Source: an uncultured bacterium
GTDB lineage: Bacteria; Verrucomicrobiota; Kiritimatiellia; RFP12; UBA1067
Direction: 5' to 3'
Length of the DNA stretch: 64,000 bases
Assembly: GCA_902799385.1 (NCBI GenBank)
Contig: CADCAK010000001.1
Location: 96,566 to 160,565 of the forward strand
Shown here: piece after piece, positions 1 to 64,000 of the stretch
How the letters are laid out: each line of letters starts with the position of its first letter
Position numbering within the stretch: the first letter of the stretch is position 1
Program-made: the position numbers and the translations under genes
The notes under the pieces: generated by a model
What the model saw: the letters and a program-made list of their open reading frames with translations, nothing else
Databases searched by the model: none
Told to the model about the DNA's origin: nothing

Positions 1-968
1 TTGTTGAATGCCGTCAGTATCAAAACGATGTTGAGTTGGTTCGGTACGCGGTGAGAGTGTATCTTACCCAGCATAGGGAATGGTCAGACCGGCATCAACT
101 GGTTGTTAAGTATAATGGAACAGGTGAGCTTTTGGCGTATTCATTTGACCCCGCTGAGAGGTATCCGATGGAGATAACGGCCAATATATGCGAAGGCGAT
201 CCGGACAATCCCAGGAAAATGCATTACCCAGAGCAGACTGTTAGATGGGAGGATGTCCTTGATTTCGCATGGGGAGAGAAAGACGGTGGCGGATTGTTCG
301 TTTCAGAAGATGGCGGCGACAGGTCTTACGTCAGTTGTTGGGAGATCGGCAACGATGATCAAGAGCGCTTTTCCGTCGAGTGGTGTCCGTATGGCCTGTA
401 TGACCTTCGGATAGAGGCGATAACCGAATCCAGAGGGGAGATGGTGGATTTTCTCCGTAAATACATGCGAGGCGGTTTGGCAGAGGCGCAACAGGGCTTT
501 ACTTGGCGTCTAATTTGTAATCGTCTTGGCGCGATTGAATTTGTCGATGAAGTCACGGCTGATTTAATGCGGGCAAAACGGAAAGGCCAAAAGGAGATAT
601 TGGAATCGTTTCCTCTTCTGGAGATTGACCGCGTTGATTTTTGTTCAATGTACTACGACAACAAGAGCGAAAAGGAAATTGTTCGCCTGATTAAGAAAGC
701 TCTTAAGAATGGTAGTTTGCCGGATTCTGAGAATCCGATGTCTATTCGGTTGTTGGTCATTTTTTATCTGGCGGTTCGCGGCGACAGGGATTCATGCAAG
801 AAGCTTGCATCTTTATTCTGGAAGCGGAAGAACAAGCAACTATGTAATTATTGGCGTAAATGTGCTGGCTTGGCCGAACTCAAGCCACGTATGCCCCGTC
901 CGCGTAAAAAGGAGCCGTCGAATCAGCTTCAATTTGATTTTGATGCCTCCGCAGGGTCAACACAGTAG
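1..968 (+). CDS. hypothetical protein, possibly 5'-truncated by the window edge
   Basis: ORF track gives 36..968 with a TTG start, but the same frame is open back to nt 3, so the real start may lie upstream of the window. No recognisable motifs. Lower GC than the bulk of the window. Confidence 0.5.
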   Translation, partial: VECRQYQNDVELVRYAVRVYLTQHREWSDRHQLVVKYNGTGELLAYSFDPAERYPMEITANICEGDPDNPRKMHYPEQTVRWEDVLDFAWGEKDGGGLFVSEDGGDRSYVSCWEIGNDDQERFSVEWCPYGLYDLRIEAITESRGEMVDFLRKYMRGGLAEAQQGFTWRLICNRLGAIEFVDEVTADLMRAKRKGQKEILESFPLLEIDRVDFCSMYYDNKSEKEIVRLIKKALKNGSLPDSENPMSIRLLVIFYLAVRGDRDSCKKLASLFWKRKNKQLCNYWRKCAGLAELKPRMPRPRKKEPSNQLQFDFDASAGSTQ

Positions 969-994
969 GAGTGACACAATAGAAGGTTGTACAA

Positions 995-1135
995 ATGGCG
1001 ATGCCACAGAGAGACGAAACGATTGAGGAAATCAAGCGGCTGGATGCGTTGCTTGAATACGCCGTCATGCATGACGACGAAGCCGAGGCCACGCGCCTTC
1101 GCGCCGAGCTGACGAAATTGGTGGAGAAGGTGTAG
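995..1135 (+). CDS. small acidic helical hypothetical protein (46 aa; alternative start 1001)
   Basis: Hand translation gives MAMPQRDETIEEIKRLDALLEYAVMHDDEAEATRLRAELTKLVEKV. GAAGG lies about 10 nt upstream. Below the ORF-track size cutoff. Confidence 0.3.
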   Translation: MAMPQRDETIEEIKRLDALLEYAVMHDDEAEATRLRAELTKLVEKV

Positions 1136-1194
1136 CGATGCGATGTGTGAGGAAAGTCGATTGAGCCGAGTTGATGCGATGATGAAGCGAGGTA

Positions 1195-1203
1195 TGATAT
1201 AAT
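1195..1203 (+). promoter_or_regulatory. extended -10 element TGATATAAT
   Basis: Exact TGnTATAAT match upstream of two SD-preceded mini-ORFs (ATG 1229 and ATG 1365). Confidence 0.3.
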
Positions 1204-1364
1204 GTCAGTGCGAGCTGGAGGAGGCCTTATGAGAAAAAGAGAAACGAGAAAAGCAATGACAAGATACGCTTGGGAGGCGGTGAATGTGCCTACCATTAGA
1301 TGCTTGTATACAACGTGTTCTGTCTACGGCGTCTGAAACACGAATCTGGCAGCAGGAGGAGCAA

Positions 1365-1487
1365 ATGATACTTGAAGAACTAAAGAAATTGATTGCCGCC
1401 GACGATGGCGAGACGGTCGAGGTGAAGGAATCGACTGGACAGCGCTGCAACGCCTGTGAGACACAATTAAAAGGAGAAGATGTATGA
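1365..1487 (+). pseudogene. remnant of the N-terminus of an AlbA_2/Schlafen-type (RecG-like) DNA-binding regulator
   Basis: AGGAGGA SD followed by ATG. The peptide MILEELKKLIAADDGETVEVKESTGQR resembles the typical start of AlbA_2-domain proteins (..GEsetlEfK..), but the ORF stops after 40 codons. Confidence 0.3.
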
Positions 1488-1577
1488 CCATTGAAGAGAT
1501 ATTGACCGACAAGGACTAGCGCAGCACGATGGTTTCTATGCGTTAAACCCATTGGGTAGGTCGGCAACTTGACGAGA

Positions 1578-1611
1578 AACTTAACAAGTAACTTAACAAG
1601 TATTGACAAGT
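1578..1611. repeat. tandem 12-mer AACTTAACAAGT x2 plus ATTGACAAGT; TTGACAAGT recurs at ~1690
   Basis: Read directly from the sequence in a ~730 bp non-coding stretch. Confidence 0.8.
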
Positions 1612-1822
1612 CGGATGAGATTAAAAACAGCAAATAACGCGAAAAATATCATGAAATCGTATGATTTTCCACGCTGTTTGCTTTTAGGATTGACAAGTGG
1701 ATTAATTGGGATTAACCACAATCTGTACCTAATGGGTAGGATTTCCGCAGGAGTTGGCTCATGTGCACTGTCGGAGTGATCCAGAGGAGTTCGCCAGGTT
1801 CGAGTTGATTACGGTGGAGAAG

Positions 1823-1870
1823 GGTGTTGGAAAAGGTGTGGTAAAAAGTGTGGGTAAAAGTATGGGAAAG
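1823..1870. repeat. four degenerate tandem ~12-mers (GGTGTTGGAAAA / GGTGTGGTAAAAA / GTGTGGGTAAAA / GTATGGGAAAG)
   Basis: Read directly. In one frame it encodes GVGKGVVKSVGKSMGK. Confidence 0.8.
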
Positions 1871-2168
1871 ATTCGGGGATTTGCAAGGAGTTCCGTGAGC
1901 CTCTTACCCGTAGGAGTAAGAACGGGTCGTATCTCAGGGTGGGTGTGCCCAATCAGCGGCGCGACAGGACTTTTTTCTTTTCGCCTGTCGCCGCCGCTTT
2001 CATAAACCGAAAAGAGGAGGAAACAACGGGAGCGAGGTGCCCGTTCCTGCGCCGACGATCACGAGCGCGGGGACGCGCGGCGACGGCAACGGCAAGCTCT
2101 CGGCCCGCCCGCCGCATCGTCGTTTTCAAAAAAGCCGTTGAATGCAGATGACACGGAAGTGGGGATTA

Positions 2169-2177
2169 TGGTAAAAT
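2169..2177 (+). promoter_or_regulatory. extended -10 TGGTAAAAT upstream of the GH2 gene
   Basis: Member of the recurring TGGTA(T/A)AAT family in this window. Lies 50 nt upstream of ATG 2227, which has an AAGAGGAGGA SD. Confidence 0.45.
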
Positions 2178-2226
2178 ATCCAACAAGCAAGAGAAAGCAC
2201 CCTTCAATCAAGAGGAGGAATTAACA

Positions 2227-5055
2227 ATGCAATGTCTACATAGTTATGTGATCGGGGCCGCTGTGTTGCTGAGCGCCGAGATGGCGGGCGCGAAGGAGAT
2301 ATGGCAGGACCCGACGAGGTTCGAGGTGAACAGGCTCCCGGCCCGCTCGGTCATGGTGCCTTGCGAGTGCCCAGAAGTGGCGCTCGCGATCGCGAAGGGC
2401 GAGAGGCCGCGCACCGAGTCAAAGTGGCTTAAGTCCCTTAACGGCACTTGGGGCTTCAAGTGGAAGCACACGATCGACGCCTCCGACTGGGAGAAGACTG
2501 CCGAGATCGCCGTCCCCGGTTGCTGGCAGCTCCAGGGCGAGTACGACCCCGCGCTCTACACGAATGTCACCTACCCGATCCACGGCTGGGCCGAGGGCGA
2601 CCCGATGGTCGAGCCGCCGAAGCACTATACGAGCCACTATTTCCGCAACCCCGTCGGGCTCTACTCGCGCACGTTCGCCATTCCCGACTATTGGAAGGGT
2701 CGCCGCGTCACGATCCACTTCGGCGGCGTTTCGTCTGCGATGTACCTCTACGTGAACGGCAAGGAAGTCGGCTATTCCGAGGATAGCCGCCTCCCCGCCG
2801 AGTTCGACATCACCTCCTTCCTCAAGGATGGCGAGAACTCGCTTGAGGTCAAGGTTCTGAAGCACTGCGACGGCTCGTTCCTCGAAGATCAGGACTTCTG
2901 GCGCCTCTCTGGTATCTTCCGCGACGTATGGCTTGTCGCCGAGACGGAAAAGGCGCCGTACGACCTCGTCGTGGACGCTTCGCTTTCGGACGACTTCAAG
3001 ACAGGCAAGCTCACTGTCAAGGATGCTGACGGCAAGGTCGTTCTCGAGAAGAAGTACGATAATCCGAAGCTCTGGAGCTGCGAGGCGCCCAACATGTACT
3101 ACGAGACGGTTGAGATCGGCGGCAACTTCTACGCCGTCGCGTTCGGCTTCCGCAAGATTGAGATCAAGGACGCGGTTGTCTACATCAACGGCAAGCGCGC
3201 TCTTTTCATGGGGACCGACCGCCACGAAATGGAGCCCGCGACTGGCTACACCGTCACGCTCGAGGGCATGAAGAAGGATATCGAGATCTTCCACGACCTC
3301 AACATCAACGCCGTCCGCACCTGTCACTATCCAGATGATCCGACGTGGTACGAGCTCTGCGACCGTGAGGGCATCTACGTCGTCTGCGAGGCCAACATCG
3401 AGTCGCACGGCGCCGGCTACGGCGCGGGGACGCTCGCAAAGAATCCCCTCTACCACGACGCGCACGTGGCGCGCGGCACCAACATGGTCAAGGTGTTCCG
3501 CAACCATCCGTCCATCATCTTCTGGTCGATGGGCAACGAGGCGGGCGACGGCCCCAACTTCGTCGACGAGTACAAGGCGATGCGCGCTCTTGACGCGACG
3601 CGCCCGATCCAGTACGAGCGTGCGCAGGACACCGACCACAGCGACATCAAGTGCCCGATGTACACGAGGCCCTGGCAGGTTGAGAACTATGTCAAGAACA
3701 ACCCCAAGAAGCCGTTCATCCTTTGCGAGTACGTGCATGCGATGGGCAACTCCAATGGCGACGTCCAGGACTACTGGGACCTCGTGAGGAAGTATCCGTC
3801 GATGCAGGGCGGCTTCATCTGGGATTTTGTCGATCAGGCCGTCTGGAAGACCGACAAGCGCGGCAAGTGGCTCGCATACGGCGGCGACTTCGGCGACAAG
3901 CCGAACGACGACAACTTCAACTGCAACGGCATCGTGGCCGCCGACCGCACATACCACCCGGGCGCCTACGAGATCAAGCACGCCTACCAGCCCGTCCACG
4001 TTGACTCGTGGGACTGGGAGACGAAGGTTGCGAAGATCTGGAACGCCTACCGCTTCTCGACGCTCGACCACCTGAACGCCCACTGGATCGTCACGAAGGA
4101 CGGCAAGATCGTCAAGGACGGGGTTATCGACGCCAAGGGCTTCGATCCCGACACCGTCAGGGAGTTCAAGATCGACGCTCCCGACGGCGACGCGATCACG
4201 TTCATCTTCGTGCGCGGCGACTTCGACCTCGACAAGGACGGCCACCCGGATGTCGTGGCCATAGACCATTTCGCCAAGCCCTTCGTTCCTGTACCGGCGC
4301 CTGAGGCGAAGTGCGTGCAGGACGACAACGCCGCGAAGCTCTTCAAGCTCAACTTCTGGCGCGCGCCCACCGACAACGACCGCGGCTGGAAGATGCCCGA
4401 GGTCTGCAAGGCGTGGAAGAAGGCGACCGAAACGCAGACTCCGCCCGAGGGCTGCACGGCCAAGCTCGACGTCCGCAAGCTCGGCGAGGGCAAGTACATC
4501 GTTGACCTCAAGGTCACGGTTGGCGAGAAGCTTCCGCCTGTCCCGCGCATCGGCGTCACGTTCAAGCTCCCGAAGGAGTTCAGGAACGTGGAGTGGTACG
4601 GCTTCGGGCCGTGGGAGAACTACAGTGACCGCCGCACTGCCGTACTGCTCGATGTGTGGAAGGCGTCTATCGGCCTCGTCGGCGGTCTCGCCGGCGAAGA
4701 TGGCAAGATTGACTATCCCGCCCGCCGCCTCAACCCCGACAACTACATCGAGCCGGGCGAACAGGGCTACCGCACCGGCTGCCGTTGGATTGAATTCACC
4801 GACGGCAACGGCAAGTCCGTCAAGGTTACCGCCCTAAACGCCCCGGTCGGCTTCAACGCGTGGCCGTATTCGCAGGCCTCGCTTGAAAAGGCCAGGCACC
4901 AGTGGGATCTCTCCGACGAGGGCGAAATTACCGTCAATGTAGACGCGGTGCAGATGGGCGTCGGCGGCGACAACAGCTGGGGCGATCGTCCTCATGGCGA
5001 CGACATGGTCGGCAAGGGTGAATACAGGCTTTCGTTCCTCGTCGAAGGCCTGTAG
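2227..5055 (+). CDS. lacZ: beta-galactosidase, glycoside hydrolase family 2 (LacZ type), secreted
   Basis: 942 aa with an N-terminal signal peptide. Motifs: NVTYPIHGW, RTCHYPDDPTWYELCDREGIYVVCEANIESHG, WSMGNEAG, ILCEYVHAMGNSNG, and the C-terminal small-chain domain FWRAPTDNDRG. Strong SD. Confidence 0.9.
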   Translation: MQCLHSYVIGAAVLLSAEMAGAKEIWQDPTRFEVNRLPARSVMVPCECPEVALAIAKGERPRTESKWLKSLNGTWGFKWKHTIDASDWEKTAEIAVPGCWQLQGEYDPALYTNVTYPIHGWAEGDPMVEPPKHYTSHYFRNPVGLYSRTFAIPDYWKGRRVTIHFGGVSSAMYLYVNGKEVGYSEDSRLPAEFDITSFLKDGENSLEVKVLKHCDGSFLEDQDFWRLSGIFRDVWLVAETEKAPYDLVVDASLSDDFKTGKLTVKDADGKVVLEKKYDNPKLWSCEAPNMYYETVEIGGNFYAVAFGFRKIEIKDAVVYINGKRALFMGTDRHEMEPATGYTVTLEGMKKDIEIFHDLNINAVRTCHYPDDPTWYELCDREGIYVVCEANIESHGAGYGAGTLAKNPLYHDAHVARGTNMVKVFRNHPSIIFWSMGNEAGDGPNFVDEYKAMRALDATRPIQYERAQDTDHSDIKCPMYTRPWQVENYVKNNPKKPFILCEYVHAMGNSNGDVQDYWDLVRKYPSMQGGFIWDFVDQAVWKTDKRGKWLAYGGDFGDKPNDDNFNCNGIVAADRTYHPGAYEIKHAYQPVHVDSWDWETKVAKIWNAYRFSTLDHLNAHWIVTKDGKIVKDGVIDAKGFDPDTVREFKIDAPDGDAITFIFVRGDFDLDKDGHPDVVAIDHFAKPFVPVPAPEAKCVQDDNAAKLFKLNFWRAPTDNDRGWKMPEVCKAWKKATETQTPPEGCTAKLDVRKLGEGKYIVDLKVTVGEKLPPVPRIGVTFKLPKEFRNVEWYGFGPWENYSDRRTAVLLDVWKASIGLVGGLAGEDGKIDYPARRLNPDNYIEPGEQGYRTGCRWIEFTDGNGKSVKVTALNAPVGFNAWPYSQASLEKARHQWDLSDEGEITVNVDAVQMGVGGDNSWGDRPHGDDMVGKGEYRLSFLVEGL

Positions 5056-5076
5056 GCGAAGGTGAGGTTTGCCGAG

Positions 5077-6456
5077 ATGAACATGAACAGAAGAGGCTTC
5101 CTGTCGGCGATGCTTGCCGCAGGCGCGTATCCGCTACTGCCCGGGTGCTTTTCGTCTAAGGCGTATGTCGCCAACGGCAAGGTGCGGCTCGCGGCGATTG
5201 GCTGCGGGGCCCAGGCGTGGTTCGACCTAAGGAAGCTCGCGGCGAACCGCGACATCTGCGAGGTCGTGGCGCTGTGCGACACCGACATCGGCGCCCCCCA
5301 CACGGAAGGGGCGCTCAAGCGCTTCCCCGACCTTCCGCGCTTCCAGGACTTCCGCATGATGTTCGACAAGATGGCGGACCAAATCGACGCCGTCCTCGTC
5401 GGCACTCCGGACCACTCCCACTTCTGCGCCGCGATGCACGCGATGCGCCTCGGGAAGGCGGTCTACGTCGAAAAGCCGCTTGCGCACTCGTTCCGCGAGT
5501 GCGAGCTTTTGATGGCGGCCGAGGAGAAGTACGGCGTCGTCACGCAGATGGGAAACCAGGGGCACAGCGGCGCGAACTACTACCAGTACCGCGACTACGT
5601 GCAGAACGGCGTCATAAAGGACGTCAAGAAGGTCGTCGCGCACATGAACATGCAGCGCCGCTGGCACAAGTGGGGTGGCAAGGTCGCGTCGTACCCGAAG
5701 GGCGAGGTGATGCCAGAGACGCTCGACTGGGAGTCCTGGTGTAGCTCCGCGCCGTACCACGACTTCTCGAAGGACCTTGCGTACGGCGAGTGGCGCTGCT
5801 GGTACGACTACGGCAACGGCTGCATGGGCGACTGGGGCGCGCACATCCTCGACTGCGTCCACCGCTTTACGCTGCGCGGGGCGCTTCCGAGTGAAGTGGC
5901 GATCTCCAACGTGGCAGGCTGGAACCAGTTCGTGTTCCCCGTGCAGGACACGATCACGATGAAGTTCGACGACGTGACGCTTGAGTGGTACGAGGGGCTC
6001 GACAACAAGCCGCCGCTCCCCAAGGGCTTCCGCTATGCCGACAACAAGGGGCTTTTCCCCGCGTCGACTGCGAACGACGGGCTCATAGACCCGCCCCTCA
6101 AGCCGGGCAAGGAGATATACCTCGCGGACGGCACCGTCTGGCAGGGCCTTTCCCACGCGTCCACGCTCGTGCGCGTGGGGGCGCAGGGCGAGAAGGTTCC
6201 GGCGTTCGAGAAGACGGGTAGCAACCACTGGCGCAACTTCCTACTCGCCGTGAAGGGCGAGGAGGAGGCGAGAAGCCCGTTCCGCGTCACCGCACCGCTC
6301 TCGGAGCTTTTCTGCCTCGGCGTCGTCGCGCAGCGACTCAACCGTGGCTTCAAGTTCGATCCAATCGGGCGGAAGGCCGTGGGCGACGCCGAAGTGAGCG
6401 TTCTCCTGAAGGGCTCGGCGCCGCGCGAGGGCTGGGAGGAATACTACAGCGTCTGA
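5077..6456 (+). CDS. Gfo/Idh/MocA-family NAD-dependent oxidoreductase with twin-arginine signal (GH109-like architecture)
   Basis: MNMNRRGFLSAMLAAGA is a TAT motif. Rossmann start VRLAAIGCGAQ. VYVEKPLAH motif. ORF track starts at GTG 5062; ATG 5077 or 5083 is more likely. Confidence 0.8.
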   Translation: MNMNRRGFLSAMLAAGAYPLLPGCFSSKAYVANGKVRLAAIGCGAQAWFDLRKLAANRDICEVVALCDTDIGAPHTEGALKRFPDLPRFQDFRMMFDKMADQIDAVLVGTPDHSHFCAAMHAMRLGKAVYVEKPLAHSFRECELLMAAEEKYGVVTQMGNQGHSGANYYQYRDYVQNGVIKDVKKVVAHMNMQRRWHKWGGKVASYPKGEVMPETLDWESWCSSAPYHDFSKDLAYGEWRCWYDYGNGCMGDWGAHILDCVHRFTLRGALPSEVAISNVAGWNQFVFPVQDTITMKFDDVTLEWYEGLDNKPPLPKGFRYADNKGLFPASTANDGLIDPPLKPGKEIYLADGTVWQGLSHASTLVRVGAQGEKVPAFEKTGSNHWRNFLLAVKGEEEARSPFRVTAPLSELFCLGVVAQRLNRGFKFDPIGRKAVGDAEVSVLLKGSAPREGWEEYYSV

Positions 6457-6467
6457 CGGGCGGACGG

Positions 6468-7178
6468 ATGAACCGCATCCTTTTCGACAGTTCCGAAATC
6501 GCGGACGGCATCGCAACGTGCTCCGACGCGAGGGCGGCGCACATTCTCTCCGTGTTGCACGGCGAGGTTGGACAGATTCTGAAGACCGGCGAATTGGACG
6601 GACGCATAGGCACTGGCGAGATAGTGTCCATCGAGGGGCGGTCCGTCGGCATCCGCGTGTCGCATACGGAGGAGTCGCTGCGCCCGTGGTGCGACCTCGT
6701 CCTTGCGCCGCCGCGCCCGCGAGTCATGAAGAGGCTTCTTCCGCAGCTCGCTTCGCTCGGCGTCGGCACGATTGTCCTCGTCGGCGCGAAGAAGGTCGAG
6801 AAGGACTTCTGGGGCGCCACGCTTCTAAAGGAGGAGAACTTCAGGCCGCTTTTCGTGGACGGGCTCATGCAGGCGGGGACGAGCGTCATGCCGCGCCTTG
6901 AGGTGCGCAGGAACTTCAGGCGCTTCGTCGGCGACGAGCTTGACGGGCTTTTCCCGACCGCGAACCGCATCGTCGGGCATCCGGGCGGCGCGCAAGGTCC
7001 GTCCGCGCGGCGGGAGGGGCGGCTTCTTCTCGCAGTGGGGCCCGAGGGCGGCTGGACCGACGACGAGGTTGAACTCCTCGAATCGCACGGCTTTTCGCGC
7101 CATTCCCTCGGCTCGCGCATATTGCGCACCGACACGGCGCTCATTGCGCTTCTCTCGCGCCACTTGCCCGCCGCGTGA
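6468..7178 (+). CDS. rsmE: 16S rRNA (uracil1498-N3)-methyltransferase
   Basis: 236 aa. SPOUT C-terminus LLAVGPEGGWTDDEVELLESHGFSRHSLGSRILRTDTALIALL. N-terminal PUA-like region. Confidence 0.85.
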   Translation: MNRILFDSSEIADGIATCSDARAAHILSVLHGEVGQILKTGELDGRIGTGEIVSIEGRSVGIRVSHTEESLRPWCDLVLAPPRPRVMKRLLPQLASLGVGTIVLVGAKKVEKDFWGATLLKEENFRPLFVDGLMQAGTSVMPRLEVRRNFRRFVGDELDGLFPTANRIVGHPGGAQGPSARREGRLLLAVGPEGGWTDDEVELLESHGFSRHSLGSRILRTDTALIALLSRHLPAA

Positions 7179-7183
7179 AGTTT

Positions 7184-7192
7184 TGGTAAAAT
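7184..7192 (+). promoter_or_regulatory. extended -10 TGGTAAAAT (context GAAGTTTTGGTAAAAT)
   Basis: Same AAGTTTTGGTA(T/A)AAT context as at 8186-8199 and 23207-23222. Upstream of ATG 7237. Confidence 0.45.
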
Positions 7193-7236
7193 GGCGGCAA
7201 GCGGCGACGGCCGTGTAAACTTTAGGAGGAAAACAC

Positions 7237-8160
7237 ATGAAGATCGTTACGACAGCTATCCAGACCCTGGCAATGGCGGCAATTGCCGGATGCGCCACGG
7301 TGAACAAGCCGGGATACGACACCCTCATCGCCCACCGCGGCGAGTCGAAGGACGCCCCCGAGAACACATTGCCCGCCTACAGGCTTGCGGTGGAGCGCGG
7401 CTTCGGCTTCGAGTGCGACCTCTACCTTTCCAAGGACGGGCGCGTGTTCACGTTCCACGACTCAAACCTGAAGCGCACGACCGACGGGGCGAACACGAGC
7501 AGGTGCGCCGACGTGACGTGGGCCGACACGCTCTCAAAGCTCGACGTCGGCAGCTGGGGCAAGTGGAAGGGCTCGCAGTATGCGGGGACGACCCCGGCGC
7601 TGCTTGAGGACGTCCTCGCGCTCGCGAGGAACGGGCGTCGCGTGTATCTCGAGATAAAGGCCGGGCCGGAAATCGTGCCCGTCATAAAGGCGGTGCTTTC
7701 GTCGCAGGGCAACGCCACCCCCGACAATGTCCTCTTCATCTGCTTCAACCAGAGCGTATGCAAGGCCATAAAGGACATCATGCCAGAGTACACTGTCTAC
7801 TGGCTGGTCGGCTCGCACGTGGGCAAGGGCGAGTCCCGCCGCCCGATCACCGCCGATGAGGTGATCGCAGGGGCCAGGGAGGCTGCGGCGGACGGCGTCG
7901 ACATGAATTTCAATCCGGACGTGGTGGACGAGGCGTTTGTCGCGGCGGTGAAGAAGGAAGGGTTTTCGTTCCACGTCTGGACGGTTGACGACCTTCCGCA
8001 GGCGCTTCGGGCGTTTGCCGTCGGCGCGGAAACCGTCACGACGAACTGCGCGAAGGATCTTCTCGACGAATACACGATGCTTTTCGCCCCCGAGCCCGAC
8101 ACCCGCGACGTGTTCTCCGATCGCATCATAGACGGTGCCGCGTTTCCGCTTGGGTATTGA
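7237..8160 (+). CDS. glycerophosphodiester phosphodiesterase family protein (secreted or lipoprotein)
   Basis: IAHRGESKDAPENTLPAYRLAVERGFGFECDLYLSKDGRVFTFHD is the GDPD signature. Signal peptide ending AIAGC. Confidence 0.85.
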   Translation: MKIVTTAIQTLAMAAIAGCATVNKPGYDTLIAHRGESKDAPENTLPAYRLAVERGFGFECDLYLSKDGRVFTFHDSNLKRTTDGANTSRCADVTWADTLSKLDVGSWGKWKGSQYAGTTPALLEDVLALARNGRRVYLEIKAGPEIVPVIKAVLSSQGNATPDNVLFICFNQSVCKAIKDIMPEYTVYWLVGSHVGKGESRRPITADEVIAGAREAAADGVDMNFNPDVVDEAFVAAVKKEGFSFHVWTVDDLPQALRAFAVGAETVTTNCAKDLLDEYTMLFAPEPDTRDVFSDRIIDGAAFPLGY

Positions 8161-8190
8161 CACTCGGTTCCACAAAAAATAGCGAAGTTT

Positions 8191-8199
8191 TGGTATAAT
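8191..8199 (+). promoter_or_regulatory. extended -10 TGGTATAAT ending 6 nt before the etfB ATG (leaderless candidate)
   Basis: TATAAT at 8194-8199 and ATG at 8206, with no SD between them. Confidence 0.5.
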
Positions 8200-8205
8200 A
8201 TCCGC

Positions 8206-9003
8206 ATGAACGGATATACGTGCGTCGTTTGCATCAAACAGGTGCCAGATACCAAGAAGGTGACCGGGCAGGCCATGAAGGCCGACGGTACCATCAATCG
8301 TGCCGCATTGCCGGCTATCTTCAACCCCGAGGACAAGAACGCCCTTGAGGCGGCGCTTTCCGTAAAGGAGCGCTACGGCGGCAAGGTGATCGCCATCGCC
8401 ATGGGCCTTCCGGCTGCGACCGCGATCCTGCGCGAGGCGCTTGCCTGCGGCGCGGACGAGGCCGTCCTCGTCACCGACCGCAAGGCGGCGGGGTCCGATA
8501 CGCTCGCGACGAGCTACATCCTCTCGCAGGCGGTGAAGAAGTTCAATCCCGATCTCGTCTTCTGTGGCCGCCAGGCCATCGACGGCGACACGGCCCAGAC
8601 AGGCCCGCAGATCGGCGAGAAGCTCGACTGCTCCGTCGTCACCTATCTTGAAAAACTCGACCTCGACGGCGACACCGCCGTCGCCGTGCGCGACATCGGC
8701 ACGGGCGTCGAGACTTGCCGCGCGAAGCTCCCAGCGCTTTTCACCGTCACCGAGAAGTTCGGCGAGCTTAGGCCGTTTGAGATGCGCCGCGTCATGAAGT
8801 ACAAGAATGCCGAGCCCACGATCCTCGACTGCGCCGCGATCGGCTGCGAAGACGATCGCTGCGGCTTCGCCGGGTCGCCGACGAGCGTCAACAAGATAGA
8901 GTCCGTCGTCCTCGCGGGCGGCGAGTTCAAGGAAGTCGCCGCGACCGACGAGGGGATCGGCGCTCTCGTCTCCGAGCTTATCAAGGACCACACGATTGGG
9001 TAG
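8206..9003 (+). CDS. etfB: electron transfer flavoprotein subunit beta
   Basis: 265 aa. VVCIKQVPDT start, typical EtfB length, and order etfB-etfA-acd. Confidence 0.9.
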   Translation: MNGYTCVVCIKQVPDTKKVTGQAMKADGTINRAALPAIFNPEDKNALEAALSVKERYGGKVIAIAMGLPAATAILREALACGADEAVLVTDRKAAGSDTLATSYILSQAVKKFNPDLVFCGRQAIDGDTAQTGPQIGEKLDCSVVTYLEKLDLDGDTAVAVRDIGTGVETCRAKLPALFTVTEKFGELRPFEMRRVMKYKNAEPTILDCAAIGCEDDRCGFAGSPTSVNKIESVVLAGGEFKEVAATDEGIGALVSELIKDHTIG

Positions 9004-9057
9004 TGGCTGGTAGTTGGTGGTAAGTAGTTAGTAGTTGGAATTAAAAATTTTGAAATT

Positions 9058-10089
9058 ATGAAAAATACACAAGGCGAAGTCTGGGTCTTTGCGGAGCAGG
9101 AGGAGGGCAAGCTCTCCGACGTTCCGTTTGAACTTCTCGGCAAGGCCCGCGAACTCGCGGGCAAGCTTGGCGTCAAGGTCGGCGCGGCCCTGATGGGCTC
9201 GGGCGTAGAGTCGCTCGCGAAGCCGCTTTTCGAGGCCGGTGCCGACATCGTGCACCTCGTCGACGACCCCGCGCTCAAGGTCTACCGCAACAAGGCGTAT
9301 CGCCACGCGATGGTCGAGCTCGTAAAGGAGGTCAATCCGCAGATCGTGATCTTCGGCGCGACGCACATGGGCCGCGACCTCGCGCCTTCAGTCGCCTCGG
9401 CGCTCAGGTGCGGGCTTACGGCCGACTGCACCGATCTCCAGATCGGCGACTATGAGGACAAGAAGACGAAGGAGACTTTCACCAACGTCCTCCACCAGAT
9501 CCGTCCGGCTTTCGGTGGCAACATTATCGCGACGATCGTCAATGCCCGCAACTGGCCGCAGATGGCGACCGTGCGCGAGGGCGTGATGAAGCCGTTGGAG
9601 AGGGGAACGGGGAACGGGGAACGGGGAACGATCGTGAAGCACTCGGCTCACCTTGACGGCGTCGAGATTCCGGTCGAGGTCGTCGAAATCGTCCGCAAGG
9701 CGTCGACGGTCAACCTCAAGGGCTCGCGCATCATCGTGTGCGGCGGCGCGGGCGTTGGCTCAAAGGAGAACTTCAAGCTTCTTCATGACCTCGCGAACGT
9801 TCTTGGCGGCGCGGTCGGCGGATCACGCGCTGCTGTCGACCTCGGCTACTGCGAGCACGAGCGTCAGATCGGTCAGACGGGCGTAACGGTGCGTCCCGCG
9901 CTTATGATCAGCTGCGGCGTCTCGGGCGCGGTTCAGCACCTCGCCGGCATGCAGGACTCGGCGAAGATCATAGCCATCAACACCGACAAGGACGCGCCGA
10001 TTTTCAAGGTCGCGCACTACGGCATCGTCGGCGACCTCAACGTGGTCGTTCCGAAGCTGATCAAGGCGATTAAGTCGAAGGGAGAGTGA
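9058..10089 (+). CDS. etfA: electron transfer flavoprotein subunit alpha
   Basis: 343 aa. C-terminal FAD motif SRAAVDLGYCEHERQIGQTGVTVRPALMISCGVSGAVQHLAGM. Confidence 0.9.
   Translation: MKNTQGEVWVFAEQEEGKLSDVPFELLGKARELAGKLGVKVGAALMGSGVESLAKPLFEAGADIVHLVDDPALKVYRNKAYRHAMVELVKEVNPQIVIFGATHMGRDLAPSVASALRCGLTADCTDLQIGDYEDKKTKETFTNVLHQIRPAFGGNIIATIVNARNWPQMATVREGVMKPLERGTGNGERGTIVKHSAHLDGVEIPVEVVEIVRKASTVNLKGSRIIVCGGAGVGSKENFKLLHDLANVLGGAVGGSRAAVDLGYCEHERQIGQTGVTVRPALMISCGVSGAVQHLAGMQDSAKIIAINTDKDAPIFKVAHYGIVGDLNVVVPKLIKAIKSKGE
9602..9629 (+). repeat. perfect heptanucleotide tandem repeat (GGGGAAC)x4 inside etfA
   Basis: Read directly. It encodes GTGNGERGT. Confidence 0.95.
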
Positions 10090-10090
10090 C

Positions 10091-11824
10091 ATGGGCAATT
10101 TCTACAGGGACAACAAGGACATCGAGAACGTCATCGACCTTCTCGACTTGAGCGAGGTCGCGACGCTGCTCGAAGAGGACTTCAAGTTCGCGAAGGAATA
10201 CGACTTCGCGCCGAAGGACGCGGCAGACGCGATCGACAACTACAAGCGCGCGATCGACCTCTGCGGCGACATCATGGCGAACCGCATCGCCCCGCTCGCT
10301 GAGGAGACCGACCTTGTCGGCAACACTCTGAACGAGGACGGGTCTGTCACGCGCGCACCCGGCATGAAGCTCGCGATCGAGCTCTTCGGCAAGACCGGAC
10401 TCATGGGCGTCACGATTCCCTACTACCTCGGCGGCCTCAACATGCCCTGCACCGTCCTCACTGCGTGCAACGACATCGTGAGCCGCGGTGACGCGGGTCT
10501 TATGAACCTCTTCGGTCTCCAGGGCATCGCCGAGACGATCAACTGGTTTGCCGACGAGGAAATCAAGAAGCAGTACGTTCCGCGCCTCGTCACCGGCGAG
10601 TGGACTGGCGCGATGGTTCTCACCGAGCCGGACGCCGGTTCCGACCTCCAGTCCGTCAAGACTTCCGCCTACCTCGACAAGGACGGCGTCTGGCGCGTCA
10701 ACGGCGTCAAGCGCTTCATCACGAACGGCTGCGGCGAAGTTCTTCTCGTCCTCGCCCGCACCGAGCCCGAGTTCAGCGACGGTCGCGGCCTCAGCTGCCT
10801 TCTCGTCGAGAAGGGCCCGTGGGTCAAGGTGCGCCGTCTTGAGAACAAGCTCGGCATCCACGGCTCTCCCACTTGCGAGATGGTCTTCACCGAGGCACCC
10901 GCGAAGCTGATCGGACTCAGGAAGCGCGGCCTCATCACCTACGTCATGGCGCTTATGAACGGCGCCCGCATGGGCATCGCCGCCCAGGGTACCGGCATTG
11001 CAGAGGCCGCCTACCGCGCGGCCCGCGACTACGCCGCGGCGAGAAAGCAGTTTGGCGTCACGATCGACACGTTCCCGGCGCTCCGCGAGCTCATATCGAC
11101 GATGTCGGTCGAGCTCCAGGCGTCGCGTCTTCTCACCTACTACGCGGCGAAGAACGTCGACCTCGAATCGGGTCTCGGCAAGAAGTTCGAGTCGCTTAAG
11201 GGAACGCCCGAGGCGCAGGCCGTCCGTGCGCGCTTCAAGAAGTACGCGGCGTTCAACAAGATGCTTACCCCGATGGCGAAGTACTATGGCTCCGAGCTTT
11301 CGATGCGCAACGCGCAGGGCGCGATTGCGGTTCTCGGCGGCTCGGGCTTCATGAAGGACTATCCGTGCGAGCGGTATCTCCGCGACAGCCGCATCACGAC
11401 GATCTACGAGGGCACTTCGCAGCTCCAGGTCGTCGCCGCGATTGCGGGCGTCACGGGCGGTCTCGTCCACGAAGTGATAGCCGACATCCTCGGCAAGGAG
11501 GATTGGCACGGCGAGCATCCGCGCATGACGAAGCTTTTGAAGGCGCTCGACGACGCGGTGGAGTTCGTGAAGGGGCGCGAGGACGCGAAGACGTACCACG
11601 ACCTCTCCGCGAGGAAGCTCGTCGACGCGGCGATTGCGCTCATCGTCGCCGCGCTCTTCGTCAAGGCCGCCGCGAAGTTCGCCAGCAAGAAGCCTGCGCT
11701 CGAGTTCTGGCTGAATGTCGAGTTCCCGCGCGTCAGGGGCGAGCTTGAGCAGGTCATGTCGGGCTATGTCGGCTCGACCGCCGAGTTCGAGACACTCGCC
11801 CCCGCCGTTCCCGCCGAGGACTGA
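10091..11824 (+). CDS. acyl-CoA dehydrogenase (long form with C-terminal helical extension)
   Basis: 577 aa. TEPDAGSDL, ITNG, and catalytic-region IYEGTSQLQ. Starts 2 nt after etfA. Confidence 0.88.
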   Translation: MGNFYRDNKDIENVIDLLDLSEVATLLEEDFKFAKEYDFAPKDAADAIDNYKRAIDLCGDIMANRIAPLAEETDLVGNTLNEDGSVTRAPGMKLAIELFGKTGLMGVTIPYYLGGLNMPCTVLTACNDIVSRGDAGLMNLFGLQGIAETINWFADEEIKKQYVPRLVTGEWTGAMVLTEPDAGSDLQSVKTSAYLDKDGVWRVNGVKRFITNGCGEVLLVLARTEPEFSDGRGLSCLLVEKGPWVKVRRLENKLGIHGSPTCEMVFTEAPAKLIGLRKRGLITYVMALMNGARMGIAAQGTGIAEAAYRAARDYAAARKQFGVTIDTFPALRELISTMSVELQASRLLTYYAAKNVDLESGLGKKFESLKGTPEAQAVRARFKKYAAFNKMLTPMAKYYGSELSMRNAQGAIAVLGGSGFMKDYPCERYLRDSRITTIYEGTSQLQVVAAIAGVTGGLVHEVIADILGKEDWHGEHPRMTKLLKALDDAVEFVKGREDAKTYHDLSARKLVDAAIALIVAALFVKAAAKFASKKPALEFWLNVEFPRVRGELEQVMSGYVGSTAEFETLAPAVPAED

Positions 11825-11846
11825 TTCCCGGCGGAGCCCGAGCGGT

Positions 11847-14800
11847 ATGCGTGGAACCATGACACTCGCCGTGCGATTTGCGTTCGCCCTGTCGTTGTCG
11901 CTGGGCGCGTCGCTGTTCGCCGCAGGTCCCAAGGTGGATGCCCTCGCCGCGCGGGCCGGGAAGGGCATCCTCGTCCTGCAAGTCGGCGGCGACTGGTGCG
12001 TCAGCGGCGAGAGGGTGCGCAGGGTCTTCGAAAGCGCCGAGTTCCGGCGCGCCGTCGGGTCCAAATACGTCTTTGCCGTCTACGACGAGATGGAGGAGCC
12101 GACGGACGCCGTCAAGGAGTCGAATGCCGCCGTCTCCGACATCCTCGTAAGGACTAAGCGGTTCCCCGCGATAACCTGCTACGCGCCCGGCGCGACGCCC
12201 CGATTCTTCGCGCAGGTCGAAAACGTGCCGCAGGACATCACCGCCGAGAAGCTTGCCGGCGCCGTGGAGAAGTTGACCGCGAGGAAGGACCGGGCCGAGG
12301 AGCTTTTCAGGAAGGCCGCGGCATTGAAGGGCGAGAAGGCCGCCGACCTCTATGGCGCGGCGTTTGACCTGCTTGTGTCGATGGCGGGGACGTTTCACGG
12401 GAAAGAGGTGACCAAGGGCAAGTGCGGCTGGACAGGCGAGTGGAAGGCGTTGGTCGCCCTCGACGCAAACGATTCCCTGGGCTGGGTGAAGCATTTCGAG
12501 ATCGACGACTACAAGGGCGTGTCGATGGTCGAGAAGGTCACGGAAGAAAGGAAAAACGGCTCCACGGCGTTCCTCGACGGCTTTCGCCGCATACCCACCG
12601 TCCACTTTAGCGCAAGCCAGCGCCAGCTAGTCAAGGTAATGGAGTATGCCGCGACGACCGACGGGACGGACAGGCCCCTCAGGCCGGACGGCAAGGCCGC
12701 GCTCAAGGCCGCGCTTGAGCTCGGGCGCAACACCTTCTGGGGGCAGTATGCGATGGGGCGGCTCATGATGGACGGCGAGAAGTACGAGTCTAGGGGCCTC
12801 CGGCGCGCGGCGGTCCGTCCGCGTCCGGCGGCGGGTGCGGGCGGCGTCGGGCCGGCCTTCGCGCTCGACCGGGTGAAGACCTCGATAGACGGCATCAAGC
12901 CGTCGGCCGGCCTCACCGAGCAGCAGAAGCTTGCCGTGGCGCGGCACGCCGTCCTTCGGCTCGTCGGGAAGAAGGGCTGGGACGCGCTTGTCGCGTGTCC
13001 CGGTTCGGCCGAGTTCCTTAAGGCGTTCATGAACGACCGCACATGGCTTGAGGATTTTGCGTGGAGCGGCACGTTCCCTGCGAACAGCTCCGACGGCTGG
13101 GCTCGCGCAGGCGACGGCCCCGGCGACGGCGCGGCCGCCGCGCTCGCGCTTGAGTCTCTCGTCTTTCAGGACAACGGCAGGTGGGTCCCGTTTGCGGACG
13201 GCGCGTTCGCGAACAACGAAGGCCGCCGCTTCATGACCGCGCTTGCGCTCAACTATCCTGACAAGGACGAGGCATGGCTCGCTGACGTGCTCGACGCCTA
13301 CCGTGCGACGGCGACGGCGGGGCGTTTGCACAGGAGCGCCTATTCGCAGCCGGTCTGGATATGGCGCTTCGCCCTCCACCAGGGCCACGGATCCGCAAGC
13401 GTAGACAACATGGCGGCGCAGCAGCGCCACCTCGACAGGTTCGTCAACCTGCCGAGCAGGGAGTACGGCGGCGCGTGCTGGATGATACAGTACCGCTCGT
13501 TCAACTGCTTCGGCGACTCCGTGCAGGGGCCGCTCTACTACAAGCCATGGGCGACGGCGGGCGAATGGCCGAAGAGGCGGTATTCGCAGATCGTCGGCGG
13601 CGTGTGTGGCGAGCTGTCGAAGTTCGGGAGCGCCGTCTCCAACGCCCACGGGCTTCCCTCGACGACGGCGGGGCAGCCCGCCCACTGCGCCTACACGCGC
13701 CGGCTCCCTTCGGGCCGCTGGGAGGTGGACTACAGCGTCACGGGGCATTCGCAGATGCACCTTTGCTTCTGGAACAGGCACCCATGGCAGTATTCCGTAG
13801 CCATCGAGAAGACCTTTAGCGGCGACCGCGAGAAGCGCCTCGCCGCCGACCGGCTGCTGGAGCTCGCGATCGTCGCGGAGGAGCGCAAGCTCAAGTCGCC
13901 TGACGTCGAGGCGTACTTCAGGCAGGCCTGCCGCTCCTGGCCCGCACACTACGGCGCGTGGAAGGCGTATGGCGACTGGGTCGCCCGCACCGGCGCGTCG
14001 ATCGACACGATGCGGACATGGGTGCGAGGCTGCTCTCGCGGGATGAAGACCGGCCGCCAGCCGCTATGGGACTTCCTTACGCCGTACTTTGCGCGGGTGG
14101 CCAGGGAGAAGGGCGCGAATGCGCTTGCGGACGAACTCGTCGTCTTCGCCCCGATGCTACGTCAGAGCGACGAGGCCGTTCAGGAGGAGGCCGACTTCAA
14201 GGCGATGCTGGCGGAGTGGACGCGGCCGCTCGCTTCCGACGCAGGGCTCCTGGTGCCGGTCCTGAAGGCGATGCTGCTCTCGCAGTATGGGACGAAGGAC
14301 TACTTCACGCAGGTGCTTGGCTGGGGCGGCGACGTCATGATGGGCGACAGGGGCCTTTCGGCCGTCTACGTCAAGACGCTTGGCGAGGTCGTAGCCGAAA
14401 AGGCGAAGGGCGGCGCGCCGTCCGCGCTCGACTTCAACCCGCTGATGCTGGGCGCGTCGAAGTCGGACAACCTCGAGGCATTCCGCCAGATGGCGCTGCT
14501 ACAGGACAGGCTCGAGCCGTACAAGGGCGACGGCAAGCCGTATCCCGCAGTCGATTTCGGCGGACAGCTCGTCTCGGCGGAAGGGCTTTTGAAGACTTCC
14601 TCGACGAGCGGATGGGACAAGCCTAAGAACTACGCCCGCTGCATCGACGCGACTCCGTGCGGCGGGAACGGGTTCCACACCGCGAAGGAGAAATCTCCCT
14701 GGGCCGTCGTGATGCTTCCAGGGCCGGTTTCGGTGTGCGGAGTGGTCGCCGAGAACAGGTCGGGGCGGCAGAACCGCCACCGCCAGGCGCCGCTTGAGCT

Positions 14801-14990
14801 TCAGGTGTCCGAGGACGGCTCGGAGTGGACGACGGTGTACAGCGACGACCAGGTGCGCGACACCTACCGCATGGACCTGAGGGCGTCCTCGCCCCGTGCG
14901 CGCTACGTCCGCATCCGCCGCGTCCCCGACGCGAAGGACGAAGTCTACCACCTCGGCAAGATTCTCGTTTACGGGAAGAAACTGTATTGA
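11847..14990 (+). CDS. large secreted protein: thioredoxin-fold-like N-domain, transglutaminase-like Cys/His core, C-terminal discoidin (F5/8 type C)-like domain
   Basis: ORF track start 11715 overlaps acd. ATG 11847 gives the signal peptide MRGTMTLAVRFAFALSLSLGASLFA. GGVCGELSKFGSAVSNAHGLPSTTAGQPAHCAY resembles a transglutaminase-like core. The tail LELQVSEDGSEWTTVY..ARYVRIRR is discoidin-like. Confidence 0.7.
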   Translation: MRGTMTLAVRFAFALSLSLGASLFAAGPKVDALAARAGKGILVLQVGGDWCVSGERVRRVFESAEFRRAVGSKYVFAVYDEMEEPTDAVKESNAAVSDILVRTKRFPAITCYAPGATPRFFAQVENVPQDITAEKLAGAVEKLTARKDRAEELFRKAAALKGEKAADLYGAAFDLLVSMAGTFHGKEVTKGKCGWTGEWKALVALDANDSLGWVKHFEIDDYKGVSMVEKVTEERKNGSTAFLDGFRRIPTVHFSASQRQLVKVMEYAATTDGTDRPLRPDGKAALKAALELGRNTFWGQYAMGRLMMDGEKYESRGLRRAAVRPRPAAGAGGVGPAFALDRVKTSIDGIKPSAGLTEQQKLAVARHAVLRLVGKKGWDALVACPGSAEFLKAFMNDRTWLEDFAWSGTFPANSSDGWARAGDGPGDGAAAALALESLVFQDNGRWVPFADGAFANNEGRRFMTALALNYPDKDEAWLADVLDAYRATATAGRLHRSAYSQPVWIWRFALHQGHGSASVDNMAAQQRHLDRFVNLPSREYGGACWMIQYRSFNCFGDSVQGPLYYKPWATAGEWPKRRYSQIVGGVCGELSKFGSAVSNAHGLPSTTAGQPAHCAYTRRLPSGRWEVDYSVTGHSQMHLCFWNRHPWQYSVAIEKTFSGDREKRLAADRLLELAIVAEERKLKSPDVEAYFRQACRSWPAHYGAWKAYGDWVARTGASIDTMRTWVRGCSRGMKTGRQPLWDFLTPYFARVAREKGANALADELVVFAPMLRQSDEAVQEEADFKAMLAEWTRPLASDAGLLVPVLKAMLLSQYGTKDYFTQVLGWGGDVMMGDRGLSAVYVKTLGEVVAEKAKGGAPSALDFNPLMLGASKSDNLEAFRQMALLQDRLEPYKGDGKPYPAVDFGGQLVSAEGLLKTSSTSGWDKPKNYARCIDATPCGGNGFHTAKEKSPWAVVMLPGPVSVCGVVAENRSGRQNRHRQAPLELQVSEDGSEWTTVYSDDQVRDTYRMDLRASSPRARYVRIRRVPDAKDEVYHLGKILVYGKKLY

Positions 14991-15023
14991 GTCCGCATGG
15001 CAATCGCTGATGGAAAGGATGCA

Positions 15024-17363
15024 ATGAAAAAGTTGGTTGTATGTACGGTGCTTGCGCTCGCGGTTGCGGCGCATGGGGACGAATGGCCGGTTGCGCGGCA
15101 CTTCGACGGCGAGCATCTTCTGCGAGTGGCGCTGCCGATGGGCGGCATCGGGTGCGGCGCGATTTCGCTTTCCGGGCGCGGCGACCTCGTCGACTGGGAG
15201 ATAATGAACCGCGCCAACAAGTCGATGAGCGAGTCGGAACGGGGCCCTGTCTCGCGAACTTTCTTCGCAATCCGCGTCAAGGGCGCGTCGCATGAATCCA
15301 CCACGATGCTTGCGGGGCCGCTCCATCCGACGGAAATGTATGCGTCCGAGGGCAACTGTGCACCGCAGAGCGGGCTGCCGCGCTTCCGCGAGGCAACGTT
15401 CGAAGGGGCGTTCCCGTTTGGCGTAGTGCGTCTCTCCGACAGGGATCTGCCCGTCAAGGTGACAATTAAGGGCTTTTCGCCGTTCGTGCCCGGCGACAGC
15501 TCGGCAAGTTCGCTTCCCGTGGCGTCGCTAGAATATGACGTGGAGAACATTTCCGGCGAGCCGATTGAGGTGTCCGTCGCGGCGTTCGTTAGGAACATCG
15601 TCGGGAACGACGGCAATCCGACCGGGTTCACCGGCCGCCGCCTTTCGCGCACCGGTGGAGAGAAAGGCAACCGCACCATGTTTCGCGAGGGTGCGGGGCT
15701 TAGCGGCGTGATGTGCCTTTCGGACGGCGTTGCGACGAACTCTCCCGCGTACGGGACGTTCGCGCTCTCCACGCCCGACGCCGACGGGTCGCTCACCTTC
15801 CGCGAGTCGTTCGCGCCGAATCGCTGGAGCGGCACGGTGCTCGATTTCTGGGACGACCTCTCGGATGACGGAGAGCTTTCGCCTCGTCCGTCCGGCGGCG
15901 GGGAGCCGCATGGAGGGCTTTGCCTGAAGAAAACAGTTCAAGTCGGCGCGAAGATGCCGTTCCGATTCGCGTTTACGTGGAACTTCCCGAATCGTCCGGC
16001 GTGGAGCGACACGAATGTCATCGTAGGCAACTGGTATTCAGGGAACTATGTCGACGCCTGGGACGCGGCGGAGAAGATAGTGCCGCGCCTTGGAGAGCTG
16101 GAAGAAAAGTCGCTCGCTTTCACGCGGAAGGTTCTCGCGCTTGACGCGCCCGATGCGTTGAAGGAAGCCGCGCTTTCCAACCTCGCCGTGCTTAAGAGCC
16201 AGACGGTGTTCCGCGTCCCTTCGGGGCATCTCCTTGGGTGGGAGGGCGTCTTCGACCATGAGGGGTCGTGCAGGGGGAGTTGCACCCACGTCTGGAACTA
16301 CGAGAACGCCGTGGCATGCCTCTTCCCCGACCTCGCTCGGTCCATGCGCGACGTCGAGTTCAACTACGCGATGAACCCCGAGAACGGCGCGATGGAGTTC
16401 CGCGTGCGCCTGCCGCTCGGCACGAAGCCGGGCAACGGCGTCGCCGCCGACGGGCAGATGGGGTGCATAATGAAGGTCTACCGCGACTGGAAGATATGCG
16501 GCGACGACAAGTGGCTCGCCGCGCTCTGGCCGAAGGTGAAGAAGGCCCTTGAGTTCGCATGGATTCCGGCGGAACAGTGGACCTGGAACGCGAAGTGGCG
16601 CAAGGGCGGCTGGGATGTCGGCAAGTCGGGCCTCATGGACGGCGAGCAGCACAACACGATGGACGTCAACTACTACGGCCCGAACTCGCAGATGGGCTTC
16701 TGGTACCTCGGCGCGTTGCGCGCGGCGGAGGAAATGGCGAAGGCGATGAATGACGACGCCTTCGCGAAGGAGTGCCGCGAGATATACGAGAAGGGCACGC
16801 GCCGCATCGACGCCGAGCTATTCAACGGCGACTACTACGAGCAGCGCATCACTGAGGGCCACGGCGAGCTCCCCTACCAGCTCGGAAAGTGTTGTCTCGT
16901 AGACCAGCTCGTAGGACAGCAGATGGCGCACCTGTGGGACCTGGGCGACCTTGCGAAGAAGGAGAACCTGAGAAAGACCTGCGAGTCGATCATGAAGTGG
17001 AACTTCCTCCCGGACTTCACGCGGCACTTCAACAACATGCGCACGTACTGCGTGGGCAGGGAGTCGGGGCTTCTCATGGGCAGCTGGCCGCGCGGAAGGC
17101 TCAAGACGCCATTCCCGTACTTCGGAGAGGTTATGACGGGCTTCGAGTACGTCGCCGCTGCCGAAATGGTGTTTCAGGGAATGGACGAAGACGCCGTGAA
17201 GGTCGTCAAGGCGATTCGCGATAGGCACGACGGGCTAAAGCGCAATCCATTCAACGAGCCGGAGTGTGGGCACAACTACGCCCGTTCGATGGCGAGTTGG
17301 AACGTCCTGCTGGCATGGGTCAAGGCGCATGGCGGCAGTGTCGGGGACCTGATATGGCGGTAA
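15024..17363 (+). CDS. glycoside hydrolase family 116 (GBA2-type beta-glucosidase/glucosylceramidase-like), secreted
   Basis: LRVALPMGGIGCGAISLSGRGDLVDWEIMNR is the GH116 N-domain signature. Large DUF608-like catalytic domain. Signal peptide from ATG 15024; ORF track start is 14997. Confidence 0.8.
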   Translation: MKKLVVCTVLALAVAAHGDEWPVARHFDGEHLLRVALPMGGIGCGAISLSGRGDLVDWEIMNRANKSMSESERGPVSRTFFAIRVKGASHESTTMLAGPLHPTEMYASEGNCAPQSGLPRFREATFEGAFPFGVVRLSDRDLPVKVTIKGFSPFVPGDSSASSLPVASLEYDVENISGEPIEVSVAAFVRNIVGNDGNPTGFTGRRLSRTGGEKGNRTMFREGAGLSGVMCLSDGVATNSPAYGTFALSTPDADGSLTFRESFAPNRWSGTVLDFWDDLSDDGELSPRPSGGGEPHGGLCLKKTVQVGAKMPFRFAFTWNFPNRPAWSDTNVIVGNWYSGNYVDAWDAAEKIVPRLGELEEKSLAFTRKVLALDAPDALKEAALSNLAVLKSQTVFRVPSGHLLGWEGVFDHEGSCRGSCTHVWNYENAVACLFPDLARSMRDVEFNYAMNPENGAMEFRVRLPLGTKPGNGVAADGQMGCIMKVYRDWKICGDDKWLAALWPKVKKALEFAWIPAEQWTWNAKWRKGGWDVGKSGLMDGEQHNTMDVNYYGPNSQMGFWYLGALRAAEEMAKAMNDDAFAKECREIYEKGTRRIDAELFNGDYYEQRITEGHGELPYQLGKCCLVDQLVGQQMAHLWDLGDLAKKENLRKTCESIMKWNFLPDFTRHFNNMRTYCVGRESGLLMGSWPRGRLKTPFPYFGEVMTGFEYVAAAEMVFQGMDEDAVKVVKAIRDRHDGLKRNPFNEPECGHNYARSMASWNVLLAWVKAHGGSVGDLIWR

Positions 17364-17376
17364 TCGTCCGCTTTAT

Positions 17377-17385
17377 GGTATAATA
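17377..17385 (+). promoter_or_regulatory. extended -10 TGGTATAAT ending 5 nt before ATG 17391 (leaderless candidate)
   Basis: TATAAT at 17380-17385, then AGCGCC, then ATG. No SD. Confidence 0.5.
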
Positions 17386-17390
17386 GCGCC

Positions 17391-18569
17391 ATGAAAACCA
17401 TTGCAATAGCAGTCGCGTCCGTCGCAGCCGCGACGACTGTCGCGTCCGCCGCGATATACGGCGACACGCCCGATTCCAGGCACGCCTGGAGCGTGCATGA
17501 CATGAACCGTCCGAACCCGGTGAAGGTCGTCGCGGAAGCCGGCACGCCGCCGAGCGACGCCGTCGTCCTCTTCGACGGCACGGCGGAGTCGTTCGAGAAG
17601 AACTGGTGCGACGGCAGCGGCAAAGCTCCGAGGTGGAAGCTCGGCGGCGAGGGTGACTTCTACTGCGAGCCCGGCGCGAAGTGCGGCGCGATCCGTACGC
17701 GCCGTCCGTTCGGCGACTGCCAGCTGCACCTGGAGTTCCGCCACCCCGCCGACATCGGGATCGTCCCGAAGAAGGGCCCGCAGATGCACGGCAATTCCGG
17801 CGTGTTCCTCATGTCCAACTACGAGGTACAGGTGCTCGAGTCGTTCGGGACCGATCCCGACGACATGAAGAACCCGAACTACGCCGACGGGCAGGCCGGC
17901 GCCGTCTACGCCGAGAACCCGCCGAGCGTCAACCCAGCGCGGCGCCCCGGCACATGGCAGACGTACGACATCATCTTCCACCAGCCGGTGTGGGACGGGC
18001 TGAAACTGCTGCATCCCGGCAGCGTTACGGTGCTGTTCAACGGCGTCGTCGTGCAGGACCACTGGGAAATGGAGGGCCTGACTACGCACAGGAGGCGGCG
18101 TCCGCTCGCCCCGCATGCGGACAAGATGCCGCTTTCCCTCCAGGACCACGGCTGCAAGGTGCATTTCCGCAACATCTGGATACGCGAGATACCTTCACGC
18201 TATGCGAACACCACCCATGGCGGGCCAGGCGTGGACGAGAACGCTGTGGCGGCTCTTCGCCGCAAAACGGCGGCCGAGCTGTTCGCCAAGATCGAAAAGC
18301 CGGTGTCGCCGTCGATTGCCAGCATGGAGGCGCTTGGCGAGATCATAGGCTACGCATGCGAGGGCGAATACGAGAAGACGTGGAAGCAGACGTCGGAGGA
18401 GTTCAACAAGGTCCTGGACGGCATGTCCGACGACGAGCTAAAAGCCCAGAAGCGGGCGTTGCTCGGCCTCCGCGAGAAGCTCGACACGCTGGTTCGCAAT
18501 GGCGTCATTTCGCAGGGCTGCGGCACGTGCCGCCGAATCAACGCCATAGCCCTTCGCCTTGGCTGGTGA
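17391..18569 (+). CDS. DUF1080 (3-keto-disaccharide hydrolase-like) domain protein, secreted, with C-terminal helical domain
   Basis: Signal peptide. NSGVFLMSNYEVQVLES and LSLQDHGCKVHFRNIWIREI are typical DUF1080 motifs. Confidence 0.75.
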   Translation: MKTIAIAVASVAAATTVASAAIYGDTPDSRHAWSVHDMNRPNPVKVVAEAGTPPSDAVVLFDGTAESFEKNWCDGSGKAPRWKLGGEGDFYCEPGAKCGAIRTRRPFGDCQLHLEFRHPADIGIVPKKGPQMHGNSGVFLMSNYEVQVLESFGTDPDDMKNPNYADGQAGAVYAENPPSVNPARRPGTWQTYDIIFHQPVWDGLKLLHPGSVTVLFNGVVVQDHWEMEGLTTHRRRRPLAPHADKMPLSLQDHGCKVHFRNIWIREIPSRYANTTHGGPGVDENAVAALRRKTAAELFAKIEKPVSPSIASMEALGEIIGYACEGEYEKTWKQTSEEFNKVLDGMSDDELKAQKRALLGLREKLDTLVRNGVISQGCGTCRRINAIALRLGW

Positions 18570-18611
18570 TTTTTTTTGTCAGATTTCCCGGTTGGCGGCG
18601 AGTAGGGGTAT

Positions 18612-21600
18612 ATGAAACTAAAAAAACTCGTCGTAATCGGGGCGTTTGTCGCCCTCGCGGTCGCGCTTTGCGCAACTGCATCGTCATTGTTCTGGGTCTG
18701 CCGCAAGGTTCGCGCCTTCGAAGCTGAGCACGGAGGCAGCGTCTACGCCAACTTGAGCAAGGCGCAGATGGACGAAATCATAAAGGCCAAGATAAAGGAA
18801 GTTGCGACTAATGCGGCTCCCGCCTCTGCCTCGGCCCCCGCGCAGCCGCAACCCGCCCCTGCCGCCGATAAGCCGAAGGGCCCGCCTCCTCCGCCAAAAC
18901 CGATGGTGAGGTTTGCAGCCCCTGGACGCTACCTCCCGCCCGGCGGCGCGAGGGCAATTGGCGTAGAGTCCGTCAACGTGACGAACATCCATGCCCAGAT
19001 ATGTCGCGTGGTGCCGGAAAACGTCGTTCAGCTTCTTGCCCGCGAGGAGCGCGAGTACAGCCGCTATCAGTGGGGTGGCACCGCAGACGACGAGGAGACC
19101 GAGGAGCTTTCTGGCGAAATCGAGGAACGCGACTTCGCCTGCGTGAACAGACCTAACGAAAAGGCGACCATTGCCGTGCCCGTGAAGATGAACGACGGCG
19201 GCAGCGCCAACGGAATCTTCCTCGTCGCCGTTAGGAGCGCCGATCGTCCGCGCGAAGACGGCTGGTGGGTCGATGAATCAAAGCAAAACCCCAACCGCTA
19301 CCGCCTCGTCTGCCTTTCCGACCTCGGGCTTTCCGTTCGCTTGAACGGAACCGACTCGCCCGGCGTTTGGGTGACTTCGCTTATGAAGGGCACGCCTCTT
19401 GACAGCGTCAAGGTGACGGTATATTCCAAGGCGAATATCAAGGTAATGGAAGGCGAGACCGACGAAAACGGCTGGAGTCGCCTCGTGCGCGTCGCGAAAG
19501 GCGAGCCGTTTGCCGTAGTCGCCGCAAGTGCCGATGGCACCGACAGCACGTTCCTCGCTCTTCGCGACTCGATGGAGGTCGACGAGACATATTCAGACGG
19601 TTGCCGCCCAGAATACCTCGCGCACGACGGTGTCGAGGCGTTCCTCTGGACCGACCGCGGCATCTACCGCCACGACGAGAAGATAATGGTTCACGCGCTT
19701 TTGAGGAACGGCCGCCGCCAAGCGCCGAGTCCAATGCCTGTTGAACTGCGGCTCGTGAGCCCGAAAGGCGACATATATTCCCACCTTACGGCAACGACTG
19801 ACGCCGAGGGCTCGCTTTTGTGCGATACATTTACCGTTCCCGCAGACCAGCCGAGCGGTGCGTGGAAGTTCCATGCAAAGATACCCGGCAAGGATGGTCG
19901 CATACTTGGCACGGCAGAGATAAAGGTCGAGGAGTTCGCCCCGCCGCAGATTCGCGTCCGTGTCGAAGCGGATTCCACGGCGCATCCCTCGAACTTCGCG
20001 TTCTCGGTCTCTGCGGAGCATCTTTTCGGCGGTCCTGCCCACGCGCTTGCCTGTGAAGGCGCAGTCGTGTTCGAGGATTACTCTTTCGCGCCGCCACAAT
20101 GGAAGGGGTGGTCATTCGGGAACTGCGACCTCGGCCTCAAGCCGAATTTTCGCAAGCTTGCCAAGGCCTCGCTCGACCGCGAAGGCAAGTGCGCCATGTC
20201 CGCGCCGCTTTGGGCCGATTCGGGGCTGCCAAAGGCCGCAGTGCGCGCAACAGCGCAAGGGACTGTATTCGAGGACGGCGGCCGCCCTGCGACGGCACGC
20301 GCTTCCGCAGTTCTCCACTACTACCCATACTACATCGGCTCCACACTTGAGTCGTGGATGCGGCTAGACCAGGGTCTTGCGCCGAAGATTCGCTTTGCCT
20401 GCGTGAAGCCGGACGGCTCGCGCCACGGGGAAAGCCGCACCCTCTTTGCGACATTGGAGCGCATTGACTCCGTGTATTCCTACCGCCGCCAGTCGAACGG
20501 ATGGGAGACATGGGATTGCGAGCGCATTCGCAAGGTTGTCGCGTCGTCCGTCAAGATCGTCGTTCCTGCAAGCGAGGATGCGGTATTCGACATCCCAGCA
20601 AGCGCCTGCGGTGACTACGCGCTTACCGTGACGGATTCCGAGACGGGCGTGTCGTTTGCAAAGACCTTCTACTTGAGTGACTGGGGCGATTCGGCGGTTC
20701 GTGCGCCGCTCTCCGACCCGACGGCCGTCACGCTCACTACCGACAAGCCGTTCTACCGCGTAGGCGAAACGCCGCGTTTGATGGTTCGCGCTCCTTTCGC
20801 CGGATATGCGCTTGTATCGGTGTTGCGCGAGAAGGACGCATATACAGACATCGTCGCTCTCACAAATGCGACGAGCGAAATTGCGCTCAGGTCCGTTGCG
20901 CTCGAGAACGCGCCGAACCTTGACGTTTACGTGTCTGTCGTGCAGAGCGTCGAGGCGAACGCAAAGCACATGGCCGCGCGCGCACACGGACAGGCGACGA
21001 TATCTGTGCGCCCGATTGAGGACGAGATCGCCGTCAAGGTTGAGAAATGCGATGTAGTCGTCGGTGGCGAGAAGGGCTCGTCGGCGACCGTCACCTTCGA
21101 GGCGCGCGGCGCATCTGCCGCGCTCGTCACTGTCGTGGACGAGGGGATAAACATCCTCACGGACGAGCAGGTGCCTGATCCTGTGGCGCATTTTGCCGCG
21201 CCGCGCTACGCGAGCCATCCGCTCTATGACATCTACCACCGCATGCTTCCCGTGCTTGGCGAGGACCTTCTCCGCGCGAGCGGCGTCAAGACAGGCGGTG
21301 GCGCGGGAGCGGAGATGCTTGGGCGCGTAAGCCCTGTGCCGACGCGCAGGTTCAAGCCGCTTTCGCGTTGGAGCGGTCGCATGGAAGTCGGCGAAGACGG
21401 GAAGGGTGTGTGCGAGTTTCCTCTTGGTGAGTTCGTCGGCGAGATTCGTGCGACAGTCGTAGCGTGGAGCGCGTCGGCGTCTGGCTCTGACGCGATTCAG
21501 GCGAAGGTCACGCCGAAGATTGTCATGATGCCGGACGCTCCGCGTTTCGTCGCTCCTGGTGATGTCTTCGAGGCGACGCTGCCGATCTACAACAAAAGTG

Positions 21601-23138
21601 GCGAGACGGCGAAGATGGGATACTCGATTTCCGTCGGAGGGAAGAATGTGTCATTTGCCTCCATCTTCTCGCTTGAGAACGACGGCCACACAAACATCGT
21701 CGCGCGGATTGCGGCGCCAGAGGGACCAGGAGAGCTCGACATCGTTTATCGTGTGCGCGGCATGGGTGAGACCCACGAGCAGACGATTCACTTGCCCGTT
21801 CGCCCCGCCGTCGCCTGGGTAGAGACTTCTGGCATAACGGCGAGGGAGAAATTGGCAGACGCGGTCGGCAAGGTCGGACGTCTTGAGAAGTTGTTTACGA
21901 AGGAATACGACACTCCTCTCGGCGGGTACGAGGCGGCGCTACGCTGGCTCGCGGAATATCCGCATGGCTGTCTTGAGCAGACTTCCTCGCGCATGTTCCC
22001 GCTTATGGGCGCGGGCGGAATTCTCGCCTCTGTCTCGCCTGTGGGGCCTGATGTCGTATCTTCGGGTGTCAGGCGCGTCGAGTCAATGGTGAGGTCTACC
22101 GACTTCGTGATGTGGCCTGACTGCAATTATGCGCCGTGGGATAGCGAAGTGTCGCTCTACGCCGCGCACTTCCTCGTCGAAGCGGAGAAGAACGGCTATG
22201 CGATCAATCGCGCCGCGAAGGATCGGGTATTCGGCTTCCTGAAGCGCTGGGCGATGTCGACGAACGACACTGTGTCGGCCTACGCCTGCCACACGCTCGC
22301 GCTCGCCGGAAAGCCGGAGAAGGACCGCATGCTGCGGCTCTACGACGCGTCGACCAACTTGACGCTGCTTTCGCGCTCTCGGCTCGCCCGTGCGTTCGCC
22401 ATCACGGGCGACAGGCGCCGCGCAGAGACGCTGCTTGCGGCGAATGTGGCGCCGTCGTCGGTGAAGGACGCTGCATTTGCTGTCCTCGCTCTTCTTGAGA
22501 TCGATCCTGATGATCCGCGCATACTCCCGCTCATTTCCTATCTCGACGGACGGCGCGACCGCGAGCGGCTTTCGTGGGGGACTACGGGCGAGAACGCGCA
22601 TGCGCTCCTCGCGATAGGCGCATACTACCGCCACCATCCCGCGAAGAGCGGCGAGAAGCTCGTCGTGTGGCACAAGCTCTCGCTCCCCAAGCCAAGCGAC
22701 GTAAAGGACGAGTCGCGCGGCATTTCCATTGTGCGGCGCTACCTTACGCCCGAAGGAGTTGAGGCGGACCTCTCCAAGCTCTCGCTCGGCGAGATGCTGA
22801 TAACGGAACTTGCAATCAAGGTCGACGACACGCGCGAGCTTTCAGACCTCGTTATCGAAGACCTCTTCCCCGCCTGCCTAGAACCAGTGCATGGTGGGCT
22901 CGCCCCTTCGTCCACGGATCAGGGTAAATGGGTGATGAGGTCGGACGCTCGCGACGATAGGATGCTCGTCTTCTCGAAGAGGTTCACGCTTGCGAAGGGC
23001 GAGGAGGCGACATTCCGCTATCCCGTGCGCGTCGTTTCGGCAGGAGACTACATCCTCCCCGGCCCAAGCGTCGAGGCAATGTACCATCCAGACCTCCACG
23101 CCCGCCGCGCCCCCGACCGCATTTCCGCCAGGCGGTGA
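18612..23138 (+). CDS. alpha-2-macroglobulin family protein with thioester motif, N-terminal membrane anchor
   Basis: 1508 aa. [12 protein letters not shown], with CLEQ at 21969-21980. MG-domain-like repeats. N-terminal hydrophobic segment followed by a Pro-rich linker. Confidence 0.88.
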
Positions 23139-23213
23139 ACCGGCGGGGACAAGGCGCCTGTTTTCGGTTGTGCATGATTTTTGGCTTTTATTCAACACGG
23201 ACGCCAAGTTTTA

Positions 23214-23222
23214 TGGTATACT
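23214..23222 (+). promoter_or_regulatory. extended -10 TGGTATACT upstream of rpoD
   Basis: Context AAGTTTTATGGTATACT, 52 nt upstream of ATG 23275. Confidence 0.4.
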
Positions 23223-23274
23223 ATTCCGACCACTTGACAAAGTGCAGTCGGGTGGATTGTATACTGGAGCAACC

Positions 23275-25362
23275 ATGGCGAAAGTGAAGAAGGCTCTGAA
23301 GAAGGCCGCGAAGAAGATTGTGAACAAGCCCGCAAAGGGGAAGGTGAAGCCTGTTTCCAAGAAGGCTTCCGCCAAGAAGTCTCCCGCCAAAAAGGCGGGG
23401 GCGGGCGCGGCAGTCGGCAGGAAAGGCGCCAAGGCAGCCGCCGGTCGCCAGCGCGGCAGGGCCGTCGTGTCCGAAGACGACGTGGGCGACGACCTTCCCC
23501 CGGTAGATGCCGACGAGCAAATCGACGAAGAGTCCCTTGACGACGACCTGCTTGTCGCCGAGGTCGAGCGCGAGGAGGGCGACGAGCACGAAGACGAGGC
23601 GAGGTCGGGCGATACCGACGATGATGCCGAAGCTCCGCTGTCCCCGCAGCCGCTACCGAGCTTCGGCACGGACGACGCCGAGGCCTCCGAGACGGTCCTC
23701 CCGTCGATGGAGGGCATGTCGATCCTCCGCGAGACCGAGCTCAACGACGTCATCGTGGACGTGAAGCGCCGCAGCGAGGCGAATGGCGGCTACATCACCT
23801 ACGAGGAGCTCAACCAGATACTGCCCTCCAACATCGTCGATGCGATACAGTCCGACAGATATCTCAAGATACTCGAGGCCCTTGGCGTGCAGGTGCTTCG
23901 CGAGGAGGACGTCAAGAAGTGGCTTGAGGCGAAGAACCAGAAGGCCTCTGACCCCAAGGCGCGCGCGGCGGAGATGATCGAGGACCCGATCCGCATGTAC
24001 CTCCACCAGATGGGACAGGTCCAGCTTCTCTCGCGCGACGAGGAGGTCACGATATGCCAGACGATCGAGGATGCCGAGGCCAAGACCAAGAGCATGTTCA
24101 ACAGGTTCCTCTTCGTCCCGAAGATGTACGCCGACCAGCTCGACAAGCTGGAAGGCCAGTCCGAGCGCTTCGACAGGATCGTCACCGACAAGTTCGACGA
24201 GAACCGTGACGCCTACATCGCGCTCATCCCGGGCTTTCGCAAGCAGATAAAGGACGTCGAGCGCCGCCTCAACGAGGCGAGCGCGAAGTACCTCTCGACC
24301 ATCGCGAAGAAGCGGCCCCAGGCCGCCGAGGTGCGCAGCGCCGAGAAGAAGCTTGCGAACGCCCGCGCCGCGCTGAAGCAGTGCTTCATAGACCTCAGCT
24401 TCAAGCAGAAGGTCCTCGAGACGCTGTGCGCCGACGCGGACGAGCGCATCTACCTGCCCTACCGCGCGCTCGTCGCGAGGCAGTCCGCGCTCATGCAGTC
24501 CCGCCCGTCGAAGAAGCGCGACAGCGACCTTGCGCAGGTCCGCGAGCGGATGTCGCGCCTCGAGGCCCTGTTCGGCATGCCCGCCGAGGAGTTCATGACG
24601 ACGTTCTCCGAGCTGAGGCGCGTCCTCAGGGCCGGGCAGACGGCGCGCACGAAGATGGTCGAGGCGAACCTGCGCCTCGTGATCTCCATCGTCAAGAAGT
24701 ACATGAACCGCGGGCTCTCGTTCCTCGACCTCATTCAGGAGGGCAATACCGGCCTCATGAAGGCGGTCGAGAAGTTCGAGTACAAGCGGGGCTACAAGTT
24801 CTCGACCTACGCGACGTGGTGGATCCGCCAGGCGGCGACCCGCGCGATCGCGGACCAGGCGCGGACAATCCGCATCCCCGTCCACATGATCGAGACGATC
24901 AACAAGCTGATGCGCATCCAGAAGAAGCTCATCCAGAAGCTGGGCCGCGAGCCAACCGAGGCCGAGCTTTCAAAGGAGATGGGCCTTCCCAACGACCAGG
25001 TCAGGGCGGTCAAGCGGATGGCGCAGCAGCCGATTTCGCTGCAGTCGAAGGTCGGCGACAACGACGACGCGCACTACGGCGACTTCATCCCCGACCTTTC
25101 GAGCGAGAATCCCTTCGAGGTAACCGAGGGGCACCTTCTCAAGGAGAGGCTGAGGGACATACTGAACACGCTGACCGACCGCGAGCGGCAGGTTGTCGAC
25201 TTCAGGTTCGGCCTGACCGACGGCTACAGCCGCACGCTCGAGGAGGTCGGGAGGCTGTTCAACGTAACGCGAGAGCGAATTCGCCAGATCGAGGCGAAGG
25301 CGCTCAGGAAACTCCGCCATCCGAGCCGGATGAAATCGCTCGGAGACTATCGAAACAGCTAA
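23275..25362 (+). CDS. rpoD: RNA polymerase sigma factor RpoD (sigma-70) with Lys/Ala-rich N-terminal tail
   Basis: Regions 2-4 are clear: [45 protein letters not shown] and [33 protein letters not shown] track start 22990 overlaps the A2M gene. ATG 23275 gives [10 protein letters not shown]. Confidence 0.92.
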
Positions 25363-25386
25363 AGGCAAGGAAGGAAAAATACCACA

Positions 25387-25872
25387 ATGAACTGCATCAA
25401 TGGAGCTCTTGAGCTTTTCAAGACGAATTCGTGCGCGGCCTGGACCATCGCTGTCGCCGCGTTTGCGCTGGGCGCGATTGCGGCGTGCGCCGTCTGCCGG
25501 ATGTTCCGCTCGTGCGGAAAGTGCGGCGATTCCTGCGGGGACGCCGGCAAGAGGCAGGCCCCGAGGCGCCAGGAGCGCAGCGAGCCCAAGTTCGAGAAGG
25601 TCCATCCCGCACCGGCGGACGGATCCATCGAGATATACGTCGGCAACCTCAGCTACGACCTCACCGAGGACCAGCTCCGCAAGGAGTTCGAGGCTTTCGG
25701 CAAGGTGAACTACGTGCGCATCATCACGAACCGCTACAACGGCAGGTCCAAGGGCTTCGGGTTCGTGCACATGCCGAACCGCGCAGAGGTCGATGCCGCC
25801 GTCAAGGCGCTCTCCGACAAGGAGGTGCTCGGCCGCAAGCTAAAGTGCAACGAGGCCAAAAATGTCGGTTAA
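25387..25872 (+). CDS. RRM-domain RNA-binding protein with hydrophobic, Cys-rich N-terminal extension
   Basis: RNP-2 IYVGNL and RNP-1 KGFGFVHM. N-terminal AAWTIAVAAFALGAIAACAVC followed by CGKCGDSCGD. Confidence 0.8.
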   Translation: MNCINGALELFKTNSCAAWTIAVAAFALGAIAACAVCRMFRSCGKCGDSCGDAGKRQAPRRQERSEPKFEKVHPAPADGSIEIYVGNLSYDLTEDQLRKEFEAFGKVNYVRIITNRYNGRSKGFGFVHMPNRAEVDAAVKALSDKEVLGRKLKCNEAKNVG

Positions 25873-26422
25873 GGCACTTGTCGTGCTCGCCGACGGCTTC
25901 GAGGACGTCGAGGCCATCACGGCTGTGGACGTCCTCCGCCGCGGCGGGGTAGAGGTCGTGACGGCCTCGCTCGCGGGCGGTCGCGAGGTGCGCAGCGCCC
26001 ATGGCGTCGCGATGCTCGCCGACGCGCCCTTCGAAGAGGCCGAGAAGGACGACTTCGACGCAATCGTCCTCCCCGGCGGCGGCGAGGGCACGGCGAACAT
26101 GAAGTCCTCGGCGGCGCTTCTCGAGCGCCTTCGGCGCCAGCGCGACGAGGGCGGCCTGCTTGCCGCGATCTGCGCGGCTCCGACGGTTCTCGTCGAGGCG
26201 GGCGTTCTCGGCGAAGGGCAGCACGTCACGTGCTACCCGACGTGTTCGGTCGAGCTCGATCGTCCCTGCGCGGGTGTTCCCGTCGTGGCGGACGGCAACG
26301 TCATAACGGGCCAGGCCCCCGGCTCTTCGATGCTGTTCGCGCTTGTCGTTCTGAAGGCGCTGACCGACGCGAAGAACGCGATGAGGGTGGCGCGCGGACT
26401 GGTGACCGACGTTCTCGACTGA
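25862..26422 (+). CDS. DJ-1/PfpI family protein
   Basis: 186 aa. LVVLADGFEDVEAITAVDVLRRGG and nucleophile elbow AAICAAP. Confidence 0.85.
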   Translation: MSVKALVVLADGFEDVEAITAVDVLRRGGVEVVTASLAGGREVRSAHGVAMLADAPFEEAEKDDFDAIVLPGGGEGTANMKSSAALLERLRRQRDEGGLLAAICAAPTVLVEAGVLGEGQHVTCYPTCSVELDRPCAGVPVVADGNVITGQAPGSSMLFALVVLKALTDAKNAMRVARGLVTDVLD

Positions 26423-26429
26423 CGCCGCC

Positions 26430-27755
26430 ATGTTCAGGCGGATCTCCATCACGAGCTGGAAGTTCCTCCTTGCCGGCAAGGGGATATCGTTCCGCACCGG
26501 CCAGTATTTCGGGGAGTCCATGCTTGTCGGGCTCGTCACCGGGTTCGTAGTCGTGGCGTTCCGCTACATGATAGACTTCGGCGAGTCGCTCCTCATGGGC
26601 GGCTCGTGGCTTTCAGGCCGCCGGTGGGCGATGATGTTCCTTCCCGCGCTTGGCGCGCTCGCGGGACATGCCCTTATAAAGAGGTTCGCGAAGCTCGAGC
26701 ACGCGCGCGGCACCGACAGCGCCATAAAGGCCTACCACCAGCACGGCGGCTACATAACGTCCACCGTGATCCCGATAAAGTCGGTTGCATCCGTCCTTAC
26801 CGTCGGCTCGGGAGGTTCCGCCGGCTACGAGGGCCCCGTGACTCTCATCGGCGCCGCGTGCGGCAGCGCGATCGCGCGGTCTCTCAACCTCACCGTCCGC
26901 GCAAGGCGGATACTGATGGCCGCAGGCCTCGCGGCCGGGATTGCCGCGCTCTTCCAGGCTCCGCTCGCCGGCGCGATCTTCGGCTTTGAGATCTTCTACT
27001 CGTCGAGCGATGTCGAGTACGAGACGGTCCTTCCGTGCTTCATCGCCGCGCCGGTCTCCTATACCATATACGCGTACTTCTTCGGGTGGCAGCCGCTGTT
27101 CGCTATGCCGCCCTGCGCCTACGAGAACGCGCTGAGGCTCCTTCCGTATTTCGCGCTCGCGCTTGTCATAACCTTCGGCGCGCGATTCTACATCAGCTTC
27201 TTCCGCGGCGTCGAGGGGATGTTCTCGAACCTCCGCGCGCCCGGCTTTGCGAAGGTCGTGGCCGGCGGGCTCGTCGTCGGGCTCCTCGGCTACTTCGTGT
27301 TCCCGGGCGTGTACGGCGCGGGCTATCCGATCATCCGCCGCTGCCTCGTCGAGGACGGCAACGCATTCGCGTTCCTCGCGGTATTCTTCCTCAACGTCGT
27401 CTCGACTTCGTTCACCGTCGGCTCGGGCGGCTCGGGCGGAATATTCGCGCCGGCGCTCGTGTGCGGCGCGACTCTTGGCGCGGCCACGGGGACTTTCTTC
27501 GCGCGTGTTTTGCCAGCGTCGTGGGGCGTGCATCCGTCCGCGTTCGCGCTTGTCGGCATGGCGGGTTTCCTCGCGAGCTCCGTGAGAATCCCCATGACAG
27601 CGATAGTGATGGTCGCCGAGATTTCGGGCAATCACCAGTTGCTCGCCCCCGCGATGTGGGTGTGCGGCATAGCGTTCTGGCTTAACAACGGCTGGTCGCT
27701 CTACCGCAGCCAGCCGCACAGTCGCGAGACGTCGCCGGTGCACGTCGGAGAATAA
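26430..27755 (+). CDS. voltage-gated chloride channel (ClC) family protein
   Basis: GSGGSAGYEGP and GSGGSGGIFAPALVCG motifs. Multi-pass hydrophobic protein. Confidence 0.85.
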   Translation: MFRRISITSWKFLLAGKGISFRTGQYFGESMLVGLVTGFVVVAFRYMIDFGESLLMGGSWLSGRRWAMMFLPALGALAGHALIKRFAKLEHARGTDSAIKAYHQHGGYITSTVIPIKSVASVLTVGSGGSAGYEGPVTLIGAACGSAIARSLNLTVRARRILMAAGLAAGIAALFQAPLAGAIFGFEIFYSSSDVEYETVLPCFIAAPVSYTIYAYFFGWQPLFAMPPCAYENALRLLPYFALALVITFGARFYISFFRGVEGMFSNLRAPGFAKVVAGGLVVGLLGYFVFPGVYGAGYPIIRRCLVEDGNAFAFLAVFFLNVVSTSFTVGSGGSGGIFAPALVCGATLGAATGTFFARVLPASWGVHPSAFALVGMAGFLASSVRIPMTAIVMVAEISGNHQLLAPAMWVCGIAFWLNNGWSLYRSQPHSRETSPVHVGE

Positions 27756-27761
27756 AATTCC

Positions 27762-27790
27762 GGGGGAAAAAAAATTTCATTTTCCCCCTT
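27762..27790 (+). terminator. hairpin terminator candidate after the ClC gene
   Basis: Perfect 9-bp stem GGGGGAAAA (27762-27770) / TTTTCCCCC (27780-27788) with a 9-nt loop. Only a short T run follows. Confidence 0.45.
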
Positions 27791-27818
27791 GACGGCGTCA
27801 ACGCGAATATGATACAAT
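27789..27818 (+). promoter_or_regulatory. sigma-70-type promoter: -35 TTGACG, 18-nt spacer, extended -10 TGATACAAT
   Basis: TTGACG at 27789-27794 and TACAAT at 27813-27818, preceded by TGA. Predicted TSS is near 27825. Confidence 0.55.
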
Positions 27819-27824
27819 TCGCAC

Positions 27825-28122
27825 AACCTTTGAGTGAAGAAGGGAAAGTCCTCAGGCGTTAAGCCTGGCACCTAGGTTAAACCAGGTGAAACGAATGTTG
27901 ACTTTTCCGAAGCGCGAGAAGGTGCGGTAATCGGAGATGCGAAACTCAAACCGTCGAAGATTGCTGAATGGCAACACGTGATGCCGACCGTGTTCACGCG
28001 GGTACAAAAAAGTGAAGCGGTATGAAACCACCGCCCACAACGGATCAGCCGGGTAGCTCCGGTCGAAGGGCAAGCGGAAATCCGCAGGTCTGGAGGAACA
28101 AGCCAAAGGAAACAAAACAACA
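27825..28122 (+). promoter_or_regulatory. long (~300 nt) structured 5' leader or unclassified cis-regulatory RNA upstream of the Cys-rich secreted protein gene
   Basis: No credible ORF. Hairpins: 27853-27867, 27869-27888, 27973-27994, 28017-28034, 28049-28062, 28074-28085. CCTTTG at 27827-27832 can pair with CAAAGG at 28104-28109, which overlaps the SD region. Confidence 0.4.
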
Positions 28123-28902
28123 ATGAAGAAGCTCATGATTGCTGCCGCTGCTGCGGCAATGACGGCTGGTGCGTACGCCGGTGCGTGCGACGATGTCGAC
28201 TATACGACCGAGTGGGATGACTGCATGGTCTACGACGTCACGTTCAAGCTCAAGACGCTTGCGCCCAAGAAGCTCGTCTGCAAGTCCTGCGACAGGTGCT
28301 CTGACGATGATGTCGTCTATTACCTCGCCGATGCGTCCCGTACGTTCAACGGCTACCTCTGGTTCTGCTACGAGGAGTGCTGGGATGCCGATGACACGCC
28401 TTACATCGCGCTCTGGGAGAAGAAGACCAGGACGGCCATCATCCCCCTCTACTACACCATCGAGGGCACCAAGAGGGTTGCGTATCCTGTTGAGACCGAG
28501 TTCTCGTTCCTCGGCCGCTACAACAAGAACGCCGACAAGGTCGCCGCGATGTGGGAGTTCGACTCTGCGTATGGCGTGTTCGCCGCCGCAGGTGTCAAGG
28601 GCACCGTCACGAAGGACAAGGAAGCGGGTACGGTCATGCTGAAGTCGATCTCCGGCAATGCGGTCGGCTATCTCGCGATGGAGACGATCGAGGTCGCCAA
28701 GAAGTGCGCCGATCCTGATGAGTTCACGGCCAAGATTGCTGGCCTGTGCGACTGCTGGGATACCTGGTGCGAAGATGGCGATGACGCCGACATCGTTCCG
28801 TTCTCCGGCACCTGGTCGCTCAAGTACAACAAGAGCCTTTCGACTGGTTCCAAGTCGATGCTCCTCGTTGTCCCGAGCTATGCTCAGGAGCTTGAGGTCT
28901 AA
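28123..28902 (+). CDS. Cys-rich small secreted protein, family A (paralog of 36152..36946)
   Basis: Signal peptide MKKLMIAAAAAAMTAGAYA. 11 Cys in CxxC, CxC and CxxxC clusters. Shares VYDVTFKLKT, SGNAVGYL and SGTWSLKYN with the paralog. Confidence 0.75.
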   Translation: MKKLMIAAAAAAMTAGAYAGACDDVDYTTEWDDCMVYDVTFKLKTLAPKKLVCKSCDRCSDDDVVYYLADASRTFNGYLWFCYEECWDADDTPYIALWEKKTRTAIIPLYYTIEGTKRVAYPVETEFSFLGRYNKNADKVAAMWEFDSAYGVFAAAGVKGTVTKDKEAGTVMLKSISGNAVGYLAMETIEVAKKCADPDEFTAKIAGLCDCWDTWCEDGDDADIVPFSGTWSLKYNKSLSTGSKSMLLVVPSYAQELEV

Positions 28903-28935
28903 TGTGCACTGACTGATTCCTAATAGGAATTAGTA

Positions 28936-28980
28936 CAAGGGGGGTGGAAGGAAATAATTTCTTCTAACCCCCTTTGTTTT
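28936..28980 (+). terminator. rho-independent terminator
   Basis: CAAGGGGGG ... CCCCCTTTG stem followed by TTTGTTTT. Lies 34 nt after the stop at 28902. Confidence 0.6.
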
Positions 28981-29003
28981 AGCAATTTACTTTCAAAGAC
29001 GTA

Positions 29004-30167
29004 ATGGATATAAACAGCAGAATTGTCGCAGGTGCATTGGCGCTTCTGGCGTTGTCCGGCTGTGAACGCGCCGACTCGGGCGCTACAGGCGCGGCGGTTA
29101 CGAATGCCCCTATCAAGGTGCAGGGCGCCGCTGTCCCGCAGAAGGGCCAGACTCTCGCGTTGCTGCCGGGTTCTGCTGTGATAGTCAAGGTTGGCGACAT
29201 AGAGATCACGAAGCAAGACTATCGGACGTATTTCAAGATGACCGAGGCTCTCTACAGGAATCGCCATCCGTCATATTCCGAAGAGAAGCTGAAGGCGGCT
29301 GCCGCCAGGCTCAGAATCGCGGCACTTTCGGAGATATTGAGCCGTTCGATGATGAAGGTTGCCTTTGGTGCGGTCAAAGGAGCCGACAAGGAGCTTTTCC
29401 GAAAAGATCTGCAGGACCAGTATGTGAAGACATTCTGCCGCAGAGGGCAGAAGTTTGGCGAGTTGCGCTCTGCCATGGTTGACGCAGATGTCGGCACGTT
29501 TTTCGACAAGTGCTTTGAAGACGATCTCCGCGTCAAGAGCGGAATGTATGCGGCCCATTCAAACGAACTGACTGTGACCGAGGCAGACATGAAGTCTGCA
29601 AGGGATCGCATCGCGACCTACAACGCGCGGGCATCGGCGACGAACGAATTCATTCAGGCAAGGATGGCGAGTGCGCTTAGGCGCATTGCGGCAGGCGAAG
29701 ATTTTTCGAAGTTGGCGCAGGAATATTCCATGGCAAAGGACGAGGGCTGCGACATGGGTGAATGTTGCCTTTCCGATTTTGACGACGAACCCGACGATTA
29801 CAGGACTGCCGTTGCGCAGTTGAAGGCAGGGGAGGTTTCGGACGTGCTGGAAAACGCAGTAGGCTATGATATTCTCAAGGCCGTCAAGTACACGCCGAAG
29901 GACAAGTCGTCAACGGGTGCGCCGACATGGCATATCCAGAAGATTCACTTTGAGAAGCCGTTTTTCTTCGAAGAGCAAACAGACGAGGAACTGAAGAAGG
30001 ATCTTGAGAAGGAGAAGCGTGATGCGCTGCTGGCAGAGATTATGCCCAAGTTGCGCAGCATGGCCAAGGTCGAGTTCCCGTATGGGCGTGAGATATTTCA
30101 AGGGAAAGCCGGCAAGAAGCCCCAACCTGGGCGGAGGCCGTTTCCATTGCCAAATACAACAAAATAG
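29004..30167 (+). CDS. SurA/PrsA-like chaperone lipoprotein with (possibly degenerate) parvulin-type PPIase domain
   Basis: Lipobox-like LALSGC. AGEDFSKLAQEYSMAKDEGCDMGECCLSDF...LKAGEVSDVLENAVGYDILKAV matches the second half of PpiC-type rotamase domains. Confidence 0.6.
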   Translation: MDINSRIVAGALALLALSGCERADSGATGAAVTNAPIKVQGAAVPQKGQTLALLPGSAVIVKVGDIEITKQDYRTYFKMTEALYRNRHPSYSEEKLKAAAARLRIAALSEILSRSMMKVAFGAVKGADKELFRKDLQDQYVKTFCRRGQKFGELRSAMVDADVGTFFDKCFEDDLRVKSGMYAAHSNELTVTEADMKSARDRIATYNARASATNEFIQARMASALRRIAAGEDFSKLAQEYSMAKDEGCDMGECCLSDFDDEPDDYRTAVAQLKAGEVSDVLENAVGYDILKAVKYTPKDKSSTGAPTWHIQKIHFEKPFFFEEQTDEELKKDLEKEKRDALLAEIMPKLRSMAKVEFPYGREIFQGKAGKKPQPGRRPFPLPNTTK

Positions 30168-30179
30168 GAGGTGTTTTAC

Positions 30180-31439
30180 ATGAAAAATATAGGTTATGCA
30201 GTCGTTACCGCCCTTGTGGCTTTTCTTGGGGCTACTTCGTACGGTGCAATAGTGACGGCATCCGACGGCGAGATCGTTCCTGGCGTCTGGAACTCCCGTT
30301 TCGGTGCCGCGAAGCAGTATGCCGACGCCAACCATGTCCCGATGATCGTCTTTTACGGGAAGTCCGACTGCTCGGAGTGTGCGAAGCTCAAGAAGGCGAT
30401 TGAGTCGGATGAGTATATCGCATGGCAGAACGAAAAGCGGTATGTGCAGGTTCTCAGCATCAAGTACTCGGCTCCGGACTGGAGCGATGCAAGGGAGTTC
30501 ATCAAGTCGTCGCCGTTGAATTCCGACAGCCTGCCCATGGTCTGCGTATACTGGAACAAGGAAGACGGCACAGTCATAAGGAAGGCGTTTGTCGGACGCA
30601 GCGGAAGCATGCCTTCGTCAAAGGGAGGCTCGCTCCAGGCCAAGTTCATCGACTCGATCGAGACCATACTTGGCGGCAGCGGCACGCAGGGCGGCGGCGA
30701 CACGCCGACTAAGCCGACCGTGCCGAGCTTCTTCAGCTCTGCAAAGACCATCGCCCTCGCGGCAACCGATGGCGCCGAGTCCTTCGAGGGCCTTGTCCAG
30801 GTGAAGGTCGGAAAGGCCAATTCCAAGACTCACAAGTCCAAGATCTCCGCCAAAGCCCAGCTTCTCGACTTCGGCTCCATGAAATTCTCGACGACCGCAT
30901 TTGACGTGGCGACGACGACGACATTTGTGCTGAACTCCTCGACTGGCGTCTTGACGCTTGAGTTCGACGGTGTCGGCTTTACCGGCACTCTGACGCGGCG
31001 CTCCGGGGTCGCTTTCCAGCTGCTTGGCGACGTGACGTTTGGTGGAGCCATGCCGACGGCAACGAGCAAGTTCTCCCTCCTCGAACCCCCGCAGGAATAC
31101 AGGGGCCGCGATATCTTCACCGAATGGCTGCCGACAGCCCAGGAATTCTCCACTGGAGCGAGGTGGTCGCTGCAAAAGAAGGGTTCGGTCAAATACAACA
31201 GGCGTACGGGCGAATTCGAGAATTCCGCCGCCGATACGAACGCAAGCGGGCTCAAGCTGTCCTACACATCGAGCTCGGGTTACTTCAAGGGCTCCTTCCT
31301 TGTCTATTACAAGGCGTCGGCAACCAAGGCGAGCAAGGTTACAGCCAAGGTCGTCGGGTATGTCGTCGACGGGGTTGGATACGGTACTGCTACAATCCCT
31401 TCGCTGGGAACGTATGACGTGCAGATAACCGCGCCATGA
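30180..31439 (+). CDS. secreted thioredoxin-fold (CSEC) protein with beta-rich repeats and shared C-terminal module
   Basis: AGGAGG SD then ATG 30180, with a signal peptide. MIVFYGKSDCSECAKLKK, with CxxC at 30369-30380. C-terminus SGLKLSYTSSSGYFKGSFLVYY..VDGVGYGTATI is shared with 37771..40335. Confidence 0.7.
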   Translation: MKNIGYAVVTALVAFLGATSYGAIVTASDGEIVPGVWNSRFGAAKQYADANHVPMIVFYGKSDCSECAKLKKAIESDEYIAWQNEKRYVQVLSIKYSAPDWSDAREFIKSSPLNSDSLPMVCVYWNKEDGTVIRKAFVGRSGSMPSSKGGSLQAKFIDSIETILGGSGTQGGGDTPTKPTVPSFFSSAKTIALAATDGAESFEGLVQVKVGKANSKTHKSKISAKAQLLDFGSMKFSTTAFDVATTTTFVLNSSTGVLTLEFDGVGFTGTLTRRSGVAFQLLGDVTFGGAMPTATSKFSLLEPPQEYRGRDIFTEWLPTAQEFSTGARWSLQKKGSVKYNRRTGEFENSAADTNASGLKLSYTSSSGYFKGSFLVYYKASATKASKVTAKVVGYVVDGVGYGTATIPSLGTYDVQITAP

Positions 31440-33217
31440 TGAGAAGACATGTCGCCATATCCCTGATGATTGCATTTGCTGCCGTGGTTCCCGCGGCGGC
31501 AGATGCATTCTTGGGACTTGACGGCAATGTCGGCAATCAGGCCAGTTGGAAGGAATCGTATTTCATTGCCATCGACCCGATTCACTTCTGCATGAGGCAG
31601 CCGGACGGCGCTACGCGGATTTTCCAGCGGGACATCGCCGAGCCGCATGTGCTTTTGGGCGATTCGCCGTGGGTCGGCGAGATTGACGGGGACCGGGTGC
31701 TGATTATGACCGATCCAAAGTCTGCGGCGACGAGGGTCGGTTTTCTCTTCGTCAAGGGCCGGTTGCAGCGCATGCTGCACGGCGATAGGGATATCGAAGT
31801 CCGCGGCAAGTCGGGAGAGATTGACGCAAGGCCCATGGGGACTTACTGGCCGGACGTCAGTTCCGACGCCGTTGCCGCCGCGAACGAGCGCTATGGAATC
31901 CACTGGCGCGACAGGTTCAAGCTGTGGTACAGGAATCCGAATGCGGCCGGCATGCTGCTCGCCGAGTTGGCGCTGCTGTCGTTGGCGTTGATGACGCTGC
32001 GTCGTGCGGGCATGAGGCCGTTGGGGGCGGCGGCATTTCTCATGTGCGCGTTTGGCGTGGCCTGCACTGAGTCGCGCAGCGCCATGCTTGGCCTGCTTTT
32101 TGGGCTCGCATGCATGCTTGCCGTTCATGCTCGGCAGGTGGTCAGCCGCCGGAATGCCGCAATCGCCGCGGTCTTGTGCGTGGTGTTTGCCCTGGCGGTC
32201 TGGATGGGCGGCTTCGCCGACCGATTCACGACCAAGTTGCTTGCCGAAGGGCAGTCCAGCGTAAGCAGGCTGCCAATTTGGGCCGAGGTGCCGAGGATGA
32301 TTGCTGCGGCTCCCTTTGGGTGGGGCATTGGACAGTCTGGCCTAGCGTACATGAACTGGTTTCAGCCTCTGGACCGCGGCCACGCCGTCCTCGGGTTGAT
32401 CAGCACTCATCTGACCTGGCTGGCGGAACTGGGCTGGCCAATGCGCATTGCCTACATGTTTGCCTGGTTCTCCGGCCTTTTGCTGCTGGCTTTCAGCGGC
32501 TTTCGGCGGAAGAACGCCCTGCCGCTCGCGGTCTGGGGCGCTTTTTTCGTTGCGAGCTGCTTCAACACGATCGGCACCGAGATTTCCCTTTGGATAATTC
32601 CGGTTGCCTTGCTGTCCGTTCCGGTTGCGGAGCGTTGCTGGCGGTATCGAAAGTCGTTCTTGGGCGCACTTGCCGCCGGCGCTGTGATTACGGCGGCATT
32701 GTCGGTGGCGCTGACCTGCCTTGGAAGCCGGTCGGACTTTACGATTCGCCGTGAAGGGCGTGGCGTTGTCATCAACGGCGACCATGCGTCCACCTGGGTG
32801 GTGGACGATGGCTATGTGCTAAGCGGGGGGTATTACGGACTTCTTGGCAAGGGCATTCGCGAATGGTTCTTGCGGCATCGCTCGGCTCCGGCGCTTGGCG
32901 TCGTCCAGCGGTTGGAAGACGTTCCGGCCTCGGCGACGCGCGTCGTCGTCGTCGGCAGGGCGGGTGTCTCGCTGCTTGAGAAGCGCGCAGACTTTCTCAA
33001 GGGGCATGGAAACGTGACGAAGGTTATATTCCTTTCGCCGCCATTTGGCTTTGAGGCCTGTGCGGATCTTGCCTGCGGGAACGTCGAAGTGGGGTTTGTG
33101 ACGGGAGAGTTCGCCAACCGCGTGTACGATGGCGGCGCGAAGTCGTGTCCAGAATGGGTCGATGTCGTCCCTGGATGCGCCCTTTATGTCCCAAATTGGC
33201 TTAGGTATGTTTTCTAA
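31436..33217 (+). CDS. Wzy_C (O-antigen ligase / O-oligosaccharyltransferase-like) membrane protein with extra N- and C-terminal soluble domains
   Basis: NPNAAGMLLAELALLSL, TESRSAMLGLLFGLA, SRLPIWAEVPRMIAAAPFGWGIGQSG and STHLTWLAELGW are typical Wzy_C motifs. ATGA overlap with the upstream gene. Confidence 0.6.
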   Translation: MMRRHVAISLMIAFAAVVPAAADAFLGLDGNVGNQASWKESYFIAIDPIHFCMRQPDGATRIFQRDIAEPHVLLGDSPWVGEIDGDRVLIMTDPKSAATRVGFLFVKGRLQRMLHGDRDIEVRGKSGEIDARPMGTYWPDVSSDAVAAANERYGIHWRDRFKLWYRNPNAAGMLLAELALLSLALMTLRRAGMRPLGAAAFLMCAFGVACTESRSAMLGLLFGLACMLAVHARQVVSRRNAAIAAVLCVVFALAVWMGGFADRFTTKLLAEGQSSVSRLPIWAEVPRMIAAAPFGWGIGQSGLAYMNWFQPLDRGHAVLGLISTHLTWLAELGWPMRIAYMFAWFSGLLLLAFSGFRRKNALPLAVWGAFFVASCFNTIGTEISLWIIPVALLSVPVAERCWRYRKSFLGALAAGAVITAALSVALTCLGSRSDFTIRREGRGVVINGDHASTWVVDDGYVLSGGYYGLLGKGIREWFLRHRSAPALGVVQRLEDVPASATRVVVVGRAGVSLLEKRADFLKGHGNVTKVIFLSPPFGFEACADLACGNVEVGFVTGEFANRVYDGGAKSCPEWVDVVPGCALYVPNWLRYVF

Positions 33218-33226
33218 CCAACAAGA

Positions 33227-35104
33227 ATGGAGGTAGATATGGCTACAACCGATAGGACCAAAGCGGAGGGAATCAACGGGCGGAAGTATGCGCTAGTGCT
33301 TCTGTGCGGGGCGTTTTCCGCCTGCGTGTCGTTTGCGTTCGAGTATGACGTGAGACGGCCGTCAGACGACTTGAAGCCGACTTTCCATGCCGCCGACACG
33401 AAGCCCGGGGCATGGACGCTGGCGGTAGACGACGCAATATCAAAGGCGAAGGCAGATGGCAAATACACTATCTTGATGAATACGGCGTCATGGTGGTGCC
33501 CGTATTGCGAGACGGCCGAGGAGCTGGTGCTTACGTCCAACATGTGGAAGTCCTATGTCGCGGCGCACGGCTTTTACCTTGCGGTCATGGATTTCCCGTA
33601 TCGCGGTCACGTCGGCGACGACCAGGTGTGGAAGAGCTGGCATCCCGAGCTGGGCGATGGATGGGGGTTCAAGTGCTGGCTGATGGATCCGGACTATCTG
33701 GCCGAGATCGGCCTTTCGGCCGATGAAGGCCTCGCGGCCATCATGTCGCTCTACGAGCATCAGGCCGACTACGCACTCCCGACCGGAGACCTCATCACCA
33801 TAAAGCGCTGGGATACGCAGGAGGACTTCTCCTACCACAAGCTGGGATACCTGACGCTGATTGTCATCGGTCCGGACGGCGTCGAGGCCGGGCGCGTCGG
33901 CTTCCCGTGGTGGAACACGAATTCGGTTACCCAGAGGGAGGCCCAGGAATACGTGATCCAGGCGATCGAGCGCATCATTGCCGGCGAATGCGAAATCTGC
34001 CAGGACGAAACGCCTTCGGTTGTCGATGTTTCCAAGGCGCACAAGTACAACGGCTGGATGCTTGACTCCGAGGGCGTCATGTCTGGCTCGATCGAGATAT
34101 CGACGAGCAAGTACAACGGCAGCGCGAAGAGCGTAAAGGCCCGCGTCAAGGCGGTGCTTGGCGGCAAGGCGGTCTCGTTCCCGACGGTCGAGGTCCCGGT
34201 TTCGGGCTGCATCGTGTGCGGGGACGAATCGGAGATCGAGACGGTCGAGGTCTCAAAAGACGGCTACCGTGGTTCGGTCCACATCGGGACAGACGGCCTT
34301 TCGGGCAGTTTCTGGCACGGGGACACGGCATATACGGTTAAGGGCGGATGCAATCTGTTCAGGGAGAAAGACGCCCATGCGAAAGCTCTTTTGGCGACAA
34401 GTCCGGTCGGCGTATGGAGCCTTGTTCTCAAGAACGCCGAAAAAGACGGCTTGTCCCCTTTCTCAAGGGGCATGGGTGCAATATCCATGGACGTAAGGCG
34501 AACCGGCGTTGCCAAGTTCACCGGCACGATGGGCGACGGCACTAGGGTCTCGTGCTCGTCGCAGGTCATACTCGGAAGCAACGGCATCGCATGCGTGCCG
34601 TTTGCCGCACGGCTCTACAACAAGAAGGGCGGCTTAAGCTTTGTGGTATGGTTCAAGGACGGCGAGCTACTGAGCGTGGAATCCGTCTCCAAATGGGTCG
34701 CTGCCGGAAAGAATCCCTTCGAGGTTGCGGTTGCCGTCCAGAACACCATGTCCGTCGGCATCGGCGTGGTGCCGGACGAGATGGACTTTACCATCGACGA
34801 CTTCCCTGCCGAAATCGGCGGAATGCCGTTGGTCGGGGACCAGTCTGCCGATGTTGTCAAGGCGAGCGGCAAGAGGTGGTTCGGCTCGGAGTTGACCGGC
34901 TTCAAGGCAACGGTTGCGGGACGCACGGGATTTTTGAACGGCAGCATGACATTCTTGGTCAGGAAGGATTCCGGCGAAGTCAGGCCGGTGAGAGGCACCT
35001 TCAAGGGCATTGTCATGGGCGGGGCCGGCTATGGGACCGTGATTGTACAGAATGTCGGCACATGGGCGGTCAAGATCGCCGCGTGCGGTTCCTGCAACGA
35101 CTAG
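33227..35104 (+). CDS. secreted thioredoxin-fold (CPYC) protein with beta-rich repeats and related C-terminal module
   Basis: ILMNTASWWCPYCETAEEL, with CPYC at 33497-33508. C-terminus GFKATV..GSMTFLV..GGAGYGTVIV. Alternative start ATG 33239 sits behind GGAGG. Confidence 0.7.
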   Translation: MEVDMATTDRTKAEGINGRKYALVLLCGAFSACVSFAFEYDVRRPSDDLKPTFHAADTKPGAWTLAVDDAISKAKADGKYTILMNTASWWCPYCETAEELVLTSNMWKSYVAAHGFYLAVMDFPYRGHVGDDQVWKSWHPELGDGWGFKCWLMDPDYLAEIGLSADEGLAAIMSLYEHQADYALPTGDLITIKRWDTQEDFSYHKLGYLTLIVIGPDGVEAGRVGFPWWNTNSVTQREAQEYVIQAIERIIAGECEICQDETPSVVDVSKAHKYNGWMLDSEGVMSGSIEISTSKYNGSAKSVKARVKAVLGGKAVSFPTVEVPVSGCIVCGDESEIETVEVSKDGYRGSVHIGTDGLSGSFWHGDTAYTVKGGCNLFREKDAHAKALLATSPVGVWSLVLKNAEKDGLSPFSRGMGAISMDVRRTGVAKFTGTMGDGTRVSCSSQVILGSNGIACVPFAARLYNKKGGLSFVVWFKDGELLSVESVSKWVAAGKNPFEVAVAVQNTMSVGIGVVPDEMDFTIDDFPAEIGGMPLVGDQSADVVKASGKRWFGSELTGFKATVAGRTGFLNGSMTFLVRKDSGEVRPVRGTFKGIVMGGAGYGTVIVQNVGTWAVKIAACGSCND

Positions 35105-35132
35105 CTTGGGCTCCGTATAGGCAACACGGCAT

Positions 35133-36095
35133 ATGCAAAAGAAGGCAATATCCATCGGCTTGGCGCTGTTCGCGTCGTTCGTGCTCGTAGTGGTGCTGGT
35201 GTTCGTGCAGGGCGGCGGCAGGCAGCAGTCGCCCGACTCGGGTGGCCAGGATAGCAAGGCGGGCGCCGTGTCTCGTCGCCGCGGCGCGAGTCCCCGGCCT
35301 GAAAGCCGCGCAAAAGGGTCTGACGAGCGTCAAGGGGCCAAGAAGAAGGCCCGTAGGCCCATGCCGCAAATTGTCTTTGACGATCCGGATCATCCATACT
35401 CCGCAGCGGACAAGCGCATTGCGCGCGAACTTCAGGACGCGTTGGACAACTGTACGGCAGACACCGCGGACGATGAGTCGGATGAGGGCGACGGCATATT
35501 CTCCAAGAAGCAGTCCGACGCGCAGAGCAAGTTGATGAAGGCTGCATCTGCGGCCGCCGCCTCGGACAATCCCTCCGTCAGGCTGAGGGCTGTGGAAGCG
35601 TATTCGTGGATAGGGAAGGATGCGCTTCCGGAAGTGACCGTGATGATGGCGGACTCGGACGAGAATGTCGCCGAACAGGCCATCGAGGCCGTCGGGCAGT
35701 CCCTTCTGGACATTGACGACTCCAACGACCGCTTCCAACTCGCAACGACGTACATGAGCACATTCTCCTCGAACGAGAACGCGCTTTCCATGCTTGGCGG
35801 GATTTCGTCCGGAGCGGCGCTTGCGCTGATGGAGCCGGCGAGCGACAGTCCGGCGGATGTCGCGGTTGCGCTTGAAAACAGGCAGTTTTTCGTAGATACT
35901 GTCAGTGCGCTCGTCGAAGGCGGCCAGGGGAAATGCAGCGAGCACGCGCAGTCGCTCTACGAAGAGGTCACCGGTTCGCCGTGGATAGATGCCGACGAGG
36001 GCGAGCGCTGGGCTACGAATCCAGACGGTTACGAGGCGCCGGAGACTCCGGAACCGCAAGATGTGCAATCTGAGCAAGGCGAGCCGAGAGGCTGA
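35133..36095 (+). CDS. N-terminally membrane-anchored HEAT-repeat-like protein, family H (paralog of 36952..37749)
   Basis: TM segment ISIGLALFASFVLVVVLVFV followed by a basic linker. NPSVRLRAVEAYSWIGKDALPEVTVMMADSDENVAEQAIEAVG is HEAT-like. Confidence 0.65.
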   Translation: MQKKAISIGLALFASFVLVVVLVFVQGGGRQQSPDSGGQDSKAGAVSRRRGASPRPESRAKGSDERQGAKKKARRPMPQIVFDDPDHPYSAADKRIARELQDALDNCTADTADDESDEGDGIFSKKQSDAQSKLMKAASAAAASDNPSVRLRAVEAYSWIGKDALPEVTVMMADSDENVAEQAIEAVGQSLLDIDDSNDRFQLATTYMSTFSSNENALSMLGGISSGAALALMEPASDSPADVAVALENRQFFVDTVSALVEGGQGKCSEHAQSLYEEVTGSPWIDADEGERWATNPDGYEAPETPEPQDVQSEQGEPRG

Positions 36096-36151
36096 GCGCC
36101 GCGAGGAAGGGTTTCATTCATCCAAAAAATAAAACGAAAGGAAAACGAAAA

Positions 36152-36946
36152 ATGAAAAAGCTCATTATTGTTGCTGCAATGGCGTTTGCGGGCGGCGCCG
36201 CCCTTGCGGATGCGCAGGTGTATGAAATGCAGCTGACCTTGAAGACCACGGTTTCAAGGTCGGGGCAGGTCAAGTTCGTCGCCTGCGACTGTCCGGTCGA
36301 CGGTAGCACCCTCTACCGTAGCCAGGGGACCGTGAAGATCAAGGGACTGATCTGGGGCTGCGACTGCGTTACGCTGTCGGATCCAGACATATCATCCGAG
36401 GCGTCGAGTCTGGCCAAGTCGTCGTATGGCTACATCTTTTGGAACGAGACTACCAGGAAGCCCATGAATCTCAAGTTCAAGTGGGAGCTTCTCAATCGAA
36501 TCGACAGGACGGGACAGAAGGCGGAAGGCACCTGGACGCTCTCTTCCGACGACGGGACGTTCTACATCATGGGCTCGGGTTTCGGCTCCGTAAAGGATAC
36601 GGTCGTTACCAAGCCCGTATGCGAGAGGACCGCGACATGGGTGCCTAGCATGAGCGGCAACCTCGCCGGCTGGTCCACGCCTGGCGCAATCGTGACTGTC
36701 CAGGCGACGGCCGGGGAGTGCTCGTGGTGCGAGAAGGTCGAAGGCTCCGAAGAGCAGACGGCTTCGGCGAAAGGCTGGACATTGTGCGAGTGCGGCGATT
36801 CCGACGAGCGTACTGCGGCGAGCGGGACATGGAAGCTGAAGTACAACGCAAAGGCGGCCAAGATCCTCTCCGACAAGTCCAAGGCTGTTGAGTCCGTCAC
36901 GCAGGCGTATTCCTTCCCGTCGTACGTTAAAAGCGTGATCGAATAG
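36152..36946 (+). CDS. Cys-rich small secreted protein, family A (paralog of 28123..28902)
   Basis: Signal peptide. 9 Cys (CDC, CDC, CSWC, CEC). VYEMQLTLKT, SGNLAGWS and SGTWKLKYN are shared with the paralog. Confidence 0.75.
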   Translation: MKKLIIVAAMAFAGGAALADAQVYEMQLTLKTTVSRSGQVKFVACDCPVDGSTLYRSQGTVKIKGLIWGCDCVTLSDPDISSEASSLAKSSYGYIFWNETTRKPMNLKFKWELLNRIDRTGQKAEGTWTLSSDDGTFYIMGSGFGSVKDTVVTKPVCERTATWVPSMSGNLAGWSTPGAIVTVQATAGECSWCEKVEGSEEQTASAKGWTLCECGDSDERTAASGTWKLKYNAKAAKILSDKSKAVESVTQAYSFPSYVKSVIE

Positions 36947-36951
36947 TCATT

Positions 36952-37749
36952 TTGTCGTTTGACGGCACAAGGACGCGACTATTGCTTTCGCAAGGCAGAA
37001 CAAGGGTCATCGCGCTGTCGTCGGCCGCAGTGGCCGCCGCCGCAGTAGTTCTTGTCTGCCTTGTGCGGACTTTCGGCAGGGAGCCGGCCGTTGCGGAATC
37101 GCGCGGGGAGCGCAGTCCAAGCGTTCCCCCGCGCCGTTCCAATGCCCAGTCCAAGCCAAGGTCTTCGCGTCCGAAGCCCGTATTGTCGGTCTGCGCGGTT
37201 GACGACGACGAGGACGACGGTCGCACGCCCGCCGAAAGGGCGCTTGCCGAACGTATCGACAAGGCGCTCGAAGACGAAGACTTCGGATTGGCAGCTTCTT
37301 GCGTCGACGAGGCGCAGAAATGCAGCGTCATCGAGATTCGCCAGGCCATGGTCGAGACGCTTGGCTGGTTTGGCGAGAAGGCCCTTCCCGAACTGATCCC
37401 GTTCCTTGCCGATGCAGACGGGAATGTCCGCGAGAGCGCGATGAACGAATGGACTATGGCGCTCTCGTCCGTGGAGAACGACGAGGAGAAGATTGGCCTC
37501 GTCGAGCAAGTCATGGGAGTTCTGCGCGATGAGGATGCGCTGGAAGAAATGTCCGGCGAATATATAGGTGTAGACGAGAAGATGGCCGTAGAGTCGCTTA
37601 TGCGCATTATTGCGTCCGGGGGATCGGCAGAAGGTATCGCAAAAGCCAAGGAGACATATGAATTCGTGACGGGTAACGAGTGGGTCGGCTTTGAAGAGGC
37701 GGATCGCTGGATTAAAGAGGAATATGCGCCGTCTGAAACTATGCCGTGA
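36952..37749 (+). CDS. membrane-anchored HEAT-repeat-like protein, family H
   Basis: IEIRQAMVETLGWFGEKALPELIPFLADADGNVRESAMNEW. The tail EFVTGNEWVGFEEADRWIKEEYAPSE parallels 35133..36095. TTG start is uncertain. Confidence 0.6.
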   Translation: MSFDGTRTRLLLSQGRTRVIALSSAAVAAAAVVLVCLVRTFGREPAVAESRGERSPSVPPRRSNAQSKPRSSRPKPVLSVCAVDDDEDDGRTPAERALAERIDKALEDEDFGLAASCVDEAQKCSVIEIRQAMVETLGWFGEKALPELIPFLADADGNVRESAMNEWTMALSSVENDEEKIGLVEQVMGVLRDEDALEEMSGEYIGVDEKMAVESLMRIIASGGSAEGIAKAKETYEFVTGNEWVGFEEADRWIKEEYAPSETMP

Positions 37750-37755
37750 AAGCAA

Positions 37756-37765
37756 GGGGGGGGGG
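37756..37765 (+). repeat. homopolymeric G10 tract 5 nt upstream of the C10 peptidase start codon
   Basis: Counted directly: AAGGGGGGGGGGCAATCATG. Confidence 0.95.
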
Positions 37766-37770
37766 CAATC

Positions 37771-40335
37771 ATGGACAAGGGCAAGATCGTCGTTGCGGCA
37801 ATTGCTGCTTCATTTTTATGCGGGTCGGCTTGGTCTGCGGAGGTAAGTTCCGCCCAGGCGGAGACCTTTGCCAATGTATGGTCTTCCGTACGTGCGCGAA
37901 GGATGCCCGGCGAGTGCCGAGAAAGACGCAGGGTGTCCCTTCGTACAATTTGCACCAAGTCCGACAGGCCGCTCTTCCATGTCGCCAATCTGCCCGAGGG
38001 TGGCTTTGTCGTGATGTCGGGCGACACGGCCCTAAGTCCGGTTGTCGCATACTCCGACGTGGGGGCATTTGTGGAGATGGAGGGGAATCCGGTCTATGAG
38101 GCCCTTTTGGCCGATATGTCCGCCCGCATTGCGGCTGTTGATTCGTCGAATCGCCAAACGGCGAAATGGCCAAATGTAGAAAGGATTGCCAAGGCGAAGG
38201 CCATGGCGTCGATAGGGGAGGACGGGCTGGATGGCGTCAGCGACATAAGGGTCGCGCCAATCACCAAGGCGAAATGGTCGCAGCTCACTTTGGGAGGCCG
38301 GAATGCATTCAACATGTATACTCCCAACAACTATTCCTGTGGATGTGTGGCTGCGGCGTTTCTGGCGGTCATGCGCCATTGGTGTGAACCGCGCGGCCCC
38401 GTCGCGCAGTCGATGATGGTGTGCTGGATAGACGGCGTGAGGACGTCGCTTCAGATGATGGGCGGGACCTACGATTGGGCGTCAATGCCATTGGAGTGGT
38501 CGAATGAAGTTACCGATGTCCAGCTCCGGGAAATAGGCAGGGCGGCGTATGATGTGAGCTTGGCCATGCACACGAGCTATTACCAGTCTGGGTCGCAATC
38601 ATGCGGCGAGCTGGGTGCCCAAGCGCTTGCCACTGGATTTGGCTATGCCTCAGTCCGCGTGTACGATACCATAAATGCGGCGTTGGCATCGAAGAACTTG
38701 ATCGACTCGGAAAACTACCGGAATGCCATTCTAGCCAGTCTTGATGCTGGCATGCCGGTTGTTGTCGGCGTGCAGAACGAGTCGGTAGGCCATCAGCTCG
38801 TAATCGACGGCTACGGATTCAGCGCCGGCAATGTGTTGTTCTGTCACCTGAACTGCGGATGGGGAGGGATGTGCGACTTGTGGTACAACGTGATGGCCGG
38901 CGGCGTCATAGACCCATACTGGTTTACGGTAGTCGAAGACGTCGTCTACAACATACATCCAAGGGTTTCCGGCGACGTTATATCGGGACGGGTGCTCGAT
39001 GATAACGGCGTCCCGGTGCCAGGGGTGTCCGTGAAGCTCTCAAAGGGAGATTCGTCGGAAGCGACGACGACGACGGACGCAAAGGGGATCTTCTCTTTCA
39101 GGTTTAGCGGGAAGGGTACATTTACGCTGGAGGCCGCCGATCCTACACTTGGCAGCGCGAAGCGCAGGGTCGTTATTGGGGCAGAAGGCAAGGATCCGGA
39201 ATTCGAGTTTGATGATCTAACCAACAGCAGTTGGCTGTATTCCGACGGTGTCGTCGCCAATCGCTGGGGGCAGGATCTCGTGCTAACCCCCCCGGAGGAC
39301 GGCGGAGACGACTCTTTCGACGAGCAGCCGTTTGATGCCGCAAACGCCGGTGTGTTCGATGGATGCATACTGGCCGATACGGAGATAAAGGGAACCATCC
39401 AAGTCAAGGCTGGCAAGGCAAAAAACGGGGAAAGCAAGGTTACGGCTACGGTAATTCTGGCAGACAGTCCTAAGAAGCTCAGTTTCAAGGGCGTTTTGCG
39501 CACGGACACGGGCTTTGCAACACTTTCCTGTGCGCGCGAAGAGGACATGTCGATTTATCTTGGCAAGGCGCGTTTTTCAGGCGAGATGGCAAATGGGTTT
39601 AGGGTGTCCGGAGTCCGCAATCTCTTCCTTTCGAAGGACAAGGCTGAGGTTAATGCCGCAGAGGGCGTCTTGGCGCCAAAGATCGGCACTCTCAACGTCG
39701 TCGGCGATAATCTTGTCATGGCCGTGAGCATCGGCAAGAAGGGCAAGGTCAAAGTGTCCGGCACATATCGTGGCGTAAAGGTTTCCGCCTCGGTTCAGGC
39801 ATATGTCGGCGATGGCGGATCCGTGCTTGTGCCTGTCGTTGTATCCAAGAAGGGCTCGCTTGCGTTTTTGCTCACTGTAGGCGATTCAACCGCCTCGATT
39901 GCCGGTTTAGGCGACGATATAAAAGTCGGGAAGCAGGGAAGATTGCAATCAGGCGCGGTGTTGCAGCTTCCCGACGGTGCGTTTGCGTCCATATCCGGAC
40001 TTCTTGTCGATTTGTTGCCTGACAACGAGCCGCTGACCGTATCTAATGGCAAGTGGGATACGGCCAAGGCCGCCAAAGTCACGTATAAGAACGGTGTGCT
40101 TGAGATAACGCCGGCGGTCAAGGGGGGAAATGTCGAGAATCCGTCGGGCCTCAAGTTGTCCTACAAGGCCAAGGACGGCTCTTTCAAGGGGTCGTTCAAG
40201 GTTTATGCGGTTGCTTCCGGCAAGTTGCAGAAGTACACTGCAAACGTTGCCGGCGTGCTTGTGGACGGCATAGGCTACGGCACTGCGGAAATCAAGAAGG
40301 TTGCCTCTTGCCCAGTCGTGATATCGGAGCCCTGA
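37771..40335 (+). CDS. secreted C10-family (streptopain-like) cysteine peptidase with Spi-like propeptide, CarboxypepD_reg-like domain, beta-rich repeats and shared C-terminal module
   Basis: KAKWSQL..YTPNNYSCGCVAAAFLAVMRHW, with the catalytic Cys codon at 38344-38346. His motif VGHQLVIDGYGF. LNCGWGG. GRVLDDNGVPVPGVSVKLS. C-terminus SGLKLSYKAKDGSFKGSFKVY..VDGIGYGTAEI. Confidence 0.85.
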   Translation: MDKGKIVVAAIAASFLCGSAWSAEVSSAQAETFANVWSSVRARRMPGECRERRRVSLRTICTKSDRPLFHVANLPEGGFVVMSGDTALSPVVAYSDVGAFVEMEGNPVYEALLADMSARIAAVDSSNRQTAKWPNVERIAKAKAMASIGEDGLDGVSDIRVAPITKAKWSQLTLGGRNAFNMYTPNNYSCGCVAAAFLAVMRHWCEPRGPVAQSMMVCWIDGVRTSLQMMGGTYDWASMPLEWSNEVTDVQLREIGRAAYDVSLAMHTSYYQSGSQSCGELGAQALATGFGYASVRVYDTINAALASKNLIDSENYRNAILASLDAGMPVVVGVQNESVGHQLVIDGYGFSAGNVLFCHLNCGWGGMCDLWYNVMAGGVIDPYWFTVVEDVVYNIHPRVSGDVISGRVLDDNGVPVPGVSVKLSKGDSSEATTTTDAKGIFSFRFSGKGTFTLEAADPTLGSAKRRVVIGAEGKDPEFEFDDLTNSSWLYSDGVVANRWGQDLVLTPPEDGGDDSFDEQPFDAANAGVFDGCILADTEIKGTIQVKAGKAKNGESKVTATVILADSPKKLSFKGVLRTDTGFATLSCAREEDMSIYLGKARFSGEMANGFRVSGVRNLFLSKDKAEVNAAEGVLAPKIGTLNVVGDNLVMAVSIGKKGKVKVSGTYRGVKVSASVQAYVGDGGSVLVPVVVSKKGSLAFLLTVGDSTASIAGLGDDIKVGKQGRLQSGAVLQLPDGAFASISGLLVDLLPDNEPLTVSNGKWDTAKAAKVTYKNGVLEITPAVKGGNVENPSGLKLSYKAKDGSFKGSFKVYAVASGKLQKYTANVAGVLVDGIGYGTAEIKKVASCPVVISEP

Positions 40336-40352
40336 TGCCACTGTAAATAGAT

Positions 40353-41840
40353 ATGTTCAGCCAAGGCAGAATTCGCGTTATAGCGCTTGCTATGTCAGAT
40401 GCCTTGTGCATCGTGGCAATGTGGGCATTTGCCGCGTGGGGGTACTGGGCGCTCGGCGGTTTTCTGCGCACGCATGGCTGGCCGGGCTGTCCATGGGGCG
40501 GATACGAGCTTGCGGAGTATGTGCGGTTCTTCCCGGTCGCCATCGCGTTTGTATGCGTCAACGCCGCGCTTGACCTGTATCACGGCAATTGGATGTATCC
40601 GTCCTCCCCGCAGGGCCCCGTCGAAGAGTTCCGGCGGCTGTGCATTTCGTCGCTCTTGACGCATGCGGGCGCGATTGCCTACATGGCGTTTGCCTACCAG
40701 AGCATGGAAGGCCGCATATCAAGGGCGGTCTGCATCTACGCATGCCTGCTTGCTTCGGTAGGCACCCAATCGTTCCGCAACTGGATGCGGTTCGTCCTGA
40801 AGCGATTGAACATGGGGCAGATACCCGTGGTGCTTGCGGGTGGCGGCGAGGCGGCACATCGTTTTGCCGCAGTCCTTGACGGCGACCCCTACGCTGGCAT
40901 CCGCATCGTCGGGTATTTCGCGGGCACTGAGAGGATTGGACGCAAGCGCCGTCGTCGGGCATGGAATGAACGCGATTTTCAGGACAGGAAGATCACCTAT
41001 CTCGGAACGCTTCGCGACATCGTCCCCCAGGCGAAGAAGCGCGACATCAAGATGCTTGTCGCCTGTCAGGACGACCGTCTTTTCCGGGCGCAGATGGACG
41101 AATTCGCAGCATGGTTCACGTATGTCGTCTACCTGCCGGCGGCGCGGTCGTTCCCCATATTCGGCGCACGCGCCGTAAACTTCGACGGTATTGGCGGACT
41201 TGAGATGGTCAACCAGGGGCGCATGAAGGTGAAGCGAGTTCAGAAACGCGTGATGGACGGTTTCCTTGCGCTTGTGGCCTTTGCGGTGTTTCTTCCGGCG
41301 TTTCTCGTAATCCCAGTGCTGGTCAAGCTTACGAGCCGGGGCCCGGTATTCTACCGGCACAGGCGCCTAGGGCGGGACGGGCGCGAGTTCTTCATCTGGA
41401 AGTTCCGGTCGATGTACGTAGACGCAGACCGCCGGCTCAAGGCGATCTTGGCTTCCAGCCCGTCGGCGGCGAAGGAATGGGAGTCGTCGTTCAAGCTTTC
41501 GCGCGATCCGCGCGTGACGCCTTTCGGCAGGTTGCTCAGAAAGACGTCCCTGGACGAGTTGCCGCAGCTTTTCAACGTCTTTTTCGGCGACATGGCGCTT
41601 GTCGGCCCGCGTCCGATAGTGGACGACGAGGTTCGGCAATACGGCAATTCGTATCGCGTGTTCTCGTCGGTCCGCCCGGGTATTACCGGCCTCTGGCAGG
41701 TGTCGGGGCGAAGTGACACCGGCTATGGGCGCCGCATCGCTCTCGACACGTACTATGTGCTCAACTGGTCGCCTTGGCTCGACCTGTGGATACTCCTGCG
41801 CACGGTGTTCGCCGTGTTGTTCATGCGCGGCGCGCGGTGA
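40353..41840 (+). CDS. polyprenyl-phosphate hexose-1-phosphate transferase (WbaP-type bacterial sugar transferase)
   Basis: 495 aa with N-terminal TM segments. C-terminal DELPQLFNVFFGDMALVGPRP and GITGLWQVSGRSD. Confidence 0.88.
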   Translation: MFSQGRIRVIALAMSDALCIVAMWAFAAWGYWALGGFLRTHGWPGCPWGGYELAEYVRFFPVAIAFVCVNAALDLYHGNWMYPSSPQGPVEEFRRLCISSLLTHAGAIAYMAFAYQSMEGRISRAVCIYACLLASVGTQSFRNWMRFVLKRLNMGQIPVVLAGGGEAAHRFAAVLDGDPYAGIRIVGYFAGTERIGRKRRRRAWNERDFQDRKITYLGTLRDIVPQAKKRDIKMLVACQDDRLFRAQMDEFAAWFTYVVYLPAARSFPIFGARAVNFDGIGGLEMVNQGRMKVKRVQKRVMDGFLALVAFAVFLPAFLVIPVLVKLTSRGPVFYRHRRLGRDGREFFIWKFRSMYVDADRRLKAILASSPSAAKEWESSFKLSRDPRVTPFGRLLRKTSLDELPQLFNVFFGDMALVGPRPIVDDEVRQYGNSYRVFSSVRPGITGLWQVSGRSDTGYGRRIALDTYYVLNWSPWLDLWILLRTVFAVLFMRGAR

Positions 41841-41844
41841 AATA

Positions 41845-41853
41845 TGGTATAAT
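41845..41853 (+). promoter_or_regulatory. extended -10 TGGTATAAT ending 8 nt before ATG 41862
   Basis: AATATGGTATAATACCGGGAAATG, read directly. Confidence 0.45.
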
Positions 41854-41861
41854 ACCGGGAA

Positions 41862-42629
41862 ATGCTGGGAAAACTAAAGCAACACCAATTCCTGTTCGAG
41901 GAGCTTGTCAAGCGCGACTTCAAGAAGAAGTACAAGCGCACGGTTCTCGGCATGGGCTGGAGCATGCTGTCGCCGCTTTTGATGTTGCTCGTCATGAAGG
42001 TGGTGTTCGAGCAGTTCTTCGGGCGCACGGTAAACCATTACACGACTTATCTTTTCTGCGGCCTTCTTACGTTCAACTGGTTTTCCGAATCTACGAATGG
42101 AGGCATGAGGTGCCTGTTTGCCAATGCGGGCATATTCACGAAAGTGAACGTCCCGAAGTACCTATTCCTCTTCTCGATCAACATCCAGGTGCTGCTCAAC
42201 TTCGCCTTGACGCTTCTTGTGTTCTTTGTTTTCTGCGCGATCGACCACGTGCCGTTTACGTGGCGATTCCTGTGCCTCGCCTATCCGATCGCCACCTTGC
42301 TGCTCTTCAATCTCGGGATAGGCATGGTGCTTTCGGCGCTTTTCATATTCTTTCGCGACATAGACTATCTTTGGTCTGTCGCTCTGCAGCTCATAATGTA
42401 CGGCTCGGCGATATTCTACACGGTGGACAACCTCCCGCCGAGGGTGCAGCTCGTCTTTTCCGCGAATCCCGTCTATCGGCACGTCGCCTACATTCGCGAG
42501 GTCGTCTTGTCGGGCTCGGTTCCGTCGCTTGAGTCGCACCTTGTCCTTCTTGGCTTTGCAGTAGCCGCTTTCCTGGCCGGTGCGTACATGTACAAGCACT
42601 ACAACACGAAATTCCTGTACTATGTCTGA
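41862..42629 (+). CDS. wzm: ABC-2 type polysaccharide export permease (Wzm/TagG-like)
   Basis: 255 aa. N-terminus QHQFLFEELVKRDFKKKYKRTVLGMGWSMLSPLL is typical of ABC-2 glycan exporters. Six hydrophobic segments. Confidence 0.85.
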   Translation: MLGKLKQHQFLFEELVKRDFKKKYKRTVLGMGWSMLSPLLMLLVMKVVFEQFFGRTVNHYTTYLFCGLLTFNWFSESTNGGMRCLFANAGIFTKVNVPKYLFLFSINIQVLLNFALTLLVFFVFCAIDHVPFTWRFLCLAYPIATLLLFNLGIGMVLSALFIFFRDIDYLWSVALQLIMYGSAIFYTVDNLPPRVQLVFSANPVYRHVAYIREVVLSGSVPSLESHLVLLGFAVAAFLAGAYMYKHYNTKFLYYV

Positions 42630-43527
42630 CAAGAGGCCAATGCTGTCGTGCCGCAACGTCTCCATCCGCTACCAGGTCGGGGACTTCAAGAACATCGGCC
42701 TCAAGGAATGGGCGATGAGGCGACTTGCGGGCAAGTACAGGGTCGTCGACTTCTGGGCGGACAGGGACGTCAGCTTCGAGATATGCGAAGGGGACATGCT
42801 TGGCATAATCGGCGCGAACGGTGCCGGGAAGTCAACCCTGCTGAAGGCGGTTTCCGGCATAATGGAGCCGACCAGGGGCAGGATAGTGCGAAACGGGAAG
42901 GTGTCTGCGCTTCTTGAACTGGGGAGCGGGTTCGACGGCGACCTGACGGTGAAGGAGAACGCCTACCTTCGCGGCGCGATGCTCGGCTATACTCGCAAGT
43001 TCATGGACAGGACATACCCGTATATAATCGACTTTTCGGAGCTCAAGGCGTTCGAGGACCGTCCGTTCAAGCAGCTGTCTTCGGGAATGAAGTCGCGTCT
43101 TGCGTTCGCCATCGCCTCGCTCGTGAAGCCCGAGATACTGATTCTCGACGAGGTGCTTGCGGTCGGCGACGGCGCGTTTCGCGCCAAGAGCGAGGCAAAG
43201 ATGCGCGAGATCATCAAGGGCGGCGCGACGACGATTCTTGTCTCGCATTCGCTTGTCCAGGTTCGCGCCATGTGCAACAGGGTCCTTTGGCTAGACAAAG
43301 GTCGGCAGATTGCGTTCACGGACGACGTGGCGGGAGTATGCGACTGCTACGAGGAGTATCTCAAGAACCGTGGGGCGGGGCCCGTCTACGACCCAGCGGC
43401 CGCGAAGGCCCGCATCAACGCGCGGGCGGCGGAGAAGGCCCGCCGCGAGGCCGAGGCGCGGCAGATGAAGGCAGATGCGGACAAGCTGAGGAAGGTTCGT
43501 GAGATATTGAGGGGGGTGAAGCCATGA
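42622..43527 (+). CDS. wzt: polysaccharide ABC transporter ATP-binding protein (Wzt/TagH-like), short form without carbohydrate-binding domain
   Basis: Walker A GANGAGKST, signature LSSGMKSRL, Walker B ILILDE. Start ATG 42622 overlaps the wzm stop by 8 nt. Ends in a charged helical tail. Confidence 0.85.
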   Translation: MSDKRPMLSCRNVSIRYQVGDFKNIGLKEWAMRRLAGKYRVVDFWADRDVSFEICEGDMLGIIGANGAGKSTLLKAVSGIMEPTRGRIVRNGKVSALLELGSGFDGDLTVKENAYLRGAMLGYTRKFMDRTYPYIIDFSELKAFEDRPFKQLSSGMKSRLAFAIASLVKPEILILDEVLAVGDGAFRAKSEAKMREIIKGGATTILVSHSLVQVRAMCNRVLWLDKGRQIAFTDDVAGVCDCYEEYLKNRGAGPVYDPAAAKARINARAAEKARREAEARQMKADADKLRKVREILRGVKP

Positions 43528-46481
43528 CCGCGGGACTCCCGGAAATCAGGCCCGCATTTGCAACGCGGAACATCCCCGTCGCCTTTGCGACGGACGAGAA
43601 CTATTTGCCGTATGTCGCCGTGGCGATAAACTCGTTGGTTGCGAATGCAAGGGGCGGCAACCTTGATGTGCTTGTATTCCATGCTGGAATTGGCGAGACG
43701 GCAAGGGGTTGGCTTCTTAAGGAAGTGCGAAAGGGCGCGTGCATTTCGGTGCGCTTCGTGGACATTGGTGATGTGGTAAGGGAAACGGCCGCAGGGTGCT
43801 TTGTCCAGAAAAACTACCTTTCGGTGACCACGCTGTTCCGGCTTTTCATCCCCAGGGTGCTCGTCGCCTACGAAAGGCTCGTGTATCTTGACGTGGACTT
43901 GGTTGTGTGCCAGGACATTTCCGAGCTGTATGCCACTGACCTTGCCGGATGCCTGTTTGGAGCGGTTCGCGACTATGGGGCGGCGAACCTCATGCGCAGT
44001 AGTCCGAGCCATCGTGAATTTGCCGAGAAGCATGGGTTCTCCGAATGGGACGAGTATGTCAATGCCGGCGTGCTGCTCATGGATCTCGCCGCACTTAGGG
44101 CTGCGGATCTTCTCGACCGGCTTCTTCCCGTCGCGGTTGATGCGGCGGGGTTCTCCTGCGACCAGGATGCGCTGAACATCATTTGCAGGGGGCGCATATG
44201 CCATCTCGATCCGAAGTGGAACGTGCTGGCGTTGCCGGCAAGCTATGAAGCGCAAGTGCGGGAGGCGGGCGGACAATTGGGCATCGTCCATTTTGTGAGT
44301 GGGGAGAAGCCCTGGAAGTGCCCGAGTCATCTTTGCGCGCATCTCTGGTGGAGCTATGCGGCGGACCTTGATTTTGCAGTATCCCTATGGCGCGGGATCT
44401 TCGACGGCGGAAATGATGCCGTAAAGTGCGGCGAAGGGATCGCCGTGACGGTCGTCGTCCCCGTGTACAACGCGGAGCGATATCTATTCGGAACGCTTGC
44501 CTCGCTGTCGGCGCAGCCCCTCCGCAACATCGAGGTAATCTGCGTCGACGACGGTTCGATCGATGGCTCGCGCGCCATTGTCAAGACCATGCAGGGACTT
44601 GATCCCCGCGTCAAGTTATTGAGTCAATGTCGTCAGGGCCCCGGGACGGCGCGCAATGCGGCATTGGACATTGCCGCAGGGGAGTATGTATACTTTCTGG
44701 ATGCCGACGATCGGATTGTTCCGGGGGACGCGCTCTTGCGTGCATACGAACAGGCCAGGCGGAATGGCCTGGACATGCTGCTTGCGGCATCGTCCACGAT
44801 TGCCGAAGACGGGCATGTCTTGCAGACAGATGTTGGACTTAACCGCGAGGTCCTTCCGGGCGAGGAGGTCTTTGCGCCGGACGCTTTGGGGGCGGAGCTG
44901 TTTTTGTGCGTACCGCTGGGGCCGTGCGGCAAGCTCTACCGACGGGCATTCCTGGAGGAAAACGAGCTCAGGTTTCCAGCGTTGAAGCGCTCCGAGGACT
45001 TCCCGATGGTTGGGTTGGCGCTGGCGCTTTCGTCCCGGATTGGAGTGCTTGCGCAATCTGTTTATGAACGTCGCATAGGCGTGTCTTCGTCGTTGGAATC
45101 GACTAAGGACGAAACCCCGCTTATTTTCTTCGAGGCGGAACAATTGCTGCGCGATTCCTTGAAGAGGCACAAATTGTGGAGTCGGTTCAAGACGGCCGTC
45201 TACTCGGCCTTTGTTTCCCGGCTCGTGTACAACCTTCAGGCAGTGCGGCGATATTCAAGCTTCAGGACGATAATCGCCAAATACCGCAAAGAGTGCCAGG
45301 AATGGATTCGCTGGAAGCATGTAGCCCTGCCTGAACGGTTTGCGGACAAAGTGCAATTGGTCAAAGACATAAGCCAAGGCATGGACGATGACGACCAAAT
45401 TGCATTGTTTGTCAAATTGAAAGAGGCGGCGGCCGCAAACGCGTCTGACGCCAAGAAGAGCATACGGTTTGACGATAAAAGGCTCGTTGCATTGGCTGCG
45501 ACGGTCGAGAAGGTGCGCGCCGCGCGCGACGATGCGCTTCGGATGCGCGACGAGGCCCTTGCGACTGTCGAAAAGGTGAAGACCGGACGCGACGATGCGC
45601 TTCGGATGCGCGACGAGGCCCTTGCGACTGTCGAAAAGGTGAAGGCCGGACGCGACGATGCGCTTCGGATGCGCGACAACGCCCTTGCCACGGTGGAGAA
45701 GATGAAATCCGCCCGCGACGACGCGCTTCGGATGCGTGACGAGGCTCTTGCGACCGTCGGAAAGGTGAAGGTCGGTCGCGACGACGCGCTTCGGATGCGC
45801 GACAACGCCCTTGCCACGGTAGAGAAGATGAAATCCGCCCGCGACGACGCGCTTCGGATGCGCGACGAGGCTCTCGCGACCGTCGAAAAGGTGAAGGCCG
45901 GTCGTGATGACGCGCTTCGGATACGCGACAACGCCCTTGCCACGGTGGAGAAGACGAAGTCCGCCCGCGACGACGCGCTTCGGATGCGCGACGGGGCTCT
46001 TGCGACTGTCGAAAAGGTGAAGGCTGGACGCGACGACGCGCTTCGGATGCGCGACGAGGCCCTTGCGACTGTCGAAAAGGTGAAGGTTGGTCGCGACGAT
46101 GCGCTTCGGATGCGCGACAACGCCCTTGCCACGGTGGAGAAGATGAAATCCGCCCGCGACGACGCGCTTCGGATGCGCGACGGGGCTCTTGCGACCGTCG
46201 AAAAGGTGAAGGCCGGTCGCGACGATGCGCTTCGGATGCGCGACAACGCCCTGGCGACGCTGGAGAAGGTCAAGGCGTCAAGGGATGCGCTGCAGAGTTC
46301 GTTGGATTCTATGAAAGTCACGCTGAAGAACGTCATCCGTTCGCGAGACGACGCCGTGAGGGCGAGAGACGCGGCGCGGCTGGGCATGCGGGAGGCAGGC
46401 AATGCCATGCGCGGCGCGTCCCTGTCGTTGGAGGCAATAAGGCAAGTCGTCGAGAATGCAGATGTGCAGGTCAAAAGATAG
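43524..46481 (+). CDS. bifunctional glycosyltransferase (GT8 + GT2) with long C-terminal tandem-repeat coiled coil
   Basis: GT8: IPVAFATDENYLPYV, YLDVDLVVCQD, NAGVLLMDL. GT2: VTVVVPVYNAERYL..VICVDDGSIDGS. The C-terminal ~365 aa are heptad-like and Ala/Arg/Asp-rich. ATGA overlap with wzt. Confidence 0.85.
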   Translation: MTAGLPEIRPAFATRNIPVAFATDENYLPYVAVAINSLVANARGGNLDVLVFHAGIGETARGWLLKEVRKGACISVRFVDIGDVVRETAAGCFVQKNYLSVTTLFRLFIPRVLVAYERLVYLDVDLVVCQDISELYATDLAGCLFGAVRDYGAANLMRSSPSHREFAEKHGFSEWDEYVNAGVLLMDLAALRAADLLDRLLPVAVDAAGFSCDQDALNIICRGRICHLDPKWNVLALPASYEAQVREAGGQLGIVHFVSGEKPWKCPSHLCAHLWWSYAADLDFAVSLWRGIFDGGNDAVKCGEGIAVTVVVPVYNAERYLFGTLASLSAQPLRNIEVICVDDGSIDGSRAIVKTMQGLDPRVKLLSQCRQGPGTARNAALDIAAGEYVYFLDADDRIVPGDALLRAYEQARRNGLDMLLAASSTIAEDGHVLQTDVGLNREVLPGEEVFAPDALGAELFLCVPLGPCGKLYRRAFLEENELRFPALKRSEDFPMVGLALALSSRIGVLAQSVYERRIGVSSSLESTKDETPLIFFEAEQLLRDSLKRHKLWSRFKTAVYSAFVSRLVYNLQAVRRYSSFRTIIAKYRKECQEWIRWKHVALPERFADKVQLVKDISQGMDDDDQIALFVKLKEAAAANASDAKKSIRFDDKRLVALAATVEKVRAARDDALRMRDEALATVEKVKTGRDDALRMRDEALATVEKVKAGRDDALRMRDNALATVEKMKSARDDALRMRDEALATVGKVKVGRDDALRMRDNALATVEKMKSARDDALRMRDEALATVEKVKAGRDDALRIRDNALATVEKTKSARDDALRMRDGALATVEKVKAGRDDALRMRDEALATVEKVKVGRDDALRMRDNALATVEKMKSARDDALRMRDGALATVEKVKAGRDDALRMRDNALATLEKVKASRDALQSSLDSMKVTLKNVIRSRDDAVRARDAARLGMREAGNAMRGASLSLEAIRQVVENADVQVKR
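45525..46280 (+). repeat. 12 in-frame tandem copies of a 63-bp (21-aa) unit RDDALRMRD(E/N/G)ALATVEK(V/M)K(A/S)(G/A)
   Basis: Unit starts verified at 45525 and 45588, and the array end at 46280 (RDALQ follows at 46281). Units are near-identical at the DNA level. Degenerate copies flank the array (45483-45524 and ~46340-46400). Confidence 0.95.
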
Positions 46482-46490
46482 GGGGATGCC

Positions 46491-49028
46491 GTGACGCCAA
46501 AGGTTTCCATAGTCATTCCATGCTACAACATGAGCGGTTTCATCCGCGACTGTCTCGAATCGCTTGGAAGGCAGACGCTTTCGGAGTTTGAGGCCATCTG
46601 CGTTGACGACGGTTCGACGGACAGCACGCCCGACATCATTCGCGAATATGCGGGCAGGGACTCTCGCATAGTTCTGATTTCCCAGAAGAACGAGGGCGTC
46701 TTCGCTGCGCGCAATAGGGCCATGGCCAGGGCTAGGGGAGAGTACCTATGCTTCCTCGACCCCGACGACTGGTATCCCGAAGACGGCACTTTGTCCAAGA
46801 TGTACAAGGCCGCCGTCGAGAACGACGCCGACATTTGCGGCGGCGGATGGTCGCGGCATTTCCCCGACGGGAAAGTCGTTGACAGGTTCGAGGGGAACAT
46901 GGCGGGCCTGAACGCATTCGCGAAATGCGGCTTCGTGCCGTATTCGGACTATCAGTTCGATCTGGGATACCAGAGGTTCCTTTACCGCCGTTCGCTGATC
47001 CGCAGCCGGAACATAGAATTTCCCCCATACAAGCGCTACCAGGACCCGCCGTTCTTCGTCAAGGCAATGGCGGCGGCCGGCAGGTTCTACGGACTGGACT
47101 TTACGACCTACTGCTACAGAGTCGGGCACAAGTCCGTGGACTGGGCGTCCGACGGCTACCGCAAGCTCAAGGACTACATGAGGGGGCTGGCCGAGAACCT
47201 CCGCACGGCAAGGGAACATGGATTGGACGTCTTGCGCCGCACGACGTACGAAAGGTGCTGCGGCAACTACTTCTGGCAGACTGCCGGATCTGCCATCGCC
47301 GGGAACCTTGACGTATTCAACGTGTTTCTCTCGATGTTCGACGACGCCGTGGACGCCGTGCATGCGCTGGCAAAGGGGTTTGCGAACCATTCAAGGGACA
47401 TTGCCGGCGTAATCGAGAGGTCCGGCTGGATAAAGCCCATAGTCCCGCGCGACGTAAAGGTGATTGGCATGCACTATTTCCATCTCACCCCGGGAGGCGT
47501 GCAGCGCGTTATCGCAATACAGGTGCGGCAATTCCTCGAGATGGGATACAAGGTCAGGCTTTTCGTGGAGGAGCCCGTCACGGGCGAATGCTTCAAGGTG
47601 CCGGAAGAAGTGGAGGTCGTCAAGTTCCCCGAGACGTTTGGAAAGAACGGCCTGTCGCCAGCGGCGCGCGTCCAGGCGGTTGCGGAGGTGTTGCGCGCCC
47701 ATCCGGTCGACGTGTTCTATTCGCATTGCCATGTCTGTCCGATGATGTTCTGGGACATCCTGACGGTGAAGGCCGGCCTTGGCATCCCATATGTCCTGCA
47801 TTTCCATTCCATGTTTTCCGCCATGCTGCACGGTGCGTGGGAGACTTCCCAGGAAAGGTTTCTCGAAGCCCCGGCCCAGCACAGGTTTTGCGATCTCGTC
47901 ATCTCGCTCAGCCGCGTGGACTGTGCATACGAGATGTTCAACGGCGCCCGGTCCGTCTACCTGCCCAATCCGGTCGACGACGTCCTAAAGCGCGCTTTGC
48001 CTTCCGGGGCCGACGGCGAACGGCGCAGGGTAATGTGGATTGGCCGCATAGACGAGAACAAGCAGCCGGCAGACGCGCTCAAGGTCTTCGCAAAGGTGCA
48101 TGAAGCCCTTCCCGACGTGCGTTTTCGCATGGTCGGTGGCGGGGCAAAGTGGCTGGAGGATCGCATATCGCGGGACATCAAGGCCCTTGGCCTGGAGTCC
48201 TGCGTGGAGCGGTTGGGGTCAAAGCTCGACGTTTATCCAGACTATGCCGCGTCGTCCGTATATCTCTCGACGTCCCGCATAGAGGGGTTCCCCATGTGCT
48301 CTCTGGAGGCGCTTTGCCATGGGCTACCGATAGTCGCCTACCGGTTGCCGCAGGCGGAACTGTACAGGGACAATCCTTCCGTGGTGCAGGTCCGGCAGGG
48401 TGACGTTGCGTCTGCTGCAGCCGCAATTGTGCGGCTGCTTGAATCGCCCGACTTGCCGAGGCTTCGCGAGGAGGCCAGGATGTCGGTGCAGAAGTTCGTG
48501 GACTACGATTTCAAGGGTGCCTGGCACCGGATAATGGAGATGCTTCAGTCGAGTTGCAAGAGCGCAGCCTACGTGCCTACCGAAGAGGACTATGGCCTTA
48601 TGCGCGAGTCGCTGTTCGCGGGCATCGACGCCATGCGCGGACGCGTGGGCAGCTATCGTCGTCAGCTTGCGGAGCGCGACAGGCAACTGCTTTCCGAGAA
48701 AGAAGTCTCGGCAAAGGCCTCTGCCGCAGCCGCCGACCTGCAGAAGTGCCTGGCCGAGACGAGGGTGGCCCTGGACGACGCTAGGAAGAAGGGGGCTTCC
48801 GACTTGCGCGGGAAGTCGGCTCTGGAGGCTGCGCTTAGGCGGGAGACAGGGGAAGTCGCCGCGCTTAAGGCTTCCGAGGCGTACCGCGTGGGCATGGCCG
48901 TGACGTGGCCCGCCAGAAAGGTCTGGGGCGGGGTCAAGTGCCTCAGGGAAAACGGGCCCGCATACACCGTTAAGCACTTCCTGGGCAAGGTCGCCCGTCG
49001 TCTCGGCTTCAGAAGGGTGAAGTGGTGA
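46491..49028 (+). CDS. bifunctional glycosyltransferase (GT2 + GT4/group 1) with C-terminal coiled coil and amphipathic tail
   Basis: VSIVIPCYNMSGFIRDCLESL..AICVDDGSTD is GT2. VMWIGRIDENKQ..STSRIEGFPMCSLEALCHGLPIVAY is GT4 with the EX7E region. GTG start behind AGGGGG. Confidence 0.85.
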   Translation: MTPKVSIVIPCYNMSGFIRDCLESLGRQTLSEFEAICVDDGSTDSTPDIIREYAGRDSRIVLISQKNEGVFAARNRAMARARGEYLCFLDPDDWYPEDGTLSKMYKAAVENDADICGGGWSRHFPDGKVVDRFEGNMAGLNAFAKCGFVPYSDYQFDLGYQRFLYRRSLIRSRNIEFPPYKRYQDPPFFVKAMAAAGRFYGLDFTTYCYRVGHKSVDWASDGYRKLKDYMRGLAENLRTAREHGLDVLRRTTYERCCGNYFWQTAGSAIAGNLDVFNVFLSMFDDAVDAVHALAKGFANHSRDIAGVIERSGWIKPIVPRDVKVIGMHYFHLTPGGVQRVIAIQVRQFLEMGYKVRLFVEEPVTGECFKVPEEVEVVKFPETFGKNGLSPAARVQAVAEVLRAHPVDVFYSHCHVCPMMFWDILTVKAGLGIPYVLHFHSMFSAMLHGAWETSQERFLEAPAQHRFCDLVISLSRVDCAYEMFNGARSVYLPNPVDDVLKRALPSGADGERRRVMWIGRIDENKQPADALKVFAKVHEALPDVRFRMVGGGAKWLEDRISRDIKALGLESCVERLGSKLDVYPDYAASSVYLSTSRIEGFPMCSLEALCHGLPIVAYRLPQAELYRDNPSVVQVRQGDVASAAAAIVRLLESPDLPRLREEARMSVQKFVDYDFKGAWHRIMEMLQSSCKSAAYVPTEEDYGLMRESLFAGIDAMRGRVGSYRRQLAERDRQLLSEKEVSAKASAAAADLQKCLAETRVALDDARKKGASDLRGKSALEAALRRETGEVAALKASEAYRVGMAVTWPARKVWGGVKCLRENGPAYTVKHFLGKVARRLGFRRVKW

Positions 49029-49045
49029 GTTGCGGCGTCGTCTGG

Positions 49046-50074
49046 TCACTCAAGGTTGATGCGCATCAACTTGAGGACATCGCACGGTCTTATTGGCCAG
49101 AGCCTTGACGGTCTTTCCCCTTCAAGCGGATTCTGTATGAAATTCGGCAGGTCGGGGAGGAAGTCGAGCCCCGCCATCTCTTCGAGCTCGTCTATCGAGA
49201 CTATGTGCCTTACGGCCCATTCGCGCCACGGCACATGCTGGTCGAAGACGACGGCAAGCGCCCTCACGTCCATGCCATCCTGCGCGACGACGAGCTGGAA
49301 GAGCCGTTCGGGAATCTCAATGTCGGTCCCTTTCAGTGTTTCGCCGCGTCTGCCGGGAATCGTGCCGACGACTACCCAGAGTTCGCCGTACCGCGCCGGC
49401 CACAAGTCGGCGATGCGGTGTTCCATGTTGCGCCACACGCCGCGGTTCAGCGCGGGTGCCTGCGGCGCTACGTTCGACATGAGGAACGTCTTCTTCTGGT
49501 CGGTTCTTCCGTAGCGGGACTCTATCGCGTGGTTTGGGACCATGTGCCCCCGGTCGAACCCGCTGTGAGCGTAGACGGAAGGATTGGGGGAGTTTTCGGC
49601 TTCCTTGTCCTTCGCGAAGTTTGGGCGCTTCCCGGTTTCGTAGCGGCTTTCTGGGGGTACGTGGTAGGCGCACCAGACGGGCCTGCGGAGGGATGGCGAC
49701 CAGCCGATGGCGAATTCGCCCCTGTCGAGGACCGTTATGTCGGCTGGCTGTACGCTCCCTGCGCGACGCGGCGCACCGGCGAAGAACACCTTGCCCGCCG
49801 GCGGCTCGACATCGTATTCGTATACTGCGTCGGCGCCAGTGAGGCCGAGCGCGTCCGTTATGTCGCCGAACCTGTATCCGTTCCAGTGAAGGGCGGAGAC
49901 TAGGAATCCGGGGAGAGATTCCTCCTTCTGCCGCAGCCATTCCCGAGGATGGTGCACGAACCAGACGGCGGCGGCGGCGAACGTGACATAGCCGCCCGTG
50001 AGCGCCGCAAGCGCAAAAGAGGCGATCCGCCTTGCGGCGGACGCCTTCTTCCCTTTCCTGCGCTTCGCGCTCAT
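49046..50074 (-). CDS. membrane-anchored DNA/RNA non-specific endonuclease (His-Me finger, NucA/EndoG family)
   Basis: SGFDRGHMVPNHA motif. The basic N-terminus MSAKRRKGKK is followed by the TM segment IASFALAALTGGYVTFAAAAVWFV. ATG 50074 overlaps the upstream stop (ATGA). ORF track start 50212 is rejected. Confidence 0.8.
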   Translation of the reverse strand: MSAKRRKGKKASAARRIASFALAALTGGYVTFAAAAVWFVHHPREWLRQKEESLPGFLVSALHWNGYRFGDITDALGLTGADAVYEYDVEPPAGKVFFAGAPRRAGSVQPADITVLDRGEFAIGWSPSLRRPVWCAYHVPPESRYETGKRPNFAKDKEAENSPNPSVYAHSGFDRGHMVPNHAIESRYGRTDQKKTFLMSNVAPQAPALNRGVWRNMEHRIADLWPARYGELWVVVGTIPGRRGETLKGTDIEIPERLFQLVVAQDGMDVRALAVVFDQHVPWREWAVRHIVSIDELEEMAGLDFLPDLPNFIQNPLEGERPSRLWPIRPCDVLKLMRINLE

Positions 50075-50301
50075 AGGCTGTCGAGCTCGATGCGGATCGT
50101 GCGGCTCTTTATCGCCTGGGTTCGGTTGGGATCGACGTCGCCTGACGCATGCCGCTTCACGCCGTCGTCGCGGTTGTCCGGCACGGTGAGCTTGGCGCCG
50201 CATGCGGGACATTCCGTCTCCTGCCCGATCAGGTCGAACGTGGCCTCGATCTCGGTGTGGCAGTGGTCGCAGAGAAAGCTGGTGAAACCTTCGTCGTTCA
50301 T
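50071..50301 (-). CDS. small zinc-ribbon protein (CxxC...CxxC)
   Basis: 76 aa. FLCDHCHTEIEATFDLIGQETECPACGAKL. ATGA overlaps at both ends, with nagB upstream and the nuclease downstream. Confidence 0.6.
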   Translation of the reverse strand: MNDEGFTSFLCDHCHTEIEATFDLIGQETECPACGAKLTVPDNRDDGVKRHASGDVDPNRTQAIKSRTIRIELDSL

Positions 50302-51077
50302 AGCCCGAGCTTTGTGGCGCTACGCCACGCGTAGTATTTCTTGAGCTTGAGCTTCTTGGCGGCGGCTTCGTCGCAGAAGATCCACGCGTCGTTGTGCGCC
50401 TGGAGCGCCGATGCCGTGCAGAACTGGCTCATCGGGCCCTCTACGCATCCCTTGATCGCGTCCTGCTTGTTCGCGCCGAAGGCGAGCAGGATAATCTTCT
50501 TCGCCTCGCATATGGTGCCGACTCCCATGGAAAGCGCGCTCTTCGGGACGGCTTTCATGTCGCCCTTGAAGAAGAGCCTCGCGTTGTCCTTCACCGTGGA
50601 CGGCGTGAGGTAGACGATGGAGGTGCGGCTCTTGAGGGAGGTCCCCGGCTCGTTGAACGCGATGTGGCCGTCGGAGCCGATGCCGAGCACTTGGATGTCA
50701 ATGCCGCCCGCCTTCTTGATCTGGGCCTCGTATGCCTTGCACTCCTTTTCGGGATCCTTTGCGAGGCCGTTGAGGACGTGCGTGTTCGAGAGCTTGATGT
50801 CGATCTTCTCGAACAGGTTCTTGTTCATGAAGTACCGGTAGCTCTGGTCGTGAGTGCCGGGGAGCCCGTAGTATTCGTCGAGGTTCCAGCTCTTGACCTG
50901 CCGGTAGCTGACCTTTTTCGCCTTGACGGCCTTGGCCATCTCGGTGTACATCAGCACCGGGGTCGAGCCTGTGGCCAGGCCGAGCACGGTCTTCGGGTTC
51001 TTCTTCACGGCTTCGGTGATCATGTTCGCCGCGAGCCGGGAGGCTTCTTCTTTTGTCTTGCAGATTACGATTTCCAT
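50298..51077 (-). CDS. nagB: glucosamine-6-phosphate deaminase
   Basis: MEIVICKTKEEASRLAA.., LGLATGSTP, NLDEYYGL, LGIGSDGHIAFNEPG. AAGGAGA SD before ATG 51077. ORF track start 51116 is rejected. Confidence 0.92.
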   Translation of the reverse strand: MEIVICKTKEEASRLAANMITEAVKKNPKTVLGLATGSTPVLMYTEMAKAVKAKKVSYRQVKSWNLDEYYGLPGTHDQSYRYFMNKNLFEKIDIKLSNTHVLNGLAKDPEKECKAYEAQIKKAGGIDIQVLGIGSDGHIAFNEPGTSLKSRTSIVYLTPSTVKDNARLFFKGDMKAVPKSALSMGVGTICEAKKIILLAFGANKQDAIKGCVEGPMSQFCTASALQAHNDAWIFCDEAAAKKLKLKKYYAWRSATKLGL

Positions 51078-51078
51078 T

Positions 51079-51801
51079 TTATTTGTTCTCCTTTTCTGTT
51101 GTGTGGTCCGAGTCAATGTAGAAAGGCTTCAATGGCAGCGGTTTGCGGTCGGCCGCATTCGCGGCGTCTTGCGCGCCGGTTTCGGCCGGCGTCGCGGCGG
51201 CAGGAGCGGGGACTTCTTGCGTCTGCCCGTCCTCCGGCGCGGTCATTGTCACGCGGTAGAGCGCACGTACGCCGAGGATGGCGATCGCGACGATTGCCAC
51301 TGCGGCTGCGGCGAGGGCGACCATGCGCCAGTTGACGGCAGGCAGCGTCAGTCCGTCGTTGATCGGCATGGGCGCCGCATAGCGCGAGGACGGCTGCTGT
51401 GGCTGCCGCGTGGGCGCCTGGCCGGACGGCGCGACGGGAATGGCCGGCGAGTCGAAGTCGATCGTCGCCTGGACTTCCGGCGGCGGCTTCGCCGCAGCGG
51501 GCGCCGCCGGCGCGACGGACGTCGTCGGTGCCGGCTCGGCGGCGGCAGCCGGTCTGGCGTCCCGGCCGCCGGAGTACAGTTCCATGAACGCCTCTACGAG
51601 CGGCTTGGGTTCAAGTCCCACGGCTTCGCAGTAGAGCTTGACGAATCCCCGCCCGTAGATTGGCGCCACGATCCTGGAGAAGTCCTCCCGCTCCAGGCCC
51701 TCGACCGTCTGGACGATCATGTGCGTCCTTTCGGCAAGCTGCCCGGGCGTAAGGCCCTTGGCTTCGCGCGCCATCCGCAATGTCTTTCCGAATTCAATCA
51801 T
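51079..51801 (-). CDS. RodZ-like helix-turn-helix membrane protein
   Basis: MIEFGKTLRMAREAKGLTPGQLAERTHMIVQTVEGLERED is XRE/HTH_25-like. Followed by a Pro/Ala-rich linker and the TM segment VALAAAAVAIVAIAILGV. AGGAGG SD. The 498-aa ORF-track extension overlaps ftsK and is rejected. Confidence 0.65.
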   Translation of the reverse strand: MIEFGKTLRMAREAKGLTPGQLAERTHMIVQTVEGLEREDFSRIVAPIYGRGFVKLYCEAVGLEPKPLVEAFMELYSGGRDARPAAAAEPAPTTSVAPAAPAAAKPPPEVQATIDFDSPAIPVAPSGQAPTRQPQQPSSRYAAPMPINDGLTLPAVNWRMVALAAAAVAIVAIAILGVRALYRVTMTAPEDGQTQEVPAPAAATPAETGAQDAANAADRKPLPLKPFYIDSDHTTEKENK

Positions 51802-54335
51802 TGTGGTTCCTCCTGATTTGCAAAATCGCCGACCGGCTCGGTCTCGGCCTCCGTGCCTTCCGCCGCGCCGCCGTCGCCGTTGCCGTTGAAGATCGCGAGA
51901 AGCTGCTGCTGGTCCATGACGATCGGCCTCGGTCCGGCGCCCTGCTGCGGGCCGATGACGCCTGCGTCCTCGAGCTTGTCGCAAAGTTTCGCCGCGTGGT
52001 TGTAGCCGATGCCGAGTCGCCGCTGGAAGTGCGAGACGGACGCGCGGTTCGTGTTGATGATGCACTCGAGGGCGCGCTTGAAGAGGTCCGCGTCTTCGTT
52101 GGCCTTGACCATCTCCCTTGCACTCGGCACGTCCTCGCCGCCGCCCGGCTGGTTGTCGGGATCGTCCTCGTTCGATGCGAAGGGGTCTTCGATGGACGCT
52201 TCCTTGACGCGCCCGAGCTTGGTCGCGAACTTTTCGTCGAACTGGGTGTTCGAGTGCTCCTGTATGAAGTCGGTGATGCCGGCGATCTCGGCGTCCGATA
52301 TCCACGCTCCCTGTGCGCGGATGAGAAGCCCGTCCTTGCCCTTGAACAGCATGTCGCCCTTGCCGATGAGGTTCTCGGCGCCGGTGTCGTCGAGGATCGT
52401 CCTTGAGTCGACCGAAGAGGAGGTCTTGAACGCGACGCGGCCGGGGATGTTCGCCTTGATCGTGCCAGTGATTATCTTTGCGTCGGGGCGCTGGGTGGCG
52501 AGGACGAGGTGTATGCCGGCTGCGCGGGCCTTGGCGGTCAGGCGCGAGATGTCCGGCGTCACTTCCTTCGAGCACTGGCTCATGAGGTCCGCGACCTCGT
52601 CGATGATTATTACGATGTAGGGAACCGTCTTCAGCATGTCTGAGCCGACTTCGGCGTCGTTGCCGAACATGTCGGTCTGGGTGAACGTGGTGCGGTGGTT
52701 GAAGTCGTAGATGTTCCTGACCCGGGCGCGTGCGAACATCTTGAGCCGCTTCTCCATTTCCGCAACGGCCCAGTGGAGCGAGAAGACTACCTTGCGGTTG
52801 TCGGTGATGACCGGGACGAGAAGATGCGGGATTGTCGCGTATGGAGTGAATTCGACGGACTTCGGGTCGACCATGATTAGCTTAAGCTGCTCTGGCGTAC
52901 GCGTCATTAGAAGACCGCAGATGAGCGAGTTGAGGCACACCGACTTGCCCTGGCCGGTCGCGCCAGCGACGAGCATGTGCGGCATCGAAGCGAGGTCGGA
53001 GACGAGCTCCTTCCCGTCGGCGCGCTTGCCGAAGAGAAGGGGAAGCTCCGCCTTCGAGCCGCGCCACGCATCGGACTCGAACACTTCGCGGAAGGAAATC
53101 CCCGCAGGCTTGCGGTTCGGCACCTCTATGCCGATGCGGTCCTCGCCGGGGATAGGCGCCTCGATGCGGATCGACTTTGCGTGTAGCGCGCCCTTGAGGT
53201 TGTCGGTTAGGTTCGTGACGGCCGAGTAGCGCGTGCCCGGGGCGAGCTCGATGGCGTACTTGGTCACGACCGGCCCCTGCACGGTGTAGCTGAGCTGCGC
53301 ATCCACGCCGAAGAGCTTGAGCGTGGAGATGAGGCGCTGGCTCATCTCCCCCACGTCGCTGTGGTCGGCCGCAGTCGTGCGCAGCGGGCTGAGGAGCGAG
53401 AGCGGCGGCAGCAGGTAGGGCCCCTTGTCGGGAGCCGAAGTCTCTCCTTCGGGGTCTGGCGCGGAGGCTTTCCTGGCTTGCGCGGCCGGCGCGGCCTGTT
53501 CCGCATCCGCGACGCCCCTTGCCGCCTCCCGTTCGGCGCGCGCGGCCTCCTTCGCTGCGCGAACCGCGTCTTTCTCGGCTTGTCGCGCCGCCGCCTTTTC
53601 GGCCTTTGCGCGTTCCTTCTCGAGGCGGGCCTGCTCCTTTTCGATACGGGCCTGCTCTTTCGCGTCCCTCTTCGCCTGGAGCGCGGCGAGATATGCGGCC
53701 TGCTGGGCTTCGTATTCCTCGTCGGAGCCTGCGTCCTCCCGCGACGGCGCGATGTGTCCGCCGGCCGCGGCCCAGCGGGAAAGTCCGGAGAAGAGACCAG
53801 CAATCGTCTTCATGCCTATGCACGCGACGAGGGAGACGAGCGCGACGATCGCCATCATTGCCGAGCCGCCGAAGTCGCTCAGCAGGGGGGAGACGAGGCG
53901 TGTCATGACGAGATAGCCGACTGCGCCGCCTGCGTTTGCGATGTTGACGCGGCCAAGCGCGGCGGAAATCCCCGGCGCATGGCCCTGCGCCGCCTGCAGG
54001 AGGCATGCGCACGCCGCGACGAAGAGCGCAAACCACGGGGCGCGGCGACCGAGGTTGAGCCTGCGCCCGCCGACGAGGCATAGCCCGAGCACTATGCAGA
54101 CGACGGGGATTGTCCAGACGGCAAGGCCGATTGACATGTAGCCGAGGTAGGCGAAGGAGTCGCCGAGCGCCCCTACCCAGTTAGTGGACGGCAACGGAGG
54201 GACGCGCAGCGCGGCGACAGAGCGCCAGTCGTAGGTCAGGAGCGCCACGAGCGGGAAAAGGGAGATTGGGAAAAGCAACCATCCGAAGACGTGCTTTTCG
54301 CGGCTTGCGTCGATGTTGGAAGATGTGTCTGTCAT
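51798..54335 (-). CDS. ftsK: DNA translocase FtsK/SpoIIIE
   Basis: N-terminal TM segments. Walker A LVAGATGQGKS. IIIDEVADL. C-terminal gamma winged helix SVSHFQRRLGIGYNHAAKLCDKLE. Start ATG 54335. Confidence 0.9.
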   Translation of the reverse strand: MTDTSSNIDASREKHVFGWLLFPISLFPLVALLTYDWRSVAALRVPPLPSTNWVGALGDSFAYLGYMSIGLAVWTIPVVCIVLGLCLVGGRRLNLGRRAPWFALFVAACACLLQAAQGHAPGISAALGRVNIANAGGAVGYLVMTRLVSPLLSDFGGSAMMAIVALVSLVACIGMKTIAGLFSGLSRWAAAGGHIAPSREDAGSDEEYEAQQAAYLAALQAKRDAKEQARIEKEQARLEKERAKAEKAAARQAEKDAVRAAKEAARAEREAARGVADAEQAAPAAQARKASAPDPEGETSAPDKGPYLLPPLSLLSPLRTTAADHSDVGEMSQRLISTLKLFGVDAQLSYTVQGPVVTKYAIELAPGTRYSAVTNLTDNLKGALHAKSIRIEAPIPGEDRIGIEVPNRKPAGISFREVFESDAWRGSKAELPLLFGKRADGKELVSDLASMPHMLVAGATGQGKSVCLNSLICGLLMTRTPEQLKLIMVDPKSVEFTPYATIPHLLVPVITDNRKVVFSLHWAVAEMEKRLKMFARARVRNIYDFNHRTTFTQTDMFGNDAEVGSDMLKTVPYIVIIIDEVADLMSQCSKEVTPDISRLTAKARAAGIHLVLATQRPDAKIITGTIKANIPGRVAFKTSSSVDSRTILDDTGAENLIGKGDMLFKGKDGLLIRAQGAWISDAEIAGITDFIQEHSNTQFDEKFATKLGRVKEASIEDPFASNEDDPDNQPGGGEDVPSAREMVKANEDADLFKRALECIINTNRASVSHFQRRLGIGYNHAAKLCDKLEDAGVIGPQQGAGPRPIVMDQQQLLAIFNGNGDGGAAEGTEAETEPVGDFANQEEPQ

Positions 54336-54544
54336 TTTTTGCCGATGTCTGTTGTGCCTCCGCCTTGGGTGAGTGGCATGGGGTTGTCGCGGGCAGGGGT
54401 GCCGGGGACTTGCGGCCTGTCCGTCTTTAGGGAGTAGTACACCAGTATGGCCAGCAGAAGTGCCAGGAGCTTGAGCCCCCAATTGTACGTCAGTACCGAC
54501 AACGCCCTCGAGAAAACGCCAGGTTTCTGCACTTCGGCCTTCAT
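54332..54544 (-). CDS. minimal CdaR/YbbR-like membrane protein (TM anchor only, no YbbR domains)
   Basis: 70 aa from ATG 54544. YNWGLKLLALLLAILVYYSL resembles the N-terminal anchor of CdaR. Sits directly after cdaA. ATGA overlaps on both sides. Confidence 0.5.
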   Translation of the reverse strand: MKAEVQKPGVFSRALSVLTYNWGLKLLALLLAILVYYSLKTDRPQVPGTPARDNPMPLTQGGGTTDIGKK

Positions 54545-55368
54545 TCGTCGTCTCCTTTCGGAAGCAAGTCCGCCAGTTTCCGCGTCCACGGTCTCAGGGC
54601 GCCGATGCGGGACGCGCCGCCCGTGCGGGGAAGGGTCTTGGCAAGCCAGCGGTGCAGCGACTCGGCCCTCTGCTCGCCCGAATATCGGAAGAGCTTGCCG
54701 TTGCGCGCCACGGATATGCCGCCCGTCTCTTCCGAGACGACTACGACGAGCGCGTCGGTCTCCTCGGAAAGCCCGACGGCGGCGCGGTGGCGCATGCCGT
54801 TGGATATCAGGTCCGGGTTGTTCGACACGGGGAATATGCAGTGGGCGGAGGACAGCCTGCCGTTCCTGAGCACCGCGCCGCCGTCGTGCAGCGGCAGCGG
54901 CGGCGTGAATATGCTCGTCATGAGCTCGCGCGAGAATACGGCGTCGAGCACGACGCCTGTGTCCTCGTAGCCCCTCAGCGAAATTCCGCGCTCGAAGGCG
55001 AGTAGTGCGCCGATGCGCCGGTCGGCGAGCGAGAGGATGGTCTCGACGACGAGATCGGGCGTGGCGGCGTCGCCAGGGCCGTATTTCGGCTTTTCGAAGT
55101 AGCCGAACGCACCAACGGCGGAGAGTATGCGGCGGATCTCCGGCTGGAAGATGACCACGGTCGAGACTGCGATGTAGACAAGGAGGAACTGCACTATGCG
55201 CGTCAGCACGTCGAAGTGGAAGAGATACGCGAACGCGATGAGGAGCGCGGCGAGTATGCCGAAGCCCATCAGCGCCTGGCCAAAGCGCGATCCCTTCGCA
55301 CCCCTCAGGATTGCGTAGATCACGAAGTAGAGTATCGCGATCTGGACTATGGCCGAGACGTCTATCAT
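54541..55368 (-). CDS. cdaA: diadenylate cyclase CdaA (DisA_N/DAC domain, membrane bound)
   Basis: Three N-terminal TM segments. HDGGAVLRNGRL, GMRHRAAVGLSEETDALVVVVSEETGGISV. Confidence 0.9.
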   Translation of the reverse strand: MIDVSAIVQIAILYFVIYAILRGAKGSRFGQALMGFGILAALLIAFAYLFHFDVLTRIVQFLLVYIAVSTVVIFQPEIRRILSAVGAFGYFEKPKYGPGDAATPDLVVETILSLADRRIGALLAFERGISLRGYEDTGVVLDAVFSRELMTSIFTPPLPLHDGGAVLRNGRLSSAHCIFPVSNNPDLISNGMRHRAAVGLSEETDALVVVVSEETGGISVARNGKLFRYSGEQRAESLHRWLAKTLPRTGGASRIGALRPWTRKLADLLPKGDDE

Positions 55369-57320
55369 CTTGCCTCCTCGCCTCCCGTCCGATTCGCGTC
55401 CTGCGGCACCTCTTCCCGTTCGAGCCCGACGAGCTTCGCCACCTCGCGCCCGTCCATCGTCTCCCGCTCGAGAAGGGTCTTGGCGAGAAGCTCGACCTTT
55501 GCCCGGTTTTCCGAAATCGACTTCTCGGCCCTGGCGTACGCGTCGGAGACGAGTTTCGCCACTTCCGCGTCGATTGCGCGCGAAGTCTCCTCGCTGAACG
55601 CGGGCGGCATCGCCTCGACCGCAGCGTAGGGGCTGGGTTCGTTGAACGACTGGAAGCCGAACTTTTCGCTCATGCCGTAGGTGCAGACCATCTTCCGCGC
55701 AATCTCGGTCGCCATGGCGATGTCCTGCGCGGCGCCGGTAGATATCTCACCGGTGAACATACTTTCCGCGATCCTGCCGCCGCAGCAGATGGCGAGCTCG
55801 TCGAGGAAGTGGCTCTTCGTGCGGTTCAGCACGTCGCGTTCGGGGAGCGACATGGTGACTCCCAGTGCCCGTCCGCGCGGTATGATCGTGACCTTGTGCA
55901 GCGGATCCGCGTTCTTCGCGAGAAGCTGCAGTATCGCGTGCCCGGACTCGTGCCATGCCGTTATCTCGCGGTCCTTCTGCGAATAGCCGGCGCTCTTGCG
56001 CTCGCGCCCCCAGAGAACCTTGTCGCGTGCCTCCTCAAGGGTCGCCATGTCCACGGCGTCGAGTTTCTTCCTGACTGACATGAGCGCGGCCTCGTTCAGG
56101 AGGTTCGCGAGGTCCGCGCCGGAAAAGCCGGGCGTGCCGCGCGCGATGCGCGAAAGGTCCGCGTCGGGGCCAAAGGTGATCTTCTTGCCGTGGAGCGCGA
56201 GAATCTCCTCGCGGCCCTTCAGTGTCGGCAGGTCGATCACGACCTGCCGGTCGAAGCGGCCGGGCCGCAGCAGCGCGGAGTCGAGCGTGTCGGGGCGGTT
56301 CGTCGCCGCGATGACGATAACGCCTTCGTTCGGCGAAAAGCCGTCCATCTCGACCAGCATCGTGTTCAGCGTCTGCTCGTTGTAGCGGCTCGCGCCGAGG
56401 GCACCCGCGCCGGTGCGCTTCATGCCTATGGAGTCAATCTCGTCGATGAAGATGATGCAGGGGGCCTTCTTCTTCGCTTCGGCGAACATGTCGCGCATGC
56501 GGCTCGCGCCGACGCCAACGAACATCTCCTCGAAGTCGCTGCCTGATATGGCGAAGAAGGGCACCTTCGCCTCGCCCGCGATTGCCTTGGCGAGAAGCGT
56601 CTTGCCCGTGCCGGGTGGGCCGACGAGCAGGACGCCCTTCGGGATGCGTCCGCCGAGCTTTCGGAACACGGCCGGCTCCTTGAGGAACGCGACGATCTCC
56701 TGAACCTCTTCCTTGGCCTCGTCCACGCCCGCGACGTCGGCAAACGTCACCTTCGCCTTCTCCGCCTTGCCGTCGAGCAGCTTCGCCCGCGACTTGCCGA
56801 AGCCGAACACGCCGCCGTCGCCGCCCATCTTGCGATAGAAGAACCAGTAGAAGAGGAACATCATGCCGCCGAGGAACAGGATGTTCATGACGAGCGGCGA
56901 AAGCGGACTCCGGCGCTCCTTGACCTTGACCTGGAGCTGCCTGTTGAAGAGGTCTTCCATCAGCGACTCGTTCTCGCCCGGAACGAGCGCCACGCGGTAC
57001 TTGACGCGCACGGGGTCGCCGTTCTTGTCGGCGAGCGGCCTGCCGTCCTTGTCGGACTTGTCCGTCTCCATTTCCCCGGTGAGGTATGTCACGCCCTCGT
57101 CGCGGTCGAGGAAGCGGACGACGGGCTCGACTACCTTTCCTTCGTCGAGCGCCTTGTAGAATTCGGTCTGCGTCAGCTCGTGCACGGCCGGCTCGCCGGG
57201 ATTGGTCTTGTAGAACGTGAAAAACAGCGCCACCGCGCCTGCGATTATGATCCACGATCGCATCGCGCCGACACTGTTCCCGTCCGGCTTGGCGGCGGGT
57301 CTCTGGGTCTTGTTGGACAT
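55365..57320 (-). CDS. ftsH: ATP-dependent zinc metalloprotease FtsH
   Basis: [27 protein letters not shown], zinc motif HESGHA, SRH region. Confidence 0.95.
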
Positions 57321-57327
57321 ATAGGTA

Positions 57328-57336
57328 GATTATACC
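57328..57336 (-). promoter_or_regulatory. extended -10 TGGTATAAT (minus strand) ending 7 nt before the ftsH ATG
   Basis: Reverse complement reads TTTGGTATAATCTACCTATATG. No SD. Confidence 0.5.
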
Positions 57337-57364
57337 AAATCCGATTGACTTGTTGGGCGGGTTT

Positions 57365-57373
57365 TTGGTAAAT
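57365..57373 (+). promoter_or_regulatory. extended -10-like TGGTAAATT ending 11 nt before ATG 57385
   Basis: TTTTTGGTAAATT. Divergent from the ftsH promoter. Confidence 0.4.
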
Positions 57374-57384
57374 TCTGCCGTGCG

Positions 57385-58038
57385 ATGAGAAGGGATAGAC
57401 CATACACGTCGGGCGAGGAGATCGCAAATGCCGTTACGCACGTCGTCGGCTCGCACCTCGGGGCGGCAATGCTCGCGCTGCTTGTTTGGAATGGCGCGGC
57501 TAGCGGCGTAGACGTCGCGTGGAAGACGACTTCCGGCGCGATTTTTGGCTTTTCGATGATTCTCCTCTATGCGATATCGTCCGCATACCATGCGGTGACG
57601 TACCTTCCGGCGAAGCGCGTCCTCCATGTCATGGACCACATGGCGATCTACTTCCTCATAGCCGGTACGTATACGCCTTTCTGCCTCGTCACGCTGAGGC
57701 CGGACCATCCGGGGCTCGCGTGGACCATCTTCGGCATCGAGTGGGGCGGGACGCTTGCCGGGATCTTTTTCAAGATATGGACTACCGGGCGGTTCAGGAT
57801 CGTATCGACATTGGCGTACATCGTCATGGGATGGGTGGCGATCCTCGCGATCGTGCCGCTCATACGTTCGCTTCACGGTCTCGGCACGATGTGGCTTACG
57901 CTTGGTGGCGGGCTCTACACGCTTGGCTGCGTCTTCTATCTCTGGAAGTCGCTTCCCTACGCGCACATGGTGTGGCACCTCTTCGTGCTCGCAGGGACAA
58001 TCTGCCATTTCTTCTGCATACTCTGGTATGTGATGTAG
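57385..58038 (+). CDS. hemolysin III / PAQR family membrane protein
   Basis: 217 aa with seven hydrophobic segments. EEIANAVTHVVG, SSAYH, DHMAIYFLIAGTYTP, HLFVLAGTICHF. Confidence 0.88.
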   Translation: MRRDRPYTSGEEIANAVTHVVGSHLGAAMLALLVWNGAASGVDVAWKTTSGAIFGFSMILLYAISSAYHAVTYLPAKRVLHVMDHMAIYFLIAGTYTPFCLVTLRPDHPGLAWTIFGIEWGGTLAGIFFKIWTTGRFRIVSTLAYIVMGWVAILAIVPLIRSLHGLGTMWLTLGGGLYTLGCVFYLWKSLPYAHMVWHLFVLAGTICHFFCILWYVM

Positions 58039-58099
58039 GGCCCTTGCCTCGGCAGGATACTTATCATGGATTTCCTGGCATTCGCCATGCCGCCGAAAA

Positions 58100-58108
58100 T
58101 GGTATAAT
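58100..58108 (+). promoter_or_regulatory. extended -10 TGGTATAAT ending 10 nt before the gltX ATG
   Basis: AAAATGGTATAATATCCACCACTATG. No SD. Confidence 0.5.
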
Positions 58109-58118
58109 ATCCACCACT

Positions 58119-59489
58119 ATGTCCGAAATCAGAGTTCGTTTCGCGCCGTCGCCGACCGGCAAGGTGCACATCGGCAACATCCGTGCCGCAATCTACAACT
58201 GGCTTTTCGCCCGCCACACAGGCGGCAAGTTCCTCCTTCGCGTCGAGGACACCGACCTCGAACGCTCCACACCTGAGGCGATTGCCGTGCTCTTCGACTG
58301 CATGAAGTGGCTCGGGCTCGACTGGGACGAGGAAGTTTTCTACCAGACGAAGAACGTTAAGCGCCACCTCGAAGTCGTCGACCAGCTTCTCGCGAGCGGC
58401 CATGCCTACAAGGTCGAGAAGACCTCGCGCGACGGCAAGACCGGCGTCGTCACGATGTTCAAGATGCCCAAGGAGGGCGTCATCGAGTTCGACGACATCG
58501 TGAAGGGTCACATGGCGAAGAAGGCTGAGGACATCCAGGACTTCGCAATTGTCCGCTCGGACGGCTCTCCCATCTTCCATATCGCGAACGTCGTCGATGA
58601 CATCGACCAGCGCGTCACGCACATCATCCGCGGCGACGACCATGTCGAGAACACTTTCAAGCATATCTGCATTTTCCGTGCGCTCGGCGCGGAGGTCCCG
58701 AAGTACGGTCATCTCTCGATGATCGTCAACCAGCAGGGCAAGCCCTACTCGAAGCGCGACGGTGCGGCGTTTGTCGGCGAGTACCGCGAGCAGGGGTATC
58801 TCCCCGAGGCGCTTTTCAACTACCTTCTTCTTCTTGGGTGGAATCCTGGCGACGACCGCGAGGTGCTGACGCGCGAGGAGATGGTGAAGCTTTTCGAGCT
58901 CGAGAAAGTTCATGTTACTGCGGCGATGTTCGATCCGAAGAAGCTTGCGTGGATGAATGGCGAGTACATAAAGAAGATTCCAGCGAGCGAATTTAGAGAT
59001 ATGTTGGTTCAGTCGGCGGCGGCCGAAGGCTCCTCCTCGCGGAACCTCGGCGAATACGCCGTATCCGCTCGCTCGGACCTTCGCTCCGCCGCTGATCAAA
59101 TTGCGTGGTGGGACTATCTCGCCTCGCAGGTGCAGGTGCGGACGAAGTTCTTGAAGGACATTCCGGATGCAATTAGGTGCTTTGTCTCCGACGATTTTCC
59201 GTTTGACGAAAAGGCGGTTGAAAAGCGCTTGAAGAAGCCGGGCGTGAAGGAGCTTCTGCTTGATCTCGTAGAGCGCTTCTCAAAGGTCGGGGACTGGACG
59301 GCGCCCACGCTTGAGGCGGTAGTCAAGGAGCTTTCGCAAGGCAACGGCATGGGCCCGTGGGTGCACCCCGTCCGCGTTGCGGTCTCTGGCCGTGGCGAGG
59401 GCATTGGGCTTTTCGAGATGCTCCAGCTTCTCGGCCGCGAAAAGACATTGGCTCGTCTGCGTCATGCGGCAGAGACATTGGCTTCTTAA
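58119..59489 (+). CDS. gltX: glutamate--tRNA ligase
   Basis: MSEIRVRFAPSPTGKVHIGNIRAAIYNWLFAR (HIGN), DRVTHIIRGDDHVENT, KPYSKRDG. ORF track start 57519 overlaps the hemolysin-III gene and is rejected. Confidence 0.92.
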   Translation: MSEIRVRFAPSPTGKVHIGNIRAAIYNWLFARHTGGKFLLRVEDTDLERSTPEAIAVLFDCMKWLGLDWDEEVFYQTKNVKRHLEVVDQLLASGHAYKVEKTSRDGKTGVVTMFKMPKEGVIEFDDIVKGHMAKKAEDIQDFAIVRSDGSPIFHIANVVDDIDQRVTHIIRGDDHVENTFKHICIFRALGAEVPKYGHLSMIVNQQGKPYSKRDGAAFVGEYREQGYLPEALFNYLLLLGWNPGDDREVLTREEMVKLFELEKVHVTAAMFDPKKLAWMNGEYIKKIPASEFRDMLVQSAAAEGSSSRNLGEYAVSARSDLRSAADQIAWWDYLASQVQVRTKFLKDIPDAIRCFVSDDFPFDEKAVEKRLKKPGVKELLLDLVERFSKVGDWTAPTLEAVVKELSQGNGMGPWVHPVRVAVSGRGEGIGLFEMLQLLGREKTLARLRHAAETLAS

Positions 59490-59533
59490 CAGTTGACTTG
59501 ATTGTCTAAAGGTTGCCAGTTGTGGCGCATTGT

Positions 59534-60085
59534 ATGCTTGACATCGTTATCATACTTCCGCCAGAAGGCTCAACACTCGCAGAGGCGAAGGCATCTATCG
59601 AACGTCTGCGCGGCAAGGTTTTTGTCAATAAGCGGACAGGCATATCAGCGCGGCTGTCGTCGAGCGCAAAAGGTAAGCTTGTCAGCAACAAGGCTGCGGG
59701 AAAATCTAGGGCAAATGGATTTACAAGTGAACAGCACAACGCATTGGCGACGAATATAGACAAGATATATGTTGAATCTGACCTCGCATCGTCTAGGCCA
59801 GATAAAGCTGGCGATGCAAATATTGTCTCAATTAAGCGGTTCTATAAGAAAGTCGCATTTGGTCAGAAAATGGCCGTCGCATGGACAACTGTCAAGGAGT
59901 CCAGGCAGCATGGACACCATATTTATTCCGTTGAGGCGATAAAGTTGGAGGCACTTGATCGTAAAGTAGAGGTGGTTTCCGGAAACACGCCTCACGCCTC
60001 AAGTGCCTCAACGCCTAATATTGTAGCAAAAGTGCTTTCGTGCATCAAGGGGGTCTGCAACCATGTTTGGAGGGTGTTAAGATGA
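59534..60085 (+). CDS. hypothetical protein, possibly a stand-alone domain of phage/ICE polyvalent-protein type
   Basis: Lower-GC. GKVFVNKRTGISARLSSSAKGKLVSNKAAGKSRANGF...HIYSVEAIKLE resembles domains seen in large polyvalent proteins of mobile elements; this is recollection, not a search. Start uncertain (TTG 59513 or ATG 59534). Confidence 0.45.
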   Translation: MLDIVIILPPEGSTLAEAKASIERLRGKVFVNKRTGISARLSSSAKGKLVSNKAAGKSRANGFTSEQHNALATNIDKIYVESDLASSRPDKAGDANIVSIKRFYKKVAFGQKMAVAWTTVKESRQHGHHIYSVEAIKLEALDRKVEVVSGNTPHASSASTPNIVAKVLSCIKGVCNHVWRVLR

Positions 60086-61410
60086 AAAGACCATTTGACA
60101 GAATCGTTGGGCCGGAGGGCGAGTGGATTGACGATGATGGCGCGGAGAAGCCGGATTGTTCGGCGGAGGATGTCGCTGCAGAGTGGCACCCAACTCGTGA
60201 CGAGTTTATGATCCGCTGTCTCAACGCGGCCGTCAATTTGCGCGGGGTAATGACATTTTCCGAGTTCTGTGAAATCTATAACGAGTATGCAGAAGGCCAT
60301 GAGTCGCCCGTCTCGGATACACTTGATGAGAACGAACTCGGTAGATTCATGAGTCGGGTAGCCGACAGCAAAGAGGGCGACGGCACGCCTCTTGACAGAT
60401 TGCTTGAGGAGTTCGGCATAAACTTTGCTTGCTGGAGCGACAATAATGACGGCGCTAGTCTTGTCGTCAAACGAACGTTGATCGATGTGGAAGATGATAT
60501 CCGCAAAAGCAAAATACCACCGACCGACAAGGAGATTTTTGCACTGATTGACAAGCGTGTAGCCGTTGCCCGCGAGGCGTTTGCGAAAGTGGACTTCCCG
60601 CACTTTGACGAGGATGCGTTTCTGTCGTTTGAGTTTATGGACGATGAAGATGATGACTACGATGCCGAAGATGGCGAGCTGGTCAAGTTGGAGGAACTGC
60701 CGCCTGCAAAATACACGGGGCCGGTCGATTTCAAGTTCGTCAAAGATCCTGTGAAACGCGAGAAGGCAATCTACGATTACGATGGTGTAAGGGCCGTAAC
60801 TCGCGAATTCGTTTGTCGCGTGGTGATGCATGAACTGACGCAGGAAGAGCGGCGTGACGCCGCGAAGCGACTCGGCATCACGACCGATCCGAAGACGGGA
60901 TTCATCCCCGATGCAAATCTTGACATGGTGGCTGGGGACTTTGCTGCAATGATGGACGACCAGCATGGAGAACCGGCGATCAGGCGTGTTCTTAGGCGCA
61001 TGGATACGCTGGGCGGCTACGACCGTGCGGCGGCTACCTACTACGAAAACTACCGTTATACGTGGCTTGAAGTTCTTGCAGTCAAGGCGGGCGTCGGCAT
61101 GAAGTGTCGCGACCTTTTGACAGGAGAGGAGCTTTTTCTCATGGAGAAGAGCTTCAGTCTCGGCGATGTGAAGGGCATGACGGTTTGCGCCGGGATAGCG
61201 CCAATGGGGGATGTATATCTCGTCCTTGGCGTCATCCACCCTGCGAACTTCGAAAATCCGGCGACGATACTGAAAATCGTGATGACCCATCTCGGTTTGC
61301 CTACCGAACCGCCGATCCAGCTTTCGTTTGCCGATCAGGCGCGTTTCGCAGCAGAGACGATTCGCCGCATAAACGCCAATGGGAAGTTCGCGAACATCGT
61401 CATGGGATGA
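60082..61410 (+). CDS. hypothetical acidic protein (442 aa)
   Basis: GGAGGG SD. ATG 60082 forms an ATGA overlap with the upstream stop. No recognisable motif. Lower GC. Confidence 0.6.
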   Translation: MKRPFDRIVGPEGEWIDDDGAEKPDCSAEDVAAEWHPTRDEFMIRCLNAAVNLRGVMTFSEFCEIYNEYAEGHESPVSDTLDENELGRFMSRVADSKEGDGTPLDRLLEEFGINFACWSDNNDGASLVVKRTLIDVEDDIRKSKIPPTDKEIFALIDKRVAVAREAFAKVDFPHFDEDAFLSFEFMDDEDDDYDAEDGELVKLEELPPAKYTGPVDFKFVKDPVKREKAIYDYDGVRAVTREFVCRVVMHELTQEERRDAAKRLGITTDPKTGFIPDANLDMVAGDFAAMMDDQHGEPAIRRVLRRMDTLGGYDRAAATYYENYRYTWLEVLAVKAGVGMKCRDLLTGEELFLMEKSFSLGDVKGMTVCAGIAPMGDVYLVLGVIHPANFENPATILKIVMTHLGLPTEPPIQLSFADQARFAAETIRRINANGKFANIVMG

Positions 61411-61455
61411 CGTTCTACTTGGGCGGTAGATAAAGTATAAGAGGACACGCTAAGT

Positions 61456-62652
61456 ATGTGGAAGCTCATATTCCAGATTGTTCCAATCGCGGCGTGGGTC
61501 GTCGCGTTTATCGTAGTCGTTCGTCCTCTTAAGCTTTCACGGCGTGGTACATTTGTCGCGTCCGTGCTGTTTGCCGTCGCGTTCGGCAAGTTCGCATTCT
61601 TTGCAACCGTCGGCGGCGACGCGTTTACGCCTAACCTTCCTGCCCTCGTAATATGGGGTTACGGCTGGATATACGCAGCCGCCATGATGCTTGCTGCTGT
61701 GGCATTCCCGTTTACTGTCTTTTATTATCTGCTTGGGCTTGCGAAGATACGCTTTTCCGTGCGGACGACTCGCGGCGTATTTGTTGTGTTCGCCATTTGC
61801 ACAGCCGCTCTTTCCGCGTGGGGAATATACGAGGGTGTGAGGACTCCCGATGTGAATCGCATAGAAATAGAGTACGACGATCTCCCGCAGTCGTTTGACG
61901 GCTACCGCATCGTCCACCTCAGCGATCTTCATTGCTCCACATCTGCGCGCCGTCCGCGCTTCGAGCGCATAGTAGAGCGTGTCAATGCGCTCGATGCAGA
62001 CCTGATTGCGATTACTGGTGACTTTGTGGACGGGCTTGTGTGCGAGCGGATAGACGACATGGAGCCGCTTGCCCATCTTCATGCGCGCGACGGCGTATGG
62101 GGGTGTACAGGAAACCACGAGTGCTACTGGGAGTGGGGCGCGTGGTCGGATGCGCTGATGCGCCTGGGCTTGCGCGTCTTCAGCGGCTACAATTGCTTCG
62201 CCGGAAATGTCATTACGAGGGGCGACGCGGCGCTTGCAATCGGCGGGCTCGGCGATCCGCGATTCTTCTTCGGCGATTTCGAGTCAGACGAACGGGCGAT
62301 TGCCGAATGGACGACCCGCGTGAAGCATGCATTTGATGGCACGCCGAAGGGGGCGTTTCGCATTCTACTTTTCCACCGTCCGTGCACGGAGCGGATTGGC
62401 GCAGAAGCTGCGGACGTGAAGTTGCAGCTCTCTGGTCATACGCACGGCGGCGCGATGCCAGGCGTAAAGTGGCTTGTCGCGCGCTACAACGAAGGGCATG
62501 TCCGTGGACTCTACGAGTTTGCAAAAGGGCGCTATCTTCATGTCTCCCCTGGAACCGGACAGTGGGCGGGCTTTCCCCTGCGGCTCTTCAACCCGACCGA
62601 GATAACGGAAATCACGCTTCGCAGGAAAGCCGCTGGCGGGAGCGAACGGTGA
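61456..62652 (+). CDS. membrane-anchored metallophosphoesterase (calcineurin-like, YkuE-type)
   Basis: N-terminal TM segments, then IVHLSDLHCS, ITGDFVDG, GNHE, SGHTHGG. Confidence 0.85.
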   Translation: MWKLIFQIVPIAAWVVAFIVVVRPLKLSRRGTFVASVLFAVAFGKFAFFATVGGDAFTPNLPALVIWGYGWIYAAAMMLAAVAFPFTVFYYLLGLAKIRFSVRTTRGVFVVFAICTAALSAWGIYEGVRTPDVNRIEIEYDDLPQSFDGYRIVHLSDLHCSTSARRPRFERIVERVNALDADLIAITGDFVDGLVCERIDDMEPLAHLHARDGVWGCTGNHECYWEWGAWSDALMRLGLRVFSGYNCFAGNVITRGDAALAIGGLGDPRFFFGDFESDERAIAEWTTRVKHAFDGTPKGAFRILLFHRPCTERIGAEAADVKLQLSGHTHGGAMPGVKWLVARYNEGHVRGLYEFAKGRYLHVSPGTGQWAGFPLRLFNPTEITEITLRRKAAGGSER

Positions 62653-63530
62653 GCTGGACTTCCCTGATACTGGCGAGTGCCGTCTTTCTCGCGCTTTACG
62701 ACCTCGCGAAAAAGGCGAGCGTGCGTGACAACGCAGTCCTGCCGACATTGCTCATTTCCACTTGCTTCGGGTGTGTCGCGTATGTCGCCGGTGTTGTTCT
62801 TTGCGGCCGTCTCGACGATGCGACGGTGATGACGCGCGAGCTGCTTGCCCTGTCCGCAATAAAATGCATCATCGTCGGCACATCGTGGGTGTTCACATTT
62901 CGTGCGCTCAGGACGCTCCCGATTTCCATCGCGACTCCCATACGCGCGTCCGCGCCTGCGCTTGTCTTTATCATTGCGTTCGTTCTCTACGGCGAGCGGC
63001 CTTCGCTCGTTCAGCTGATCGGCATGGCGACGGTGTTCGCCGGCTACTTCGTTTTCTCTTGGGCGGGGCGGCACGAGGGGATAGACTTTTTCAGGAACCG
63101 CGCCGTGTGGTACGCGTTCGCGGGCGCTACCTGCTCGGCACTTTCGTCGATATGGGACAAGTACCTCTTCCAAGTGCGCGCACTTCCTGTCGAGTCGGTT
63201 CAGCTTGCGTTTCAGGTAGGGCTTGTCGTCTTCTACGCCGTCGCGCTCGCGGCATCGCGCCTTTTCAATGCCGAGAAGGTCGCGTTCGAATGGCGCCGCA
63301 CGATACCGCTAGTCGGCATACTTCTTGCCGTGGCCGACTGGCTCTACTTCCAGGGACTTGCCTGCTCCGATGCGCCTGTTTCCGCGGCGTCGCTTCTTCG
63401 TCGCTTCTCCGTCGTGATAACATTTGTCCTCGGTGCTCGCTTCTTCCACGAGACGAACCTCATTCGCAAGGGGCTTGCTCTTGCGGCTATAGTAGTCGGC
63501 GTTGTCTTGATATGTCTTGGAAAGGGGTGA
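62649..63530 (+). CDS. EamA/DMT family transporter
   Basis: GTG 62649 overlaps the upstream stop (GTGA). Ten hydrophobic segments with two EamA-like halves. ORF track start 62382 overlaps the upstream gene and is rejected. Confidence 0.75.
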   Translation: MSWTSLILASAVFLALYDLAKKASVRDNAVLPTLLISTCFGCVAYVAGVVLCGRLDDATVMTRELLALSAIKCIIVGTSWVFTFRALRTLPISIATPIRASAPALVFIIAFVLYGERPSLVQLIGMATVFAGYFVFSWAGRHEGIDFFRNRAVWYAFAGATCSALSSIWDKYLFQVRALPVESVQLAFQVGLVVFYAVALAASRLFNAEKVAFEWRRTIPLVGILLAVADWLYFQGLACSDAPVSAASLLRRFSVVITFVLGARFFHETNLIRKGLALAAIVVGVVLICLGKG

Positions 63531-63534
63531 TTGC

Positions 63535-64000
63535 ATGAAAATACTGCTTGTCGGATACAAGGCCCAGGATTTATTTGAAGTGAACAGGCGCGGCGAGAGA
63601 CGCCCCGTTTCGTGGCTTGACGGCGACATCACCTGCCACACGCTCGACATCTACCACTGCCACGCAATCGAAAACTCGTCTTGCGGCGTGAAGGCGGTTT
63701 GCTCGCCGCACTTGCCGAAGGAGAATTGGGATCTCATAAAGTTCAAGACAGGCCCGAAGCTTATGTCGGGCGAGCTTTCGCTCGATCTACTTCAGGAAAT
63801 ACACCTACTGCACCCAAAGCACTTCGAGCTTGAATTCGTCGGTCGCGAGCGCGACAGGAACGACCTGCTTGCAAAGATCAAGGACGATCCGGATCGCGTG
63901 CGCGACTTTTCCGCGACATGGCCTGCGAGCGTCCCGGGCGGACAGAAGCTCATGCTAACGAGCTTCCCTGGATGCTTCTGCCATCGTCGCGTGGACGATG
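63535..64000 (+). CDS. 3'-truncated ORF, possibly an RsmC/RlmG-like SAM-dependent methyltransferase (N-terminal part)
   Basis: Open from ATG 63535 to the window end; hand translation begins MKILLVGYKAQDLFEV. Ends ..LTSFPGCFCHRRVDD, resembling the PGVFS..LD motif that precedes the methyltransferase domain. Absent from the ORF track because it has no stop. Confidence 0.45.
   Translation, partial: MKILLVGYKAQDLFEVNRRGERRPVSWLDGDITCHTLDIYHCHAIENSSCGVKAVCSPHLPKENWDLIKFKTGPKLMSGELSLDLLQEIHLLHPKHFELEFVGRERDRNDLLAKIKDDPDRVRDFSATWPASVPGGQKLMLTSFPGCFCHRRVDD

Follow-up and report, generated by a model that had tools for sequence, protein, structure and literature searches.

Positions 27789-49028 of the 64,000-nt stretch of Kiritimatiellia DNA analysed here (the window) may form a single lineage-specific cell-envelope locus, a functional reading in which we place about even confidence. 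Its central cassette is real, and many Kiritimatiellia of the gut and rumen have kept it. The cassette has not been described before; as the initial annotation suspected, its component set matches no characterised system. We infer that the locus serves to yield an abundant, fast-evolving, disulfide-rich secreted β-protein, A, which would be brought mature to the cell surface. Such expression, oxidative folding and possible glycosylation of a variable surface-coat protein would resemble the working of S-layer glycoprotein (slg) loci.

Extent and conservation of the cassette

The unit begins at a strong promoter (27789), continues into a WbaP/Wzm/Wzt/glycosyltransferase set that ends at 49028, and exceeds the span first flagged (27762-40335). 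All features described here lie on the + strand. Within the flagged span, all nine predicted open reading frames are found, co-oriented and separated by -4 to 101 nt, and 9/9 of their products carry an N-terminal hydrophobic segment by hydropathy and visual judgement, in keeping with the signal peptides or anchors initially proposed. The nine-gene unit stands, but the annotation left out the glycan operon that continues it: the array runs on into the WbaP, Wzm, Wzt and glycosyltransferase genes with gaps of at most 21 nt. In the locus, GC drops to 0.55-0.60 from 0.62-0.66 in the flanks, with GC3 at 0.66-0.80 versus 0.81-0.89. The claim of lower GC thus holds against the flanks, but not its boundary, as the compositional shift spans ~29-49 kb and extends past 40335 through the polysaccharide genes to ~49028, where both the co-oriented array and the deviation end. 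Codon usage also differs from the flanks (z -1.6 to -4.6) in all locus genes except A1, which is flank-like (z -0.2).

The depressed GC and GC3, together with the housekeeping genes rpoD and ClC directly upstream, could reflect a recently acquired mobile accessory island without collective function. This is very improbable: the window has neither an integrase nor a transposase gene, no tRNA and no direct repeats at the flanks, the codons of A1 are host-typical, and the cassette occurs across many Kiritimatiellia genomes with a divergence resembling vertical inheritance. The term 'accessory island', in the sense of a mobile element, finds no support here.

The order Cys-rich protein A, PrsA-like peptidyl-prolyl isomerase (PPIase) lipoprotein and secreted thioredoxin protein is repeated, with few exceptions, across more than 40 other loci from Kiritimatiellia metagenome-assembled genomes and metagenomes, a sample biased because loci were retrieved via A or the leader. 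It is present in nearly all of the ~30 loci retrieved through A, is seen again in loci retrieved independently by the leader motif, and is kept even with a very divergent Cys-rich subfamily as first gene. The conserved core is thus A, the PPIase and the thioredoxin protein, with the Wzy_C and HEAT-like (H) proteins as frequent additions. This partly supports the dedicated extracytoplasmic maturation or surface-display unit originally suggested, with a narrower core that excludes the C10 peptidase.

A structured leader RNA and the family A proteins

A sigma-70-type promoter at 27789-27818 (-35 TTGACG, 18-nt spacer, extended -10 TATGATACAAT) precedes the first gene, A1, and scores 10/12 matches in a promoter scan (TTGACG-18-TACAAT with a TG extension). 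A promoter of the same type, CCCCCTTG(A/C)..TATGnTAcAAT, is found in 13 other loci at a fixed distance from the CCTAGG motif of the leader (48-54 nt; 58 in the window). The ~298-nt 5′ leader of the A1 mRNA (27825-28122) comprises a 5′ domain (27825-27924, hairpins 27853-27867 and 27869-27888), a 3′ multi-hairpin domain (27960-28103) and an unpaired ribosome-binding site, AAAGGAAAC, at 28105-28113. The leader is conserved far more than protein A, with 73-82% nucleotide identity between loci whose A proteins share only about 30-38%. Twelve helices show strong covariation, and RNAalifold predicts 60 pairs, 24 of them with compensatory changes. Pairing is retained in 95% of cells versus 31-47% when partners are slid (3′ domain, 23 sequences: 92.9% versus 29-44%), and on four of five measures none of 500 shuffles attains the real alignment's value. 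The minimum free energy z-score is -3.45, the covariance model has a single match in the window, and an Rfam search returned no match. On this covariation and conservation, the leader is a structured RNA that was previously unknown.

Downstream of A1, a terminator-like double hairpin (28915-28985; hairpins 28915-28980, the second stem followed by UUUGUUUU) folds at -38.2 kcal/mol (z -6.5). A simple terminator scan missed it because its stem is long and imperfect. Its likely effect is to limit read-through from A1 into the genes that follow. The first gene accordingly has the strong promoter, ~300-nt leader and terminator of its own that had been ascribed to it. The promoter and leader would drive and tune a monocistronic A1 message, with the leader acting most likely on mRNA stability or translation, or by binding a ligand or protein; the leaky terminator would pass a fraction of transcription to the helper genes.

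A1 (28123-28902) is a secreted all-β protein with 11 cysteines and a near-invariant signal peptide, MKKLMIAAAAAAM. The paralogy proposed for the two Cys-rich proteins is evident in blastp: A2 (36152-36946, 9 cysteines) is 26-28% identical to A1 over ~245 aa (E 1e-10 to 4e-11). A2 has no leader of its own, as a covariance-model search of the window found no second copy, and a second A gene of this type also occurs in L010, L015, L020 and L021. A homologue search gave 99 clusters, and the family numbers at least 565 representative clusters at 50% identity. Neither A1 nor any of these clusters contains a Pfam domain, and the family has no similarity to known S-layer, pilin or outer-membrane protein families. 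The signal peptide remains near-invariant across proteins that are 30% identical, and 9-14 cysteines are conserved in position. The A1 AlphaFold2 model is compact and all-β (pLDDT 85, pTM 0.80), and a search of PDB and viral folds gave no real match (best TM ≤0.23). Family A is most likely an abundant, variable exported structural protein of the cell surface. This reading draws on the promoter and terminator of A1, on codons that are flank-like when those of the rest of the locus are not, and on the near-invariant signal peptide, the conserved cysteines and the compact model.

Alternatively, family A could be a major outer-membrane β-barrel, porin- or OmpA-like, with the PPIase as a SurA-type chaperone and the thioredoxin proteins cross-linking A into an outer-membrane complex rich in cysteine, of the kind seen in Chlamydiae, a related phylum. 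The weak Foldseek matches of A1 are nearly all β-barrels (PsbO, FadL, OprG, OmpA, porins), its model has very long β-hairpins, the PPIase weakly resembles SurA_N_3 and SurA, and Trx2 weakly matches a DsbH model. Like A1, ompA is transcribed on its own from a strong promoter and has a long leader. We nevertheless consider a barrel unlikely, as TM-scores of ≤0.23 amount to no real structural match, ~25 residues follow the conserved last strand (GTWSLKYN) without a C-terminal aromatic β-signal, and the sequence is highly charged and unlike any outer-membrane protein family.

In six loci, the A promoter is immediately preceded by tyrosine recombinase genes. In one of the related loci, L015, a 215-nt perfect inverted repeat of leader sequence flanks a tyrosine recombinase and the only promoter, and this segment sits between two divergent cassettes. 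The window contains no recombinase, and no inverted repeats surround its promoter, so phase or antigenic variation is proposed for relatives and not for this locus; it is shown in L015 alone, by sequence architecture. An architecture that permits promoter inversion between two alternative cassettes is characteristic of surface structures (PMC4611039), and this argues against A being a secreted effector (a lectin or nutrient-binding protein, toxin or bacteriocin) with private foldases and no structural surface role. A would suit such a role: it is small, secreted and Cys-rich, evolves fast, has PPIase and thioredoxin genes dedicated to it, and shows no recognisable lattice or anchoring motif. 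However, no immunity-like or export-specific neighbour gene is conserved, and linkage to Wzy_C or PMT_2 and glycan genes would be unexpected for a toxin; we regard an effector as more doubtful still than a barrel.

Putative folding helpers and a common C-terminal module

The PPIase gene (29004-30167), which almost all related loci have immediately 3′ of A, encodes, as first annotated, a parvulin-like lipoprotein (PF00639 Rotamase, 38.9 bits, cut-off 21.7; lipobox LALSGC). Among solved structures it comes closest to PrsA foldases and matches SurA less well. Both CxxC sites reported earlier are exactly placed: CSEC (30369-30380) in Trx1 (30171-31439) and CPYC (33497-33508) in Trx2 (33227-35104). 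Trx1 is a secreted protein whose N-terminal domain aligns with thioredoxins, AGR2/ERp18 and DsbD-gamma in Foldseek (TM 0.5-0.69; AlphaFold2 pLDDT 87.7). Thioredoxin_7 scores below the Pfam cut-off in the window proteins, yet AlphaFold2 with Foldseek confirms that Trx1 has a thioredoxin fold, and its orthologues carry PF13899. Trx2, anchored or secreted, has a weak Thioredoxin_7 match and orthologues in L001, L008, L009, L010 and L015. The Rotamase/PrsA similarity, the thioredoxin fold with CxxC and the MauE-like membrane proteins inside three related cassettes point to a role as folding helpers. After Sec export, the PPIase and the thioredoxin-fold proteins would fold A, introducing or rearranging its disulfides, of which there are some 4-5.

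Trx1 (~197-422), Trx2 (~275-619) and the C10 peptidase (~531-853) end in a common, unannotated and lineage-specific β module (CTD; profile matches 4e-87, 1.3e-36 and 4.3e-57, respectively). The CTD is headed by adhesin-like or enzyme domains (Flg_new, LRR_5, BACON, CARDB, C10, reprolysin-like, thioredoxin), and may keep the thioredoxin proteins and the peptidase at the surface. The latter (37771-40335) is indeed a streptopain-family cysteine peptidase with a propeptide (PF01640 Peptidase_C10, 99.6 bits; PF13734 Inhibitor_I69, 42.1 bits) and a CarboxypepD_reg domain (48.6 bits). Its alignment to interpain A and streptopain covers the motifs GCVA and GH..VIDGY, which hold the catalytic Cys and His in this family. 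Its head-plus-CTD architecture recurs in P0247 and P0251, and the peptidase is found in only 2-3 other loci. It looks like one of many cargoes with the common CTD and not a core 'zymogen maturase'. The covarying nature of the leader RNA and the lineage-specific CTD, the two most unusual features here, were both missed by the initial annotation.

Wzy_C, HEAT-like proteins and the glycan genes

Starting 17 nt past the C10 gene, 40353-41840 encodes a WbaP-type polyprenyl-phosphate hexose-1-phosphate transferase, the initiating enzyme (PF02397, 214 bits; TIGR03025, 346.8 bits, over cut-off). The overlapping Wzm (41862-42629, PF01061) and Wzt (42580-43527, PF00005) genes encode an ABC-2 polysaccharide exporter, and two multidomain glycosyltransferases follow by Pfam: GT8-GT2 (43524-46481), with a tail of 12.4 21-aa repeats (45497-46276), and GT2-GT4 (46491-49028). 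Upstream, the membrane protein at 31436-33217 has ~8 TM segments and is an atypical Wzy_C member as proposed (PF04932, 45.9 bits, cut-off 31.7), with extra soluble N-terminal (~140 aa) and C-terminal (~165 aa) domains. R263, R278, H325 and R337 in its predicted external loop are near-invariant in 12 orthologues, and a PDB sequence search gave no match. In the related cassettes, Wzy_C and a PMT_2-like protein are alternatives and never occur together.

Contiguity with the glycan genes, this mutual exclusivity, the loop Arg/His residues and likeness to slg loci point to a glycan link for the cassette. In slg loci, WbaP-type initiation and Wzm/Wzt occur together with a Wzy_C O-oligosaccharyltransferase and a helical-repeat helper; they too are low in G+C with an adjoining structural gene (PMC2943079). 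Polysaccharide genes adjoin A cassettes in L001, L004, L007, L013, L016, L023 and L055. Wzy_C occurs in about a dozen cassettes and is missing from more than half, which means that the core cannot depend on glycan transfer.

Those many A cassettes without Wzy_C also fit an ordinary polysaccharide locus, in which Wzy_C is just a WaaL-type ligase, or a polymerase, for the O-antigen or capsule that WbaP/Wzm/Wzt and the glycosyltransferases produce, and the upstream secreted proteins are unrelated passengers linked only through a low-GC 'surface variation' region. A complete ABC-transporter-dependent toolkit directly follows, and low GC and deviant codons, typical of O-antigen loci, span both parts. 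We think this unlikely, to much the same degree as the barrel. In about a dozen loci, Wzy_C sits within the A cassette, between thioredoxin genes; L015 has two Wzy_C genes, one for each A cassette. The topology of Wzy_C is atypical, with extra soluble domains. Among these loci, L015, L020, L021 and L081 lack WbaP/Wzm/Wzt within the available sequence, and the A-PPIase-thioredoxin order is kept whether or not glycan genes are present. In the slg-like reading, and as its most speculative step, Wzy_C with the HEAT-like helpers might move an undecaprenyl-linked glycan, built by WbaP and the glycosyltransferases and exported by Wzm/Wzt, onto an acceptor, most plausibly A or its coat.

These helpers, H1 (35133-36095) and H2 (36952-37749), are the membrane-anchored paralogues initially annotated (24% identical across 229 aa, E ~4e-13 to 8e-13). 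H1 has an N-terminal TM anchor, a basic linker and a PBS-type HEAT-like helical domain; which way the H proteins face is ambiguous, as basic residues flank the anchor on both sides. HEAT_2 scores below the Pfam cut-off in the window proteins and is matched by 18/18 family members, and the family profile matches alphaRep/HEAT structures.

Exported proteins around a conserved cassette

The nine genes that the initial annotation read as an accessory island for the maturation or display of secreted proteins (27762-40335) are all present as open reading frames in one orientation on the + strand, with intergenic gaps of -4 to 101 nt. Hydropathy analysis and inspection by eye place an N-terminal hydrophobic segment on every one of their products. 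The array opens with A1 (28123-28902), a cysteine-rich secreted protein of family A, whose paralogue A2 lies further downstream (36152-36946; E ~1e-10 in all-against-all blastp). The membrane-anchored proteins H1 (35133-36095) and H2 (36952-37749) are likewise paralogues (E ~4e-13 in the same type of search). Their proposed HEAT-like nature stands at the level of the family: HEAT_2 falls below its cut-off in the two window proteins, but 18 of 18 H-family members match it, and the H-family profile matches alphaRep and HEAT structures.

Directly after A1 lies the gene for the PPIase (29004-30167), a parvulin-like chaperone lipoprotein with a Rotamase domain above its cut-off (PF00639, 38.9 bits) and the lipobox LALSGC. 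Its best PDB matches are structures of PrsA foldases, while SurA_N_3 (19.8 bits) stays below its cut-off. Because the PPIase reaches no NCBIfam equivalog cut-off, we treat it as a member of the parvulin-foldase family and not as an orthologue of a named PrsA or SurA. Trx1 (30171-31439) and Trx2 (33227-35104) carry intact CxxC sites, CSEC at 30369-30380 and CPYC at 33497-33508. The thioredoxin fold proposed for both proteins is upheld for Trx1, whose AF2 model (pLDDT 87.7) superposes on thioredoxins, AGR2/ERp18 and DsbD-gamma in Foldseek searches (TM 0.5-0.69), but Thioredoxin_7 scores only 22.6 and 14.4 in the window proteins against a Pfam cut-off of 27. Trx orthologues in other loci do carry PF13899. 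An exported thioredoxin fold, modelled for Trx1 and suggested by weak sequence matches for Trx2, is combined with an intact CxxC site, as in Dsb-like oxidoreductases; as a DsbH equivalog, Trx2 scores only 32.5 bits against an NCBIfam cut-off of 190.

Between the two thioredoxin genes lies a gene for a Wzy_C protein (31436-33217; PF04932, 45.9 bits against a gathering score of 31.7), which is as atypical as initially described. Canonical Wzy_C/WaaL proteins are membrane-only, with ~12 transmembrane segments in ~400 aa. The window protein departs from this architecture: it has 593 aa, ~8 hydrophobic segments and extra soluble domains at both the N- and the C-terminus, which are conserved in orthologues, and it has no match among PDB sequences. 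The orthologues have in common a loop with near-invariant R263, R278, H325 and R337. Together, domain and loop make this protein a candidate transferase, compatible alike with a protein O-oligosaccharyltransferase, a lipid A-core ligase or a polymerase. The last of the nine genes, C10 (37771-40335), encodes a streptopain-family cysteine peptidase (PF01640, 99.6 bits) with the expected propeptide (PF13734, Inhibitor_I69, 42.1 bits) and a CarboxypepD_reg domain, also above cut-off. The peptidase domain aligns with interpain A and streptopain over the Cys/His motifs GCVA and GH..VIDGY.

We then searched the window proteins against the open reading frames of 30 loci found through A. The gene families do co-occur: nearly all 30 loci keep the order A, PPIase, Trx1-type protein, which we call the cassette. 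The Trx1-type proteins range from 400 to 1500 aa with a variable tail, the long ones combining Thioredoxin_7 with Calx-beta-like regions. Less frequent parts are H (~15 loci), Wzy_C (~12), Trx2 (~8) and a second, A2-type gene (4). Loci found independently through the leader motif have the same gene order, even when headed by a divergent subfamily of A (A'-PPIase-Trx-Trx-Wzy_C in L081). A genome can have more than one cassette: L011 and L012 belong to a single MAG, and in L015 two cassettes adjoin. When the other neighbours were surveyed, three cassettes proved to contain MauE-like membrane proteins with a CGC motif (L004 16644-17102, L020 8235-8702, L026 12927-13403), which could be membrane redox partners of the thioredoxin proteins. 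Four cassettes, all lacking Wzy_C and all with WbaP nearby, contain a small PMT_2-like protein (L004 11840-12559, L007 2559-3302, L013 9314-10051, L055 4471-5217), which by this distribution would take the place of Wzy_C as putative glycan transferase, each of the two excluding the other. In the window, as in L001/2, L004, L007, L013, L016, L023 and L055, the cassette has polysaccharide genes next to it. Kiritimatiellia are known from anoxic gut habitats, and the cassette would represent a private oxidative-folding set in such a lineage.

Family A itself is large and uncharacterised. An indexed search with A1 returns 99 homologue clusters, none with a Pfam domain or an informative name, and an exhaustive search with the A1 profile returns 565 representatives at E <= 1e-3. 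The organism-labelled genomic matches come from Kiritimatiellia/'Verrucomicrobia' MAGs of rumen, gut or faeces, the sole exception being a contig from an Anaerovoracaceae bin. Family members keep a near-invariant signal peptide, MKKLM(I)AAAAAAM, whereas the mature parts drop to ~30% identity; seven Cys positions are invariant or nearly so. The AF2 model of A1 (pLDDT 85, pTM 0.80) is all-β, its hairpin strands reaching 19 residues, and has no usable Foldseek match in the PDB or BFVD (TM at most 0.23, mostly to β-barrels). No similarity to known S-layer proteins is found with Pfam, NCBIfam or Foldseek, and a literature search on Kiritimatiellia surface or Cys-rich proteins returned nothing relevant. 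The divergent subfamily (~260 aa, 12-14 Cys; L081 2751-3533, L077, L065, L049, L043, L083, L093, L062) is barely detected by the A profile (E 1e-3 to 1e-7). Promoter, leader and signal peptide are those of A, the C-terminal motif C.C.D...GGTWK is similar, and the same PPIase-Trx-Wzy_C genes lie behind.

With at least 565 sequence clusters and neither annotation nor structural relative, family A is a candidate major surface antigen family. The mostly β-barrel Foldseek matches of A and the weak SurA_N_3 match of the PPIase would also suit an outer-membrane β-barrel with a SurA-like chaperone; with TM values this low, this alternative seems unlikely to us. A secreted effector, too, might be Cys-rich and fast-evolving and have dedicated PPIase and thioredoxin genes, but an association with Wzy_C or PMT_2-like proteins and with glycan genes would not be expected of a toxin, and we give this explanation little credence.

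Promoter, leader RNA and a recombinase in related loci

A1 has its own promoter (TTGACG and TACAAT, spaced by 18 nt, with a TG extension; 27789-27818) and its own terminator-like double hairpin 3' of the gene, both as initially annotated. The promoter is conserved across loci at a fixed distance from the first leader motif. A G5A8...U4C5 hairpin at 27762-27788 abuts the -35 box and probably terminates the ClC gene; most related loci likewise have T/A-rich tracts and then CCCCC ahead of the -35 box, so that the hairpin may also be part of a conserved promoter context.

Across 200-290 nt, the leader, a ~298-nt 5' RNA ahead of A1, has 73-82% identity between loci, although the A proteins of these loci have just ~30-38%. 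Leaders fall into a long class (~293-298 nt), to which that of the window belongs, and a short class (~155-220 nt) with another 3' domain. Run on eight leaders of the long class, RNAalifold predicts 12 helices with 60 pairs, of which 24 show compensatory changes. In this structure 95% of cells are paired, compared with 31-47% for slid partners, and the 24 covarying pairs compare with 5-9 in slid controls; none of 500 shuffles reaches the observed values for four of five measures. The 3' domain, aligned for 23 sequences, gives a similar picture (92.9% paired versus 29-44% slid; 12 covarying pairs versus 4-7). The window leader itself contributes several compensatory changes in two 5' hairpins, with CAGGC/GCCUG where others have CGGAC/GUCCG. 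A covariance model of the 5' domain has a single match in the window (27825-27924) and 38 matches in 36 of the 98 sources searched, and all 37 leader matches checked have an MKKLM-like gene start 140-298 nt downstream. Neither the leader nor A has further copies elsewhere in the window.

Rfam has no match at gathering score in the window and none at E <= 1 in 27700-28200; the consensus-like leader of L010 gives one chance-level match (E 3.9). The near-invariant nucleotides at the leader junctions suggest a role beyond that of a stabilising hairpin. Single-stranded junctions conserved to this degree are more characteristic of RNAs that bind a ligand or a protein, and a large, strongly covarying leader absent from Rfam could represent a new class of regulatory RNA. 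A small open reading frame in the leader is rejected, as the apparent mini-ORF frames differ between the window and other loci because of a 1-nt indel in the alignment. A terminator/antiterminator is rejected as well, there being no stem with a U-tract on the + strand. The ribosome-binding site is predicted unpaired by RNAalifold; an on/off pairing of a 5' CCUUUG with the Shine-Dalgarno CAAAGG, complementary by eye in the window and L010 within a U/A-poor alignment, is speculation.

Long structured 5' UTRs are a feature of ompA and of Lactobacillus and Thermus slpA mRNAs. Like these, A1 combines a strong promoter and a long structured leader before a monocistronic gene for an exported protein, and its hairpin-rich 5' domain, beginning ~20-28 nt into the transcript, can be likened to the ompA and slpA 5' UTRs. 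The A1 leader differs from ompA, slpA and riboswitch-type leaders in being much larger, with 12 helices, no Rfam family and no intrinsic terminator.

In L004/5, L010, L015, L016, L028 and L047, the A promoter is directly preceded by a gene for a tyrosine recombinase. In L015, the two cassettes diverge from a 1393-nt segment that holds the recombinase gene (8453-9562, - strand), the sole promoter and the initial ~24 nt of leader sequence. This segment is flanked by a 215-nt inverted repeat, 100% identical, that consists of the rest of the leader (8121-8335 / 9729-9943) and extends at 82-92% identity into the signal-peptide codons. The identity boundary is the first leader hairpin (CGGACATTGTGTCCG). 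Judged from its architecture, L015 is a candidate promoter-flipping switch, in which the leader itself would form the inverted repeats and one promoter would be able to serve either cassette. The opposite orientation of the segment was not observed. L053, where a cassette-2-type gene is joined to the promoter-proximal leader end, was considered as this orientation and rejected: it is just 79% identical and hence from a different organism, and no proof of inversion. No comparable repeats are found beside the orthologous recombinase genes of L004, L010, L016, L028 and L047. An invertible promoter in the window is also rejected, as there is no recombinase homologue and the inverted repeats around the promoter are weak and at chance level.

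Putative surface module, glycan genes and known systems

Trx1 (residues ~197-422), Trx2 (~275-619) and C10 (~531-853) end in a homologous all-β module, the CTD, which starts near G.IQVKVGKANKKG..KVSAT and ends, at the protein C-terminus, near NPSGLKLSYKAKDGSFKGSFKVY...V.GV.VDGVGYG.A. A profile search finds the module in at least 218 protein clusters, many of them stand-alone proteins of 315-350 aa. Others carry repeat- or adhesin-type heads (Listeria-Bacteroides repeats, PF09479; BspA-type LRRs, PF13306; BACON; CARDB; He_PIG) or enzyme-type heads (C10 peptidase, reprolysin-like, Thioredoxin_7). No Pfam or NCBIfam model, including those for the T9SS CTD, PEP-CTERM, LPXTG and autotransporter β-domains, matches the module of Trx1, Trx2 or C10 at E <= 0.1. 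Foldseek yields weak matches (probability <= 0.33) to uncharacterised Bacteroides lipoproteins, YmcC-like proteins, nitrobindin and LolA3, and no further copies are found elsewhere in the window. Homology between A and the module was considered and rejected: the profile-profile comparison of A with the Trx1 and CTD alignment has a probability of 1.5% and aligns only the first four signal-peptide residues, so that the resemblance of SGTW.LKYN to SGLKLSYK is not evidence of homology.

When many exported proteins with unrelated heads end in one conserved module, that module has the signature of a domain for sorting or surface retention, and we infer this role here. The CTD is then a candidate lineage-wide sorting or anchoring domain of proteases, adhesin-like repeats and redox enzymes. 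On this reading C10, present in just two or three other cassettes, is cargo and not core. Known C-terminal sorting or anchoring domains measure roughly 25-90 aa. As with the T9SS CTD (A-LPS attachment), PEP-CTERM and SLH, one C-terminal module is found here on unrelated proteases, adhesin repeats and enzymes, with genetic linkage to a cysteine protease and to a Wzy_C/WbaP glycan pathway. At ~230-330 aa it is far larger than those signals, however, and it also occurs stand-alone, with no secretion machinery identified.

Directly 3' of C10 follow genes for WbaP (PF02397, 214 bits; TIGR03025, 346.8 bits against a cut-off of 295.55), Wzm, Wzt, a GT8-GT2 protein and a GT2-GT4 protein, the genes either overlapping or no more than 21 nt apart. 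In this one operon with WbaP, Pfam identifies the exporter (PF01061, PF00005) and glycosyltransferase domains (GT8, GT2, GT4). The GT8-GT2 gene (43524-46481) contains a 63-nt tandem repeat (45497-46276; 12.4 copies, 80% matches), which encodes a 21-aa unit (ATVEKVKAGRDDALRMRDEAL-like) and so forms a long tail on the two-domain glycosyltransferase. Coiled-coil 'rulers' set chain length in ABC-dependent O-antigen systems, and by analogy this tail may be a possible coiled-coil ruler of the same kind. An ordinary O-antigen locus with passengers would account for WbaP, exporter and glycosyltransferases; with the A-PPIase-thioredoxin order kept across loci, we find this explanation rather improbable.

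The closest working analogy is offered by the slg loci of Geobacillus stearothermophilus and Paenibacillus alvei, in which the structural gene adjoins a packed, lower-G+C operon with a WbaP-type initiator, Wzm/Wzt, multidomain glycosyltransferases, a Wzy_C O-oligosaccharyltransferase and a small helical-repeat helper (PMC2943079). The window similarly combines a putative surface-protein gene, WbaP, Wzm/Wzt and glycosyltransferases in one operon, Wzy_C and a helical-repeat protein. In contrast to slg, the host is a diderm PVC bacterium, A resembles no S-layer protein, the helper repeat is HEAT-like instead of TPR, and Wzy_C has extra soluble domains; slg loci also lack dedicated PPIase and thioredoxin genes, a common C-terminal module and a comparable leader RNA. 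A second analogy comes from surface loci with an invertible promoter, among them that of the phase-variable surface layer BT1927 in the gut symbiont Bacteroides thetaiotaomicron (PMC4611039). BT1927 is a surface protein of unknown fold, as A would be, and the related locus L015 adds a recombinase and a sole promoter between long inverted repeats facing two alternative cassettes. The L015 repeats are 215 nt of transcribed leader and not short inverted repeats, however, the proteins are unrelated, and the window has neither recombinase nor repeats. Beyond generic enzyme families, the defining proteins are not homologous to either system, and neither system has anything that corresponds to the leader RNA, the C-terminal module or the PPIase/thioredoxin set. 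These comparisons concern how the locus probably works, not membership.

The chlamydial cysteine-rich outer-membrane complex (MOMP/OmcA/OmcB) and its Dsb proteins offer a further likeness, combining abundant Cys-rich envelope proteins with periplasmic thiol-disulfide oxidoreductases in the same PVC superphylum. A resembles neither MOMP nor the Omc proteins in sequence or fold, though, and the match of Trx2 to DsbH is weak. The genes of the chlamydial complex are not known to be organised as such a cassette.

Kiritimatiellia are common and almost uncultured in rumen and gut communities, and we know of nothing reported on their cell surface. The data fit a locus, specific to the lineage, that would produce an abundant and variable surface protein rich in disulfides, provide its own catalysts of folding and be coupled to an ABC-dependent glycan pathway; that the conserved cassette builds a surface coat, and that this coat is glycosylated, are both inferences. 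Taken jointly, the proteins, module and leader switch may point to an unrecognised kind of diderm surface coat, a reading that we put forward as tentative. Interchangeable, disulfide-locked A proteins of a new fold would be matured by the private PPIase/thioredoxin machinery, and the atypical Wzy_C (or PMT_2-like) transferase would join them to the ABC-exported glycan. The ~230-330-aa module would serve generally, in this lineage, to sort dozens of adhesins and enzymes to the surface or to anchor them there. The leader would be a new class of cis-acting RNA, riboswitch-like or protein-binding, that governs expression, and its DNA would double as a recombination substrate by which one promoter is flipped between alternative coats. 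If the glycan link is true, the locus would give diderm PVC bacteria an equivalent of the S-layer glycoprotein biogenesis of Gram-positive bacteria. Phase-variable surface architecture as in Bacteroides would then be present in another gut phylum too, which would matter for interactions with phages and with the host immune system.

Composition and borders of the unit

The lower GC content of the island is real, but its proposed end at 40335 is not: the deviation runs on through the last glycosyltransferase. Windowed GC is 0.55-0.60 from 28 to ~48 kb versus 0.62-0.66 upstream, and GC3 is 0.66-0.80 in the unit versus 0.81-0.89 in the flanks. Under a flank model of synonymous-codon likelihood, genes from PPIase through the last glycosyltransferase have z of -1.6 to -4.6, and A1 is flank-like (z -0.2). 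This shift, together with the contiguous co-oriented array, which ends at 49028, sets the unit at 27789-49028. The unit is compositionally distinct, as surface-polysaccharide loci often are, but is not a recognisable mobile element. A mobile genomic island is rejected, atypical composition being its sole hallmark here; no tRNA, flanking repeats or recombinase homologue was found in the window.

Two other stretches of the window also have lower GC. Positions 1-2200 (GC 0.48 versus ~0.62 for the rest, with a strong positive GC skew) hold a 310-aa open reading frame (36-968), whose product was assigned no function, and then ~1.2 kb without a convincing open reading frame; this stretch has no Rfam or tRNA match and is directly followed by a 942-aa open reading frame (2227-5055). 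Between 58000 and 62000, GC is 0.53-0.57 and GC3 0.61-0.67, with open reading frames at 57519-59489, 60040-61410 and 61456-62652. Upstream of the unit lie housekeeping genes for alpha-2-macroglobulin, rpoD, an RRM protein, DJ-1 and ClC. The first encodes a 1508-aa bacterial alpha-2-macroglobulin (18612-23138; MG2, bMG3/5/6/10 and bait-region domains) and lies directly upstream of rpoD (22990-25362). The longest rpoD open reading frame (790 aa, TTG start) overlaps the end of the alpha-2-macroglobulin gene and has a very long N-terminal region ahead of sigma-70 region 1.1.

Follow-up and report, generated by a model that had tools for sequence, protein, structure and literature searches.

The stretch of DNA analyzed here (the window; 64,000 nucleotides from an uncultured bacterium of the Kiritimatiellia) contains a cassette of genes that lies directly upstream of a WbaP-Wzm-Wzt locus (Table 1), and three of the secreted proteins encoded there, two thioredoxin-like proteins and a C10 peptidase, carry related C-terminal domains. 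The 422-aa thioredoxin-like protein matches Thioredoxin_7 and Thioredoxin_2 below the Pfam cut-off, the domain profile covers its residues from about 177 to 422 (E = 1.3e-60, in a small database), and the stop codon of its gene overlaps the start codon of the Wzy_C gene. The 625-aa protein, which matches the NCBIfam DsbH model at 8.3e-8, likewise below cut-off, has two orthologs (P0178 and P0189) and can be aligned with the C10 peptidase across residues 260 to 618; its domain ends in an extra ACGSCND tail. In the 854-aa C10 protein (P0001), a signal peptide, an I69 inhibitor prodomain, Peptidase_C10, and CarboxypepD_reg precede the domain, whose profile matches residues 516 to 854. Among the other cassette genes, the two family A copies match each other (E about 1e-7), the first being syntenic in genomes G007, G169, and G184; the PpiC/SurA-like gene is syntenic in G007, G018, G169, and L013; and the 320-aa HEAT-repeat protein is a paralog of the second HEAT-repeat protein and syntenic in relatives.

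Table 1. Genes and domains of the cassette and the adjoining glycan export locus (positions in the window)
Feature	Position	Strand	Basis or remark
Family A cysteine-rich secreted protein, first copy, 259 aa	28123..28902	+	Cassette member, unrelated to the domain
PpiC/SurA-like peptidyl-prolyl isomerase, 387 aa, conserved cassette member	29004..30167	+	PF00639 at 1.8e-9
Secreted thioredoxin-like protein, 422 aa, CSEC motif, with short domain	30171..31439	+	ORF
C-terminal domain of the 422-aa protein, short variant, ~245 aa	30696..31436	+	Includes the 31242-31436 tail
Wzy_C-family membrane protein, 593 aa, accessory O-antigen-ligase-family paralog	31436..33217	+	PF04932, E = 6.4e-12
Secreted thioredoxin-like protein, 625 aa, CPYC motif, DsbH-like, divergent full-length domain	33227..35104	+	ORF
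C-terminal domain of the 625-aa protein, ~365 aa	34004..35101	+	Includes the 34892-35101 tail
Membrane-anchored HEAT-repeat protein, 320 aa, cassette member	35133..36095	+	HEAT_2 below cut-off
Family A cysteine-rich secreted protein, second copy, 264 aa	36152..36946	+	Cassette member
Second HEAT-repeat protein, 265 aa, cassette member	36952..37749	+	Paralogy, synteny
C10 cysteine peptidase, 854 aa	37771..40335	+	Pfam PF13734, PF01640, PF13620
C-terminal domain of the C10 peptidase, canonical, 339-341 aa, pI 9.2	39316..40332	+	AlphaFold2, Foldseek, conservation, charge
WbaP-type initiating phosphoglycosyl transferase, Wzm permease, Wzt ATPase	40353..43527	+	TIGR03025 above cut-off, Bac_transf

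The original prediction had singled out three similar C termini, and these are found exactly where it placed them, at 31242 to 31436, 34892 to 35101, and 40138 to 40332, each directly before its stop codon. In pairwise BLASTP comparisons, the 422-aa and 854-aa proteins share 39% identity over 114 aa (E = 9e-16), the 422-aa and 625-aa proteins match at E = 2e-6, and the 625-aa and 854-aa proteins match at E = 1e-8 across ~375 aa, so that the homology of the three tails is far beyond chance. A profile of the 65- to 70-aa tails, run against the 2.7-Mb genome, matched exactly six ORFs, each at its extreme C terminus, and the best match after these six had an E value above 1. While the similarity of the proposed shared module of about 65 aa is therefore real, the module is only a part of a larger unit, since the homology covers the last 250 to 370 aa (~340 aa in the canonical form) of all six secreted paralogs of this genome, three of which are encoded in the window. 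The 65-aa piece comprises the last five beta strands of this large C-terminal domain, as seen for the tail of the C10 peptidase, and is its best-conserved end, with 3.30 bits per column versus about 2.6 and 40% identity among the six paralogs versus 25% for comparison. Two further suggestions did not hold: internal copies of the 65-aa piece were not confirmed when it was compared, profile against profile, with the remainder of the domain (P = 0.03 to 0.1, probability of at most 1.6%), and the "GTW.LKYN" ending of the family A proteins reaches an hhalign probability of only 0.2% with the domain.

Beyond this genome, public metagenomes contain 1,839 clusters, formed at 50% identity, that match the domain at E ≤ 1e-3, and 646 that do so at E ≤ 1e-30. 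The domain has no sequence match to a known family in Pfam, NCBIfam, or the PDB, and its homologs form a previously undescribed family confined to uncultured Kiritimatiellae of the rumen and gut. Every one of 232 homologs holds a single copy, which ends at most 5 residues from the C terminus in 216 of 231 and at most 22 residues from it in all 231; in the species genomes, the distance from the end of the domain to the stop codon is at most 10 residues for 77 of 79 copies. The preference for C termini on which the original prediction had staked its proposal is thus pronounced. Two proteins run on past the domain, by 133 and 290 residues, indicating that a free end is not strictly required. As had been proposed, this conserved terminal element sits on diverse exported cargo, with widely differing N-terminal parts: among 55 homologs, Flg_new occurs in 32 and LRR_5 in 21, accompanied by C10, Reprolysin (M12-type), CARDB, VWA, transglutaminase, and esterase domains, and BspA-type LRR and thioredoxin-like domains are found as other passengers. 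Of 177 homologs that look complete, 124 have a hydrophobic N-terminal leader, and a Pro/Thr/Ser-rich linker often precedes the domain. Proteins that consist only of a signal peptide, a linker, and the domain rank among the most conserved members of the family. In two genomes, the gene right after an LRR_5 gene encodes a domain-only protein, a split form of the common fusion between LRR and domain, which suggests that the domain can act in trans. One copy of the domain is located in a sialidase/NanM sialic-acid locus.

To obtain a view of its fold, the 341-aa domain was modeled with AlphaFold2 (50 sequences), which predicted one compact all-beta unit (pLDDT 94.6, pTM 0.88) of ~27 short strands and an internal helix, with eight strands preceding the helix at residues 111 to 124. 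In lipocalins, a helix comes after the 8-stranded up-and-down barrel. Foldseek returned no global fold match in the PDB (global TM-scores of at most 0.25), the top whole-chain match being the multi-barrel QHNDH alpha subunit. Local matches were found to lipocalins, an erythrocruorin linker barrel, and ToxS (118 to 146 aligned columns, probability 0.93 to 1.00), to the LbpB and TbpB barrels, and to the Neisseria vaccine-antigen chain 2lfu (probability 1.00, TMt 0.47), which we take to be the C-domain of NHBA. In the predicted model, only subdomains thus resemble 8-stranded barrels of the lipocalin/TbpB type, and the strand count together with the local matches suggests that the body probably consists of three packed 8-stranded up-and-down barrels. 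The best fold-level resemblance of the model, although only local, is to lipocalin/calycin and multi-barrel proteins (QHNDH alpha subunit, Fsa2/Phm7, BFA1, and AimA); however, these proteins do not act as terminal tags for varied cargo, and the lipocalin/calycin barrels have no sequence signature in common with the domain. Big, Ig, and adhesin models likewise did not match the domain. A known adhesin or Ig family, named beforehand as an outcome that would speak against the proposal, was thus not found over it, and neither was a known sorting family. An internal adhesin or Ig-like repeat family was rejected, given one copy in 231 of 231 proteins, the lack of internal self-similarity, and the lack of a repeat-family match.

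The domain also stands out by its charge. Its median pI among the homologs is 9.43, with a median net charge of +13 and a pI above 8 in 89%, whereas the rest of the same proteins is acidic (median pI 4.63). The basic character is not universal among domain copies, which counts against a charge-based retention: the pI is below 7 in 9% of the homologs and lies between 5.8 and 6.6 in three of the six copies of this genome.

Both neighbors that the original prediction had named, a Wzy_C-type protein and a glycan export locus (WbaP/Wzm/Wzt), are identified by Pfam and NCBIfam matches, and their physical linkage to genes for the domain recurs in many species. In metagenome locus L015 and in 13 of 13 species genomes that were inspected, genes for domain-type proteins flank the Wzy_C gene of the cassette, and WbaP-Wzm-Wzt follows the cassette in the same order in L015, G007, G169, G184, and G018. 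The encoded protein is one of four Wzy_C paralogs in this genome, an extra one that is present only in cassette-bearing genomes and differs from the Wzy_C paralog that all genomes have kept, including relatives without the domain. Across 201 genomes of the order, domain and cassette Wzy_C co-occur with an odds ratio of 9.5 (p = 2.6e-5, uncorrected for phylogeny). Only 3 of 79 domain loci lie near the Wzy_C cassette, ~95% of the domain genes being located elsewhere, and no recurrent gene beside the domain genes (machine, reader, ligand-maker, or outer-membrane partner) was found.

The original prediction had compared this arrangement with type IX secretion (T9SS) while denying homology to the T9SS C-terminal domain (CTD). 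The denial agrees with our results: the Pfam and NCBIfam models are silent, PF18962 and TIGR04183 having no hit at E ≤ 0.1 to 1 in either the six copies of the domain or the three proteins from the window. Homology to the T9SS CTD was rejected on this lack of a sequence match and on size, 341 aa with ~27 strands in place of a 70- to 100-aa Ig-like beta-sandwich. Of the likeness in logic, the conserved terminal element on diverse cargo stands and the proposed size of the unit does not. Like the CTD of Bacteroidota, the domain occupies the extreme C terminus of many unrelated exported proteins; C10 proteases and BspA-type LRR proteins are cargo of both, and the CTD cargo also includes a thioredoxin-motif protein, HBP35 of Porphyromonas gingivalis. 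Both are genetically associated with genes for surface-glycan synthesis (WbaP and the Wzy_C family). In contrast to the CTD, the domain is ~340 aa long, probably forms three barrels, and occurs in another phylum. SprA/Sov (PF14349) had no match in six domain-rich genomes, and 14 of 14 control genomes were likewise without one.

Following the T9SS-like logic of the original prediction, one may ask whether the accessory Wzy_C-type enzyme glycosylates the domain or its linker, or ligates it to the undecaprenyl-linked glycan of WbaP/Wzm/Wzt and thereby creates a covalent tether. PglL and PilO, which are protein O-oligosaccharyltransferases, belong to the Wzy_C family, and the paralog of the cassette is translationally coupled to two domain proteins in the window, is an extra copy confined to cassette-bearing genomes, and is flanked by domain-type proteins in all 13 species genomes, always beside WbaP-Wzm-Wzt; the Pro/Thr/Ser-rich linkers ahead of many domains would fit as well. 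Yet we regard such a tether as decidedly unlikely, because most domain genes are far from the cassette, 26 of 37 domain-positive genomes have no cassette Wzy_C at E ≤ 1e-20 (these are incomplete metagenome-assembled genomes), the thioredoxin-like passenger is as common to all cassettes as the domain, no sortase- or PorU-like peptidase was identified, and the Wzy_C protein has no PglL-specific domain match. Alternatively, the domain may be an ordinary lectin- or adhesin-like module that binds plant, host, or microbial polymers of the gut and has no role in sorting or anchoring. Lipocalin- and TbpB-like barrels do bind ligands, the passengers (LRR, Flg_new, and proteases) are characteristic of exoproteins with an adhesive or degradative role, the copy in the sialic-acid locus would suit such a role, and with its basic surface the domain might attach to anionic glycans of the diet or the host just as it might to the envelope of its own cell. 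Binding modules, however, are usually variable in position and often tandem, whereas all 231 proteins contain the domain only once and 97 to 100% have it at the end; conserved domain-only proteins fit poorly too, and fusion to thioredoxin-like oxidoreductases makes substrate targeting less obvious, so that we consider this reading unlikely.

A C-terminal barrel could also be a translocation signal read by an outer-membrane translocon, as in cargo of type 11 secretion (T11SS; Slam). In such cargo, a variable effector occupies the N terminus and is accompanied by a beta-sheet handle and, at the C terminus, an 8-stranded barrel that determines which secretor is used (bioRxiv 10.1101/2023.03.15.532718). 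The domain is similarly a strictly terminal, single-copy element on diverse passengers, its conservation is highest in the last predicted barrel, and its predicted meander barrel or barrels behind a variable N-terminal effector show local fold similarity to 2lfu, LbpB, TbpB, and lipocalins. Against this, DUF560 (PF04575) had no match in six domain-rich genomes (nor in the control genomes), T11SS has been described from Proteobacteria only, the unit is three times larger (~340 versus ~120 aa), no conserved outer-membrane partner gene adjoins the domain genes, and, unlike the T11SS cargo barrel, the domain has no Pfam match to TbpBBD or the lipoprotein C family; a translocation signal thus appears quite unlikely. 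An autotransporter-like barrel embedded in the outer membrane is extremely improbable, even though an all-beta segment of ~300 aa at the extreme C terminus of varied secreted proteins from a diderm bacterium, with very weak Foldseek matches to the TamA and PgaA barrels, might bring one to mind. The ~27 short strands and internal helix fit several small barrels and not a single 12- to 16-stranded one, and the local matches of high confidence involve soluble 8-stranded barrels, those to outer-membrane proteins having a probability of at most 0.2 and a TM-score of about 0.12. With 10.8% Lys and 6.5% aromatics, a final Glu in 32 of 50 homologs in place of an aromatic beta-signal, and no Autotransporter match in Pfam (PF03797-type), composition, terminal residue, and strand pattern all disfavor a type V beta-domain.

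The reading that we favor, at about even chances, is a putative role in envelope retention or sorting, in which the domain would be an analog and not a homolog of the T9SS CTD. Under this retention model, proteins would be exported by Sec first, and the domain would then serve as a handle, its strongly basic surface keeping the acidic passenger on the cell envelope by attaching non-covalently to an anionic polymer of the envelope, for instance LPS or a surface glycan. The polymer from the WbaP-Wzm-Wzt locus would be the leading candidate ligand, and the conserved cassette (PpiC isomerase, domain-bearing thioredoxin-like proteins, accessory Wzy_C paralog, family A and HEAT proteins, and domain-bearing protease) may represent the ancestral, glycan-linked core of the system. 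A comparable solution is known from the GW modules of Listeria InlB and Ami, which are basic and C-terminal and anchor an LRR and B-repeat passenger via an anionic envelope polymer. The domain is likewise basic (pI 9.4) and follows LRR and Flg_new (InlB B-repeat-type) passengers; in contrast, the GW modules are SH3-like tandem repeats and the domain is a single-copy unit of predicted beta-barrels in a diderm host, over which the GW model of Pfam has no match. Since thioredoxin-like and PpiC partners are typically periplasmic, at least some of the domain proteins may remain in the periplasm instead of reaching the surface.

The three C-terminal tails from which a shared 65-aa module had originally been predicted form the final 65 to 70 codons of proteins of 422, 625, and 854 aa, and their kinship lies far above chance: the 422-aa protein matches the 854-aa protein with an E value of 9e-16 (114 aa at 39% identity) and the 625-aa protein with an E value of 2e-6, and the alignment of the 625- and 854-aa proteins is about 375 residues long (E value, 1e-8). 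When the ORFs of the 2.7-Mb assembly, translated in all six frames, were searched with a profile HMM of the tails, six proteins were found, every match lying at the extreme C terminus and the next match having an E value of >1; the three proteins outside the window are listed in the table. However, the unit is considerably larger than 65 aa. The last 250 to 370 residues can be aligned across all six paralogs (alignment A1), and the tails are the best-conserved end of a domain of about 340 aa, to which “module” refers in the following. Conservation per column is 3.30 bits in the 65-aa end versus about 2.6 elsewhere in the domain, with its peak at LKLSYKAKDGSFKGSFKVYA, and identity among the six paralogs is 40% versus 25% in the remaining domain. 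The proposed internal recurrence of the 65-aa piece did not hold up either. Because profile-profile comparison by hhalign with the N-terminal and middle parts finds no significant second copy (P, 0.03 to 0.1), the piece is not another copy of an internal repeat; together with a single compact fold of 341 aa, this also rules it out as an independent module. Likewise, the “GTW.LKYN” ending of the family A proteins, previously taken for a relative, is unrelated to the domain (hhalign probability, 0.2%). Pfam, NCBIfam, and PDB sequence searches returned no known family over the domain.

AlphaFold2 modeled the 341-aa region of the C10 peptidase with a pLDDT of 94.6 and a pTM of 0.88 from a 50-sequence alignment (A2), values that point to one compact body. 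This run superseded a mediocre six-sequence model (pLDDT, 69.5), whose resemblance to sliding clamps in Foldseek was spurious. The predicted secondary structure consists of eight strands (positions 14 to 103), a helix (111 to 124), a further eight strands (126 to 207), and nine to ten strands (217 to 339). Foldseek found no global fold match in the PDB (best E value, 1.5e-3; TM, ≤0.25); its confident local matches, spanning 118 to 146 columns, are to 8-stranded up-and-down barrels. They include a Neisseria meningitidis vaccine-antigen chain (2lfu; prob, 1.00; TMt, 0.47), which we take to be the NHBA C-domain, as well as lipocalins, the erythrocruorin linker barrel, and ToxS, followed at lower ranks by LbpB, TbpB, and the multi-barrel proteins QHNDH alpha subunit, Fsa2/Phm7, BFA1, and AimA. 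From the predicted strands and the local fold matches we infer that the domain may be built of three packed meander barrels, in which case the 65-aa piece would represent the final five strands of the putative third barrel. In alignment A1, the 422-aa protein and the copy on contig C6 are short variants that miss roughly one barrel's worth of sequence.

The module is one large C-terminal domain, specific to its lineage, that is joined to a variety of Sec-exported passengers. A search of 1.84 billion representative proteins with the A1 profile matched 1,839 clusters at E values of ≤1e-3 and 646 at ≤1e-30; the names of the matched proteins give nothing beyond “hypothetical” or a repeat-family label, and the named ones are proteins of Kiritimatiellae MAGs. 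Exactly one module is present in each of 232 retrieved homologs. It ends at most 5 residues from the C terminus in 216 of 231 homologs (at most 22 in all 231) and at most 10 residues from the stop in 77 of 79 loci of species-representative genomes. The two genuine exceptions (L021:7504-10146 and L073:1903-7851) carry 133 and 290 residues past the module, in unrelated and apparently folded stretches. Among 55 homologs, the passengers comprise Flg_new (32 proteins), BspA-type LRR_5 (21), Flg_new_2 (11), Peptidase_C10 (3), and Reprolysin (2), along with CARDB, VWA, transglutaminase, NosD, Calx-beta, an esterase, and BACON; domain-only members, such as the copy on contig C22, have nothing ahead of the domain but a signal peptide and a Pro/Thr linker. 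A hydrophobic N-terminal leader is found in 124 of 177 complete-looking proteins, and all six module proteins of the window's genome have, by eye, a signal-peptide-like start.

The module is also basic, with a median pI of 9.43 (89% above pI 8) and a median net charge of +13, against a median pI of 4.63 for the N-terminal remainder of the proteins, although this character is not universal, since three of the six copies in the window's genome have a pI of 5.8 to 6.6. In the main subfamily, many lysines are nearly invariant and occupy positions i, i+2, and i+4 in strands (K144/146/148 and K282/286/288), a spacing that would place them on one face of a sheet.

In the window, the plus strand carries a run of exported-protein genes from position 28123 up to the C10 peptidase, followed by WbaP/Wzm/Wzt.

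Genes of the window's exported-protein run and module proteins found elsewhere in the same genome
Feature	Position	Strand	Length (aa)	Basis
Family A cysteine-rich protein	28123-28902	+		ORF; Pfam/NCBIfam search
PpiC/SurA-like isomerase	29004-30167	+		ORF; Pfam/NCBIfam search
Thioredoxin-like protein, CSEC	30171-31439	+	422	ORF; Pfam/NCBIfam search
Wzy_C-family membrane protein	31436-33217	+		ORF; Pfam/NCBIfam search
Thioredoxin-like protein, CPYC	33227-35104	+	625	ORF; Pfam/NCBIfam search
HEAT-repeat protein	35133-36095	+		ORF; Pfam/NCBIfam search
Family A protein, second copy	36152-36946	+		ORF; Pfam/NCBIfam search
HEAT protein, second	36952-37749	+		ORF; Pfam/NCBIfam search
C10 peptidase (I69 prodomain, C10, CarboxypepD_reg)	37771-40335	+	854	ORF; Pfam/NCBIfam search
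WbaP, Wzm, Wzt + glycosyltransferases	from 40353	+		ORF; Pfam/NCBIfam search
Module protein outside the window	C22:23123-24517		465	Tail profile HMM
Module protein outside the window	C6:17552-18838		429	Tail profile HMM
Module protein outside the window	C4:41888-47935		2016	Tail profile HMM

The order PpiC, Wzy_C, thioredoxin-like protein with module, family A, HEAT, protease with module, WbaP, Wzm, Wzt is conserved as a cassette; at L015, a locus from a metagenome, the C10 protease gives way to a module-bearing protease of the reprolysin type. Homologs of the window's Wzy_C occur in 18 of 201 genomes of the order, and module-type proteins adjoin the cassette Wzy_C in every species genome retrieved. 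These are canonical modules in the window's genome (G000) and in G006, G007, G021, G169, G162, and G184, and a divergent subfamily in G199, G183, G185, G163, and G018, with weaker matches in G005; the E values of this subfamily come from tiny databases, and the weakest are only suggestive. Instead of the final GxGYGTA hairpin, its members have “PGW..C..C....RPF..G..[FW].D” and about 50 extra residues. Divergent modules sit on large Wzy_C-adjacent thioredoxin-like proteins at L011:3952-7908 (G018), L096, L097, L098, L099, and L102, and the ACGSCND tail of the 625-aa window protein may be a remnant of such an ending. Module and cassette Wzy_C co-occur with an odds ratio of 9.5 (p, 2.6e-5, uncorrected for phylogeny). 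Three further Wzy_C-family paralogs in the window's genome, at C6:51558, C10:8479, and C31:32465 (contig positions), bring the number to four. The C6:51558 type (about 520 to 550 aa; 551 aa in the C6 copy) was present in 10 of 10 genomes tested, including module-negative ones, and is the likelier housekeeping O-antigen ligase. This makes that role unlikely for the cassette enzyme, which is therefore an accessory paralog.

As to function, it seems about an even call that the module acts as an envelope-retention or sorting handle. Several observations argue for such a handle: a single-copy terminal position is typical of anchoring and sorting domains and not of binding repeats; domain-only proteins occur; in two genomes, an LRR_5 gene directly precedes a domain-only gene, as a split LRR-module fusion; a basic module on an acidic passenger would suit non-covalent attachment to a negatively charged polymer of the envelope; and the conserved cassette connects those members that look oldest with a glycan pathway. 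The same terminal, single-copy position makes a plain ligand-binding domain unlikely, and an outer-membrane barrel is practically ruled out by composition, terminal residue, and fold matches. In its presumed mode of working, the retention or sorting handle would resemble the GW anchor of Listeria InlB, which is basic, and the T9SS CTD, and it is a member of neither. The original prediction had likened the module to T9SS sorting as an analogous and not a homologous system, and the lack of homology is borne out, as T9SS CTD sequence models do not match the module and its size and fold also differ.

It is quite unlikely that the module is instead a translocation signal like that of T11SS cargo, whose architecture has been described (bioRxiv 10.1101/2023.03.15.532718). 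Family searches of six module-rich genomes for SprA (T9SS) and DUF560 (T11SS) gave no match, but the control genomes were equally silent, so that these searches weigh neither way. Covalent coupling of the module via Wzy_C, the T9SS-like logic initially suggested, would draw on the conserved cassette. However, module loci are seldom close to the cassette (3 of 79), the cassette Wzy_C was not seen in 26 of 37 module-positive genomes (the MAGs being incomplete, at 77.5% completeness for that of the window), and clustering all neighbors in the 79 loci revealed no recurrent family as a candidate reader or machine gene. Together, these observations argue against a general dependence on the cassette, and we consider covalent coupling very unlikely. 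An equally long shot is that module and cassette constitute a novel Kiritimatiellae protein-display pathway, in which Wzy_C would couple an undecaprenyl-linked glycan to the domain or linker or build a dedicated docking glycan. If true, module and cassette would tether exoproteins of many kinds, hundreds in each community, to the surface of the cell, in a display pathway functionally parallel to T9SS/A-LPS anchoring and independently evolved from unrelated parts. That the module is linked in a conserved way to a glycan export locus and an accessory Wzy_C points to a candidate route of surface tethering other than the known ones of T9SS, sortase, and exosortase. The literature searched holds no published description of the domain, and we rate the module as a putative terminal anchoring or sorting domain that is new in fold arrangement, phylum, and genetic context.

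The genomes with module loci are MAGs recovered from the rumen or gut of several hosts (cattle, goat, yak, deer, horse, and a Hadza human); they are labeled as Kiritimatiellae or, where the label is older, as Verrucomicrobia or Lentisphaerae. In the order as a whole, a match was seen in 37 of 201 genomes and in 17 of 45 genera, and the strong matches with multiple copies cluster in the family to which the window belongs. The distribution in its own genus is patchy (11 of 25 genomes), with 7 to 18 matching pieces in the six richest genomes, including that of the window; copy numbers of the 201-genome survey are lower bounds, since eight candidates were scored per genome. In rumen and gut, Kiritimatiellae are abundant as degraders of polysaccharides, and nearly all of them are uncultured; one undescribed domain ending more than 1,800 protein clusters offers a direct handle on how they display or secrete their many adhesin-like proteins and proteases. 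The module defines a testable exoproteome, could be produced recombinantly to study its structure and ligands, and merits a Pfam/NCBIfam family model, its carriers now being annotated by their repeats alone. On three short contigs (L068, L083, and L088; 2.8 to 9.5 kb), it occurs in Firmicutes-labeled bins (Lachnospiraceae and Anaerovoracaceae), which probably reflects mis-binned Kiritimatiellae contigs and not horizontal transfer.

Some individual proteins and loci deserve mention. In the homologs P0155, P0021, P0184, and P0186, a conserved two-helix membrane leader (MIxxYQM...LG...GR.N...VVYGGTKP) replaces the signal peptide and leads into a low-complexity linker (Pro/Thr or Gly/Ser) and then the module; this leader may target or anchor the N terminus by another means. 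The window's genome encodes two further C10-peptidase homologs of 1509 and 2829 aa without the module (C4:51124-55650 and C13:17133-25620), so that the module is no fixed feature of its C10 proteases. At C22:21278-24517 (L103:6278-9517), a BspA-type LRR_5 gene without the module (614 aa) is separated by 3 nt from a domain-only gene, whose product runs from a signal peptide through a conserved “AMPIGVRTLMNGHAAVRQA” peptide and a Pro/Thr linker to the module. A second such pair lies on a metagenome contig (L014:1612-4283), and the arrangement resembles the frequent LRR-module fusion divided over two genes. Further downstream are Bac_transf, PglD-like acetyltransferase, Kdo transferase, and T2SS pseudopilin-like genes. 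Finally, at C6:15613-21557 (L104:5613-11557), the 429-aa module protein has a DUF3472+BNR sialidase-like gene on one side and a fusion of NanM (sialate epimerase) with an SSF sodium:solute symporter on the other, within a locus for sialic-acid harvesting.

Follow-up and report, generated by a model that had tools for sequence, protein, structure and literature searches.

The question raised by this locus is why an enzyme of a bacterial glycan operon should end in a dozen tandem copies of a 63-bp repeat, and whether such an array might adjust the length of a surface glycan. The window (the whole stretch of 64,000 nucleotides that was analysed) contains an operon with the order glycosyl-phosphotransferase, wzm, wzt and two glycosyltransferase (GT) genes which, by its gene content, belongs to a Wzm/Wzt (ABC-transporter-dependent) pathway for a polyprenol-linked glycan. 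A sequence-only reading of this DNA had placed the GT8-GT2 gene directly after wzm-wzt and coupled it to wzt by an ATGA overlap; Pfam and the sequence confirm both points. The DNA probably stems from an uncultured Kiritimatiellae bacterium of the rumen. The following genes and gene parts are considered here:

31436..33217, + strand: Wzy_C/O-antigen-ligase-like membrane protein, a likely acceptor-ligation step (Pfam PF04932, 6e-12)
40353..41840, + strand: initiating polyprenyl-phosphate glycosyl-phosphotransferase of the WbaP/EPS_sugtrans type (Pfam, NCBIfam)
41862..42629, + strand: wzm, ABC-2 permease (Pfam PF01061)
42622..43527, + strand: wzt, ABC transporter ATPase of 301 aa (Pfam ABC_tran; NCBIfam TagH/Wzt-like; public gene call)
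43360..43524, + strand: charged helical C-terminal extension of Wzt, ~55 aa (..AAKARINARAAEKARREAEARQMKADADKLRKVREILRGVKP) (sequence inspection)
43524..46481, stop codon at 46479-46481, + strand: gene for the 985-aa GT8-GT2-coiled-coil protein, P0001 (ORF list, translation, Pfam)
46491..49028, + strand: GT2-GT4 neighbour (845 aa), ending in a coiled coil of ~110 aa and then an anchor module (Pfam, translation)
48873..49025, + strand: basic/aromatic C-terminal module SEAYRVGMAVTWPARKVWGGVKCLRENGPAYTVKHFLGKVARRLGFRRVKW, putative peripheral membrane anchor or docking module (motif search)

The phosphotransferase matches Pfam Bac_transf (1e-63) and NCBIfam TIGR03025 (346.8 bits, cut-off 295.6). 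The start of wzt is given as in public records, and its ORF could begin at 42580. A Wzy_C/ligase-like gene is also found upstream in an orthologous locus (L067).

The 985-aa protein matches GT8 (1e-42) and GT2 (4e-28) in Pfam, and its catalytic part can be divided as follows:

43578..44318, + strand: GT8 (retaining GT-A) domain, residues 19-265 (Pfam PF01501)
44448..44792, + strand: core of the GT2 (inverting GT-A) domain, residues 309-423 (Pfam PF00535)
44793..45383, + strand: remaining conserved catalytic core (last part of the GT2 fold and helical linker domain), residues ~424-620 (AlphaFold2, alignment)

Pfam, AlphaFold2, Foldseek and the homologue alignment agree on two GT-A modules with intact Asp-rich, DxD-type metal/nucleotide motifs in one polypeptide: D123 and D125 are family-invariant in the GT8 domain, as are D342/D343 and D393/D395/D396 in the GT2 domain. 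By sequence, the GT8 domain matches LgtC (PDB 1g9r; Foldseek TM-score 0.77, normalised to the target) and the GT8 module of WbbM (6u4b); PDB matches of the GT2 domain are CgT/GalT1 (5hea), TarS (5tz8) and K4 chondroitin polymerase (2z86). The remaining core is conserved in 63 homologues, can be aligned with the TarS catalytic and linker part (residues 309-566) and terminates in the family motif DDDDQIALFVKLKEAAA. The AlphaFold2 model has a pLDDT of ~88-98 up to residue ~630, with values above 90 for the core, and Foldseek ranks three dual-GT polymerases, K4CP, WbbM and LARGE1, highest among its matches. The GT8 and GT2 pair of this cytoplasmic enzyme resembles bifunctional glycan polymerases, and the head is polymerase-like. 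The best whole-model matches, K4CP (the E. coli K4 chondroitin polymerase; E 9e-21) and LARGE1 (1.5e-18), share the tandem GT-A domains, and in LARGE1, too, a GT8 domain is joined to another GT; nevertheless, their identity to P0001 is only 13-16%, their domain order and partners are different, and they have no C-terminal repeat stalk.

Behind the head lies a long repetitive tail:

45384..46478, + strand: C-terminal stalk of 365 residues (621-985), a predicted heptad-periodic alpha-helix without proline (AlphaFold2, periodicity)
45462..45524, + strand: degenerate unit 5' of the array, IRFDDKRLVALAATVEKVRAA (in-register translation; the flanking copies have 62-72% DNA identity)
45525..46280, + strand: array of 12 tandem 63-bp/21-aa units, E/G-type (..EKVKAG) and N-type (..EKMKSA), ~3.1 nm per unit
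46281..46406, + strand: two degenerate units 3' of the array (in-register translation; DNA identity)
46422..46478, + strand: C-terminal "cap" LSLEAIRQVVENADVQVKR (C-termini of 98 homologues)

The proposed order of catalytic GT8-GT2 head, long heptad-periodic helical tail and short terminal segment is the one recovered by Pfam, AlphaFold2 and the periodicity analysis. The 12 in-frame repeats reported earlier were found again in three ways: (i) Tandem Repeats Finder returned a 63-bp period with 12.4 copies at 45497-46276 (80% matches, 0 indels, score 965); (ii) a repeat search gave 13 in-register copies at 63-bp spacing; and (iii) the frame from 45525 to 46280 translates into exactly 12 x 21 aa of the form RDDALRMRD(E/N/G)ALATVEK(V/M)K.. 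The array unit, RDDALRMRDEALATVEKVKAG, comprises three heptads, and the array supplies the middle 252 residues of the 365-residue stalk. Degenerate copies do lie on either side of it, one upstream and two downstream in the translation.

The units had been called near-identical. Two clear types are indeed present, in the order E E N E N E N G E N G N, but uniform near-identity does not hold, since any two units differ at 0-18 of 63 nt. Similarly, the suggested expansion by a 126-bp super-unit is only partly borne out: the two-unit offset is the second signal (mean of 8.1 differences, vs 12.4 for adjacent units), but a segmental duplication of 441 bp (7 units; mean of 5.0 differences) is clearer, with units 3 and 10 being identical. 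With 16 of the 26 variable columns at codon position 3, the units are under purifying selection; pairwise codon differences among them amount to 315 synonymous vs 201 non-synonymous. Misassembly had been named as a finding that would overturn the proposal, and the sequence does come from a short-read metagenome assembly, in which collapse or expansion of repeats might have created the array length or the unit order; the identity of units 3 and 10 could be read in the same way. Such an artefact is nonetheless extremely improbable: the longest exact repeat inside the array measures 86 bp, which is shorter than reads and k-mers usually are, and ordinary reads of 150 bp or large k-mers can therefore resolve it; three public contigs, among them one of 169 kb and one of 63 kb, carry the identical 985-aa protein; and the frame is perfect, with unit differences concentrated at third codon positions. 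Arrays of homologues have longest exact repeats of mostly 39-117 bp and are, hence, assemblable as well.

AlphaFold2 with the alignment makes residues 622-984 a helix, at an only moderate tail pLDDT of 42-79. The tail modelled alone yields helices at 2-127 and 132-364 (126 + 233 residues) with a mean pLDDT of 82. For the tail, a 3.5-residue period gives the highest hydrophobicity power (263 vs a shuffle maximum of 83). Together with the absence of proline, these results uphold the description of the last 365 residues as one long helix; disorder had been the stated objection to a coiled coil, and AlphaFold2 predicts helix throughout the tail. A coiled-coil stalk is well supported by periodicity and model, and the rod is probably homo-oligomeric, with an estimated length of ~54 nm when fully extended.

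The heptad core is unorthodox, with Arg central in two of three heptads, hydrophobics at d/e-like positions and Gly in most units, and this makes the oligomeric state and the rigidity of the rod less certain. Two other structures can be envisaged for the tail: (i) a single stable alpha-helix (SAH) acting as spacer, in keeping with ~44% charged residues in the array and its i/i+4 Asp-Arg and Arg-Glu pairs; and (ii) an armadillo-like alpha-solenoid with a 42-aa repeat, suggested by weak in-phase phmmer matches to designed armadillo repeat proteins (42-aa period, E 1e-4), a period that fits the alternating E/N unit pair. Either is very unlikely. Unlike SAH domains, the array has 42% Ala/Leu/Val/Met set in a heptad stripe. 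As for the solenoid, the armadillo alignment needs compensating gaps and has a low posterior accuracy (0.45), two E-type units without an N-type partner would disrupt it, and the AlphaFold2 helices run uninterrupted, with no helix-turn-helix solenoid. Moreover, 14-aa units are found in orthologues, whose tails vary in steps of one 14- or 21-aa unit, and the periods of family members point to heptad packing.

Tandem-repeat tails occur in 40 of 86 GT8+GT2 homologues and are built from unrelated units, whose period is a multiple of seven residues (14, 21, 28, 35 or 49) in 37 of the 40; the three exceptions (25, 46 and 46 residues) are all 7n+4. Judging by these units, stalks arose in the family independently from tandem units of 7n residues. 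Copy-number variability of the enzyme family is well supported by orthologues. In the P0006 cluster, the number of 14-aa units is 5, 6, 7, 8, 10 or 19 in enzymes with cores 99-100% identical. Two independent samples yielded the 19-unit allele with the same DNA, and its flanks are 99.6% identical to those of the 10-unit allele. In seven other clusters the tail alone has exact indels, of 21, 28, 35 and 50 aa, and length is invariant in a repeat-free control cluster. For the P0001 array itself no copy-number variant was found, its 90% cluster being a single sequence and a unit scan of JGI metagenomes giving 0 matches. The predicted shift in 21-residue steps is thus seen as whole-unit steps, 21 residues included, in near-identical orthologues, but not for this array. 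Since strains that are nearly identical differ by whole units, the stalk of this enzyme family is a genetically length-adjustable rod.

How could such a rod act? The sequence-only reading had drawn an analogy with WbdD and WbbB. According to the sections of PMC11231755 that deal with WbdD (E. coli O9a/Klebsiella O3, O5), the length of its coiled coil sets chain length, and its C-terminal region is in contact with the membrane and serves to recruit a partner GT. The likeness is real in part: this is also a wzm/wzt glycan locus, and a catalytic head is followed by a predicted extended coiled coil, as in the ABC-transporter-dependent WbdD system (PMC11231755). WbbB (Klebsiella O12/Raoultella terrigena) and ORF6 of Klebsiella O7 likewise are single polypeptides, encoded beside wzm-wzt, in which GT modules are combined with a long coiled coil. 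The analogy fails on two points, the terminating domain and the carbohydrate-binding module of Wzt. Pfam and NCBIfam recognise no domain of the protein other than GT8 and GT2 and no methyltransferase or kinase in the operon, and find on Wzt neither a Wzt_C match nor a carbohydrate-binding module, only ~55 charged, helical-type residues following the ATPase. By contrast, WbdD bears a methyltransferase/kinase terminator head and its system needs the carbohydrate-binding module of Wzt. In WbbB and ORF6 the coiled coil lies between terminator and polymerase modules, whereas here nothing catalytic is found beyond it, and P0001 has no GT99, GT137 or methyltransferase domain. PDB sequence matches of the P0001 core or tail include no WbdD or WbbB chain, and a literature search found no report of the WbdD coiled coil as a tandem-repeat array or with variable copy number. 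In consequence, the enzyme is not a member of the WbdD/WbbB type, and a mechanism based on a distal terminator and cap recognition cannot simply be transferred to it.

A classical terminator ruler might still be proposed, in which the membrane-proximal GT2-GT4 neighbour is the polymerase, and the GT8-GT2 head at the distal end either ends the chain with a cap or begins a second polymer block. The short coiled coil and anchor module of that neighbour would place it near the membrane, and the GT2 half of P0001 resembles, by PDB sequence and Foldseek matches, the polymer-decorating TarS, TarP and RmlT. Against this stand the Wzt without the cap-reading module that PMC11231755 ascribes to every known terminator system, the two-GT-A layout of alternating co-polymerases that Foldseek finds in the head, and the orthologous loci, where the head is the most conserved enzyme and always beside wzt, with the other GTs varying. 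We consider this arrangement unlikely.

WbbM of Klebsiella O2a, Foldseek rank 2, is a polymerase that combines a GT8 module with another GT module, and the sequence match to P0001 (6u4b residues 295-528) comes from a comparison of its GT8 part alone. The O2a Wzt also has no carbohydrate-binding module; in the present locus, Wzt has a helical extension instead. The parts of PMC11231755 on this system relate O2a chain length to the stoichiometry of transporter and biosynthesis complex, with extension and export obligatorily coupled, and treat an extended coiled coil as a marker of terminator-dependent systems, in contrast with O1/O2a.

The closest functional precedent for the stalk is found in Helicobacter pylori, whose O-antigen is exported by a Wzk flippase and not by Wzm/Wzt: it is the heptad-repeat "enzymatic ruler" of the alpha1,3/4-fucosyltransferases FutA and FutB. 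As outlined in PMC2583950 (citing Nilsson et al., 2006), these enzymes consist of a GT domain, tandem heptad-based repeats thought to form a dimerising coiled coil, and membrane-associating C-terminal helices; slippage or recombination changes the number of repeats (1-17), both from strain to strain and inside a strain, and this number correlates with how large the modified O-chains are (PMC2583950). P0001 is alike in having a GT catalytic part followed by tandem heptad-based repeats, and the cis-anchored orthologues P0003, P0004 and P0006 share both the order of parts and the strain-level variation in copy number. The differences are: (i) FutA/FutB have one GT10 domain vs GT8+GT2, with no sequence or fold relationship; (ii) their unit is a 7-aa DD/NLRV/INY vs 14-49 aa in this family (21 in P0001); (iii) their stalk is at most ~120 aa vs up to ~490 aa; and (iv) they have membrane-anchoring helices, whereas P0001 has no cis anchor. 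This precedent was absent from the sequence-only reading.

Since near-identical related strains range from 5 to 19 units, these enzymes possess a spacer whose length is naturally adjustable and which may set the length of a surface glycan. In the mechanism that we propose, the rod would hold the catalytic head at a set distance (here up to ~54 nm, at ~3.1 nm per unit) from an attachment on the membrane-bound assembly/export machinery. Because a lipid-linked glycan grows from the membrane, this spacing could determine which chain lengths or chain zones lie within reach of the head, and changes in unit number, brought about by slippage or unequal recombination, would alter glycan length or decoration stepwise. 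Such a logic has been demonstrated for FutA/FutB and WbdD/WbbB. A difficulty for this view is that, if the head is the polymerase, a position far from the membrane would not obviously limit chain length. We find this full reading, a length-adjustable spacer or ruler for a surface glycan, about as easy to accept as to doubt.

The length polymorphism could also be neutral. The coiled coil would then be an oligomerisation or scaffold domain only, its length not read out and its variation in copy number a by-product of unstable repeats, an explanation which is possible at a probability well short of even. Coiled coils of glycan assembly proteins also scaffold complex assembly (PMC11231755); the range of tail lengths (44 to ~490 aa, members with extra domains excluded) suggests a weak constraint on absolute length; and the locus has neither terminator domain nor carbohydrate-binding module. 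A stalk of 200-490 residues, however, greatly exceeds the needs of oligomerisation, and a scaffold accounts poorly for the many independent origins of long stalks from unrelated units or for purifying selection on the unit sequences. Lengths are not evenly spread either, an 854-aa allele being dominant in its own cluster (~39 contigs), and the equivalent variation in H. pylori alters which O-chains become modified (PMC2583950).

Of 98 homologues, 16 have a cis anchor module or a transmembrane helix behind the coiled coil: orthologues P0003, P0004 and P0006 carry a module of the SEAYRVGMAVTWPARKVWGGVKCLRENGPAYTVKHFLGKVARRLGFRRVKW type and P0012 a transmembrane helix, so that attachment could be in cis. 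The module has 12 Lys/Arg vs 2 Asp/Glu, 7 aromatics and an amphipathic moment of 0.4-0.47, gives no match in Pfam, NCBIfam or PDB, and may bind the membrane. Inspection of the end of P0001 reveals no hydrophobic or basic-aromatic module after the repeats, only the short cap, and a hxxhxx[IV][VC]-type ending is common to most of the family members without a membrane anchor. Attachment of P0001 would probably be in trans: its conserved cap could bind either the helical extension of Wzt or the coiled coil of the anchor-bearing GT2-GT4 neighbour, or both. As regards the neighbour, in locus L070 its coiled coil bears the same 28-aa unit as the array of that locus (E 8e-23). As regards Wzt, the helical extension is present in 6/6 "free-cap" loci and absent in 3/3 "cis-anchor" loci, a correlation across nine phylogenetically non-independent loci. 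This pairing of enzymes that have no cis membrane anchor, P0001 included, with an extended Wzt provides a new lead, and makes the extension a candidate docking partner for the stalk cap.

The repeat array lies in the gene for a 985-aa GT8+GT2 protein, the fourth gene of a co-directional block of five:

40353-41840, forward strand: WbaP/EPS-type phosphoglycosyltransferase, first gene of the block
41862-42629, forward strand: wzm, second gene of the block
to 43527, forward strand: wzt, third gene of the block
43524-46481, forward strand: GT8+GT2 gene (985-aa ORF), fourth gene of the block
46491-49028, forward strand: GT2-GT4 enzyme of 845 aa, fifth gene of the block

The coupling to wzt described in the sequence-only reading is present, the ATG of the GT8+GT2 gene overlapping the wzt stop codon as ATGA. 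The gene after the GT2-GT4 gene is convergent, and a Wzy_C/O-antigen-ligase-like gene is found on the same strand further upstream of the block. Three soluble proteins (the GT8+GT2 protein, the GT2-GT4 enzyme and Wzt) have no hydrophobic segment long enough for a signal peptide or a transmembrane helix. Among genomes, the nearest relatives are Kiritimatiellae MAGs of rumen and gut origin (40-54% identity). As to the rest of the window, no tRNA or Rfam element was found in it; positions 1-2000, which gave no rRNA match either, have a GC content of 0.48 (about 0.60-0.65 in most of the window) and a strong positive GC skew. Beside the glycan cluster, positions 37771-40335 encode a large streptopain-like protein (Peptidase_C10) that also has carboxypeptidase-regulatory-like domains and an Inhibitor_I69 prodomain; such a protein likewise adjoins the glycan cluster of a second locus (L075, 17036-18784, minus strand).

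The catalytic head comprises two domains: (i) GT8, residues 19-265 (E 1e-42); and (ii) GT2, residues 309-423 (E 4e-28). In the AlphaFold2 model, based on a 63-sequence alignment, residues 1 to about 630 mostly have a pLDDT >90. Foldseek places three bifunctional polymerases closest to the whole model, K4 chondroitin polymerase (E 9e-21), WbbM (1.4e-19) and LARGE1 (1.5e-18); each has two GT-A domains, in a layout that resembles that of this head. The GT8 half can be superposed on LgtC with a target-normalised TM-score of 0.77, and the GT2 half matches CgT, TarS, TarP and RmlT. Among the 63 homologues, D123/D125 (GT8) and D393/D395/D396 (GT2) are invariant. The usual alternating disaccharide polymerase combines a retaining and an inverting GT in one polypeptide; since the modelled head has such a pair, it is reasonable to call it polymerase-like. 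This role is favoured by the fold and by the conservation of the gene next to wzt, while the rule of a terminator in distal position (PMC11231755) favours a distal capping or second-block enzyme.

In-frame translation confirms the array as 12 x 21 aa of the type RDDALRMRD(E/N/G)ALATVEK(V/M)K..., in frame from 45525 and ending at 46280, with one degenerate unit upstream and two downstream. Tandem Repeats Finder gives a period of 63 bp and 12.4 copies at 45497-46276 (80% matches, 0 indels, score 965), and a second, independent repeat search finds 13 in-register copies at exact 63-bp spacing. There are two unit types, 10-18 of 63 nt apart, the order of units being E E N E N E N G E N G N, with units 3 and 10 identical. 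Expansion by a 126-bp super-unit, as proposed earlier, fares less well: the best higher-order offset is that of seven units (441 bp), and the two-unit offset comes behind it. Third codon positions account for 16 of the 26 variable columns of the unit, and codon differences between units are synonymous in 315 cases vs 201 non-synonymous, so the protein sequence of the unit is under purifying selection. Misassembly of the array is possible but unlikely, because its longest exact repeat is 86 bp and the same protein has been recorded, without any difference, from three contigs, the largest of 169 kb (a contig with the identical protein belongs to a metagenome sample labelled STEW19-1). A 426-aa ORF on the minus strand (45236-46516), antisense over the whole array, was judged non-coding. 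Its wobble positions are those of the forward frame, for which reason the codon-position test cannot separate the two; the forward frame is accepted because it continues a conserved GT8-GT2 protein whose homologues have equivalent tails.

According to AlphaFold2 with the alignment, residues 622-984 are helical, with three short breaks; the tail (residues 621-985) modelled alone and without alignment forms two unbroken helices of 126 and 233 residues (mean pLDDT 82). Both runs fold the chain back as a hairpin, at residues 833-849 and 748-751, respectively; this was dismissed as a modelling artefact, since such differing fold-back points are to be expected if a single chain stands in for an oligomeric coiled coil. 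Proline is absent from the tail, whose hydrophobicity spectrum has its maximum at a 3.5-residue period (263 vs 83 as the highest value of 1000 shuffles). The heptad register of the array is unorthodox, with a central Arg/Arg/Val position between Ala/Ala/Val and Leu/Leu/Lys. For a helix with a rise of 0.1485 nm per residue, the expected lengths are about 54 nm for the full tail, about 37 nm for the array and about 3.1 nm for each unit.

Tandem repeats are clear in the tails of 40 of 86 homologues with a GT8+GT2 core, and in 37 of these 40 the period is 14, 21, 28, 35 or 49 residues. The remaining three (25, 46 and 46) are each of the form 7n+4, which corresponds to a heptad stutter. These comparative period data are the strongest argument for the predicted coiled coil. 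The units themselves are mostly unrelated in sequence (for instance, QVKQIATLREANAG and LQESQKSRGELFTK, 14 aa; AEREAMKSEL.AAK..LA.AQKRRGEVW, 28 aa; ERAEAKLNAEKAKVEAVNAKLARRDEWLAAEKKKA, 35 aa); long repeat stalks have thus originated more than once, under a heptad constraint. A 21-aa unit of several lineages, RDAALKERDSL..., does resemble the target unit, sharing 7 of 21 residues with it in the same phase. Thus, the long coiled-coil helix of the sequence-only reading is borne out by the modelled helix, the 3.5-residue periodicity and the 7n periods of the family. Searches of Pfam, NCBIfam and PDB sequences with the tail, the C-terminal extension of Wzt and the anchor module (described below) gave no meaningful family. 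Weak PDB sequence matches of the tail to designed armadillo repeats (42-aa period, E 1e-4) raised an armadillo-like solenoid as another fold; it was rejected in view of (i) the low posterior accuracy of the alignment; (ii) unpaired half-units in the array; (iii) the AlphaFold2 models, which have no solenoid; and (iv) orthologues built of 14- or 21-aa units, with length changes of one such unit. The matches are judged an artefact of matching periods.

Within 90%-identity protein clusters, whose members were compared, lengths differ by exact multiples of the unit. In the cluster of the homologue P0006, with a 14-aa unit and a core 72% identical to that of the target, members of 784, 798, 812, 826, 854 and 980 aa have 5, 6, 7, 8, 10 and 19 units, their 640-residue cores being 99.1-100% identical. 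Seven more clusters have indels of 21, 28/56, 35/70/105 or 50 aa, all within the tail. A control cluster with a non-repetitive tail consists of ten full-length members, all of 723 aa, and one 448-aa fragment. Two independent samples and assemblies contain the 19-unit allele with the same DNA sequence over 2943 nt, and the flanks of this allele have 8 differences in 1900 nt from those of the 10-unit allele. Assembly is unambiguous for most alleles, since the longest exact repeats of the orthologous arrays are mostly of 39-117 bp (161 bp in the 19-unit allele). Hence, the variable copy number proposed earlier holds for the family, with exact unit steps on near-identical cores; as for the target array, the protein database has no second allele (its 90% cluster is one sequence) and a scan of JGI metagenome contigs for the unit CGCGACGAYGCGCTTCGGATGCGCGAC gave no match. 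There is little doubt that the stalk of the family is a helix of coiled-coil type and that its length changes with the number of units. A literature search, of incomplete coverage, found no report of tandem-repeat, copy-number-variable coiled coils in enzymes of the Wzm/Wzt pathway.

Regarding the far end of the stalk, a motif scan found a conserved, basic and aromatic anchor module after the coiled coil in 14 of 98 homologues (S.AYRVGM.VTWPARK.WGG.KCLRENG..YT.KH..GK...W), a count limited to the copies matched, as the pattern missed a few more degenerate ones; a C-terminal transmembrane helix is present in 2 of 98. In the anchored homologues, the order head, stalk, membrane-type anchor is the geometry of WbdD and of the Helicobacter pylori fucosyltransferases FutA/FutB. 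The target belongs to the majority class without anchor, which ends in a short conserved cap, hxxhxx[IV][VC].. (LEAIRQVVENADVQVKR in the target). The window has its anchor module (48873-49025) on the GT2-GT4 neighbour, behind a coiled coil of about 110 residues. With 12 Lys/Arg vs 2 Asp/Glu and 7 aromatic residues, its strongly basic and aromatic composition suggests a peripheral membrane or docking module. The module also follows short coiled coils on many different glycosyltransferases (loci L071-L076; proteins P0078, P0083 and P0093), and homologues of a Clostridia-type group carry degenerate copies.

In free-cap loci, the C-terminus of Wzt is extended by a charged helical stretch of 50-80 residues with the ending ..KVRxIL.. 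(window 43360-43524). Free cap and extension occur together in six of six loci (the window, L002, L069, L070, L073 and L074), and a cis-anchored protein goes with a short Wzt (252-253 aa) without extension in three of three (L067, L072 and L076); for these nine loci, which are not phylogenetically independent, Fisher's exact p is 0.012. In L070, the coiled coil of the neighbouring GT2-GT4 enzyme (13078-15750) carries two copies (48-67% identity, E 8e-23) of the 28-aa unit present in 12 copies in the adjacent GT8-GT2 protein (10001-13060), which hints at gene conversion or hetero-oligomer compatibility. Such a convincing shared unit is confined to L070; in the window, the target tail and the neighbour's coiled coil are weakly similar (30% over 81 aa, E 0.002 without composition correction). 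The free-cap/Wzt-extension co-occurrence, the neighbour's anchor module and the shared L070 unit suggest that Wzt, the anchor-bearing neighbour or the two together may provide an attachment in trans for the far end of the target stalk. The pairing of stalk cap and Wzt extension is a new, testable lead. P0068 (1092 aa), a seeming Wzt::GT8-GT2 fusion, was excluded as interaction evidence, as its junction seems to have arisen by frameshifted read-through of the Wzt extension. At the C-terminus of P0068, and at that of an 899-aa protein of L069 (13270-15969), there seems to be a beta-sandwich domain resembling a carbohydrate-binding module rather than a coiled coil.

The best-supported reading of the stalk is that of a rigid spacer whose length can be adjusted genetically. 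The rod would keep the GT8-GT2 head up to about 54 nm away from a membrane-proximal attachment point, so that only chain ends or zones of the lipid-linked glycan at rod distance would be within reach of the head; unequal recombination between units, with exact repeats of up to 86 bp as substrate, would then shift the outcome stepwise. The putative ruler function is plausible; that stalk length is actually read out, as glycan length or as a decoration zone, we hold tentatively, at a little under an even chance. The main rival, to our mind rather unlikely, is that the stalk is solely an oligomerisation or scaffold element whose length varies neutrally.

According to PMC11231755, extended coiled coils are, in Klebsiella and E. 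coli, a characteristic marker of terminator-dependent assembly, in which the terminator sits at the distal end and a carbohydrate-binding module of Wzt reads the cap; O2a lacks that module, its polymerase is the two-module WbbM, and its chain length is set via the transporter-to-enzyme ratio. The present system is like O2a in its transporter without carbohydrate-binding module and its WbbM-like dual GT with a GT8 domain. It is like terminator systems in its very long coiled coil, but has no recognisable terminator. As neither of two defining features (a recognisable terminator and the carbohydrate-binding module of Wzt) is present, the system is not classed with the terminator-coupled WbdD/WbbB type. 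No report of a coiled coil in WbbM emerged from a literature search. To our knowledge, chain-length setting without terminator or carbohydrate-binding module in ABC-transporter-dependent systems is understood only for the Klebsiella O2a model.

By analogy, the nearest functional precedent is that of H. pylori FutA/FutB. As described in PMC2583950, these enzymes have a catalytic domain, 1-17 tandem heptads and amphipathic C-terminal helices, and the number of repeats, which differs both between strains and within them, correlates with how large the fucosylated O-chains are. They are, nevertheless, not homologous to the present family, and units, stalk lengths and export pathway all differ.

The enzyme family unites an O2a-like transporter without module, a polymerase-like dual GT and the hallmark coiled coil of terminator systems. 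A specific, quite improbable version of the ruler is a terminator-free caliper: the cap would dock on the Wzt extension (in place of a carbohydrate-binding module), and the head-to-exporter distance set by a heritable rod, instead of a chemical cap, would determine chain length or hand-over to export, with unit gain or loss by recombination as strain-level stepwise tuning of surface-glycan length in rumen Kiritimatiellae. In any case, the ruler hypothesis is directly testable, because there is a natural allelic series (99-100% identical cores with 5 to 19 units) and stalks range from about 60 to about 490 residues across lineages. If true, the variable enzymatic ruler, so far that of the H. 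pylori fucosyltransferases, would extend to another phylum, to other GT families and to the Wzm/Wzt pathway; gut and rumen bacteria would have a heritable route to vary surface-glycan length, with a bearing on phage, protist and host interactions.

The orthologous loci have further features. Some have tandem GT8-GT2 paralogues (L071, 12163-15408; L072, 7768-9993; L075, 10803-14033), that of L075 with its own 14-aa repeats (SLEATKNDLAKK) ahead of an anchor module. Unrelated genes of 510-600 aa, which may be mobile or selfish, are inserted at different operon positions (L005, 8394-9986; L076, 5456-7246, between wzm and wzt; L002, 7050-8582), two of them sharing an N-terminal sequence with a ..RPRRFGKS.. 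motif. Phosphonate-type genes flank the cluster in L070 (19359-23060) and L074 (15047-18436), namely a PEP mutase-CTP-transferase fusion, a TPP-dependent decarboxylase and an Fe-alcohol dehydrogenase, plus a 60KD_IMP/Glyphos_transf fusion; L075 (1-2087) has only the decarboxylase and the latter fusion. These genes, together with the MBOAT + AlgX pairs common in the clusters, suggest heavily decorated glycans. Finally, the locus of the homologue P0009 (L073), which also has glf, carries directly upstream of wzm a standalone O-methyltransferase-type gene (4542-5516; Dimerisation + Methyltransf_2) that could encode a chain-end modifier in that lineage.
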